64,000 nt of DNA from contig OZ024740.1 in the NCBI GenBank assembly GCA_964016885.1, positions 91,822,001 through 91,886,000 on the forward strand, in the 5' to 3' direction. The translations under genes and the position numbers were made by a program. The number at the start of each line of letters is the position of its first letter. Position 1 is the first letter of the stretch. This stretch comes from Eledone cirrhosa. Lineage: Eukaryota. This document shows positions 1 to 64,000 of the stretch, piece by piece. The notes beneath the pieces were generated by a model. It ran no database searches, had not been told where the DNA came from, and saw nothing but the letters and a program-made list of their open reading frames with translations.

Positions 1-334
1 TATGTTCTTCGTGAAAATAAAGACTTTTAATATAAATTGTTTATAAAATATATTGTACATACGGCCCTAGTAAAACTATTGTCTAAATACCTTTCATATT
101 TACATAATCTTTTCCACATTTACCTAATAACCAAATAGACTAATTTCACCACTTCAATTAAATAAAAGGAAATATATACATCTAAAATACATACTGATTC
201 AATAGGTGTTTTTGAACATGATTTCTATTTAATATTTAACCATGGTCTATAGAAGAAAACTCACATATTCGTTACATCTCATGCGACCTATATCAAGATC
301 ATTCTTTATCAGTTCAACCTATGTAGAATATGTC

Positions 335-445
335 GAATTTAATCCCATCGAAGTTAACTTTACCTTTCATCCTTACGGGGTCGATAAAATGAAGCACCAG
401 TAAATCACTGGGGTAATTGCTGTTCTTGTACCAAAAGTAGAACAG
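335..445 (+). mobile_element. SINE 3' fragment (octopus-type tRNA-derived family)
   Basis: Core CCTTTCATCCTTACGGGGTCGATAAAAT..CCAGTA..ACTGGG matches the full copy at 49821-50004. Confidence 0.8.
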
Positions 446-1639
446 TGTATCTCTCACAAAAAGTCACTTAACCCAGATGAAACTGTTAACGTTAGTCGAG
501 GCAAAAATGATCATCAACATGGAAAATAGAAGCAAATCGAATCGTATGATTTATTAGTCCCTTGTGACAATTAGCAATGAAAAGTCCAAGGAATCCTACG
601 AGCTGTAAAGACTATAAATCTAAGAACAAAATAACTCGTTTACAAATAATTTTGATATAATTGTACACAAGTCAACAATAATTAGTCCTATTACTCTACA
701 ATTACATGTGTGTCTTATGTTCTTCATTCATTCCTGTTAACATTAGGCCCTTGTTTTATGAAAGTTTTTTTTGTGACAGATTTCGAATGGTTTATTCGAA
801 ATGATATGAAACTATTCCTGTTACTCTGTTGAGTTACGCTTAATAATCTAAAACACTAGGAAAATAGTATTATAAATGGAGAGCTATCTAAATGCATCTG
901 TTTGCATATCTTTAATATTTACATTTTCTTCAAATCTTGTGTTGTTTTTGTTTGCCTACAATAATTTTGCTTCGTTCATTAATTCCAACATGTATGTAGT
1001 TAATAGGATATAGTCATTTCATGTAATCTATTCTTTGCGGGATTTATATTTTCATAAATCTAACAGCATTCTTAATTCGTGGTATCTATCACCATTGCTA
1101 AGCTGCAACTTTACTGTACGCATATTGAATTATCTCCTCGTCTGAAGCCCCTTAATATGCGTAGCAATGTTTCAAGATGTTTAAACCATCCGCATCAACA
1201 GTTTACGTGTTATTGTTATCTTTACATGCATTTAAATCTCTTTTCCTTGGCACATTTCCTAATATTTTTAGATTGAGGAAAGTCATGTGCAAATATATGT
1301 TTCTCTAGAGAGATCCTTCTCCTAATAGAAATTATTTTTGCAAGGTACACTATTCTCTCTGTATTCGTAGATGGTTTTTAAGGTATATATTAGCTGTTTT
1401 ATCTAATGATTATTATTGGAAAACAATCAGTCGTGTTTAATGCTTGCAAACCCACAAAGTGCGGAAAACTGTGAAATTCCTAATATTATTTAAATCGAAA
1501 ATACTTAATAATTTTCTCTCCCATTTTTCGTGATTTCAATATGACAAAGTACTGATAATAAGTATTTAAGCCGTATTAGCATTGCAGCATATCATTATTT
1601 TTTTTTTGTTAAGTATGGTAAGTTTGTTTTTGCTTTAAG

Positions 1640-2235
1640 GGTTAATCTGATATGAGAGCCTCAGCTGTACATTATTTTGTGCTGCCATTTCGGCTATGCA
1701 GCGTTTCAAGCGTGACGACCTCATCGCCGACCTCATATGTCCGAGGAGGACAGGCAGCTTTCTTATGTCTGGGGGTTGTAGAGAAAGAGGTTGTGTGGTG
1801 GACGCGCATGATAAACTTGAAGACACTTTCCATATCTGTCAAGCCCTCATCAACTTTTTCAATCTTCACCTAGAATGGATGCTGAAGCTAGGGAGGGCGT
1901 GGGAGTACTGACTCGCAGTACAATTATTAAAAGTTATGTGAATGTAGCAAATGTGGCTCGAGTGAAATGAACTAGTTTGAGTATGCTTGTATAGGCTGGG
2001 GATTTCACCTTCCAATGGTGCTCTTGGCAATCAGTGTGGTTTTCCATCTCCATGGATGACAAATCACTACTGTGTGGCGCTTCCTTTCGGGGAATTCACG
2101 ATTTGTATTTTGTTGTTAATTCTCACCTGCTTTATTAGTTTACCGTTTTTAAAAATTATTTGTATATACTTACTCTCCCTGGTTTTCAAGTCGTTACTTA
2201 TGTTTTGGCCGTGGTGTCAAATAAAGTGATACTTG
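1640..2235 (+). mobile_element. Decayed 3' end of Tx1-clade LINE
   Basis: GQAAFLCLGVVEKEVVWWTRM and QALINFFNLHL align with the ORF2 C-terminus of the Tx1 copies in this window (GQAVFICLVAMVKEIVWWTRL..ALIDFFKFHL); ends near AATAAA at ~2220. Confidence 0.8.
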
Positions 2236-2297
2236 TTTTTTTAAGTCTTATTGTATTAAGAAATTTGGTTTGTGGCATATATGTAGGTCCCTGTAAG

Positions 2298-2440
2298 TTT
2301 TGAGTTCAAATACCATCGAAATTAGCTTTGCCTTTCATTCTTTTGAAATCAATACAATAAAGGACCAGTCATGCACTGGGGTCATTTAAATCTACGTTAC
2401 CGTTCCCTCTAGAATGCTGATCTTGTGCTAAATGTAAGAT
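2298..2440 (+). mobile_element. Degenerate SINE fragment
   Basis: B-box-like GAGTTCAAATACC followed by CTTTGCCTTTCAT..ACCAGTCATGCACTGGGG. Confidence 0.7.
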
Positions 2441-2599
2441 TATTTAATATTATATGTTATTCTTACATGTGGGAATATAATACGATATTTCCTCTACTGA
2501 TGATATTTTATTTAAATATGGTCGAACCATATTTCTTATCATTGTTTACTTAAGGTGATAATCTATCAGTCGTGATAGTATGATTATTGCAGCTGAGAT

Positions 2600-2895
2600 A
2601 GGGAAGTCAATGAAAAATTGCGCGAGACAAAGATTACCTAATTTAGATTGATTTTTCTACGACTTCTATGAGCATGTGTCAGATATGATCGGTGACATCT
2701 TGGTAGATGTCCTCAGCAACGTGCAGCCAAAGGGTGTATGCAGCGTTGTGTGAACCAGAGAATGGTATTGCTTCTCATGGAAGAAGCGATTAAATGTGAG
2801 GAGATATTTAATTTCCGGGGTATGATTTGCTAACCACAGGGTTTAGGATGTTTTACATGTGTTAGCAAAGTGTTTAGCATTTGTCGTAAGAGTTG
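2600..2895 (+). mobile_element. Highly decayed Tx1 RT fragment
   Basis: FYDFYEHVSDMIGDILVDV and VLAKCLAFVV resemble PYELYVQMPHLFRCLLAEV and VLAKRLPFVV of the Tx1 ORF2 at 32405-32740. Confidence 0.6.
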
Positions 2896-5800
2896 GGTCT
2901 CGGAATTGTAGACGTACAATTATATGTACAAACATGCATAATATATATTTATATTATAACACACACCCAACGTATGTGATACTTGATGGAGGAAGTCGAG
3001 AGATAATTTGCATTTGGTGGAGTAGTTTCAATATGGTTCACCTGAAAGTGTTAGATAAGACGCACTAACGCTGGCTCTCGGCCGCCCTTCGTCTAGCCGG
3101 ATTCGGCCTCATCTAAAGGAGATTGATTATGGTAAAAGCCTGGCGCGACATTATGTTCCGTTGTGAAACATAATCTGTCGGTGCAATATTCATAAGGTTT
3201 TTCCTTTGTCAGTTCTTTATCACCTAGATCTTGAGTCACTGATGCGGAAGCAACACTGCTGTTCAAGGTAATCAGTTTTGCTTTCGAACGTCGGTGAACA
3301 TTTTCAGCATATTCGGATTTCGTCCCCATGATAGTGTCACAATCCACGGCTTCTGGAAATGGGCGCTGTACACTAAAGAACTATGAATTTTTGAAAAAAG
3401 AAAAATGATCTATCTGGATAAGGCAGGTAGCTTGGGAATGGGCCCCTTAAAAAGAACATTCACATCATGAGGCGCTGGGGTGACGGGCCCTTTCACATTA
3501 GGTAAATCCATAACTCTTTTACAGTTAGCATGATATTCAGCAAACCTGGACCTGTTTTAGCATCCCTACTTGGCTGAAGTGAACATGCAGCATGTATCTA
3601 ATACATCACATCACGTTGGCTTACTAGAAGCGAATGAAGTATATATCAAGCTGGTGAAATTTATCCTATGCAATGGGCATCTGTAACTCCTCAGATATTT
3701 GTTTCCCTAATAATATCACGTTTGATGTGAAAATCAAAGTGAACGAGAAACTTTGGTTGGATTTCAATTGTAAATATTTAGTCATCATATCTAGCAAACG
3801 TTTATAGTAGTTTAAGAAATTATCCTCACGGATGTAATGTGGAGTAACTGCAGTGATAGAACATACAATGAAATCCTAACTCTACAGTTCAGGGGATCCT
3901 TCGAAATTTGCAAATATTCCTTATTAGCTTGTATGTATATTAAGTGTAGAAAACTTGTAGTACAGTCTACCACACCTTAACCTGGTCATTTAAAGTATGT
4001 GTGCGATGTTTGTTAAATTATGATCAAGTACATATAGATAAGTAACAAATATATCAACAACTAAAGGTCAATTCCTTAAGGTTCATTTATGAAATTGTCA
4101 TATTTGCCGTTGGCAAATGTAGCATACGATTACATATGCACATATTGAATGAAGGTTAATGAATTCTGGTATCGGATGTCGACTAGTGTGGTATCAATTC
4201 CTCAGTGTCATACAATACGATTATACTCTATGACATCAGTAACTATACGAAATTCTATTACACCCATTTCATAAATATAGCAACTATGTGTTTTGTATTT
4301 GTATGTGGATACAGGACATTCATTGACATTGATAAGGTTGTTCATTTTATTTAATATATTTGCGATTAAATCAGATGAAATGAAAAACATTATTAGGAAC
4401 CTCAGATATGGATTACTACCAATTTAGTAACTGCTATAAAATGCATATCTTCTAGATTTACGTGTATTAAAATTAGATCGAAAAGAGCTGTGTCAATGTG
4501 TTTTGGAAAGAAATGCTGCGCTGGCTGATTAAACGCATCGAGCTGATTATTTTTCTTTTTGAATACATTGTTCTAATGTTCTCAACTAACATTAAAACAC
4601 AATTTAGTTCTAAACGAACTTGGAATAGGGACTGTAATTATATGTCAAATTAGTAATCGAATCCAATTATGGATATTATCCAATGCAAGTTTTCAACGGA
4701 TTCCACAAATATTGCTTCACTTTGAGTTACTCTCTGCTCCACAAAATTGACAGACAATAGAAATTAAATTACTTGGTGTCGTATTGCTGAGTCGTCTAAT
4801 TGTAAAATCTATATTACTAAAATTTTAAGCAGACATTATTTAAGATAAGAATTAACTATTCCAACTCTATCGATTTATTTCACATGAGTGTGCTGAAACG
4901 TGGAACGATAATTAACTATTAAATCAAGTGAATTTTTAAATCATATTTTCAGCATTTCATACATTTAATAATGTACGGTATTATATTGTGTAAATGATAG
5001 CCCTAAGATATCAGAACGCACATTTATTCGAATACAGAAGTTTCAGAAATTCATTTATATTCAAGGATTCGAATCCGGCACGGTGAATACTGAACAGTAT
5101 CATGTATACACTTTCCTCTATATGTGATAACATATATGCATTTACATATATTAGATGATTGTTCCAAGTGTAGCGATTCATAGTATCTGCTGGGAGAAAT
5201 GATATGTTATTCGTAATTTCATCAGCCAAGAAATATCATGAGATACAAATTATGCTGTAAACTAGAATAAACTATACTACGTACATTCATATAAACACAC
5301 TCTAATATAATCTAGTTTTATTTCGTTATAAATCAACATGTTTTTAAAGTCTTGAAAAAAGGCTTAAATGAGTAAAATTCAAAGTGTTGTTGAGTAAGAT
5401 TTATTCATATAGACTGAGATATACACAATTGCAAATTTTACGTCGCACGTAACATCGCATTACATTGTTATACGAATATTGTAGCTTCATATATAGCACA
5501 AAGAAATATAAAATTGGTAAGCAGTGATGCTGTGTGCCGATTGGCGCTTGCACTTACTGCACAATATCTGATAGCGTAAAGTTATCGCAGCAACAGTTCC
5601 CTCAGTATAAAGCAAACTATTAACCTCCTAAATATTGACTTCGGAAGCTGGCACATTAGTGCAGAATTTACTGCACATTTCGCACATACAGCAGCCTATT
5701 GCCTGCCGTTAGCTTAGAAAATGTTTGCAAGCTACTTCTTCACCCGCTTCAGTTGACCTCTACTCATATGTTGAGATCACTGGTGCAGCGCTCAGCAATA

Positions 5801-5899
5801 CACCTACCCAGTGTATGTTGGAGATCATCTAACAACGAGTTAGTAGTATCATGATACTACATCCGCGACATTTTCCATCACTTCCATTCCAGAAGCTAA

Positions 5900-7030
5900 T
5901 GTCAATCGGGCGTATTAAAATGATTAAAGAAAGGGGTGACAGTACACACCCGTGGCGGTGTACCATTCTGCGGTTCATGTCAATGGAGGGGCTGCATTTT
6001 CGACTGCTCTCCATCTAATCAACTGCAGCCTGAGATTTCCTAAATCCAGGAGAACCCATACAAATGGCATGTTCAGCTTGACCTATAAGATAAAAAGAGC
6101 TGCACCCGAAGATAAGGATGTTAGGACCATATATGTGAACATGTTTGCATCCAAATTAAAATAAATCACCTACCAAACTGAGACTGAGTAAACCATGTTC
6201 AAATCCACAGTTTCTATATATATTCTTAAATGCTATGGAAGAGAAAGATTTGATATGTTAAAAGGTCGCAGCAAAGATAGTAAAGGAGTCAAAAAGGAAG
6301 ATATGGGTAGAATCTAATATTTAACTGAAATATGACATTAGACCATCAAATGAAATTTATCTGACAGATCATACGCCGACTTCTTATTATCATGTCCCCT
6401 TCCACGACTCTTATTTGGAAAGCGCCTGGGATTATTTTCGTTTCTAAGAGAGGCATGCAAGTGGGATAGAGAGGATACAATGCTGAACTCCTAAATCCAG
6501 TCAAAACATCTTCATACTTACATTAAATGTACCAGGAAGCCTTGACTGGCATTTCAAAATCGTGGGTCACCGGAGCAATTAAAGGGATCAAATGTAACAA
6601 AGCCGTGAGGAGAATATAATTCGTCACAATATGTCTAGATCCCCAAATAGAGATGGAGACCTCTGTCTCTTCTCAGGATTCCTGTGGCCCGGTGTCCTAA
6701 ATTTATGGAAAGGCGCCCTATCAATGACAACTGGAAGAGACAATCTTTCAAAACGAGACACAAGAAAGACTGCTGTTTCTATTCGAATATGTTTGTTAAA
6801 CTTCTCCCATTTATACTGTCTATGCCAAGTCATTGTCAAAGAGATGTACGTACATTGTCATATTTCAATATGAAATGTTGGAAAGAATGGTCTTTTCCTC
6901 AGACGCCGCACAACCGTCTAACTATCCAAACTGTGGCATCTCTTCGGAATGTCATGGAAGTATTAACCAGAAATATTTGCCTATTGTGTAAACATCAAAA
7001 AAGGCAGAGGACTACTTTCCTCTGATCCTG
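5900..7030 (+). mobile_element. Highly decayed non-LTR retrotransposon, probably RTE clade
   Basis: Frameshifted remnants in RT order: AIKGIKCNKA, WKGAL, RKD/KDCCFY..KLL, LRNVME, KKAED. Confidence 0.45.
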
Positions 7031-8309
7031 CTGTTCAATTTCCTGATTCAAAATAACCTAAATTCATATATCTCTGGACCGGATCACTAGAGAAATCAAA
7101 TGTTAATTGCCGCAAATTTATGTAACAATGTTTCAAAGAGAATAATGATTTTGTTAACATAATCAACGATTATAGATATGGTTGGGGAAACATTGACCCT
7201 TTCATATGCCATTGGATTTCAAAGCAACCTTCTTATGTCAAGAAGATATCACGAATTTCCTATCTTTAAGGTTTGGAAAATGAAATATGCTACTTGCGAT
7301 TATACCATTTGAATATAAATATGTAATATCAATTAAATAATGACATACTTTTTACTTTAATAAATCCGTTTTTAATTCTGCCCCTGAACCTTAAACATAA
7401 TGACTTAGAAAAGAAGTCAAATTTGAAATAGGCATCAATTGCATTGTTGTTGGATATCAACGTATATATAGATCACACTGTTAATTGATATATATATATT
7501 CGTTAGTCAGTGTTCTGTGCGGACGTAATTGCATGTAATTACGTTGGAATCTGTTAGGAGCATTTCACCAAACAGACGCTGAATATCGACATTTTAAAAA
7601 GCTATAGGTGTAGATTAATATCGAAGGCGTAATAAATTCCCGATATCATTGCATACTTAATCGATTAACAAATACATATTATCGTATATACATTGAAACA
7701 GATGAATCGGAGGTAACCACAGTAAGTAAGGTACACAATACGTAGCACAGTATAAACAATGTAATATAGATGAGATTCTACAGAAGTAGACCTGTTTGAT
7801 TATTTAGAAATCATCAGGAATCTGGCTTTCCAAAGTTAAATGTAGTGGTATTTATATATTTTCATGTGGAAGGATAGGGTGAGGAGTAGGATTGTTGGGA
7901 TCATCAGTTGAAAGAAAAGAGAATTCATTAAAAGCTAATTCTTTAAATCTATAATTTATATTTAGAGTGACAAAGGCAGAAAGGATTCTATAAACAGGTT
8001 CAGAATGGGGTGCCATTCCTTATTTTTAAGTTTCTCTTAAGCTAACAATGCCTATATTTCAGTTGTCTATAATGTGGTTGTGGATCGGTGATGGTTGATG
8101 GATTTAAAGAAAAGAGAAATTCTTTAAAAGCTAATAATTTAAAGCTCTACTTAGAGTGACAAGGCCAAGATCATTTTTTAAGCCAGCTCAAAATAGTGGG
8201 TGTCTATCATTGTTATCATATTTCACTTAAGCTATATTCCAGGTGTCAACAGACATATTCACATACACACACACACACACACACACGCACACACACACAC
8301 ACACACGCA

Positions 8310-8398
<89 letters not shown>

Positions 8399-8524
8399 CC
8401 ATATATATACATATAAACATATACACATACATACATTCATACATACATATATATATATATACAAACATACATATATATACATACAGACACATATATACAT
8501 ATATATACATACATATAAACATAT

Positions 8525-8790
8525 ACGCCCGGACGATTAACCCATTCGATATGCAAATCGGGCTACTCAGCCGTTAATATGCATACGGTAAGTATATACG
8601 TTAAACAATCTGGCAGGAAGGTATACGATGCTGACGATAGCTAATAAGCTTGAAACTAGTACAGCGTTCCTTTGTCAGTGTTGAACAAACGGGCAACGAT
8701 GGTTGCTGGACACTATGGTTTAATACGGGATGTTTGTTTACAAACACACCGAGCATTATAATAAATGTTCGGTGAATCCATACGTACATA
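8525..8790 (+). mobile_element. Short non-coding repeat carrying a hammerhead motif (family A)
   Basis: Reverse-complement homologue at 39838-40115; both copies are embedded in (TA)n. Confidence 0.75.
8627..8665 (+). ncRNA. Minimal type I hammerhead ribozyme motif
   Basis: GATG-CTGACGA-T-AGCT-AATA-AGCT-T-GAAA-CTAG-TA-CAGC: CUGANGA and GAAA boxes, helix II, palindromic helix III ACTAGT, GUA triplet. Confidence 0.75.
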
Positions 8791-8873
8791 TATATATATG
8801 TGTGCATGTATATATATACATACTTCTGTACGTCTGAAAACATATATGTATGTACGTGTACATATTTATATAT

Positions 8874-8940
<67 letters not shown>

Positions 8941-8986
8941 ATACACATACATACATATACACTCACATACACACATAATCGTGCAT

Positions 8987-9025
<39 letters not shown>

Positions 9026-9071
9026 ATACACATACATACATATACACTCACATACACACATAATCGTGCAT

Positions 9072-9166
<95 letters not shown>

Positions 9167-9414
9167 TACACATATACACATATATACACATACATATACA
9201 CACATATATACAACTATGCATACATATATATATACTCATATATACAAACATATAAAAACAAATCTCCATACACATATATACACATGTATATACGTATATA
9301 CACATATATACATCCATATATATACACATATACAAAATACATAAACACATACACAAATATATATATATATATACACATATATATATATATACACACATAT
9401 ATATATATATACAT

Positions 9415-9472
<58 letters not shown>

Positions 9473-9492
9473 GTGTGTGTGTATATATACAC

Positions 9493-9559
<67 letters not shown>

Positions 9560-9591
9560 CACATATTTACATATATATACATTACATACAC

Positions 9592-9626
<35 letters not shown>

Positions 9627-9630
<4 letters not shown>

Positions 9631-10841
9631 GAAATAAATCAAAGAAGCCTTCATTACATCAAAAGTTTTTATTAGCCAACAATGTTTCGTCCTATTAAGG
9701 ACTCATCAGGGAAAGTATAGCTATAAGGAGCACTATCGGCCAATACAAGCTAAAAACTCAGAATAATTTGGGGTATACATACATTAAAGCATAGGAAAAT
9801 TATCAAGTAAAAATTATCAAGTAAAAATTGCTAAGGAAGTGAACCATATTACAAATATAGTACAATGCAAAAACTAAAGCTAAACACAAGTGGTGATATA
9901 AAGCGAGAATTACGGTACTATATATAATATAATATAATATAATATAATATAATATAATATAATATCATTGATAATGATAATAATAATAATATTAAAAGGC
10001 CCAATAAACATACATATACATATGTACACATATACATATATATATCAATACACTTATCCATCTATACAAAGCCAAACTAACACCTATTAAGAGTTTAAAT
10101 ATAAATAAAAATAAAAATAAAAATAAAAATAAAAATAAAAATAATACATATATTATTTACAGTATAAAATGATAAAGAAATGTGTAAAAGTAAACATATA
10201 AAATATAATATACTATATAAATATATAATTAATAATCTCCGGTCAATTTGCACAAACAGTATAAATATTACAATAACACTATAATAATAATATTATAATA
10301 TATTGGGATATAACTTAACAAATCATATAAAGTTACACACAGGGTGAGAAAAAAAAAATATCATACAGAACTAAATTGTGTTGAAAAAATTGTGCTGGAA
10401 AAATATCTATACCGCTGTAAGAAAACAGACGGAGGTCACGTTTTTATACAATTGGTATAAATAAGTATTATCTAAACATTACAAAAATTATAAAAATATA
10501 AACATATTACAGAATTTACAAAATTTAACATAAGGGTACGTCAATATTAAATAATGAACCAGTATAATATACATAATTACATGGTTGGTAGACAGACATA
10601 TGTGAATAAGTGAATAAGAACTAGACAGAAACTACGCACAGTACTAAAAAAATATAAATATAAATAAAATCAATCGGAAATCGAAAAACAAAAACAAAAA
10701 AGACTTTTGATGTATTGAAGGCTTCTTTAGTTTATTTCTTAATTCTTCGGCTCTGTTTAATTACATTGAGCTATACCTTTACTGTGATTTCTATAATATG
10801 AAGAGGGTGTTAAACTCCAACACACTTAAGTATTTTAATTT
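9627..10841. mobile_element. PLE-type 3' region with 40-bp inverted repeat and ~100-nt tail (family B)
   Basis: 9627-9666 is the reverse complement of 10703-10742 (about 3 mismatches); unique tail 10743-10841; flanked by (TA)n; contains a hammerhead motif. Confidence 0.7.
9676..9711 (-). ncRNA. Minimal hammerhead ribozyme motif
   Basis: Minus strand CC-CTGATGA-GTCC-TTAATA-GGAC-GAAA-CATTG-TT-GG: canonical core with a perfect helix II. Confidence 0.8.
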
Positions 10842-10842
10842 T

Positions 10843-10876
<34 letters not shown>

Positions 10877-10886
10877 TATATATATA

Positions 10887-10978
<92 letters not shown>

Positions 10979-10979
10979 C

Positions 10980-11048
<69 letters not shown>

Positions 11049-11321
11049 AACATGTCCAAATGCAGGTACATGTGAACGCACGTACACACAGCGATATGCT
11101 TATAAACCAACGGCCACTCATACAAATAAATACAAACATATACTCAAAAACTTAAAGAATTAGCTTTAAATTAATTCCCTTTTCTTTCAACCAATGACCT
11201 CCACCTATGCCATTCCACACCCTCTCCTACCACCTTAAAAGATATTGGAAAACCAGACCCCTGATGATTTCTAAATAATGAAGCAGTTCTAGTCCTGTAG
11301 ACACTCATCTATATTAAAACT

Positions 11322-11395
<74 letters not shown>

Positions 11396-11401
<6 letters not shown>

Positions 11402-11675
11402 TAAGAAATTATAAGCTTTCACCGTATTTTAGACTAAACAAATTGGTAGCTTGATAGTGGGGTTTATAACCCTCGGAGAAATGGAAAAATATATGAGTGT
11501 TGCCGTACAACACTCATCTTGTTTCCATTTCTCCGAGGGTTATAAACCCCACTATCAGGCTAGCAATTTCTTTAGTCTAAAATACGGTGGGAGCTTATAA
11601 TTTATAATTTATAATTTTCAAACTCGCGCACCGTTTCAAAAATATACTTACATGTTTACATTTATAATTTCCTTG

Positions 11676-11680
<5 letters not shown>
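11396..11680. mobile_element. Fold-back element, ~97-bp arms plus tail
   Basis: Arms 11406-11502 / 11507-11603, centre GAGTGTTG-CCGTA-CAACACTC, tail to 11680, (TA)n on both sides. Confidence 0.8.
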
Positions 11681-11720
<40 letters not shown>

Positions 11721-11727
<7 letters not shown>

Positions 11728-12598
11728 AAGTAAGTCCTTCATCAGTGACCCTCCAACCGTCCCAGGCATTTCATCGCTTTAAGGGCCATATACCTGAGGT
11801 TGGTGCGAACAGCGGCTAAAAAAAGTCGTTGGGACACGTAAATAAAGGGGACGTTAGGGTGAACAAACAAAATGGTTTAAGCAACAGAAAGTGAGAAGAA
11901 AGAGACAAGTCCCAGATTTCTATGAATATAAACTCGGTGAAATCGTGAACAAAAGACAACAGACCATCAAACCTGGTTGAAATGTGAGCAAGGAAGGAAT
12001 TTCGCACAGGTTTAACGGGGTGAAGAAGAGGGGGTCTGGTCTGCGAATTCGGTAAACATAAGTTCTGTGAAGTCGCAGACGAGGGAGAGAGAGAGAGAAA
12101 AATAATGTCATGCCGGCTTGGCCAAGAACGCGCTGAAAAGAAATCGGACAGGTCAAGCGGGAAGAAAGAGGAGGAAAGAGGCAAGCCGGTATGAAATTGT
12201 TTTTCTCTCTCTCTCTCTCGTCTGCGACGTCACGGATCTTATGTTTACCGAATTCGCAGAACAGACCCCTCTTCTTCCCCCCATTAGACCTGTGCGAAAT
12301 TCCTTCCTTGCTCACATTTCAACCAGGTTTGATGGTCTTTTGTCTCTTGTTCACGATTTCACCGAGTTTATATTCATAGAAATCTTTCTTCTCACTTTCT
12401 GTTGCTTAAACCATTTTGTTTGTTCAGCCTAACGTCCCTTTTATTTACGTGTCCCAACGACTTTTTTTAGCCGTTGTTCGCACCAACCTGAGGTATATGG
12501 CCCTTAAAGCGATGAAATGCCTGGGAAGGTTGGAGGGTCACTGATGAAGGACTTACTTTTTCATATGTATCCCATTTGCAACGCGCAGCTCCATTATT

Positions 12599-12601
<3 letters not shown>
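11721..12601. mobile_element. Fold-back element, ~400-bp arms plus tail
   Basis: Arms 11721-12120 / 12182-12567, ~60-bp spacer, tail 12568-12601, (TA)n on both sides. Confidence 0.85.
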
Positions 12602-12673
<72 letters not shown>

Positions 12674-12813
12674 AGTGTAATTTACTACACAAAACGAAGG
12701 TTATAGAGAAAACTGAGGTTGGTAATGGCACATGGAATATATAAGAGACAGAATACTTTTTTGTGAAAAAACATATAATTTTATAAGGTAAGGAAATAAT
12801 AAAGGGCATAAAT

Positions 12814-12857
12814 AATGACCGGTTTCGATGGGTCTGCAAAAGCCATCTTTTCAAATG
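12814..12857 (-). ncRNA. Minimal hammerhead motif (U3-A8 variant) in the pLTR; mutated second copy at 16931-16974 (+)
   Basis: TTGAAAA-GATGG-(11 nt)-CCATC-GAAA-CCGG-TC-ATT; palindromic helix III ACCGGT; helix I is weak. Confidence 0.65.
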
Positions 12858-13311
12858 TTGATTAATATTAAGAGAAATTAATAATAAGAAGAGTTAAAAT
12901 TTGAGATTTGAAAATTCAAGTATAAAATTCATTGTGGGATTTCATAGTAGTTTTCATCTTGGTAGCAGCTCGTTGACTGCTTCTGGTAGTGAATGAGAAG
13001 TTATTTGGGGGGGGGGGGGGGGGGGGGGTTATTTTATAAAGGTCAAATTTAGCAATGGCCAGATGGCCAGCTGCTGGTCAATGAAGGGGTGGAAGCAATA
13101 TACATACATATATCTTCCTGTGCTCGGTAGGAGAGGGGAGATTGATAGAAAGGGATTTAGTGCACTTACACCTATATATACACACATACCTTCATCCACA
13201 CATACATACATATACATATACATATATATATATATATATACATATACACACATACATACACACACACATATACACATACATACACACATACACACACACA
13301 TATATGCACAT

Positions 13312-13369
<58 letters not shown>

Positions 13370-13555
13370 ACATACATATATATATACACACATATACATA
13401 CACATATATATACACACACCCACACATGCATACACACACACATATATATACATACACACATACAAACGCACACACATATATACACATACACACACATATA
13501 TATACACACACACACACACATATATATATACACATACGCATACATCCAGATACAC

Positions 13556-13602
<47 letters not shown>

Positions 13603-14044
13603 CGCAATACATACATCCACATGCACACACATACACACATACACACACATATACACATACATACACCCACACACAGAGAAATGGCCTCCAAATATATATA
13701 TATACATACATACACATATATTGTTTCCATAATATAAGAAGTTAGGGCAGTGAAATTAAAATACAAGTCATTCTGATCACATTGAGTTCTTCATGTAGAT
13801 TGGGCCCCGCAACCGACAGTGGTGAATTCTGTGTGCGCATATATATATAGATATATGTGTGTGCACGTGCAGGGTTTAACATGGATGTGTTGGTCCCACA
13901 AAGGCATGGTCTGTCAACGAATAAACCTGATTCTACAGAATTGGTCTCTGGTTTTTAATAGTAGTGATAATTATATACATGCACACATACAAACACATAT
14001 ATCTGTCACTCTGTGCGTATGTGTGTTTATATTTTATGACAATT

Positions 14045-16324
14045 CTATTGGGGTGATAACCCGTTTAGTTTTGGTTTAAATTTGTTAAGGAATATATTTT
14101 CTTTGTTTATTCTTTGTTGCTGTGTGAACGAATCTGAGCACTTGTAGAAGGGGAAGATTTTAAAGTTGGGTAGTGTCATTCCTGCGCAGTTCGCAATATG
14201 GCTGCTCAAGGGGATTTTTCTTGTGCTAGCGTCACGGATTTGTTGGCGGTGGATGGTCATTCTTTTGCGTAATGAGGTGCCCGTCTGTCCTGTGTAGTTG
14301 TGTTTGCACCCACCGCAAGTTATTGCGTAAATCAAGTTCTCCGAGTTGCAGGTGAATTTGTTTTTTACTGTAAATGTTTGGCCATCTTTAAATGTAAATT
14401 GTTGTCCTTCAGTGAGGTAGAGGCACGTTCCACAGTTTGTTCTACCACATTTGGTAACTGTAGGGTTGAGGATTGGTTTGGTTATATTTGGTCCAGTGAG
14501 AATGCGTTTTAGTGATTTGGGTTGTCTTTTACTTTTAAGGATCTTGTGTGTTTCAAGAATAAACTTCATTTTTACATCTTTAAGTAGGATGGGGAGGTTT
14601 TTGTGTAGGTGATCAAACATTTCGGTATTTCTGGGGTTGAAAGTGGATACATATGGCAGGGTGTTGAGTGTGGTTTTCTGTTTTGGATTGTTAAGTTGAT
14701 GGGGATTTAGGTGTTTTGCCCTGTCTATTCCATTGTTGATTATTTCAAGTGGAAAGGCTTTTAAGATAAGGGTGTCTTTTAGTTCCTTTAGTCTTTGCTC
14801 CCGTTTAGGTGGATCTGATACTATGGTACATATACGTTTGGCCAAATTGTAAGGAGTGTTAAGTTTTGTATGTTTTGGGTGACTTGATGTGAAAAAGAGG
14901 TATTGCTTGGAATCTGTGGGTTTATAGAATATATCTGTATCTAATTTCCCGTCTATTACAGAGATGAGAATATCCAAGAAGGCTAATTCCTTGGGATTGG
15001 ATTCCATTGTGAATTGTATGTTATTATCTATGTTGTTTATCATGTTTTTAAACATAGTAAGTGAGTTCATGTCTTCTTGCCATAGGATAAAGCAGTCGTC
15101 TAGATATCTTTTCCAATTGGCTTTGAGGTGTGTGTGGAAAGAGTCTCCAAATAAGAGAAGGGACTGACTGTATATTTGTTGTTCATGGAATCCCATGACT
15201 AGGTTGGCATATGTGGGTGCTACTTTCGTGCCCATTGCCGTACCTGATACTTGTCTGTATGTAGAACCATTGAATGTGAAGTAGTTATTTTGTAGGATAA
15301 AGCGGAGTCCGTCAGTGATAAAATATTTGTTGATGCGTGTCGGTATTTCTGATGGGTGTGTGTTAAGCCAGTATTGGACTGCTGTTATTCCATAGTTGTG
15401 GGGTATGTTTGTGTAGAGGTTTATTACGTCAAAGGAGACAAGAATTGTATTTGCACTTACTGTTTTAGGGAGGTGTCTCAGCATGTCAATGTCATCTCGT
15501 ATGTAGCTCTGTATATGTTGTAGAAAGGGTTTCAGTAGGATGTCCAGAAAGTTGCTAAGTCTGTGGGTTTCACATGTAGGGCCTGCTATAATTGGCCTGA
15601 GTTTTAGGTCTTCTGGTGGTGTTAGTTCAATGTAATTGTTGGTTGAGGTGTCACATGCATCGTTTATGGGTTTACATTTGTGGAGTTTCGGTAAGCCGTA
15701 AAAAGAGCTTGTATTGCATTTGAAGTGGCTTATATAGTTAAACTCTTTTGTGGTTAAGCTGTTGCGGTATTTATTCAGTAAGGTCAAAAGGTGCCCCATT
15801 GTTTTGGTGTGTTTGTAGTGTTCTGTGTTTTCATAGTATGTGTTCTTTTCGAAAATGTTAAGTGCGAGGGTCCTATAGTAGTCCGTATTCATAATGACAA
15901 CAGTACTGCCTTTATCGGCTTCTTTGATAGTTATCTCAGGGTTGTTTCTAAGTGTGAATAATTCTTCCCATTCGTGTGTAGATAGGTTTGATTTCGTGTG
16001 TTTATTTGTAATTTTTTCATAGGGAAATTTGGTGATGTGTTCGCAGCACGTGTCCAGTGCTTTATTTCTTCCCTTTTGTGGACAGAAATTGCTTTTATTT
16101 CTAACCAGTGATTCGTCTTCAGTGTTGGTGGCGTTGTGGAAGAATTCCTTTAGTCGCAGCTTTCGGCAGTATTCCATGATGTCATCCTTCATTTCGGGGA
16201 AGTTTGGTTTACGTGGTGTAGGTGTAAATTTCAGGCCCTTACTTAAAATGTTGATTTGTGTGTTGGTTAGAGGTGTCTGTGAAAGGTTGATTATTTTTGG
16301 TTTCTCCTGAGGGGGGGGGGGCAT
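14045..16324 (-). CDS. PLE reverse transcriptase / GIY-YIG endonuclease (5'-truncated, uninterrupted)
   Basis: INLS..LSKGLKF, ADKG, FYGLPKLHK, RPII, SFDVINLYTNI, Q..GTAMGT, RYLDD, FLD, Cys-rich linker CGRTNCGTC, LIY..C..C..YTGQT..R..H. Confidence 0.92.
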   Translation of the reverse strand: MPPPPQEKPKIINLSQTPLTNTQINILSKGLKFTPTPRKPNFPEMKDDIMEYCRKLRLKEFFHNATNTEDESLVRNKSNFCPQKGRNKALDTCCEHITKFPYEKITNKHTKSNLSTHEWEELFTLRNNPEITIKEADKGSTVVIMNTDYYRTLALNIFEKNTYYENTEHYKHTKTMGHLLTLLNKYRNSLTTKEFNYISHFKCNTSSFYGLPKLHKCKPINDACDTSTNNYIELTPPEDLKLRPIIAGPTCETHRLSNFLDILLKPFLQHIQSYIRDDIDMLRHLPKTVSANTILVSFDVINLYTNIPHNYGITAVQYWLNTHPSEIPTRINKYFITDGLRFILQNNYFTFNGSTYRQVSGTAMGTKVAPTYANLVMGFHEQQIYSQSLLLFGDSFHTHLKANWKRYLDDCFILWQEDMNSLTMFKNMINNIDNNIQFTMESNPKELAFLDILISVIDGKLDTDIFYKPTDSKQYLFFTSSHPKHTKLNTPYNLAKRICTIVSDPPKREQRLKELKDTLILKAFPLEIINNGIDRAKHLNPHQLNNPKQKTTLNTLPYVSTFNPRNTEMFDHLHKNLPILLKDVKMKFILETHKILKSKRQPKSLKRILTGPNITKPILNPTVTKCGRTNCGTCLYLTEGQQFTFKDGQTFTVKNKFTCNSENLIYAITCGGCKHNYTGQTGTSLRKRMTIHRQQIRDASTRKIPLSSHIANCAGMTLPNFKIFPFYKCSDSFTQQQRINKENIFLNKFKPKLNGLSPQ

Positions 16325-16418
16325 TGTGTGTGTGTGTGTGTATATGTGTGTGTATGTGTATATATGTGTGTGTGTGTGTATGTATGTGTGTATCTGGATG
16401 TACGTGTATGCATACATA

Positions 16419-16449
<31 letters not shown>

Positions 16450-16522
16450 GTGTGTGTATGTGCATATACGTGTGTGTGTATGTGTGTATGTATGTGTATA
16501 TGTGTGTGTGTATGTATGTGTG

Positions 16523-16583
<61 letters not shown>

Positions 16584-17077
16584 GTATATGTATGTATGTG
16601 TGGATGAAGGTATGTGTGTATATATAGGTGTAAGTGCACTAAATCCCTTTCTATCAATCTCCCCTCTCCTACCGAGCACAGGAAGATATATGTATGTATA
16701 TTGCTTCCACACCTTCATTGACCAGCAGCTGGCCATCTGGCCATTGCTAAATTTGACCTTTATAAAATAACCCACACCCCCAAATAACTTGTCATTCACT
16801 ACCAGAAGCAGTCAACGAGCTGCTGCCAAGACGAAAACTACTATGAAATCCCACAATGAATTTTATACTTGAATTTTCAAATCTCAAATTTTAAATATTC
16901 TTATTATTAATTTCTCTTAATATTAATCAACATTTGAAAAGATGGCTTTTGCAGACCAATCGAATCCGGTCATTTTTTATACCCTTTATTATTTCCTTAC
17001 CTTATAAAATTATATGTTTTTTCACGAAAAAGTATTCTGTCTCTTATATATTCCATGTGCCATTACCAACCTCAATT

Positions 17078-17136
<59 letters not shown>

Positions 17137-17138
17137 TC

Positions 17139-17222
<84 letters not shown>

Positions 17223-17225
<3 letters not shown>

Positions 17226-17424
17226 CGAAGTAATTGTGGTAAGGAACCAGATGGACCATAACACACCAAAGTACTCAATACTTAGGGTAGCAGAGAGGGT
17301 AATAGGAACAATAGGAACAAGTATGACCCCGACGGCAGAGATGAAGCCGTTGCGACGGTTAATTCTGGACCCAGAATTAGCCGTCGAAACGGCTTGAAAT
17401 CTGCCGTCGGGGTCATACTTGTTC
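17223..17424 (-). mobile_element. Fold-back element family D, copy 1
   Basis: Arms 17315-17368 / 17371-17424 with a ~90-nt tail on the left; homologous to 19338-19530 and 40235-40457. Confidence 0.85.
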
Positions 17425-17799
17425 ATATATATATATGAATTAATATATATTGGGAGAAAGAGAGAGAGAGACAGAGAGAGATGTGTATGTGCGAGTATAA
17501 TAAACTGACACAATAATCAGTATAAAATCCCGTAGTTACTGTTTAAACAGCCATCTTTATGGGTACGTGGAGAATGTTTTTCAACATGGTGTTCCACTTG
17601 CGGAAAATACCTTGTTAAATTTCAGAGAGGAAAGCTTAACACTTAACCATCAGTCAATTAATACATTCAAACATACACGCACACACACATACACACTTGC
17701 ACACATACGCACACCCATACCCGCACACGCATACACACACATACGTCTGTGTGTATACGTATACCCCCCCCCCCATACGATACCTTATATTATGATTAA

Positions 17800-18046
17800 T
17801 CATATCTATTTTTGAAGTTCTGGTTAACTTTATTTAGTTACCTACCAATCTATGCATGCTTACACACTTGTACAAATTATCTTCTGTGATCATTCTTGTT
17901 TATTTATATGTTAATCAATTTCTAGTTATTATGAAATTTTCGGACCTATTCGTTAGAATCTTAGACCTTATTTTGCGGGTGATATGGCGCATGAGTTTCT
18001 GGCATGACACCCATAATTTTGAGTATCTTAATTTTGGTTATAGATA
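17800..18046 (+). mobile_element. Repeat family C, single arm
   Basis: Homologous to the arms at 35604-36110, 38165-39270 and 40523-40925. Confidence 0.75.
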
Positions 18047-18084
18047 TAAATATATATATATATATACATATAATTCATTGTTTA

Positions 18085-18164
<80 letters not shown>

Positions 18165-19286
18165 GTATACATCTATGAGTGTATTCATAGTATGGCCTTT
18201 ATATGGATTAGATGTCAAAGGACTGAATGAACTCTCATTTTTTAAAACCGATTTATATGAAAGCAATTTCATTGATGTTACACACATTAAACTAAAACTT
18301 CAATCTTAATTATTGATGCAGCTCAATATATCCTTGAGGATTTGAAGATTCCAGAAAATTTGATTTCTTCCGACTATCTATTTAATATGTTTTTTTTTAT
18401 TTTTGTAAATCAAATTACAGCTCTTTAAAATATTCAATACGAAATTAAATGAATAGAGTTAATGTAACATGATATTAGATATAATGTGTTTGATATCTAT
18501 GTGAATCACTTTAATTAGAGATATTGACCATTGGTAATTAGACAAAATATGACTTGAATCGTACATTACAGGTAATATATCAGACATATATTTTCTTTAA
18601 TATTAGTCATATGGTCATTTAAAATAACATAAATGAATGCATTTCAATAAGATTTCCATGGTGTAATATTACTTCATTTATCAATATTTATAATGAAGAT
18701 CTCATCGGCTTATAGCAGCACACTCATGAGTAGTATAATTTATTATTTGGTAGTCCGATATATATATTATATCTGGAATAGTAGTTTAAGTAAGATAGTT
18801 ATCTGGTCAGAAAGCCAAGTACACCATAACATCCTCAAATAAAGCTAGTTATGGCAGTTGTTATACAATTTGTTCAGCCAGAGAAATGTTCGTTATACTG
18901 CTAAAGTGGTTAATTTCATATTATGTAAGAAGATTTTGACAATTAAGACATATCGTTCGTCGATATCATTAATAGACAAAACTTACTCTTGCAAATAAAT
19001 TTGTATATTTGCCTCGTCCAAATTTTAGCAACAGCCAAAGGTGATAGCACCTATTTCAAAATAAGTGAATGGCTTCTACGTTTGTACATATGTATAAAAT
19101 CATATCTTTGTTTATGAACACGTAAATGTATGCATGAGCATATTCAATCCTAAATACACAGAATCACATGTACAGACTCACAAATACGCACATAGACAAT
19201 ACTCACACACACACACACACACAAACGCAAACACACACACATTCGCATACACAACGGCACACATACATACACCCACATACACGCAC

Positions 19287-19330
<44 letters not shown>

Positions 19331-19337
19331 TTATATA

Positions 19338-19527
19338 TAGGAACGAGTAGGACCCCGACGGCTGAACTCAAGCCGTTTCGACGGCTAATTCAGTCCAGAA
19401 TTAGCCGTGGAAACGGCTTGAGCTCAGCCGTCGGGGTCCTACTCATTCCTATTACCCACTCTACTACCCTAAGTATTGAGTATTTGGTGCGTTATGGTCC
19501 ACCTGGTTCCTTACCACATTTCCTTCG

Positions 19528-19530
<3 letters not shown>
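19338..19530 (+). mobile_element. Fold-back element family D, copy 2
   Basis: Arms ~19338-19394 / 19397-19451, tail on the right, (TA)n flanks. Confidence 0.85.
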
Positions 19531-19565
<35 letters not shown>

Positions 19566-19566
<1 letters not shown>

Positions 19567-19643
19567 GTAATAATAATAATAATAATAATGGTTTCTACTT
19601 TAGGCACAAGGCCACCAATTACCCAGTGCATTACTGGTACTTT
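19566..19643 (-). mobile_element. (AAT)n plus SINE 3' terminal ~52 bp
   Basis: Near-identical to 29954-30023; truncated exactly at the Tx1 3' end. Confidence 0.75.
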
Positions 19644-22600
19644 TTCATTTATTGGTCACAAGAGCCGACATATAGGGTACAATACAAAAGACTAGGACAG
19701 TCGGCTTTTACAGAAAAATCGAGTAAACAATATCAATAACAATAAAAAAGTAACAATAACATTACAACAAGAACATATTCCTCAATATGCTGACCACCCA
19801 GGGTTCGCTCAGCAATCCTGAACGATCCGACGCTTCGAGAGCAGCCTGGAAGAGCACCCTCTCCTCCACAAATTTACCTACACACAGCCACATGACCAGA
19901 ATAGGCCCACTCACACTGGCCATTCTCGCCACATTCACGCACCCTTCAGCAATGTACTGGGGGGAAGCACCTCTCTCGCCACCCTCACCTGCTTTTGCAA
20001 GTGAAACTTGAAAACGTCGATGAGGGATTGGCTTAAGAGAAAAGTGTCTGTTTCAGTCCTTTCAACCTCGTCGACCATACAACCGCTTACGCTACTGCCA
20101 CCAGACAGAATAAAATTGCCTGCCCTTCCTGGCCAAAAGAAGGCGGTGGGTCGATATTCACTATGGACTCGGCCGATAGCCGGATCCGTTCTACACGCGA
20201 CAACAGCTGTTCAACATAACTCCACAAGTCAGTAATGCACGGACACTGGACGAGTGCGTGCAGAACGGTTTCGTCGCTCTGCGCGCATCTCGGGCAAGTC
20301 CGTCTGACAGCTCTTCTGTGCCTGTAGAGTTTATCTCGAACCCGCAATGACCCCCGGTAGCACTGCCAAGCGAGGGATTTTTTGGAAATTGTCCATCGTC
20401 CTCGGCTCGAAAGTCTTCCAGTACAGACTGGTTAGTTCGACTGCGTTGACTCCCAGAGCCTCTCCGAGTGCATCGTCGCACCTCCCCACGACTAATCATC
20501 TATAGAACTCGAGAGTGGCAGTTCCACTGACCGCATTGCCAGCCTGGTAGAGGGTATTGAGTGCCTGGCAACATTCCAGATGCCAGTCATCCAGTCTCGG
20601 AGTCTTCTTGACCCAGGATTGCAGCACAGTCAAAGAAACGAGCTACGGAAAGGCCCGTCTGACAAACGGCGACCACACCTATTCACCGTTTAGGCAGAAT
20701 ATCTGGAGATGCCGCAGCCTCACCGCGTGCCTGCGCATCATTAGCCACGGCATGCCCAGCCCTCCACGTAGATGGTGCTGGCAGGAGATGGACCGCCTCA
20801 CCGGCGGAACTTGACGCCTCCAAAATAATTTGAAGAGGAGCCGCTACAAGATGCCGAGGCGCGAACGGAGGCAAGGGACAACGGTCAGACGGTAATAGAT
20901 GACGGATGCGAAGTACGCGTACGCCACCTCCGCCCGAGCTTTCTGTGATAGCTTCATTCCAGCCCATTTCTGGGTGAGATGGGCTACCCTGCCCGTCACC
21001 TCGTCCCAATTTGTATCCACCTGGAGGACCCGAACCAAACCCCGAGCAACTTTACCGGTCCGTCCGTCCAGCGCCTAACGACAGGGTTGGACGGCATGGC
21101 CTTGCCTCTCCAGCTGCCGACTTTTCTGGGTTAAGTTTTTCTCCCGTCAACCTTTCATATTCCTCCAATAAGTTGCCGACCACCTCGATTTCTGAGGTGT
21201 CCGACACCATCACGGTGATGTCGTCCGCATAAACCGACACAGCATTTCCGCGTCCCGGTTCGAGCGGGATGCCCTGCAACAGCTCAAGCTTCCGCAGTAA
21301 AGGCTCGAGAGTCAATACGTTCATAAGCGAGGAGAGAGGGCACCATTGACGGACCGATCGGGAGACGTGAAACGGTTCCGAGAAGGGGCCATTAATTATG
21401 ACCATCGAGCAGGTGCCGCTGTTCATTGCAGCGATCCAGCTTCTGAAGACGGGCCGAAGCCAGCTGCCTTGAGGATATCTTCCAAGTACCGATGGTCGAC
21501 CCTATCGAATGTTTTCGATTGATCTCAATTGATCAGAGCCCCACCGTAGCGTGGTTTAAACCCTACCCTCTCTATGATGTATCGCATTAGGTGGAGGTTG
21601 TCGTGTATGGACCTGGTTGGGATTGCGCAAGCTTGCGCCTCCCCACCCAAATTCCCGACGATAAGCACCAACCTCTTCGCTAACACCCTGGCCAAAATCT
21701 TAAACACTGTGTTGGGCAGAGTTATGGGCCTGGAATTGTCTAATGTGTCCCTCTTGTTATCGTCTTTCCTTATCAGCTTCAATATTCCCGTTTTGCTGCC
21801 AGTTGCAGTAGAGGGTTTCGAGTTGATTGGAGAACAAGTCTGGCATATTTACGTAAAGCTCGTAGGGCAGACCATCCAAACCGGGTGACTTGCACCTCAT
21901 GCAGCCGACAAGGGCATCCTGAATCTCGGCTGAAGTAATTGGTTTTTCGCATCGCCCAGCGTCAGCCGTCGAGAGTTTCGGCAAGCCATCGAGGTAGGTA
22001 CTGAAGTCTGCCACCATCTCTGACCTGCAACTTCCCCCGAAAAACCGAGCAACATGTTGGCGAAAGGCCTCACACATCCGCTTGGAATTGCTCAGCTCGT
22101 GTCCGTCTCGGTCCGCCAAAGACCGAATCGTGGTTTTATTACCATGCTGCGCCTCTGCCATGCGGGCCCATCGAGCGGCTTTGGTTCCCTCGTTTCTCAG
22201 AGCACGGACCTTAGCTCTGACAATGCAACCTTCGTGTTTCGCATTGAAGAAATGGTCTAATGCCATTCTCGCTGCTAGCACGTCAGTCACAATGCCACTA
22301 CCAATAGCCTCGTCTAACTGATCTACCAACTCTCCCTCCTTTCTATATTTCTCTAACGCTACTTCTTTGCTAAGCTCTATCGACATTACTCTAATCTCCC
22401 TTTTGAGAGCCCCCTGCCATCTTTTGTTGACGTCTCCCCCTGTCAACTTTTCTTAACTAAATTGTTGACCTGGACCCTGTAAGCCTTACGTTCTGGAAAT
22501 GACATGTTTAGCTTCCAGTAACCAGGTCCTAATCTACGTGTCTTATCTAGGTCGACCATACAGATCACAAACTTGTTTTCTGAATATGCGACCGTTTCAA

Positions 22601-25463
22601 AACGTGGACAGCTTACACTATTTCTGTCTATTTTCCTAATGAATATCCTGTCTATATACGATCTAGATGACCCTATGCGGTTAGTCTACGTCCACACTGG
22701 CGCATTAGGGAAATCTAGTCGGTACCTGTCAGACAGTTGGAACTGGCTGATCAGGTTCTTGAGGCTTTTGTAACTCCCCGCTTCTATCGGATACTCCCAC
22801 ACAGACCCAGCGTGCGTCTAAGATACCGTTCCAGTCCCCCGCTAACAGTAAAGGGTGAGACGTACCCAAAAAGGCTTCCAGGCGTCTAAAGAAGTCATGC
22901 CATCCTGCCCCAGTAGGAGCATAGACGGCCACTAGTCTAAACGCAACATCTTCGTTATTGCTCACGTCCAGGACCACCAAATTCCCGTCCGGGTCACGGA
23001 GGATCGACCTTACCTCGAGATCCAGGTCTTTCCTAAACATCACTGCCACCGCTCCTCCCATTCCCAGCCGGCTAACAGATGCAAAGATCTGATAGTCGAC
23101 GAACATGGGGGCTAGTGCGTGCGTGACGGAAATCCTGGTCTCGCTGACAGATTACATCCATTTCTATAGACCCGAGGTGGTTGAGCAGGTGACCCTTCTT
23201 TCAAGACGATCCCAGGCCTCGAACATATAAACATCCTACTCTTAATGCGGCCATGTTGGCAGGTTAAAAAGATAGAGAGGAAGGGTCTATTACCCTCAGG
23301 TCTCTTGTGAAGGTCGGGTCGTACAACCTGCATAGTCGGTGGAGTTTCTTTTGGGAACCCCTTTAAAAGTCTTGAAGTTGGCTTTACGTTAGGGGTTCCC
23401 ACGCCCCGAAGAAAGCTGTTTCGTATTTCTTTGTGTAAATCGAGCGACATTCGCACCAGAACCTAATCTTTCGGCACGCGAAATGTACTCGATTTAAAAA
23501 TGTCCCCCTCTTTTTGTATATTTTCACTTCGTGCTACGAGGGCCATCAGTTCCTTGTTAGCCCTCCTGACGAGCACAAAGTTTTGTATGTTTTGTTGGTG
23601 TGATTTTATTTGTTTGCGTGGCTGTGGTGGTGATGGTTTTGGTGGTGTTGTTTCGGTTGTGTCTGTGTTTGTTGTGAGTGCGGTGTCTGTGGTTTCAGAT
23701 GTTTGTGTGCATAATTGTTCTTGCGTCTGTTTAGGTTGTTTGCGTTTGAGGGATTCTGGTGATGGTGATGGTGGTGTTGATGTTGGTGTTTACGGAGAGA
23801 TATTTGGGTGGGGGGTGTCTGCGTTTTTTATTGTGCGTGATTTTGTGCTTTGATGATTTTTTTTTTTTTTGTGTTTCCTTTTTTTTTATTTTGGCGGATT
23901 TTGGATTTCCCTCATCTTCACTACTGGTAGATGAGCGGTCTGTGTCTGTAAGTGTGTCTGTATGTATGGTTATGGTTTTATTGGTATGTGTATTTGTTTG
24001 GGGGGGGGGGGGGGAATTTGACAGCTTTCCTCGTTTATCCCCTGGGTGGTCAATGTTGGTGGTGGTCTTTCTATTGGTGTTGTTGTTGGTGGTTTTGCAG
24101 GTGCTGGTGTTGGTTGTGGTCCTCGCCCCGGCGTCGGCCGCAGTGAAGCCTTTCGACCCCTTGCCTCTTTCAGCAGCTGAGTGCAGAAGGCTCGCAAATG
24201 GGTTTTTTCCCCACAAACAAAACAATGTGGCCCTTTTACCTTCGGTCATAATGTGAATGACCGTCCCATTCTGAGGGCGGATGTGGTCCGGGATTGTCTT
24301 CCCATTCTCGGGCCTGATCTGGAGAAGGATCTCCAGGTCAACACCGGACGAGTCCTCTCTGGCCATTCTGGTCACTTCTATAGGGACTGTATCCGTCACC
24401 TCCACAATCACACATCCCAGAAGCCACCACATGTCAAGTCCTGTTGGTATTCTGGGAATGCGGGGATGGGCCGTTCTTTTTCCCATGTGGGAGGGGTACA
24501 TTATGAAATTGCTGGTTTTGCAAGGAGTCATAGCGTGTTACATAGCGAGGGCTTCTGACTTAAACAACACCGAAATGGTGCCGTACTGTCTGCCCCTCTC
24601 TGTGTATTGGGTATCTTCTTTGATGCACCTCAACGCGACTTCGACATCTGCTTGTGTGATTAAAGCTGCCCTTTCGGTTTGTGCTGAGATGCATATATAA
24701 TGCACCGTTCTGCGCTCCACTGCCTCAATAGCTTCTACCGGGACAGTTAAGTTGGCCGAGATTTGCACGTGCTTGATGAGCTTCCATGCATGGGCCAACT
24801 TTTCATCTTTGTTTGATAGGTCCATGTTGAAGCATGCCCTCTTTTTTGCTGCTGCCGCAGCGAAAGTGTTCTTCTTGTTTTCGTTGGGGGTGTTGTTGTC
24901 GTTGTCGTTGTTCTTGTTGTTGTTCTTGCTATCACTGGCGCTGTTATCATTGTTGTCTTTGTCGTCACCGTTGTTCTCGGTGCAGTTGGTATTGTTGCTG
25001 TTGGTGTTGTCGCTACTTGTTTTCATGTTAGTGGTGTTGATATTGTTGTTGCATTTGTCATTTTTTTGTTATCTGTATTTTCGTTGTCGCTGTTACTGTC
25101 ATTCTTTTTTCAAAATTAGAGTTCTCATTGGTATCATTGGTGTTTTTGTTTACATTAGTGGTGGTGGTGTTTGTGTAATCCATTTTTGTTAATTTCGCTG
25201 TCGCGCTCTTCTCATCTTCTACGTCGTTGTCGCACGACAGCAGACATATCGCAGTGGGGTGTGACTCAGCCATGTTTTTTTTCCGTATATTTTTTTTTAA
25301 ATGTAAAAAAAGTTCAAATATTTGGGCCTAAAGACCCAAACATTATATTTTCCCCTTCACAGGGCAAAGTCTAAGGGCTTATATCCCTTACACAACAAAT
25401 CATTTTACCAGGCAAATAAGGCGACTTACTGGGAGCGAGAAAAATACGTCCGATTAGACACAC
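19641..25463 (-). mobile_element. Near full-length, decayed Tx1-clade LINE (Tx1-1)
   Basis: ORF1 remnants from 25273; ORF2 from 23254 with APE motifs (VYAP, GDWNG), KSPGLDG, RPITL, VYADD and CPRC..ETVLH..C zinc knuckle; many frameshifts. Confidence 0.92.
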
Positions 25464-25480
25464 AATAATAATAATAAATA

Positions 25481-28400
25481 TACGCACATGGGAAGATACG
25501 CACATGGTGGATAGGGTATTATGGAATCGCTCCCGTAAGTGCTTGACTTTTTACATATTTAAAACAATTGTGTTAGAATAATTCTTATTACAAATGAAAC
25601 GTAAGATATCAGTCTTCACTCCAGGAAGTGGCAACGCATCGCATTACGGCATAGGGCTCCAATATTTAATATTTAATTTAATATTTAATTTTGTACCAGA
25701 AATGTGATAGTCCGAAAAGGAAATGGCTAGAAAACATCAGCCAAATACAAACCAGCACCATCCCTATAGTACTGCTGTCCCATCACCACCGTCACCACTG
25801 CATCATCGCTACCGCCACTATTAAGAGAGGGGTGGTGGTGCCGCTACACATGAATAGAAGCGAGGAAGGTATCAAAAGATATAAATAGACTGGGTTAGTG
25901 ACTCGGTCAAACAGCTAACAACAACAATAACAACACCAAAATAATGATGTTTTTGTATCTCTAACTCTCTCAAAATGTTTAGTTTAAACGATGACAAATC
26001 TAAACTATAATATAATAATAATAATTGCGTCTGCTTTTGGCACGGGACCAGCAATTGGCCCGGTGTGTTGCAGGTGCTTTGCAGTGTCGACCCCGTAAGG
26101 ATGAAAGGAAAACAAAAATTATAAAAAAAATTATAGTCGAAAAATGATAGAACAGAACAGACAGAAGCAAATTTCAAAAGTTTTGAACACATTTCCCTAC
26201 TTCCCTTAGCAGCATCAGCATCAACAAAAATAGTAACCGATGTTACTGGCCTTGTAAAACGAAAACCGCAAAGGAGAAAACAAACAAAAAAAAAGTAGTC
26301 AGGCACTCAAACATTAATATGAAACTTATGTTTATTTTCGTTTTTTTAGGTTTTTATCTATTTGTTTGTTTGTTTATTTATGTTCGTCTACAGCGTGATG
26401 GTGCCACGCTAAAATCACCGGGGGTGATGAAATCACTGGGAGTGATGAAATCACCAGTAGTTATGTAACCAAACATTCACCAATCCTCGATATGAGTGCT
26501 TAAATATCGAACCTAAATAGTTCGAATAACGGTGAAGTGGAGACTGGAATGTGAGGTGACAGACTCTCACGAAGCAGGTGCTCCCTGGACCATCAGCAGG
26601 GACTTGGCTGTTATCCAGATACTGCTGGTGTTGGAGGAAGAGGGAGAAGCAAAGGGACCAGAACCAACTGGACGAAAGAATTGAATAGAAATGTTATGCA
26701 ATGTTACCTGAAGAGTAACCCCAAGGAAAGAGGCGAAAGGACACGGATGCATAACATCTGGAACGAGATTGGTCTATTAAATTAGATGAACAAAAATTGG
26801 CAGGGCAGGCTCGGGTAATAAGAACTAATGGGTGGATAAGCGAGCTGGAACTGGAGGAGCTGAGCAGAGAGATTAGGTTGGAAATGGAGAGTGGAGTATG
26901 CCAGGCAAACGAGCCAGTGGGAAATGAAGGTGAGAGATTGATAGAACGGAGGAACAATGAGAAACAGACAATGATCTGCATGCTGAAATAAATAATACCT
27001 GGTACAAAGATACGTCCATTGAGGAAATGAATGCTGACGAGCTAGGCCAAGATATGGTTGATAACATAAACTTAGTGGTAGATGAAATGAACAATGATAT
27101 CGGGAAATCTATGTACCAAAGATTTGTAGACAGGAAACAAGTTAAAATAAACAAGTTAAGGTAAATAAAGTCATCCCATACCTTGAGGCGAGGAGTATTC
27201 ACCAGTGCAACAATATCCTCAAAGCAGCTCCAAATGCGGTGAGGAAATTACTTGGCATAAAAGCGAGAGGAAATAACAAACAAGAAAGATCAGAACCTTG
27301 GTGGAAGAAACGACTGAATGGTCAAATCAGGGAAATGAGAAATGAGATTGGAAAGCTTGAGTCCCTACTGAATGGGACATTAAAAATCATAGATGCTAAA
27401 AATAGACTGAAAATAAAGTACAAAACTAGGATGAAAAAGCTAAATATTATCATAGAGGAACTGAAGCAACGCAAAGAGTGAAAAAATTGGGCGATACGAG
27501 AGCGGACTCAGTCAGTATAGACAGAACCGCATGTTTGACAACAACCAGAAGATGTTGTTTGGACAGCTTGAAGGGAAAGAAAGAGGCAACGACTTGATCC
27601 CTGAGTCGGATCAAACTAATACATTCTGGAGAGGAATATGGGAGCAGGATTTTAATCATAATGATCACTCAGTGTGAATTGAGACAGTACAAAATGAGAT
27701 TAGTGAACAGGTACACTAACAAACTGATTTGAGTATCACAGTTGAAACTCTTAAGGGGCAGGCCAAAAAGCTAGCCAACTGGAACTCACCAGGCCCAGAT
27801 GCTGTGCAGGGGTATAGGATTAAAAATATAACATCCCTCCACCCGAAACTGACAACCATGTTCAATGACTGCTTGATGTCAGGTGAGGTACCAGAGTTGT
27901 GGACAAAAGGTACCACAGTTCTAATAATGAAACACCGAATCAAGGGTAATGATGTTACCAACTATAGACCTATCACATGTTTGTCCTTAATGTGGAAACT
28001 GTTAACACACATTGTTTCTGAGTTAATCTACCATCATCTGCACACAAACAACCTGTTACCGGACGAACAGAAAGGATGCCGAAAGATGTCCCGTGGTACA
28101 AAGGACCAGTTACTTATTGATAAGATGGTAATGAGGAATTGCAAGATGGTAATGGTCTTGTCATGGGTTGGATAGACTACAAAAAGGCATATGACATGGT
28201 GCCTCATTCTTGGTTCACCAAAAGCCTAGAGATGTTCAAGGTGGCAAATAACATCAGACAGTTGTTGAGCAAAAGTATGAAATCCTGGAAAACAGAGTTA
28301 ACATCGGCTGGAGAATCCTTGGGAGGCGTGAAGATCAAGAGAGATATCTTCCAGGGAGATAGTCTGTCCCCTATGTTGTTTCACCTTGCCCTGGTGCCCC

Positions 28401-29952
28401 TGACCATTATACTGCGAAAAGTGAGAGCAGGATACAAGTTGGGAAAGGGAGAGCTTACCATCAATCACCTCCTCGTCATGGACGATCTTAAGCTCTTCGG
28501 GAAGAGTGAGAAGGAGTTGGATGTGCTTGTTGACACTGTCCGTATTTTCAGCAATGATATATGTATGCAATTCTGTATTGGTATGTGTGGAGTCCTTGTG
28601 ATGAAGTGGGTAAATTGAGCAGACACAACGGAATCCAGGTACCAACAGGTGAGATGATAAAGGAAATTGACACCGGAGAAGGATATAAATATTTAGATTT
28701 TCTGGAGGCTGATGACATCAAGAACAAACAAAATGAAGGAATTGTTAAGATCTGAATACATTCGGAGAGTAAGGAGCGTATTAAAATCACATTTGAACTG
28801 TAGGAATGCCATAAGTGCAGTAAATTCCCGAGCTGTGTCTATTATTAGGTACAGTGCGGGAATTCTGAGATGGAATTTTGCTGAACAAAAATAAATGGAT
28901 AGGAATACTAGGAAGCTATTGACTATCTACAACATGTTCCACTAAAGGGGTGATGTCGATAGACTCTACTTAAGGTGATCTGAATGTGGAAGATGTCTTA
29001 TCAGCATAGAGGACTGTGTTCAGATGGAGAAAAAGAACCTACACAAATACGTGACCGATAGTAGGAAGCCAATGCTCATAATTGTACTGAAGGAGAGGAC
29101 AATAGACCAGGGGATGTCCAAGGAGGAAATAACAAGGAGAAAGTGAAACCTTCATGAACAATCCTTTCATATTACCTTCTGTGAGAAAACTGAATTCAGA
29201 GATCCACAGACATGGAACTGGTTGAAAAGAGGACACTTTACAAAGGCCACAGAAGGAATGCTAATAGCTGCGCAAGAGCAGGCCCTCAAAACGAAGTGGC
29301 TGAAAGGCCACATTTACAAGGAGGAGGCTAGCCCACTGTTTAAACATTGTATCCGAGTGTAAACACCTAGCCCAGACTCACTATAAGGGCTGCAGATATG
29401 ATGTGATGGGCAGCGTGATCCACTGGCACCTATGCAAAGTAAACAATTTACCACATTCTGATAAGTGGTATGAGCATAAGCCAGAGTCGGTGATAGAAAA
29501 CGATCAGGTGAAGGTGCTGTGGGATTTTAGGATACAGACGGACAAGAAACTGGAACACAATAGACATGACCTAGTGGTTTTGGACAAGGAAAAAAGATTG
29601 TGCCTGATTGTGGATGTAGCCTGCCCATTCGACATAAGTGCAAGAGAAGGAGAGGGAAAAAATTAACCGATACCAGGACTTAAAGTGGGAGGTAAAAAGG
29701 ATTTTGAACTGCCATGAAATGAAAGTGGTCCCGATTGCCATAGGCGCACTAGGTACTATCTCAAAGAGTTTCCAAGGATGGTTAAAGAAAATTGGTGCCG
29801 CCCCGCTTTTTGGAACACTTCAAAAGGCATGCTTGCTGGGAACAGCAAGAACCTCCGATACGTCCTGAATATCTGAGGCTGCAGGTAATGGTTTGATTTT
29901 CATTTCAACAAACTTTTCAGTTAAATAACATCAATGACTGAAACTCAAAGAA
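25481..29952 (+). mobile_element. Near full-length, decayed R4/Dong-clade RLE non-LTR retrotransposon (Dong-1)
   Basis: PWWKKRL, NWNSPGPD, YRPITCL, EQKGC, WIDYKKAYD, FQGDSLSP, VMDDLK; C-terminal restriction-like endonuclease LWDFRIQTD..HNRHDLV..IVDVACP..EK..RY; (AAT)n at both ends. Confidence 0.9.
26011..26108 (-). mobile_element. SINE 3' fragment inside the Dong-1 5' region
   Basis: TCTGCTTTTGGCAC..CCAGCAATT..GTCGACCCCGTAAGGATGAAAGG with an (AAT)n tail. Confidence 0.7.
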
Positions 29953-29967
29953 CAATAATAATAATAA

Positions 29968-30155
29968 TTGGTTCTACTTTTTGGCATAAGGCCAGCAATT
30001 ACCCAGTGCATTACTGGTACTTTATTTTATCGACCCCTTAAGGATGAAAGGCAAAGTCAAACACAGTGGGATTTGAAGTCAGATCGTTAAGGGACGTAAC
30101 TATTCTGGAAAGCATGGCATCCGACCTTCTACAGATACTGCCAATCTACCGACTC
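29968..30155 (-). mobile_element. SINE, near full length
   Basis: Reverse complement of the 49821-50004 copy, including the A- and B-box regions. Confidence 0.85.
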
Positions 30156-30189
30156 AAATAAAAATAATAATAATAATAATATTAATAAT

Positions 30190-30772
30190 AATGTTTTCTT
30201 TATTAACCACAATGGTTTACATAAAGTAGACATTAAGGACAGTACAGGACAATAAAGGACGGTACAAATGAGCATTTCTGCGTGTAAAAAACAGAGGATG
30301 TAATAAAATAACAAAGAAAAATTCCCCAATAAGGGGGGAGACTTCCGAGGGACATTTGTGGAGAAAGCCCATTAAAAGACCACAGTGACCCTGACCACCA
30401 GGGCAAGTGCCCTCTCCCAGTTTTCCACCTTTAATTTACAGACACATACTCAGAGAAGGCCCATTGATTCGGGCCATACTTGCTTCTCTCACACCATCTT
30501 TCAACAAAATGCTGGGAAGAGAGCACCTCCCTCTCTACCCTGATTTTCCTCTTCAAATGAACTTTGAAAAAGTCAGCAATTTTTGGACACTGGACGAGTG
30601 CGTGCAGGACCGTTTCGTCGCCCTGCGCGCATCTCGGACATGCCCGGCTGAAGGCACCTCCATGCCTGTAGAGTTTATCCCGAACTGGCAAAGCAACCCG
30701 GTAGCACTGCCAGGCCAGGGATTTCTGGAAGTTGTCCATAGGCCCCGGCCCGAAAGTCCTTCCGAAGAGATT
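30190..30772 (-). mobile_element. 5'-truncated, internally deleted Tx1 3' end (Tx1-3a)
   Basis: LFGRTFGPGPMDNFQKSLAWQCYR..CPRC..; 3' UTR matches 30790-31040 and 53845-54110. Confidence 0.9.
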
Positions 30773-30789
30773 TAATAATAAAAATAGTA

Positions 30790-33700
30790 ATGCATTCTTT
30801 ATTAACAACAAGGGTCTACATAAAGTAGACATTTATGACAGTACAGCACAATACAGGACGGTGCAAATGGGCATTTCTGCGTGTAAAAAACCAAAACAGA
30901 GGATGTAACCTAAAAATAACAATGAAAAATTCCCCAATACTGGGGAGAATTCCGAGGGACATTCGTGGACAAAGCCCATTAAAAAGCCAGTGGCCCTGAC
31001 CACCAGGGCAAGTGCCCTCTCCCAGTTTTCCACCTTTAATTTACAGACACATACTCAGAGTATGCCCATTCACTCTGGCAATTCTTGCCTCTCTCAGCCA
31101 TCTTTCAACAAAATGCTGGGAAGAGAGCACTTCCCTCTCTACCCTGATTTTCCTTTTCAAATGAAATTTGAAAAATTAATCAAGGCATCACCGAAGAGGT
31201 AACTGCTCGTCTTCAGCCCTTTCAAACGTATCCACCATACTATCTCTTTCGCCATGGCCACCAGACAGATAAAAATTGCCTGCTCTTCCCGGCTAAAGGA
31301 TGAGGGCGGGGCAATACTCACGATGGACTCAGCTGATAGCTGGATCCGTCCTACACGCGACAGCAGGTGTTCAACATAAACCCACAAGTTAGCAATGCTC
31401 GGACACTGGACGAGTTCGTGCAGGACGTTTTCGTCGGCCTGCGCGTTCTCTGACATGCCCGGTTGAAGGCACCTCCATACCTGTAGAGTGTATCCCGAAA
31501 TGGCAAAGCTACTTGGTAGCACTGCCTGGTCAGGGATTTCTGGAAGTTGTCCAAAGGCCCAGGCCCGAAAGTTCTTCCGAAGTGATTGGCTAGTTGATTT
31601 TCGTCGAAGCCTAGAGAATGTCCCTTCCTCAAAGAGTGAAAGAGCAAACGCTCCAGCGCAGTCAGACGGTAGTAGATGACGGACGCGATGTACGCGTTAT
31701 CCCCCCGCTTGACCTTTCAGGGATAGTTTCCTCTCCGCCCATTTCTGGGTGAGAGAGGCCACCCTGCTCCTTACCTCGTCCCAGTTTGTGTCTGTCTGGA
31801 GGTCTGGGGGTCCGGACCAAACCAGACCCCTAGCAATTTAACCGGTCCGTCGGTCCAGCATCCGACAACGTTGTTGGACAGCATGCACCTGCCTCTCCAG
31901 GTGCCGAGCTGCAGGCCAACTGACTTTTCCTGGTTGATCATTGATCCTTTCACCGCTTTGTATTCCCTTAGTGTAGTGCCGATCGGCTCTATGTGTTTGG
32001 CGTTCGACACCACTACGGTGATATCGTCCGCATATGCTGACACGGATCCTCCGCCCCCTAGTTCGTGCGGGACCCCCTCAACGTCTCCAGTTTGTGCAGT
32101 AATGGCTCGAGAGTCAATATGTACAAGAGGGACGTGACGGGAAATCATTGTCGGACCGAGCACGTGAGATTGAACGGTTTCCAAAGGTGACCGTTCACTC
32201 TCCCCACAGAGCAGATGTCGCTGCGCATGGCAGTGATCCAGTGTATGAAGACGGGCGCAAAGCTAGCCGTCCTCAGGACTGCCGCTAGGTAACGATAATC
32301 GACCCTATCGAAAGCTTTCGACTGATCTAAATTGATCAATGACCCACCCGTGCCAGGTTCCCTAGCTACCATCTCACGATGTATCGCATGAGGTGGAGGT
32401 TGTCCTAGATGGTTCTGTCGGGAATGTCGCATGTCTGCGCCTCTCCCACAAGACTACCAACGACAAACGGCAACCTCTTTGCGAGCACCTTGGCCAAAAT
32501 CTTGAACTTTGTGTTTAGCAGAGTTATGAACCTAAAATGATCTATGTTATCCCCCTTTTTCGGATAATTTCTCAACAGCGCCACCGCTCCTCGTCTCACA
32601 GAGCTGGGAATTCTCCCGTTTTGTTGCCAGTTGCAGTAGACCTCCGCCAAGAGGCATCTGAACAAGTGAGGCATCTGTACGTAAAGTTCATTGGGCAGTC
32701 CATCCAAACCAGGCGATTTACCCCTTGTGCAGCCAGTCATTGCCTCCCTTACTTCAGCCGCTTATCGCCTTTACGCAAGACTCCGTGTCAGTGGCCGAGA
32801 GCCGCGGTAGTCCGTCAAAGTAGACACTAAAGTCCATCCTTCCATCCGGCCCACCGCTGTCCCAGAACAGCTGCGCGAAGTGTCGCTGAAAAGCTTCACA
32901 CATTTGCCAGGGGTCGAGTAAAATCATCCCCGTCGTGATCCACCAAAGACCGGATCATGGCTTTGTTGCCACGACGCGCATCCGCCACTCTGGCCCATTG
33001 AACGGCTTTCGTCCCCTCGTGTTGAGAGAACACACCCTAGCTCCGAAAACGCAGCCTTCGTCCTTTGTATTGAAGAATTGGTCAAGGGCCAATTTCGCCG
33101 CAAGTACGTCGGTCGCGATGCCTTTGCTAAGCGCCTCGTCTTATTTTCTAACTAGTTCTCCCTCTGCTGTATTTTTCTCTATTGCTAAAGCCTTACTAAA
33201 CCTAATAGCCTAATAGACTCTATTCTAATCGCTCTTTTTAGAGCAAACCACCACTTGTTGTTGACGATGGCCCGCGTCAATGCCCACTTAACTAGTTCTC
33301 TAATCCAGTCTCGTATAGATCTTGCGCGCTGGTAAGGGCGCGTTTAGCTTCCAGTAGCCGGGTCATTTTCTGTGAAGCCTATCGAAGTCAACCACACAGC
33401 CACGAATTTGTGGTCCGTGTAGCTGACTATCTTGAATTGTGGACAGCCTATGCTATACCTATCTATATCACTACAATATACTCTATCTAGATATGACGGA
33501 AGATCCGATGCGGTTTGACCAATTCCACATTGGCACATTTGGGAAATCCAATCGGTACTTGTCAGACAGTTTAAAACGCCTGATGAGGTTGGTGAGGCCT
33601 TTGCACCCTCCTCTCCTATCCGCTAATCCCACACAGTCCCAGCGTGCATCTAAGATCCCGTTCCAGTCGCCCACTAACACCAAAGAGCGCGAGTTCCAAG

Positions 33701-35560
33701 GAAGGTCTCCAGACGCCGGAAGAAATTAGGCCACCCTGCTCCTGTTGGGACAAAGACGGCCACAAGCCTGAAAGCTTGCCCACCTCCGCTGGTCACGTCC
33801 AGCATCACCAACTTACCCTCTTGGTCCAGGAAGATGGCCCGTATGGCGAGATCCAAACCTATCCGAAAATGCACAGCAACTCCTACCCTCGATCCAGGAC
33901 GGCTGGGATATGCGTACATATCGTAGCCGCCGAAGATCGGTGCGAAGGCCAGTACTTCGGAGATTCTTGTCTCGCTGATGGCCACTACATCTATGTTTAG
34001 TGACCTGAGGTCGCTGAGCAGGGGGCCCTGCTTCCATGACGACTCCAAGCCACGCGCATTTATGCTGCCTATTCTGAGTGAGGTCATGTTGAAAAGGAGT
34101 GGAAAAGATCGGAAAGACCACTTACCTTACTCTGCATAGAGGACGGATGGTTTCTCCATCCTTTTCACTGATTATGGCCTCCTCCGGAAGGATGTCCTTA
34201 TAAATCCTCCTGGAGACTGCTTGTCAGAAGTCTCCGATGTCTTTGGGGAATTTTTTTGTTTTAGTATCGTGTACGTTGACTGTGTAATGCGAGTGATGTG
34301 TATGTGTGGAGGTCGTGTGAATATTTGGGGTGTTGTGTAGTCTTTTTCTGTGATGCTGGGGTTAATGATGGTGATGGTGTTGGTGTTTGTGGTGATGGGG
34401 TTGGTGATGCTGGTGTGGATGGTGGCGTAGCAGTCCTAACCTCTTAGTTTGATAGTTTATTTGTTTCCCCATGTATTTTGTTTTGGAGGGGGAAGGAAGG
34501 AGATTGCTTTCTTTTTTGGCTTATTTTTCTTATTTTCTTTTTTTCTGATACAGTTTCCCACTCCTCGTCGTCATAATCTGTCTCCAGTTGCGATAGGTCG
34601 GGGAGTAGAACATCCTCCACAGGCTTTGGTTTTGGCTGTGGCGTGGTGGAGGCGCTGGTGCTAGTTCTGTCGCGGTGGGTGGTGATGGTGTTGGTTTTGC
34701 TACTGTTGCTGGGGTTGTTGCTGCTACAGTTGCTTCTGTGTTTGCTGCCGTTTCTGCTGCTGGTGGTGTTGATGGTTGACTCAATGGGGTGGGTAAGAGA
34801 GGTGGCCACAACTTTTTAGCCTGAGGGCAGAAAGTCTTTAAGTGGGTTCCTTCACGACAAACGACACACCTAGGCCTTCTACCCTCGACGATTACGGTGA
34901 GGTGGCTGCCGTCATTGAGGTCTATTACATCTGGGATTTCCTCAATGCTTTTTTGGTCCGCTTGGATCAGGAGCTCCATCCCAGATCCGGACCAGTTCTC
35001 CTGCTTTTCTTTGATATTACAATTATTCTGGTGTTGGCCTCGATGCCGGCGAGGATGGCAGCGGTTAGCCAGGGAATTTCGATAGCCGGTGGAATGTGGG
35101 TCACTTTGATATTCACGAGTCTCTGGCCAAAATTGCTTGGGACGAGTGTGAAGTCGTCGCTTCTTAATGGGGCCATGAAGGGCTCTCTGGCATCCTGTGT
35201 TGTTCCAAAGAACACGTCCAGGGCTTCATATTTCTGCCCACGTTTGATGAGGTTTTTTTCCGCCCACACATGTCCCAAAGATTTTGGACTTGGGACTCGG
35301 ATGCCGGTTCCACTCGGGTCGATTTTGTGTTAATCGTCCGATAAGACACGGTGAATAGCCGCCGATGCTCCATTTTATTAGGTGCGGGGGTGAGGCTGAC
35401 CCTGTACCCATCTTTTTTTACCATTCTCTTGGCTTCATTTAATTCCTCCTGAATTAGTTAGCACCCCGAAAACATAATTGTGAATATAATCACTTATTTC
35501 CTAATGTTTGATGAGTGAGTTGGAATTTGGCCGGACTATCGCTAAAAAGCTTTCTCCGAT

Positions 35561-35562
<2 letters not shown>
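30790..35562 (-). mobile_element. Near full-length, decayed Tx1-clade LINE, second family (Tx1-3b)
   Basis: ORF1 with VIVEGRRPRCVVCREGTHLKTFCP CCHC knuckle; ORF2 from 34087 (SINARGL, ISET, GDWN, TDH, DQSKAFD, AYADD); internal deletion near 31617. Confidence 0.92.
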
Positions 35563-35603
<41 letters not shown>

Positions 35604-35606
<3 letters not shown>

Positions 35607-36110
35607 AAATTAAATTAAGGTTGTCATGTCTGAGAGACATGCGCCATATTCAATGCAGAATAAGGTCAAACATTCCAATGAATAGATCTGAGCATTTTAT
35701 ATCAACTAGAAACAGATTGACACATATATACATATAAAATAAACACATGAAACCATCTCAGGTAATAATTTGTAAAGTGTGTAAGCACACATAGAGAGGT
35801 AGATAACTAATTAAAGTTTAACTATAACTTGAAATATATATATTTGTAAATGATTAATCTCCCTTGTATATATTTCTTTAAATAAAAAAAAAATTACCAA
35901 TTAACCAGTAAATCACAGCGGTCAAATCCCGGATGGTCCCCAAAGGAGAAGGTCATTTTAAAAGGTATCTATATTTGAAGTTCTAGTTAAAATGTATTTA
36001 GTTACCCACCTAGCTAAGTGTACTTACACACTTTACAAACTTTTTTCCCTGAGATTGTTTCATGTGTTTATTTTATATATATATGTGTTAATATATTTCA
36101 TGTGTTTATT
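35604..36110. mobile_element. Repeat family C, fold-back form
   Basis: ~35715-35835 is inverted relative to ~35970-36090; starts at (TA)n. Confidence 0.7.
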
Positions 36111-36137
36111 TTATATATATATGTGTTAATATATATA

Positions 36138-36398
36138 TACAGGGTGGGGCAAAATATGTGAAGCAAATAAAATTGTTTTTACTAACAAAACTGCTAACTT
36201 GATTGACCAGCAACATATATGTAATTATACATAAATATCTTTAGAATATAATGTTTAGAGTTTATTTAAATTGACCACCACGTGCAACAGTAACAGCCTT
36301 TACATTTCGATGAACACCTTTCACCGATGCACGCTATGTTTCTGTGGTAATTTCTTTCCAGGCGTTTAGTGAAGATGCCTTTAAATTATCAACTCTCT
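36138..36398 (-). mobile_element. Tc1/mariner transposon 3' end
   Basis: TA-CAGGGTG terminus; minus strand VDNLKASSLNAWKEITTET..VKAVTVARGGQFK* is a typical transposase C-terminus. Confidence 0.75.
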
Positions 36399-36722
36399 TA
36401 TGGACTTTTTAACAGGGATTTTCTTCAAGAATAGACCATACCGAAACGTCCCCAGGGTTTCAATAAGGCGAACAAACCACGTTCCTTTCGATCAGATCCT
36501 AGGAAGATCGTTTCCACACATAACATGTGCGACAATTTGTGTATTGGAGGTGGTTCCATCCGTAGAGAGGTCCACAGATAATCATTGCTAAAATGATTAC
36601 TTGCAGAACAAAACATATGCTCCAGAATATTGTTTATGTAAAATTAGATGAATACTTTTGTCCCTTTTTCCACAAAAATTCAATATTAAATATATATATA
36701 TGTATATATGTATATATATATG

Positions 36723-36763
<41 letters not shown>

Positions 36764-36767
36764 TATA

Positions 36768-37016
36768 CCCAAGAATTCTGTCGAAAATTACGTCTTGTAG
36801 AATTCTTCGCTGATAAAAATAATATGAGTGATGAATCACTAGTAAAGAATAAATCACTTTTCACTCCGCCAAAAGGAAGACATATCTATCTCGACCAATA
36901 CATTGACATCCTGTCTAGATTTCCTCTTAGACATAGTACTAATGTTAGGCCAAACATTAACAAATCAGAAATGTCTGCACTTAAACGTATACAAAATGAT
37001 AAAACAATAATAATTA
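36768..37016 (+). mobile_element. N-terminal fragment of a second Neptune-type PLE ORF
   Basis: EFCRKLRLVEFF..DESLVKNKSLFTPPKGR aligns with EYCRKLRLKEFF..DESLVRNKSNFCPQKGR of the 14045-16324 protein. Confidence 0.85.
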
Positions 37017-37269
37017 ATTCGAAACATATTTGGATTTTAAGGTTTAAACCTGTCTACGGAACAGGTTTGATTTTGAAATTTAAATGTGTCCAAGCACCAC
37101 GGCCATTGCCAATACAATTTGTGTTTGTTGATTTATGATGTATTATCTTAAGTCATGATAGGCAAACTGTAATATTATTATCAGTATATTTCTATCTAGC
37201 TAACTTGGTCATTTACAATACATACATAAATATGAGGATTTGTTTATCAAATATATTGATTTGTGTTAA

Positions 37270-37352
<83 letters not shown>

Positions 37353-38164
37353 CTGTGTTCATTGTACTGTGGCGTTTTATTTGCTTTCTCTGCTTTCTCG
37401 CGACGAGTTGAGGTCTATCAGTCCTATCCCAACACAAACATTATATGAACGAAGATATGTGTTTCTCCGCTACCAGCCTCCTATTGTCCGCAGTAATCTC
37501 ATTATTTCGTCTAAACTACAGTTAGTTGAGATCTGAAGCGCATTATTTAATGTCTGTGACCTTTTCAATTTCATACTTTCTTTTACCTTCTTCTATCTTC
37601 TCTTCCTGCAAGTCGAGTCAACTCACATCTAACCGCTGTTCTCTGTCCTTCGAGGCAATAGTATACCCAACGCCGCTTCCATACGCCGAGTTCTCCCATT
37701 TGCCTGAGAATCCTTTTACAATCGCGTCGGAAAACTCTGTTTTAGAGTTAAATTGTTTAAACCTTCAAAAGCTATCTGAGCCATCTAACGCTGACTGATT
37801 TTTGGTTGGGGTGTGTTGTCTTGTCTTCCCTCTTCCTCTGTCCACTGTACAGTCATTGATTATTTCTTTCTCTCCATTCTATCTCACTGCTCTCTATCTT
37901 CTCCCTCTCACTGTCACCTTCTCCCCCCAGCGCACATGCACTCATATACACACATGTAAAGGTTAACTATCAATATAAAGTTGAACATTCAATGCACATA
38001 TATAAATAATAGAAAAGAAATATGGAAAGATCTAACTTATACAGGAGACATGTCCGTGGAATCTGGATACATAAATAGAGACTTTACGAAAGCCACTGAT
38101 GTTATTTCAGCGATCTCCAACAATGACTCACTCACTGAATCATATATATATATATAATTATATA

Positions 38165-39270
38165 TATATCTGTATCCAAAATTAAGATAAATCAAAATGA
38201 ATTTAATCTAAATCAAAATTATGGGTATCATGCCACAAGGCATGCGCCATATCACCCGTAAAATAATCTCCAAGATCTAATGAATAGGTCCGAGCATTTT
38301 ATAACAACTAGAAATTGATTAACATATAAATAAAGATATGAAACAATCACAGGGGATAATTTTTACAAGTGTGTAAGCACACACAGCTGTGTGTATTTTT
38401 AGTAGATACAACACGTGTTACTGGCCAGTCGCTGATTTGAATTTAATGCGTAAACACAGACAGCCGGACTTCTTCCTTGTTGAAAATCCAAGGATCGGCA
38501 TCCGTGGTTTACCATTCGATTAATTGGTGAAATATATTTCTTTGATGGAATATATACAGGGAAGATTAATCATGTTTGAAGTTATAGTTAACTTTATTTA
38601 GTTACCTACCTAGCGGTGTGTGCTTACACACTTGTAAAAAGATTATCCCCTGTGATTGTTTCATATCTTTATTTATATGTTAATCAATTGCTAGTTATTA
38701 TAAAATGCTCGGACCCATTCATTAGAATCTTGGAGCTTATTTTACGGGTGATATGCCGCATGCCTTTGGCATGACACCCATGATTTTGATTTAGATTAAA
38801 TTCATTTTGATTTATCTTAATTTTGGATATAGATATATAAATACCGCTCCTGAATTGTAGAGCTAACTCTGTTGAAAGAACTTGACTGCTGTTTCTAGTT
38901 GTCGATAACCCTATTCACGCCACTGGGACGAAGCTGGTATAATGTGTGTATTTTTAGTAGATACAACACGTGTTACTGGCCAGTCGCTGATTTGAAATTA
39001 ATGCGTAAACACAGACAGCCGGACTTCTTCCTTGTTGAAAATACAAGTATTGGATCCCTGGTTTACCATTCGATTAACTGGTGAAATATATTTCTTCAAT
39101 GGAATATATACAGGGAAGATTAATCATATTATAAGGTATCTATTTTTGAAGTTCTAGTTAACATCATTTAGTTACCTACCTCGCTGCGTGTGCTTACACA
39201 CTTGTAGATATTATCCCCTGTGATTGTTACATATTTTTATTTATATGTTAATCAATTTCTAGTTGTTATA
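38165..39270. mobile_element. Repeat family C, inverted arm plus partial tandem
   Basis: 38165-38388 is inverted relative to 38612-38836; 38389-38700 is directly repeated at 38943-39270. Confidence 0.85.
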
Positions 39271-39272
39271 TA

Positions 39273-39313
<41 letters not shown>

Positions 39314-39316
<3 letters not shown>

Positions 39317-39614
39317 GGAGGTGAGTTTTATTGTAGTACAATAGAGCAATGCAGATATCGGATAAGAAGCACTCTACAGTTTGTAAGACTGGAGTATACA
39401 TAATATATAAGATCAAAAGATGGTTAAATGAGTTCCATGTATTTTATTATGGGCATTTCAAAAACAAATATCATCATGCAATAAGATTTGTGTTTTCATC
39501 AGATACACTATTTTATCTGATGAAAACACAAATGTTATTGCATGATGATATTTTTTTTTGAAATGCGCATAATAAAATACATGGAACTCATTTAACCATC
39601 TTTTGATCTTATAT

Positions 39615-39620
<6 letters not shown>
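39314..39620. mobile_element. Fold-back element, ~105-bp arms plus tail
   Basis: Arms ~39398-39504 / 39515-39620, tail 39314-39397, (TA)n flanks. Confidence 0.85.
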
Positions 39621-39671
<51 letters not shown>

Positions 39672-39689
39672 AGAGGGAGAGAGAGAAAG

Positions 39690-40193
39690 ATGGAAACGGA
39701 ATTTCATGTCTCACTCTTAGTACGGCTGATACTTAATGTAAGTATGTATGTATGCGTGCACACGTATATGTATACAGACGTACAGTAGTATGTATATATA
39801 TATACATACATGCACACATATATATATATATATATATGTACGTATGTGTTTACAGAACATTTATTACTATGTTCGGTTTGTTTGTAAACAAATAGCCCGA
39901 ATTACTCCGTACAATGTTCAGGCAACCATCGTTCGCCTCCTTGTTCAACAAAGACACAGGAACAATGTACTAGTTTGAAGCTTATTAGCCATCGTCAGCA
40001 TCGTATACCCTCCTGCCAGATGTATACCATACCGCCTGAATGTAAATACTTTCCTCATGCATATTAACAGTTGAGCAGCATAATTTGCATATCAAGTGAG
40101 TTAGTCGGCCGGGCGCACCGAAAACGATAAATGGAAAAGAATTAAACGAAATTTAATTTCTCACTCTTAGTACAGCTGATACTTAAATGTAAG

Positions 40194-40200
<7 letters not shown>
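39690..40200 (-). mobile_element. Family A copy with ~55-bp direct terminal repeats; hammerhead motif at 39964-40002 (-)
   Basis: TCTCACTCTTAGTACRGCTGATACTTAA(A)TGTAAGTATGTAT at ~39709-39749 and ~40159-40200; minus strand GATG-CTGACGA-TGGCT-AATA-AGCTT-CAAA-CTAG-TA-CATT. Confidence 0.75.
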
Positions 40201-40234
<34 letters not shown>

Positions 40235-40236
<2 letters not shown>

Positions 40237-40455
40237 CGAAGGAAATGTGGTAAAGAACCAGGTGGACCATAACGCACCAAAATACTCAATACTTAGGGTA
40301 GTAGAGTGGGTAATAGGAACGAGTAGGACCCCGACGGCTGAGCTCAAGCCGTTTCGACGGCTAATTCTGGACTAAATTAAAAAAAAAATTTTTTTTAAAT
40401 TCCAGAATTACCCGTCGAAACGGCTTGAGCTCAGCCGTCGGGGTCCTACTCGTTC

Positions 40456-40457
<2 letters not shown>
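40235..40457 (-). mobile_element. Fold-back element family D, copy 3
   Basis: Same tail and arm end as copies 1 and 2, with a longer A/T-tract loop. Confidence 0.85.
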
Positions 40458-40522
<65 letters not shown>

Positions 40523-40524
<2 letters not shown>

Positions 40525-40925
40525 CAAAATTTAAATTAAATTAAGGGTGTCATGTCAGATAGGCATGCGCCATATCCACTGTAATATATGCTCCAAAATT
40601 CCAATGAATATATCCGAGCATTTTATATCAACTAGAAATTGATTGACATATATATACCTAAAATAAACATATGAAACAATCACAGGGGACAATCTTTAAA
40701 ATGTGTAAGCACACACAGCTATGTGGGTAACTAATTAATGTGTAACAGCACTTCAAAAATAGATACCTTATAAATTGATTAATATATGTATAAGTTATTT
40801 ATTTTTGAAGTTCTAGTTAAACATTAATTAGATACCCACATATGTGTGTGTGCTTACACATTTTACAGATTATGCCCCTGTGGTTGTTTCATATGTTTAT
40901 TTTATACATATATATGTCAATCAAT
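40523..40925. mobile_element. Repeat family C, fold-back form
   Basis: ~40637-40762 is inverted relative to ~40799-40926; (TA)n flanks. Confidence 0.8.
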
Positions 40926-40929
40926 TAGT

Positions 40930-40992
<63 letters not shown>

Positions 40993-41042
40993 ATTCAGTG
41001 AGTGAGTGAGTCATTGCTGGAGATCGCTTAATAAACATCAGT

Positions 41043-41108
<66 letters not shown>

Positions 41109-41109
41109 G

Positions 41110-41865
41110 TTGGAAAAAAAGATGCCCTGAAACTACCATACTCTCGTCCTTCGGGTGAATATCTAGTGGTATCGAACAACATCAGAGACCTGGGAGTAAT
41201 TTCGGACAACAACATAAGCGGGTACACTCATATAAACACCAAAGTTCACATGGCCCGCATAATGTATTTTTGGATTCTCAGAACCTTCCAGTCGAGATAT
41301 ATCCACATTGTTATCCTTCTCTTCTCCACATTTGCCCGGCGCCACCTTGAATGTTGTTGTCCACTGCGGTCTCCCCACACGAAACAAAGTATCAAGAAAG
41401 TTGCAGCACCCCAAATGACAGGCCTTCACTATTGGAGTCTATTAGAAAAGTTCAACCATTATTCTCACTAACGTCGCAGTGAACGCTATATTATCTGCAT
41501 GATGTGGAAAATATTCCATCAGCTTTGCCCAAATGATGGTGGTAACACCTTTACTGTACATCCAAGGCTTGGGCCCCGTGCTATCCGCCCCTTGCATCTC
41601 ATAACAACAATACGGCACAATTATTTCACCCAAATTGACCCTGCTCTCTTTAACATTACCCCAAAGCACCTCAAAAATGGGAAGAGATACCATCAAGTTC
41701 AAGAAAACTTTGGACAAATTCCTTCAAGAAATCCAGGATAAGCCTCCTACACACGGATATCCCTGCTCGAGTGGACCATGGCGCCGAAACCGTGATTGTA
41801 AGTCTTCGCCAGCTGGTGCTATTAAGTTAGACATGGCCTGGGCAAAAATACGGCCAAACCTAACG
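41110..41865 (+). mobile_element. CR1-clade LINE 3' fragment
   Basis: [40 protein letters not shown]. Confidence 0.8.
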
Positions 41866-42460
41866 AAGTTATCAAAGTAGAATGTGTTTGCTGCAGCAGC
41901 AGATGTTCAAATAATACAATAAATCGAGATGGACTTGATAATTTCATTGCATTTGCATTCCGACAATGGGATTGATGAGTTAATATATGTATACAATAAC
42001 TACAACGGTACGTGATGAGGCCTACCCACAGACTCAGCCGATTGTGGTGAGTAAGGAGATAGCCCTGAGCCGAGAACACCAGAAGTCTGCACTGCAAGGG
42101 GTACGACCGCAAACCTGTCAGTGAGCGACCAGTGTTTGAAGAGTTTGACCCCCTCAGCCCGAAGCGCAGCAGAACCTGGGTCAGTTGCAGACTGCACCAG
42201 TTTGCGGCTGAAGAATGTGGCGGTGCAAGTGGCATCCCAGACGAGGGGTTTGCCTCGTGGAACGGGAAGATGGTCATGCCATCTGACCTTTTGCCGTCCC
42301 CTCGATCCAACCCCACGGGCTCGAGCTGGTAGGGAAGCCTGCAGCGTCTAAGCCATGCTTAAAGACATCATTGAGGGCAACATGATGTGGGATGCAGCGG
42401 GCACCGTGGCGACAGAAAAGTGGATGGAGGCCGAAATTGTCGACAGTGGAACCGCAGAGA
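41866..42460 (-). mobile_element. CRE-like RLE retrotransposon 3' fragment
   Basis: CLCG..GLHPLFC..HVALND zinc knuckle, [15 protein letters not shown] endonuclease motif, PLAVQTSG; abuts (TA)n. Confidence 0.7.
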
Positions 42461-42478
42461 CATATATATATATAGACA

Positions 42479-44815
<2,337 letters not shown>

Positions 44816-44821
44816 TAACTA

Positions 44822-46280
44822 GAGCTAACTCCATCCACCAGAGTATTAGTGTTAATATAGACTACCCAAGCAAACACCCCAACCATGGATTACCTGTACT
44901 AGACATAGAGCTCTGGTTAGATACCATTAATAACAAAACAACAATCCTCTATTCCCATTATGCCAAACCCATGACTTCCAAATATCTGATCCACCGAAAC
45001 TCAGCTATTTCGGACCATACAAAAATCAACATACTGATTGCGGATTTCGTACGGTTGATGAGAAACGTGTCCCGCATGTGCAACCCCAAAGAACAAGAGA
45101 GACACATACAACACTTCATCCACCGTATGCAGTTCTCTGGTTACAATCAGAGAGATACAATCAGAGTATATAGAGGAACCAGAACCAAATGGGAAAACAT
45201 GGTAAATAATGAAACAAATGGGACCTGCCCCTTGTATAGGAGCAAATTTTGGAATAGAATAGAAAGAACTAGGAATAAGGTTGATAGAATAAACTCATGG
45301 TATGATAGCAATAAATACCAGAGTGTAATGTTCGTCGATACAAACACTAGAAGTGAATTAGCTTACACATTTAGAAGGGCCCTAGATAAACATAAACTCA
45401 ATATTAAGATAGAAGAAAGACAAGGTACCTCCATAAAAAACACTTATTAGCAATACTTACCCTTTTCAAAGACCTCCCTGTATAGAAAATAATTGTATAA
45501 TCTGTAAAGTAAGCCCCCATATTAACTGTAAAACTAGAAATGTTGTATATAGCATAAGATGTACTGAAAGACAATGTAGAGATAAGAATATAGTGTACAT
45601 AGGTGAAATATCTCGTAGTGTAGGGGAACTGATAAATGAACACTGGCGGGACCTTCAAGATAGTAAAGAATCATCTGTACTCTACCAACATGCTAAAATA
45701 GAACATAATGGTAAATTAGAGAACATAGAAATAAAAATAGAATCTACACACATAAAAGACGCAATGTTTAAACAAATCACAGAGGCAATAAACATAAATG
45801 AACTCCAACCAAAATTAAATAGAAAACATGAATGGAACAGCAACATCACATCTTACAATTAAGGACAACATGAAAAAACACGCGCACATAGAACAAACAA
45901 CCAACCAGTAACATGTAAATAAACAAATAAATAAACAAATGTAGACACACACAGACACCCGGATGTAACACATGCGCAAACTAAGCACACAACACACACA
46001 CAAACAAGATGGTGTAGGACAGAACAAAGGAGAGGCACACAAACAAAGAAACAAATCCCCAGTCACATAATGTGTGACGAAAGAACTTTGACAATATACA
46101 AACAATCATCTGGTTGTGGAACCAAACAACCGGAAATTATAAATTCCTAAATTTATAAATTCATTATAATAAATTGAAGTGAAAGTACCTGGTGCGTGTG
46201 TTTCTTATTGGCAATATGACCGACCCAAAGTATAACAATATCGGTTTCGACACACGTTTTCAGATAAAGAATCTTGTTAA
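44822..46280 (+). mobile_element. Inverted second copy of the Naiad-type PLE 3' half
   Basis: Reverse complement of ~42579-44053; DYP..LPVLD, YIGE, EAI.I..P.LN.K.EW. Confidence 0.85.
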
Positions 46281-46292
46281 AAATATATATAC

Positions 46293-46340
<48 letters not shown>

Positions 46341-46346
<6 letters not shown>

Positions 46347-46696
46347 AAAAAGAGATGAAATCGAAAATGCAACTGAAGTCTTATTTTTTTTTTAAATATA
46401 TATATTTATTTGGTTTCTTTACCCGTTTAGCAGTTCTTCTGCTTTTCAAAAGGTGAGTTGAGATGGAGGGTCTGTTGTTTTTCTCACAGATGTGAGAAAA
46501 ACCACAGACCATCTCAACTCACCTTTTGAAAAGCAGAAGAACTGCTAAACCGGTAAAGGAACCAAATAAATATATATATTTAAAAAAAAAATAAGACTTC
46601 ATTTGCATTTTCGATTTCATCTCTTTTTCTTTATACTTTCACTCGTGTAGGACACCTCGGTTATTTTTCATTTTGTAAAAAAAACCTCACTTTCTA
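46341..46696 (+). mobile_element. Fold-back element, ~145-bp arms plus tail
   Basis: Arms 46341-46488 / 46491-46634, tail to 46696, (TA)n flanks. Confidence 0.85.
46522..46559 (+). ncRNA. Minimal hammerhead motif (U3-A8 variant, G12 replaced by T)
   Basis: CCTT-TTGAAAA-GCAG-AAGAA-CTGC-TAAA-CCGG-TA-AAGG: 4-bp helix I, 4-bp helix II, palindromic helix III. Confidence 0.65.
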
Positions 46697-46710
46697 ATAT
46701 ATATATATAT

Positions 46711-47413
46711 GTCTCTGCGGTTCCACTGTGAACACGTTCGGCCTCCACCCGCTTTTCTGTCGCCACGGTGCCGGCCGCATTCCACGCCATGTTGCCCTCA
46801 ATGAGCTCTTTAAGCATGGCTTAGACGCTGCAGGCTTAACCTACCAGCTCGAGCCGGTGCGGTTGGATCGAGAGGACGGCAAAAAGTCAGTTGGCATGAC
46901 CATCTTCCCGTTCCACGGTGGCTAATCCCTCGTCTGAGATGCCACTTGCACCGCCACTTTCTTCAGCCGCAAACTGGTGCAGTCTGCATCTGACCCAGGT
47001 TCTGCTGCGCGTCGGGCGGAGTGGCCAAGCTACTCAAATACTGGTCGCTCTCTGACAGGCTTGCGGTCGTACCCCTGGCAGTGGAGACTTCTGTTGTCCT
47101 CGGCTCAGGGCTACCTCCTTACTCACCACAATAGGCGGAGACCTGGCCAGCCGCAGGTGTGATCCCCGCGAGTTGGAGTGGCTTTTTCAGTGCGTCTCCC
47201 TTGACGTCCTCCGGCAAAACGCCTTCTCCATTCTCTTCGGCTGAGTCTGTGGGTGGGCCCAATCACGTACCGTGGTAGTTGTTGTATACATATATTAACT
47301 CATAAATCCCATTGTCCTAATGCAAAATCAATGACATTATCAAGTCCATCTCAAATTATTGTATTATTTGAACATCCGCTGCTGCAGCAAACACATTCTA
47401 CTTTGATAACTTC
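46711..47413 (+). mobile_element. Inverted copy of the CRE-like fragment
   Basis: Reverse complement of 41866-42460; retains ~90 bp missing from the left copy. Confidence 0.8.
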
Positions 47414-48476
<1,063 letters not shown>

Positions 48477-49820
48477 CGACCGTGTGTATGTACAGGGATG
48501 TAACTTTGGGGATAAGGCCTCCATGTTAACACCTTAAGTTTATAAGATCAATCCTAAACCGACTTAGGGAACAGATTTATTTCTCATTACATGTCAACGA
48601 AGCTGGAAAACTACTTTATTCTAACCCTAAGCCTAAACCAATCTAATCCTATCACTAATATTTGCCTGCAAAACATAACCTGAATCATGAGACATTTCCA
48701 TTTTTCTTCATTTGATTCCTTTGACAAAGTAACTTTATATTTGAAAGTAAAATCAATTGATAGACATATTGAAACTGCAATATTCTATTTGATATTCAAG
48801 ATTGTATCAACTTAAAATAGCTTAAATTAGTAAACCAAATATAACTCTATTTGCAAATGCACCTTTAACATAACTTATTTGTAATAATGTGATTAATGAA
48901 ATAGAAAATAATTTGAAAGAAATCTTATAATACGTTCATCATAACATTTGAACAGGATAAATATTTTCTAATTCGAATGTTTTAAGATTGCTATGTAGTA
49001 CTTGCAAACAATCGAACAATTTAAGCTGGAATTAGATTTGTAGCTGTTTGATCTCTTCAGTCTCTTATAGTCTGTTATAATAATCGTACAGTATTTCTGT
49101 ATCTTCCGGTATTCAAATTGCAGCTTAACTGCATTAGGTTTTTATTGGAAATATTTATTACATTCAGTTTTAAGAAATAATTTTATATCAGAAACTAAGT
49201 TCTAAATAGTTCTAATTTTGTTTAAATTTAAACACCTATTCTCTTTTGAAATATTACTCTATTGAAAATCAATATTCGACCATTATTCAAATGTAAGGAA
49301 AGATATATTCATAATACAAAATTTGGATGTATAATTATGGGGAGACTATATAATAGCGATATTGGAAACTATTAATTTTACCTGAAATAGCTGCTAATTT
49401 ATTATACATGTACGGAAATGGAACATTTCTGTGAGATCAAAACTTGTGAGATTACAGATATTTTCGGAAATAAATTATACATTTAGAATATATTCTGAAA
49501 TAAAATTTGTCATTGCGAACAAATTTCTAAAGAAATGATTCACATAAGTAAACAAGAGAACAGCATCAATTATCCTTCGTTATATTTGTTCTATTTTTCG
49601 TTTTAAATAAATTCGACATAAAAAAAACACATGTAACCCCCAAATAACAACAGCATGTAAACGTATGACAATAAAGAAAGTTGGATAGATATTTGAACTG
49701 GAAGATACTGTCCATTCCAATCTAAATCTAAATCGTAAAACAATCATTTTAATAAGCAGGTGCAACGTTATTTAATTTGATATTATATATAATTCATAAG
49801 CATTATTCTATATTATCAAT

Positions 49821-50004
49821 GGTGGATTGGCAGTATTGGTAGAGGGTCGGACGTCAAGCTTTGGCCCATAGAGTTATGGCCCTTTCCATTCTGAGTTCAA
49901 ATCCCGCCGAGGTCAACTTTGCCTTTCATCCTTACGGGGTCGATCAAATAAAGAACCAGTAATGTACTGGGTATTTGCTGGCCTTGTGCCAAAAGCAGAA
50001 ACAC
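49821..50004 (+). mobile_element. Full-length tRNA-headed SINE with 18-bp TSD
   Basis: A-box-like TGGCAGTATTGG, B-box GAGTTCAAATCC; TSD TTATTCTATATTATCAAT at 49803-49820 and 50005-50022. Confidence 0.92.
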
Positions 50005-53000
50005 TTATTCTATATTATCAATAACATGAAGGCAATAACGGACTTAGGAGTATGCTCCGTAAATGATGAATGAGATAATCTTGAGAAATATAGTTTACAC
50101 ACTTTCAATACCGCACAGAAAAATCAAGTGCACATTTCTAAAGTTAGAATATGGTGATATTGTTTTCAATTACAATCATATCTCAATTCATTGTATGGAT
50201 TTACTTTAGATACAATACAGTCCCAAATAAAAATATTCTCATGTACATACAATATGTTGTTGTCGGAAGGGTCAAAGCAATAAGACTTGTGTGTTCACAG
50301 CAGAGGTATGTTGTATCTGTATGGTACATGAGATAGAATTTGCTAATTACTTGAGCTTTCGTAGGACGGACAAAGGATAACAGTATTAGCCAGAAGAATA
50401 CTATTTACGCGAATGTTGTTTCCGTAGTTGACTTATTAATGAAGGTGCCAGCAAATATGGAAGTCAACTTAATTACTTGATGTCACGTTTAGTGTAGTTT
50501 ATTTTGTGGATGAATAAAAAAGAAAGTTTGAAAATAAAATGTAATGGCATTTAGAGGCATATCAAATACACACACATGAAGAAAACTATGCCACGTACTG
50601 TGGATTGCAATTGTTGTTAACATTGTGATAGTTGATTAATTGGCCTTCTAAAATTGGATATATTTGTTAGTTGATGAGACAGGGTTGTTTGTGAGTTAGA
50701 TAAAATAAATTCTGTATTGCTTTTTACGTATAATTATTTGTGGTTTCTAACACATCAATTATATTACGCATGTGCGTTATTTAATTAATTCTACTTTGCT
50801 ATTGCTAAAATATACCACCTACAAACGCATTCCTGTTAGAAGAGGTTATTAATGAAAATTAATTTAGCACAGTGTCAAATATCGAATATGCCGAATATAT
50901 ACATACTTAACTCAAACGGTATTTGATCGTGGAAAGTTGTATCACATATTATCTGGATCAAAGAAATGAAGAAATGAAGAAATAAAGTGATGATCTGTAT
51001 GGTGTTTAATATGTTTAAACACATTCAAGAAAAAGAAGAATCTAACACACAGAGAAACAACTTCTTGAATGAAGTATTTTGATAATAATAGTTGGCAAAT
51101 TTCTAATTTTAAATGTCAAATTATCAACTTTTTGTCACCATAATGAGTGTATCATGGTTTTCATTAGCAGGAAAATGCCCATGCATCTACATAGTTCTTA
51201 TGAACATAGTGTGCTTCCCACTGAAATAATAGTCGTAATATGCATGATTTAACATTAGCAATGATACCTTTTAAATCAACATGGTAATTTTGTATTGCTT
51301 CATAATTATTGCGAACAGAACGGTGATTCCTTTATGTAGTAAATCTTCAAAAGTGTTGTGCTAAAACAGCCACTCCAACTCCGAGGTTTACATCTTGTTG
51401 AATACCATTGCCATTCTCCTTTAATAATAAATTGGATTCATCGTGTTCTCAGCAGTCATGATGTATTCAGCTATAAATTATTACACGAATAATCTATATC
51501 GGCAGATAATTACTGCATCCAATAGTGTCGATTGCATAATCATTATTAAGAATTGTGTATAATAAAATCATATTATGTCGCCTAAATAAATCCCATTTTT
51601 CATAAAATTTGCACACATAGAGTTTTCAACAATTTCTGTTATTATTTAGGAATCTACCAGTCAGCAAGTTGCTGCATCATATTATAAATCAGTGAAATAT
51701 TGAGATATAATTATTGAAGCTATCGTTTCAATAGCAAAAGTATGATGCTGCGTGATTATCTAAGTTCTCAGTGTAGATATTTGTTTTGGAGCACGTCCTT
51801 TTCTATGCAAAATAATTATAGAATGTTTCGTCCAAACCCTCTAAACAAACCCTCTAAACATACGATATAAATTGAAGAAATTCATTTATGTTATCTGGAA
51901 TATTTAAAAAATATTTTATTAAGAGCCGTTGCTTTAAGATGTAGCAGATCCATTTCCTTCTACGTTTGTGTGTATGTATATGTGTGGGGGGGGGGGTATG
52001 CGTGTGTGTGTGTGTATGTGTATGTGTGTGTGTGTGAGTGCACGTTTACACCACTGTGTGTGACAGCCTTCTGTTTAAAACGCCGATCTGTTTTATGATC
52101 ATAGAGACATCAAAGTAAAATGATTAAATTATATGTGTTTTCACATATCCTTGAGCAATGTGATTAATGTCCATTATGCTGATGTAATTGAAAATCTGCA
52201 AACTTTAATTTTTTTCTCATCTGTATTTGTCGAAGCAGTTTTAACGTGCCATCGTTTAGCTCACCAGAGGTCAAAAATTTGCATTTGAGTAATAGCGAAT
52301 ATTCTGAATCAACAATGTTCTGATTATGGATTTAAATATTCATTGGTAATCCGTGCATGTGATTAATAATTAAATAGATAATATTGATATAATTATACGC
52401 GATTTTTTCAAGGATTTAACTAAGCATCTGCGCGTTTTCACGTTCTGTGTTATAAGCCTGAACCAAGTGACATCTTCTTAAGTCACCCGTTGCGAAATAT
52501 CTTGCAAATGAACTTTGAATGCGGATTTTATACGTAGACATTATGATGAAAGTATCGGTGTTCTGTATCGCAACTAATATTTGTCCATTGATTGAGCGAC
52601 TGTTCTTCTCAAAGTTGCAGTAATAACATAGTGAGATTTTGTACTGAGAAATAAAGTGTGAGACAGTACCGTTATTCCCCATCTTAGTATTTTCATCTAT
52701 TCCTGATATACAATCTCTCGTAAGGTTAGGACACTCCAAATATAGACATTAGAGCGATTTACACATTAAATCAGCGTGGTAAATTTGGTTACATTAAGAT
52801 TTTCATTCAAGAGTATATTATTTCTGCCATAAAATATTTTGAGATTTAGAATAATCATATAAATGATGTTGCAATCGTTATGCGTAGTATCCATTTCCAT
52901 GTGTACCATAAATGTGTTTTAAATAATATTAGTATATATTTATGTATACTTCTTTTTGTCATATGTGTCATCAATATAAATTAAACATGCAGTATTTTAT

Positions 53001-53518
53001 ATCACAAATCGTCTTGTAAATCGGTCACTAAATTAATAGTTTCAAGCTTAGCCTAACTTTCTATAAATTAGATCAAACATATATTTTTTTATGTGTGAAC
53101 TGCATATAACAAAATAAATGATGGTGTTAGATTATACATGTCTTACCGAAGTAGAATTCTGAGTGATAATAGAATATAGTCTGGCCAGTAAACATTTTAT
53201 GTTTGCAAGCCAGACGCATTTGCATTAAATTTAGCATTTCAAACGAAGCAGTAGACATGGCATACATATAAAAAATGAATTGAATAGTAACGATCAGATA
53301 CAATAATAACAAAGAAAACAGTAGTTACAAGCTATATTTCCCGGGTGTTATTTCATGGTAATCCCAATTTACGTCAGCGTTTTGATCTACCATTGAATCC
53401 AGTGCATTCCCATTCAACATTACCAGGTAATAAATTAATATAAACATGCTTTCTTATGTCATAGAACATGAAGGCTACATTTTCTGATAATTATTTACTC
53501 GTCGTTATGGGATTTCAC

Positions 53519-53542
53519 CTACTACTACTACTACTACTACTG

Positions 53543-53622
<80 letters not shown>

Positions 53623-53795
53623 ACTACTGTTACTGATACTACTACTACTACTACTACAACTACTACTACTAATAATAATACTACTACTACTACCACCACT
53701 ACTGCTACTACTACTACTACTACTACTACTATTACTACTACTACTACCACTACTACCACTACTACTACTACTGCTACTATTACTACTACTACTAC

Positions 53796-53835
<40 letters not shown>

Positions 53836-53844
53836 CATAATAAT
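53519..53844. repeat. Compound (CTA)n/(CTG)n/(AAT)n trinucleotide microsatellite
   Basis: Directly visible. Confidence 0.95.
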
Positions 53845-55478
53845 GATTTCTTTATTAACCACAAGGGTTTACATAAAGTAGACATTAAGGACAGTGCAGG
53901 CAATGCAGGACGGTACAAATGGGCATTTTTGCGTGTAAAAAACAAAAACAGAGGATGTAACAAAAATAACAATGAAAATAACAATGAAAAATTCCCCAAT
54001 AGGGGGGAGACTTCGGAGGGAGATTTGTGGTGAAAGCCCAGTAAAAAGCCACAATGACCCTGACCACCAAGGCAAGTGCCCTCTCCCAGTTTTCCACCTT
54101 TAATTTACAGATATATACTCAGAGTAGGCCCATTCACTCGGGCCATTCTTGCTTCTCTCACCCATCTTTCAACAAAATGCTGGGAAGAGAGCACTTCCCT
54201 CTCTACTCTGATTTTCCTTTTCAAATGAAATTTGAAAAAGTCAATCAGAGCATCACCGAAGAGGTAAGTGCTCGTCTTCAGCCCTTTCAAACGTGTCCAC
54301 CATACTATCTCTTTCACCATGGCCACCAGGCAGATAAAAACTGCCTGCCCTTCCCGGCTAAAGGAGGAGGGCGGGGCAATCCTCACGATGGACTCAGATG
54401 ATAGCCGGATCCGTCCTAAACGCGACAGCAGGTGTTCGACATAAACCCATAAGTCAGCAATTTTCGGACACTGGACGAGTGCGTGCAGGACGGTTTCGTC
54501 GCCCTGCGCGCATCTCGGACATGCCCGGCTGACGGCACCTCCATGCCTGTAGAGTTTATCCCGAACTGGCAAGGCTCCTCGGTAGCACTGCCAGGCCAGA
54601 GATTTCTGGAAGTTGTCCATAGGCCCTGGCCCGAAAGTTCTTCCGAAGAGATTGGCTAGTTGATTTTCGTAGTGGTGTCGAGCGCCAAACACATCGAGGC
54701 GATCGGCACTACACTAAGAGAATACGAAGCGGTGACAGGAGCAATGATCAACCAGGAAAAGTCAGTGGGCCTGCAGCTCGGCACCTGGAGAGGCAGGTCC
54801 ATGCCGTCCAACAGCGTCGTCGGACGCTGGACGGACGGACCGGTTAAATTGCTAGGGGTCTGGTTCGGTCCGGACCTCCAGACGGACAAAAACTGGGACG
54901 AGGTGACGAGCAGGGTGGCTTCTCTCACCCAGAAATGGGCGGACAGGAAGCTATCCCTGAAAGTTCGAGCGGAGGTGGCTAACGCGTACATCGCGTCCGT
55001 CATCTGCTACCGTCTGACCGTCGTACCTTGTCCTAAGCCTCGCCTGACTGCGCTGGAGCGTTTGCTCTTTCGCTTTTTGTGGAAGGGACGCGCTCCGATG
55101 GTCAGGCGGTCCATCTGTTGTCAACACCCGCTACGTGGAGGGCTGGGCATGCCGTGGCTGATGATGCGCAGGCACGCGCTCAGGCTACGACATTTCCACC
55201 TCTTCCTCGACGGTGATCAGGTGTGGTCGCCGTTTGCTAGGCGCGTGTTTCCCCAGCTCGTTTCCTTGACGGAGCTGCAGTCCTGGGTCAAGCGAAGACC
55301 GAGAGGGAGCGCCTGGAGACTGGAATGTCTTCAGGCGCTCACAGCCCTCGACCAATCGGGCAATGTGATCGGTGGAAACTCCACCTCGGCGTTCTATAGA
55401 GGATTAGTGGAGGGGAAGAGCGATGACGTACTTGGGGAAACTCTAGGCGTCGACGAAAATCAACTAGCCAACTAGCCA
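53845..55478 (-). mobile_element. 5'-inverted (twin-primed) Tx1 insertion (Tx1-3c)
   Basis: 3' part on minus strand 53845-54669, upstream ORF2 part on plus strand 54670-55478; TSD AATAATAATCATAATAAT at 53827-53844 and 55479-55496; both reading frames essentially open. Confidence 0.9.
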
Positions 55479-55502
55479 AATAATAATCATAATAATACAA
55501 AT

Positions 55503-58500
55503 GATTTCATTTATTAGTCACAAGGGCCGACATGTAGGGGACAATACAAAGACAGGGACAGGTGGAGATTACAAAAGATTGCCAAAAGTAGAAACAAATA
55601 TGCACTTTTACTCGACCTTATTGTAATCTCCCACTGTCCCTGTCTTTGTATTGTCCCCTACATGTCGGAGTAAAAGTGCATAATGGCAAGACTGATTTAA
55701 CAATGAAGAATTAAAAAATATAAAATAAACTATGAATAAATATAACAAAATAAATTCCCTGATATGGGTTGGACGACCCTGGGGTGACTCGGGACCCCAC
55801 CAACCCTGAACCACCCTGTGCTTCTAGGGCACCCATGGAGAGCACCCCTCTCCTCAAGTTAGCTAGCCTAGAGGTGCATGGTCGGAGTAGGCCCATTCAC
55901 ACGGGCCATTCTCGCCACATTCATCCACCTTTTAGCAAATGTACCGGGGGCAGCACTTCTCTCTCCACCCTCACCTTCCTTTCCAGGTGAAACTTGAAGA
56001 AGTTGATGAGGGATTGGCCGAAGAGAAAAGTGTCTGTCTTCAGTCCTTTTAATCTGGTCCACCATATACCATCTTTCACAACTGCTACCAGGCAGAGGAA
56101 AATGTCCTGCTCTCCTGACCTATGGAAGGCGGCGGATCGATCTTCACTATGGACTCGGCCGATAGCCGGATTCGTCCCACACGCCACAGTAGCTGTTCGA
56201 CATGACTCCACATGTCAGTAATGCACGGATATTGGACAAGTGCGTCCAGAAAAGTTTCGTCATTCTGTGCGCATCTTGGGCAGGTCCGTCTGACAGCACG
56301 TCCGTGCCTGTAGAGTTTATCCCGACCAGGCAGTGCCCCCGGTAGCACTGCCAAGCGAGGGATTTATGGAAATTGTCCATTGCCCCCGGCTCGAAAGTCC
56401 TCCGGTACAGAATGGTCAGTTCGACTTCGTCGAGGCCCAAAGCTTCTCCGAGTGCGTCATCGCACTTCCCACCACTAATCCTCTATAAAACTCGAGAGTC
56501 GAAGCTCCACTGATGGCATTGCCCGCTTGGCAGAGGGCAGTGAGAGCCTGGCAACATTCCAGGTGCCAGTCACAAAGGCTCGGTCTCTTTTTACACAGGA
56601 CTGCTGCTCAGTCAAAGAAACGAGCTGCAGAAAGGCCGGTCTGATAAACATGCGACCACACCTGTTCACCGTTTAGGCAGAATATCTGGAGATGTCGCAG
56701 TCTCAACGCATGTCTGCGCATCATTAGCCTCGGCAAGCCCAGCCCTCTGCGAAGTGGGTGCTGGCAGCAGATGGACCGCCTCACCAACGGAACTTGTCCC
56801 CTCCACAATAATTTGAAGAGGAGCCGTTCAAAATTAACGAGGCGCGAACGGGGGCAAGGCACGACGGTCAGGCGGTAGTAGATGACAGACGCGGTGTACG
56901 CATTAGCCACCTCCGCGCGACCTTTCAGTGATAGCTACCCACAAACCCATTTTTGGGTGAGACAGGCTACTCTGTTCGTTACCTCGTCCCAATTCTTTTC
57001 CACCTGGAGGTATGGTCCGAACCAAGGCCAGAGCAGCTTTACCGGTCCGTCCGTCCATCACCCTACGAGGCTGTTGGACGACATAGGCTTCTCTCTCCAG
57101 GTTCCGAGCTGCAAGCTCACCTAATTTTCCGGGTTAAGTTTGGTTCCTATCAAGCTTTCATATTCCTTCAGTAAGGTGCCGACCACCTCGATTTCTGAGG
57201 TGTTCGAGACCATCACGGTGATGTCGTCTGCATAAGCCGACACCGCCTTTCCACGTCCCGGTTCGAGTGGGATGCCCTGCAACAGCTCCAGCTTCCGCAG
57301 TAACGGCTCGAGAGTCAATACGTACAGAAGGGAAGAGAGAGGGTACCCTTGACGGACCGATCTGGAGAGCCGAAATGATTCCGAGAGGTGGCAATTAACC
57401 TTGACCACCGATCATGTGCCGCTGTGCATTGCAGCGATCCAGCTTCTGAAGACATGGTAGAAGCCAGTTGCTTTGAGGACAAACTCCAGATACTGATGGT
57501 CGACCCTATCGAATACTTTCGATTGATCTAAATTGATCAGTGCCCCACCGAAGCCAGGATTACACCCTACCCACTCGAATGAGATTGTCGTGTATGGGCT
57601 TGGCTGGGATTGCGCAAGTTTGCATCTCCCCAACCAAATCCTCGACGCCAAGGGCCAATCTCTTTGCCGAAATCTTGGCCAAAATCTTAAACTCTGTGTT
57701 GAGCAGAGTTATGGGCCTGAAGTTGTGTAATATATCCCTCCTGTTTTCGTCTTTCCTTATCAGTGTCACCCCCCCCTGCTCACAGAACTGTGAATACTCC
57801 CATTCTGTTGCCAGTTGCAGAAGAGTGCTTGGAGGAGATCGGAGAACAAGTCTGGCGTAAAGCTCATAGGGCAGGCCACCCAAACCGGGTGACTTGCGCC
57901 CGATGCAGCCGACAAGGGCGTACTGAATTTCGGCTGAAGTAATCGGCCTTTCGCAGCGCTCAGCATCGAGCGTCGAAATGCACGGCAAGCCGTCAAGGTG
58001 GGGACTGTAATCCGCTAATCTCTCTGACTCGCCACTCTCCCCGAACAATCGAGAAAAGTGCTGGCGAAAGGCCTCACACAACCGCTTGGAATCGTTTATC
58101 TCGTGTCCATCTCGGTCAGCCAAAGACCGAATTGTGGTTTTATTACCACGCTGCGCCTCCACCAAGCGAGCCCATTGAACTGCTTCCGTTCCCTCGTTTC
58201 TCAGCGCCCGCGCCTTAGCTCTGACAATGCAACCTTCGTGTTTCGCATTGAAGAAATGGTTCAATGCCATTCTCGCCGCTAGCACGTCAGTTGCAATGCC
58301 ACTACAAATAGCCTCGTCTAACTTATGAACCACCTCCCACTATTTTCTATTTTTCTCTAACGCTAGTTCTTTACTGAACTCTATCGAAGTTACTCTAATC
58401 TCTCTTTTCAGAGCCACCACCATCTGTTGTTGATGATCCCCCCCCCCCTTTCAACTTTTGCTTAACTAAATTGTTGACACGGTCCCTGTAAGACTTACGT

Positions 58501-61456
58501 GCCGGAAATGATATGTTCAGCTTCCAGTAATCCGGTCCCAACCTACGCGTTTTATCTAGGTCGACCATACAGATCACAAATTTGTGATCTGAATAGGCGA
58601 CCGTTTTAAAGTGTGGGTAGCCTACACTATTTCTATCTATTTCTATCTATTTTCCTAATGAAGATCATGTCTATATACGATCTAAATGAGCCCATTCGGC
58701 TGGTCCATGTCCATACTGGCACATTGGGGAAATCTAGTCGATACATGTGAGACAGTTGGACCTGGCTGAGTAGGTGCTTGAGGCTTTTGCGCCGCCCACT
58801 CCTACCAGCTACACCCACACAATCCCAGCGTGCATCTAAGATGCCTTTCCAGTCCTCCGCTAACAGTAAAAGGCGAGACGTACCCAGAAAGGTTTCCAGG
58901 TGCCTAAAGAAGTCCGATCGTCTGGCCCCTGTAGGGGCGTAGACGGGCAGCAGTCTAAAGACACCACCTTCGCTACTGCTCACATCCAAGACCACCAACT
59001 TACCGTCCGGGTCCCGGAAGATCCACCTTACCTCGAGTTCCAGTGCTTTCCTAAACAGCACTGACACTCCGCGTCCCATTCCCGGCCTGCTAACAGATGC
59101 GAAGATCTGATAATCCGCAAAAATTGGGGCTAGTGCGCGCGTGTCGGAAATGTTAGTCTCGCTGACGGTAATCACATATATTTCCAGCGACCTGATGTCG
59201 TTCAGCAGGTTACCCTGCTTCCAGGGTAACCCCAATTCGCGAACAATTAAACTTCTTACTGGTAATATGGCCATGTTGGCGAGCTAAAAGAGAGAGGGAA
59301 GGTTTAGTTACCCCCCGGGGTCTTGTAAAGGTCGGGTGTTTCGACCTCCATGGTAGGTGGGGTTTCTTTTGGGAACCCCTTTAAAAGTCTCGATATGGGT
59401 TTCACATTCGCGTTCCCACGTCTTGAGGAAAGCTCTCCCGAATTTATTTGAAGGAATCGAGTGAGATTCGAACCAAAAGCAAATCTTCAGGCACGCAAAA
59501 TGTGCTCATTTCAAAAATCTCCCCCCCTGTGTCTGAATGTCCTCGCTTCGTGCTAAGAGGTCCATCATTTTATCGTTGGCCCCTGTGCCAAGCACGAAGA
59601 TTTTAACATTTTGTTGGTGTGGTTAAATTTCTTTTCGTTTTGGTGACTGTGGTGGTGATGGTTTTGGTGGTGTTGTTTCGGGTATGTCTGTGTCTGAGGT
59701 CGGTGTGGTGTTTGCAATTTCAGGTATGTGTTTGTTTATTTGTACTCGTGTTTGTTTAGGTTGTTTGCGTTTAAGTGGATTGTGGGGGTGGTGTCGATGT
59801 TGCTGTTGGTGCTGATTTTATTGGGGAGGTGTTTGCGTTAGTGGTGTCTGTATTATTTGTTGTGTATGTTTTTTTATTTTGCTGTGGCTTTTTTTGGTGA
59901 GTTTTCTCTGTTTTTTGGCACTTTTGGGTTTTCCATCATCTGCGCTGCTGGAAGACAAATGGTATGTGGCTTTGGGTGTCTCTCTATCTGTGTGTGCGTT
60001 TATTGTTTTGTCTATGTTTATAATTGCGGGGGGGGGGGGGGTGCTTTCCTCGTTTACCCCTTGTATTGGTTTCGGTGTTGGTGGTAGTCCGTCTGTTTTT
60101 GATGTTGGTATCCGTGTCTTTGTTGGTGTTGTATTTGGTGGTGGTGGTGCAGCTTTCGGTGCTGACACTGGCGTGGGCGACAAAGGGGGTTTCCGACACC
60201 TTAATTTTTGCGCTGAGGGCAGACGGCTGGCAGATGCATTGCTTCCCCGCAGATGAAGCAGTGGGCCCTTCTTTCCTCAGTGATTAGTTGGATTGTTGTC
60301 CCGTCCTGCAGGCGGGCAAAATCCGGGATTTTGTTCATGTCCTCCGGTTTCATTTAGGAAAGAATCTCCAAATCCATTCCTGACCAGTCTTTTCTCTCTG
60401 TCATTTTATTATCCAGGAGCATCCCAGCAGCCACCATATGTTCATTCCTGCTGGGATGCTGGGAATGCGGACATTTACTGTCCTTTTACCCATGTACGAC
60501 GGGTGCATGATAATGCGTTCCGTTCTGCAGTTGGTCACGGAGTGTTTAATAGCAAGGGCCTCGGTTTTGAACAGTCGCGAGATGGTACCTTACTGTTTGG
60601 CTATTTCTTTATACTCTATGTTACTTCCGATGTACTCCAAAGTAGCCTCGACCTGTGGTTGGCTGGAAAGTTCCACTTTTCGTGTCTGCACCGAAATGCA
60701 TCGAAAAAACACCGTCCTCCTTTGCATGGCCGCTATTGCCCCCTCCTGGATGGTCAGGTTTGCCCAGGACTTCTCCCGTTTAATTAGCATCCACGCCTGG
60801 GCCAACTATTCGTCATTATCGCTTATATCAATATCAATAAGCGCTTTGTTTTTTTGCTGCTGCTGCAGCAAATGTGGTGCCTCTATTGCTCTTGCTGTTG
60901 GTGTTGTCGTGCTTGCTGTTGTTATCGGTGTTGTTGTTGTTGTTTTGTTTATTGTTGCTGTTGCCACCGCCATCTGTGTTTACACAGAAGCTGTCGGTAT
61001 TATTGTCGTTGTTGCTCTGAGTTGTTGTTATTGAGGTGGTGGTGGTGATGTCGTTTTCAGATGATACTGCTGCTGGCACAGAAAGGAGCGGTTTTGATCG
61101 TAGCTTTTGTGTTTTGCCTTCACATCCAGTGGAATGGAAGACAGGCATGTCTGTAGCTGTCGTAGTCGCGGTGAAATCTACTGTGGTTGCTTTTGAACTT
61201 TTGACCTGAATGTTGTTTACCGTTTCAAGGTCGAACATTTCCATACTTTTTCTTTTTTCGTGGGAAGTGATTTTTTTTTGAAGTTTTTAAAATAAATCTG
61301 AATATTCGGGCTTAAAGTCAAAATATTGAGGGGTATCCCTACCTTCAAATTAAGGTGGTTACCATATGTCTCGTTAACGACAAACAAATACAACAAATGA
61401 TACATTAAAACAGCTTAAAGTTACGAACCTTTTCCTTCGCAGACTTGTGCGTCTTC
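55503..61456 (-). mobile_element. Near full-length, decayed Tx1-clade LINE (Tx1-2, sister subfamily of Tx1-1)
   Basis: ORF1 remnants from 61244; ORF2 from 59274 with APE, NFRPITLLN, AYADD and CPRC zinc knuckle. Confidence 0.92.
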
Positions 61457-61469
61457 AAACATGTGCGTA

Positions 61470-61474
61470 ACAAC

Positions 61475-61529
<55 letters not shown>
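61470..61529. repeat. (AAT)n microsatellite between the Tx1-2 and Dong-2 5' ends
   Basis: Directly visible. Confidence 0.95.
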
Positions 61530-61694
61530 GGGAAGAAGACGCACGAGGTGACGGAGGTCATGAAATCGCTCCCGTAAGTTTTGAATTTTTAACATATTTA
61601 AATCATTTGTGAAATAACAACTCTTAGTACAAATGCTACGTAAAGCACCCGGCTTGAGCCCCAAAAAATTCGGACCCAAAATATATTGTTATAA

Positions 61695-62352
61695 GGCTCA
61701 AATATTCAAATATTCAACTTTGTATTGTACACTGTATATCCCAAAAAAAATGGCTATAAATGGAAGAAGAAGAACCCCCCCCCCCTCCTCTCCTCTGGCT
61801 ACACTATATAGGACAGCTAAACTCACCAACACCAGAAACTAGATACACCGCCCACCCCATCATCTGTGTACACTAAACACAACAGCATTTTCACCTTCAC
61901 CGCCACCGCTCACTACGGCCATCATTACCACCACTATCCCATCACCGCCGCCACCACCCCTTGACTCCTTCACTGCTGCTGCCACCGCTACAGCACCATC
62001 ACTACAGTAATACGGCTCAAATATTCAAATATTCAACTCAACTTTGTATTGTACACTGTATATCCAAAAAAAAAATAAATAAATAAATAAAATGGCTATA
62101 AATGGAAGAAGAAGAACCCCCCTCCTCTCCTCTGGCTACACTATATAGGACAGCGAAACTCACCAACACCAGAAACTAGATACACCACCCACCCCATCAT
62201 CTGTGTACACTAAACACAACAGCATTTTCACCTTCACCGCCACCGCTCACTACGGCCATCATTACCACCACTATCCCATCACCGCCGCCACCACCCCCTG
62301 ACTCCTTCACTGCTGCTGCCACCGCTACAGCACCATCACTACAGTAATACGG
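61695..62352 (+). repeat. Tandem duplication of a ~320-340 bp unit in the Dong-2 leader
   Basis: 61695-62013 is near-identical to 62014-62352. Confidence 0.9.
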
Positions 62353-62921
62353 TCGCATCACCGCCACCACTGCCTCGGTATCGACATCACCGCCACCACT
62401 GTCTCAGTATCGCCAACGCCGCTAGTCTCTGCTGGCTACCACTTCCACATTATAGAATTCCTACTACTAACAAAGAGGAAGGCATCAAAATATATAGATA
62501 GATTCAAAAGAAAAAAGAAAAAACAAACAGCAAAAGCAGCACAGCAACAACAGTAAAAAACGAGAAAAACAGAGAAAAACAAAAACAAAAAAAGAAACCC
62601 CAAAAACGTAAAGAAAATAAGAATGAAGAGAGAAGCAGGCGGACGGACAGAGAAGAGGGGGGAAAAAGTAAAACTTAAAAAACAAAAACTAAGTCAGACA
62701 TTCGAATACTACATTACAATGAAACTTATGCTTATTCATTTTTGGGGCCCTTTCTGCCCGTGTGTTTGTTTGTTTATGTGTGTCCGTATACAGCGTGGTG
62801 ATAATGCCACACAAGGGCCAAGTGGGATGGCGGATCCACAGATGGCTATGTAAACATACATTCGCCAATCCTCGATAAGAGTGTTTAAATATCGAACATA
62901 AACAGTTCGAATAACGGTGAA

Positions 62922-64000
62922 ATGGAGACTAGAACGTCATGTGACAGACTCTCACCCAACAGGTGCCCCCTGGCTCAGCAGCAGGAACCTGACTGTCAAC
63001 GAAATACTGCTGATGTTGGAGGAAGAAGAAGAAGGAAAGGGGCCAGAACCAACTGGACGAAAGAATTGAATAGAACTGTTATGCAATGCTACCTGAAAAG
63101 TAACCCCAAGGAGAGGGGCTACAGGAGACGGATGCATAACATCTGGAACGAGATTGGTTTATTTAAATTAGATGAACAAAAATTGGCCGGGCAGGCTCGG
63201 GTAATAAGAACTAATGGGTGGATAAGCGAGCTGGAACTGGAGGAACTGAGCAGAGAGAATGGCTTGGAGATGGCGGGTGTAGTATGCCAGACAAGCGAGC
63301 CGGCGGGAAATGAAGGTGAGGAGGTCCTGAGAGCGGAGGAACCACCCGAAGCAGACAATGATCTGAATACTGAGATAAATAATACCTGGAACAGAGATAC
63401 GGCCACTGAGGAGATGAATGCTGACGGGCTAGGACAAGATTCGGTTGACATCCTAAATTTAGTGGTAGATGAGTTGAACAATGATAGTGGGAGACCTATG
63501 AACCTAAGATTTGTAGACAGGAAAAAGTTAAAAGAAACAACAGCTAAGGTAAACAAAGTCATCCCATACCTTGAGGCGAGGAGTCTTCACCAGTGCAACA
63601 ATATCCTCAAAGCAACAGCAAATACGGTGAGGAAACTACTTGGTATAAAAGCGAGAGGAAACAACAGACAAGAAAGAGCAGAGCCGTGGTGGAAGAAGCG
63701 ACTGAGTGGGCAAATCGGGGAAATGAGAAATGACATAGGAAAGCTTGAGTCACTACTGAATGGGACACTAAAAAACATAGGCACTAAAAATAGACTGGAA
63801 ATAAAATACAAAACTAGGAGTAAAAAGCTAAACATTATCATAGAGGAATTGAAGCAACGCATTGTAGCAAAGAGTGCCAAAATCAGGCGATACGAGAACA
63901 GAGTCAGTCAGTATAAACAGAACCGCATGTTCGACAACAACCAGAAGATGCTGTTTGGACAGCTTGAGGGGAAAGAAAGAGGCACCGACTTGATCCCTGG
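62922..64000 (+). CDS. Dong-2 ORF N-terminal part, apparently open to the window end
   Basis: Manual translation METRTSCD..WTKELNRTVMQCY..GYRRRMHNIW..EQKLAGQARVIR..PWWKKRL..KIRRYE..QNRMF; absent from the ORF track, probably because no stop is reached. Confidence 0.7.
   Translation, partial: METRTSCDRLSPNRCPLAQQQEPDCQRNTADVGGRRRRKGARTNWTKELNRTVMQCYLKSNPKERGYRRRMHNIWNEIGLFKLDEQKLAGQARVIRTNGWISELELEELSRENGLEMAGVVCQTSEPAGNEGEEVLRAEEPPEADNDLNTEINNTWNRDTATEEMNADGLGQDSVDILNLVVDELNNDSGRPMNLRFVDRKKLKETTAKVNKVIPYLEARSLHQCNNILKATANTVRKLLGIKARGNNRQERAEPWWKKRLSGQIGEMRNDIGKLESLLNGTLKNIGTKNRLEIKYKTRSKKLNIIIEELKQRIVAKSAKIRRYENRVSQYKQNRMFDNNQKMLFGQLEGKERGTDLIP

Follow-up and report, generated by a model that had tools for sequence, protein, structure and literature searches.

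How two retrotransposon classes with different machinery could come to bear, in thousands of copies, a related 5' leader of 220 bases is the question raised by a stretch of 64,000 nucleotides from the genome of Eledone cirrhosa (contig OZ024740.1, positions 91,822,001 to 91,886,000), referred to here as the window. It holds two head-to-head pairs; in each, an APE-RT element occupies the minus strand and faces, across (AAT)n, an RT-RLE element of the plus strand. The genome searched for relatives of these elements comprises 3.0 Gb.

Two element classes facing each other across AAT repeats

The first pair consists of Tx1-1 and Dong-1, and the second of Tx1-2 and Dong-2:

19643..25273, minus strand: Tx1-1 body with a decayed ORF1 (ATG 25273) and an APE-RT ORF2
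25274..25463, minus strand: 5' leader of Tx1-1 (family Tx1-A); its 5' end after (ATT)n is common to 30 genomic relatives
25317..25344, minus strand: Tx1-1 leader hairpin with motif C as its right arm; a perfect 12-bp stem in the family consensus, with covariation
25424..25438, minus strand: motif A in Tx1-1; 5' splice-site-like GTAAGT at 25429-25424
25464..25479, plus strand: (AAT)n target common to the first pair
25480..25489, plus strand: the Dong-1 tip locally duplicated (ATACGCACAT), a feature of the junction in this copy
25490..25722, plus strand: Dong-1 5' leader with a 45-nt first exon, donor at 25535 and motif C at 25654-25666
25723..26393, plus strand: Dong-1 5' extension with a vestigial ATG, A/C-rich sequence, a SINE end, a pyrimidine tract and TACAG (26389-26393)
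26394..29968, plus strand: Dong-1 body (RT, RLE-type), decayed
61245..61470, minus strand: leader of Tx1-2 (family Tx1-B) with donor-like GTTCGT at 61428-61423, hairpin at 61301-61327 and ORF1 ATG at 61244
61475..61529, plus strand: (AAT)18 target of the second pair
61530..61749, plus strand: Dong-2 5' leader (young family) with donor at 61574 and motif C at 61694-61706
61750..62793, plus strand: Dong-2 5' extension with a tandem duplication (61688-62015/62007-62352) and TACAG at 62789-62793
62889..63998, plus strand: Dong-2 ORF, running past the window end; a full copy elsewhere has a frame of 1141 aa

The names Tx1 and Dong rest on the labels of the first-pass annotation, on domain layout and on targeting. 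The single 1141-aa frame of Dong contains an RT followed by CCHC, RH[DN] and PD..D patterns, which we take to be the motifs of an RLE nuclease, and no APE domain. RVT_1 is the only Pfam domain in the N-terminal 761 aa of Dong-B, a second body type described below, and the best PDB matches of the Dong protein are R2 proteins. An intact Tx1 relative (L268) encodes ORF1 and an ORF2 with APE, RT and zf-RVT domains (Pfam), the APE domain is present in both Tx1 copies of the window (Pfam), and the best PDB match of Tx1 is L1 ORF2p (E 2e-52). The RTs of Tx1 and Dong are 24-26% shared. An AAT run lies upstream of Dong in 13/14 copies of a position-ordered sample and in 44/53 copies of a family search, while an ATT run precedes Tx1-A in 41/43 and Tx1-B in 25/25 copies; the head-to-head pairs thus reflect a shared target used in opposite polarity.

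Leader motifs as family traits

The likeness between the four leaders was noticed as short strings, and all nine of these match exactly at the positions reported by the first-pass annotation, as does ATGGCT in Tx1-1 and Dong-2; Dong-1 also has ATGGCT, at 25723. An initial search gave 1,444, 503, 1,598 and 1,134 candidate relatives for the four window leaders, of which 40 were scored and 30 fetched per leader. Among those fetched, TCGCTCCCGTAAGT is present in 30/30 relatives of Dong-2, TCGCTCCCGTAAG in 20/30 of Dong-1 and TCGCTC[CA]CAGTAAGT in 22/30 of Tx1-1, and motif C occurs in 26/30 relatives of each Tx1 family (Tx1-1 and Tx1-2). The exact Dong 14-mer was found in a sister subfamily of Tx1-1. 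Motif A as written is missing from Tx1-2, where the aligned position reads AAG followed by GTTCGT. The 10-mer GAAGACGCAC, reported at the tips of both Tx1-2 and Dong-2, does lie at these positions, but it is mostly copy-specific, occurring in only 2/30 Tx1-2 relatives, one of them the window copy. The likeness of the tips at the family level is CGCACAT (28/30 Tx1-2 relatives), and CGCACATG is found in 17/30 Dong-1 relatives.

Could the shared motifs be due to chance, or to a local inverted duplication at both junctions? The nearly copy-specific tip match would suit this explanation. Against it, a genome-wide pattern of the donor, 100-118 nt and motif C matched 3,082 sites compared to 11 for the reversed control, and the 100 of these 3,082 matches that were listed all appear Dong- or Tx1-A-like by eye. 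Solo copies, a check suggested by the first-pass annotation, carry the motifs family-wide: head-to-head copies amount to 3/14 for Dong and 0/8 for Tx1-A in the position-ordered sample (22/30 loci parsed), and to 5/53 for Dong, 0/43 for Tx1-A and 3/25 for Tx1-B in the family searches. As so few copies are head-to-head, local inverted duplication is refuted, a composite element is likewise rejected, and the explanation as a whole is extremely improbable.

Probable homology of the Tx1 and Dong leaders

Nine consensus leaders were built from 2 to 25 copies each, using only copies that fit strict start patterns. The leaders are 61-70% A+T and have T and A tracts in common, a composition that can inflate identity.

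Tx1-A and Dong-1 have 135/218 identical positions over ~200 collinear nt (z=12.5). Their score of 69 was reached by 0/500 shuffles (22.8 +/- 3.7) and by 0/1,500 real AT-matched windows (maximum 44-47), and the alignment is as strong as that between Tx1-A and Tx1-C (z=13.3). When motif A, motif C and the ATG are removed, 65/113 positions of the interior remain identical with 5 gaps (z=6.9), a match of the same quality as those among Tx1 families; interior-only alignments of Tx1-B with Dong-1 and of Tx1-C with Dong-4 gave z=4.7 and z=4.1, respectively. Reversed and reverse-complement controls of the cross pairs remained at z<=0.8. The spacing from donor to motif C is 110-114 nt in 8/9 consensus leaders, and in Tx1-D, the one exception, two hairpins are present, of which the first lies near this distance. 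An HMM built from Tx1 only scored 17.9 bits on Dong-1 (shuffled maximum 5.4), and one built from Dong only scored 18.2 bits on Tx1-A (shuffled maximum 6.2). The signal is uneven: only 7/20 cross pairs had <=2/500 shuffles as high, the Tx1-only HMM left Dong-2 and Dong-3 below the shuffled maximum, the full-length alignment of Tx1-B with Dong-2 gave z=0.2, and every Tx1-D/Dong pair z<=2.4. An HMM of all families run over 1.03 Mb placed 455/460 matches in known families, and the two best others were Tx1-type.

The leader module that the first-pass annotation proposed as common to both clades is supported, as one shared by descent, by consensus alignments that beat shuffled controls in part of the cross pairs and by HMMs that cross-detect Tx1-A and Dong-1. 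The leaders look homologous, through an old common descent followed by uneven decay. Convergence, in which core-promoter and first-intron signals of the host evolved independently to the same spacing with no transfer, is unlikely. It would fit that the best-kept words are functional (the 5' splice site and the A-run before the ATG), that donor words differ among Tx1 families (GTAAGT, GTGAGT, GTTTGT, GTTCGT) and that several cross pairs are weak. Yet the motif-free interior aligns nearly gap-free, a useless ATG and half a hairpin stand at matching places in Dong, and the matches of both the composite pattern and the all-family HMM, within the limits given above, keep to Tx1 and Dong types.

Probable direction of transfer

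In Tx1, the leader ATG after the A-run opens a long ORF1, whereas in 75 Dong copies the frame behind it never exceeds 72 codons (4-72 in Dong-1 relatives), the real ORF lying 0.9-1.2 kb downstream. In Tx1, a 12-bp hairpin has motif C as its right arm. Of the cells in 11 copies picked by hand, 93.6% are paired, and 4/10 pairs have changed on both sides, a covariation whose shuffle test is inflated by sequence relatedness. In Tx1-D the hairpin contains G-U pairs and a loop of the form C(UUCG)G, a sign that the structure belongs to the RNA. Dong keeps the right arm only, and no hairpin is predicted there. The module is present in Tx1 families A to D (five Tx1 consensus leaders) and in two more Tx1-type carriers, and the Tx1 leaders are far more diverse than the Dong leaders, which form one closer group. 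As no outgroup roots the leader tree, it is the use of the ATG, the intact hairpin and the leader diversity that make a passage from Tx1 to Dong likely, with one capture as the simplest history.

The opposite route, with Tx1 taking the leader from Dong, or an outside one, with a host gene or some other third source supplying both, is distinctly unlikely. Either would be compatible with the unrooted leader tree and with a carrier (L124/L272) that has neither a Tx1 nor a Dong body behind its leader, but the greater diversity of Tx1 leaders speaks against both, as does the fact that the ATG is used and the hairpin kept in Tx1 only.

A same-strand Dong body was found within 1.6 kb of 0/123 Tx1 leaders and a same-strand Tx1 body within 1.6 kb of 0/103 Dong leaders, where the one same-strand match was an embedded SINE piece. 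The first-pass annotation had envisaged exchange between clades; the shared leader stands, while the evidence, including these chimera counts, favours an old one-way capture by Dong over ongoing two-way exchange. A decayed ORF1 inside the Dong extension was considered and rejected, as comparison with Tx1 ORF1 gave low-complexity matches only, alongside a similar A/C-rich composition.

Two routes to such a capture may be imagined. Dong might have inserted into an AAT-like tract at the start of Tx1 ORF1, where runs of Asn/Thr codons would provide one; Tx1 ORF1 starts are rich in these codons, and an insertion there would be in the sense strand, under the Tx1 promoter. Alternatively, the Dong RT may have switched template, which is equally possible given that no present-day same-strand chimera was found. 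By either route, a Tx1-initiated transcript would be copied to its 5' end, and the ORF1 stub would then decay.

Leader swaps between bodies

The Dong leader sits on two bodies, A (the window type) and B, with 34% protein identity. Leaders with a body call numbered 83, and omitting all but 4 near-identical Dong-2 copies left 58 for the tree, on which the body label needs six changes, at least four of them forced by starred branches. The Dong leader has been swapped repeatedly between bodies A and B. Tx1-C and Tx1-D, in turn, have ORF2 in common but not their leaders. Leader history is discordant with ORF history across the leader alignments, the Dong leader tree and the protein comparison.

Splicing of the Dong leader

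The junction of exon and donor is intact in 1,841 Dong leaders. At 55 sites the exon is followed by a different base; all of them were read, and 8 proved unrelated while 42 had point changes or small indels. In two of the 55 (L168 and L176), exactly GTAAG...AG is missing. Two others (L166 and L167, in one tandem region) have their joint within the A-run, before the AG is reached. In a further copy (L200) the exon is joined ~10 nt beyond an AG that precedes the Dong-B ORF, so this copy was not counted as exact. Since this search fixes the donor side by design, a second was run from the acceptor side, and its 24 matches included 2 internal deletions, both beginning at GT. The spliced copies are not grouped on a tree of 11 Dong-B copies. 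The GT-AG intron removed is 167 nt long, and the same joint was the deepest in run X1, the type of which is unrecorded (106.9 compared to <=18 among the 15 joints listed). Every spliced copy found is Dong-B; an AG at 25718-25719 in the Dong-1 leader matches the acceptor used in these copies. In the youngest Dong family the AG before the ATG is lost. Spliced copies number 2-4 in ~1,890 leaders. The Dong leader is thus transcribed and able to splice, and the intron is kept in well over 99% of inserted copies.

The splice-donor-like GTAAGT singled out by the first-pass annotation is accordingly used in Dong, if rarely, with two independent exact GT-AG removals, and no such use was seen in Tx1-A. 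There, 0/14 donor-changed copies and none of an earlier, overlapping set of three were spliced; the first such search was dominated by an unrelated repeat (950 matches, 12/30 loci read). No GT-AG joint for the window leaders was present among the 15 of 31 joints listed, and the 55 donor-changed sites included no long intron ending at the TACAG upstream of the Dong-A ORF. Runs X5 and X6, from other organisms, gave almost no cover of the leader.

Possible working of the leader

Dong copies have fixed 5' ends at one start position. For a ribozyme at the Dong 5' end, there was no Rfam match at gathering level, and our own descriptor, used without a positive control, found none; nor did the leader score above the Rfam gathering thresholds as an snRNA or spliced leader. 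Fixed ends, splicing and the lack of a detected ribozyme fit a putative internal Pol II promoter, which is the likely reading. Overall, it is fairly probable that the Dong leader was captured from Tx1, moved among Dong bodies, bears an intron and serves as the putative promoter of Dong.

The leader's first G would be where transcription begins, and the early 5' splice site may support it. According to PMC12211998, the Restrictor termination pathway is blocked by 5' splice sites in mammalian cells. The donor could be kept for binding U1, or because it overlaps a factor site as in human L1; the donor words of Tx1 differ yet all start with GT, which favours the U1 role. Most packaged RNA would retain the intron, so that the leader is passed on, and spliced copies would be dead ends, while the hairpin would matter to Tx1 RNA only. 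It may be speculated, as a doubtful though not far-fetched scenario, that an RLE element gave up ribozyme release from host transcripts in favour of a portable promoter-plus-intron cassette captured from Tx1, whose donor recruits U1 and licenses a long AT-rich RNA, with splicing held down for inheritance, and that both Dong lineages expanded as a result of this switch.

The leader might instead be captured but inert, a 5'-transduced passenger on a Dong made by read-through from flanking DNA. The silkworm Dong, which according to PMC3774820 cleaves itself from a co-transcript, sets a precedent, but Dong subfamilies with diverged interiors have retained motifs A and C and the distance between them, and the single start position and the ribozyme searches above also count against a passenger, making it very unlikely.

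Relation to known systems and implications

Discordant histories of leader and ORF are known from mammalian L1, where a LINE body gains a new 5' UTR (PMC3600994). That paper describes 5' UTRs exchanged between L1 families or drawn from sources unknown, whereas here an RLE LINE has apparently received its leader from an APE LINE. Human L1 also has an early, conserved 5' UTR donor and rare, precisely spliced genomic copies (SpIREs), the donor being retained there as part of a RUNX3 site on which promoter activity depends (PMC5860796). SpIREs make up ~2% of full-length L1 in that account, compared to 2-4 in ~1,890 leaders for Dong, which is an RLE element. Like the Dong of Bombyx mori and R4 of Ascaris, as presented in PMC3774820, the Dong described here is a single-ORF RLE element at TAA repeats; these relatives have an HDV-like 5' ribozyme, whereas the elements of the window have a Tx1-like leader and a 0.7-1.0 kb extension, with no ribozyme detected. 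Finally, 5' modules also move between the CR1, L2 and Jockey lineages, in which ORF1 is transferred while ORF2 evolves tree-like (PMC4120745), yet the modules reported there are coding and confined to APE LINEs.

No report of leader sharing between Tx1 and Dong was found in the full-text literature searched, which excludes supplements, Repbase entries and subscription journals, and a paper on octopus repeats that names both groups does not mention UTR, promoter or intron in its main text (PMC13282606). While recruitment of 5' UTRs within L1 and transfer of ORF1 among APE lineages are known, recruitment across the APE/RLE divide appears to be new, as no earlier report was found.

If the proposed history is true, Dong would let one ask, in a naturally occurring case, why a 5' splice site is retained by a LINE that must leave it mostly unused, and would be an example of an RLE element gaining its own promoter. 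The leader, as a short cassette working in this host, might then also serve as a usable promoter. It would further mean that a common target can allow regulatory modules to pass between LINE groups on either side of their deepest split.

Module shuffling among Tx1 families, and features of Dong 5' ends

Modules have been shuffled among the families of Tx1, as seen at the genomic loci L268, L269, L271 and L307. Tx1-C and Tx1-D have ORF2 in common and differ in leader and ORF1, and L307 carries a different leader front with the donor GTGAGT, followed by the Tx1-A hairpin and ORF1. Both reading frames are intact in the Tx1 copy L268. The leader HMM identified one leader-like module at L124 and L272 (21 bits), containing an exact motif A and followed by neither a Tx1 nor a Dong body.

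In Dong-2, the 5' region includes a tandem duplication that starts at motif C and encloses the vestigial ATG; it is found in most young copies, L018 and L020 being without it. Runs of (AAG)n separate the Dong 5' end from the (AAT)n target at L164, L166, L167, L170, L176, L182 and L200, and likely arose by slippage on the GAAGAAG tip.

Tandem duplication and other repeats in the window
61688-62352: tandem duplication in Dong-2
14045-16714 (-): 888-aa frame of a Penelope-like element
12602-13442 and 16331-17211: inverted repeats flanking this frame
40891-48385: large inverted repeat, arms ~3 kb each, 87-91% identical

Other repeats

The Penelope-like frame contains an RT domain (Pfam) and, by eye, a GIY-YIG-like C-terminus; the leader HMM gave no match at this element. 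An abundant but unrelated repeat with TTTTCTCGCTCACAT (L210-L239) accounts for most of the 950 matches in the search for spliced Tx1-A copies.

The Tx1 3' end and the leader hairpin

The Tx1-C leader hairpin resembles both the Tx1 3' end, CCCTTGTGG followed by AATAAA, and the end of a common short element, GGCCTTGTGCC (L268:6090-6190, L275 and window 29955-30187). The short element may be a SINE mobilised by Tx1, and the Tx1 leader hairpin may mimic a 3' recognition signal.
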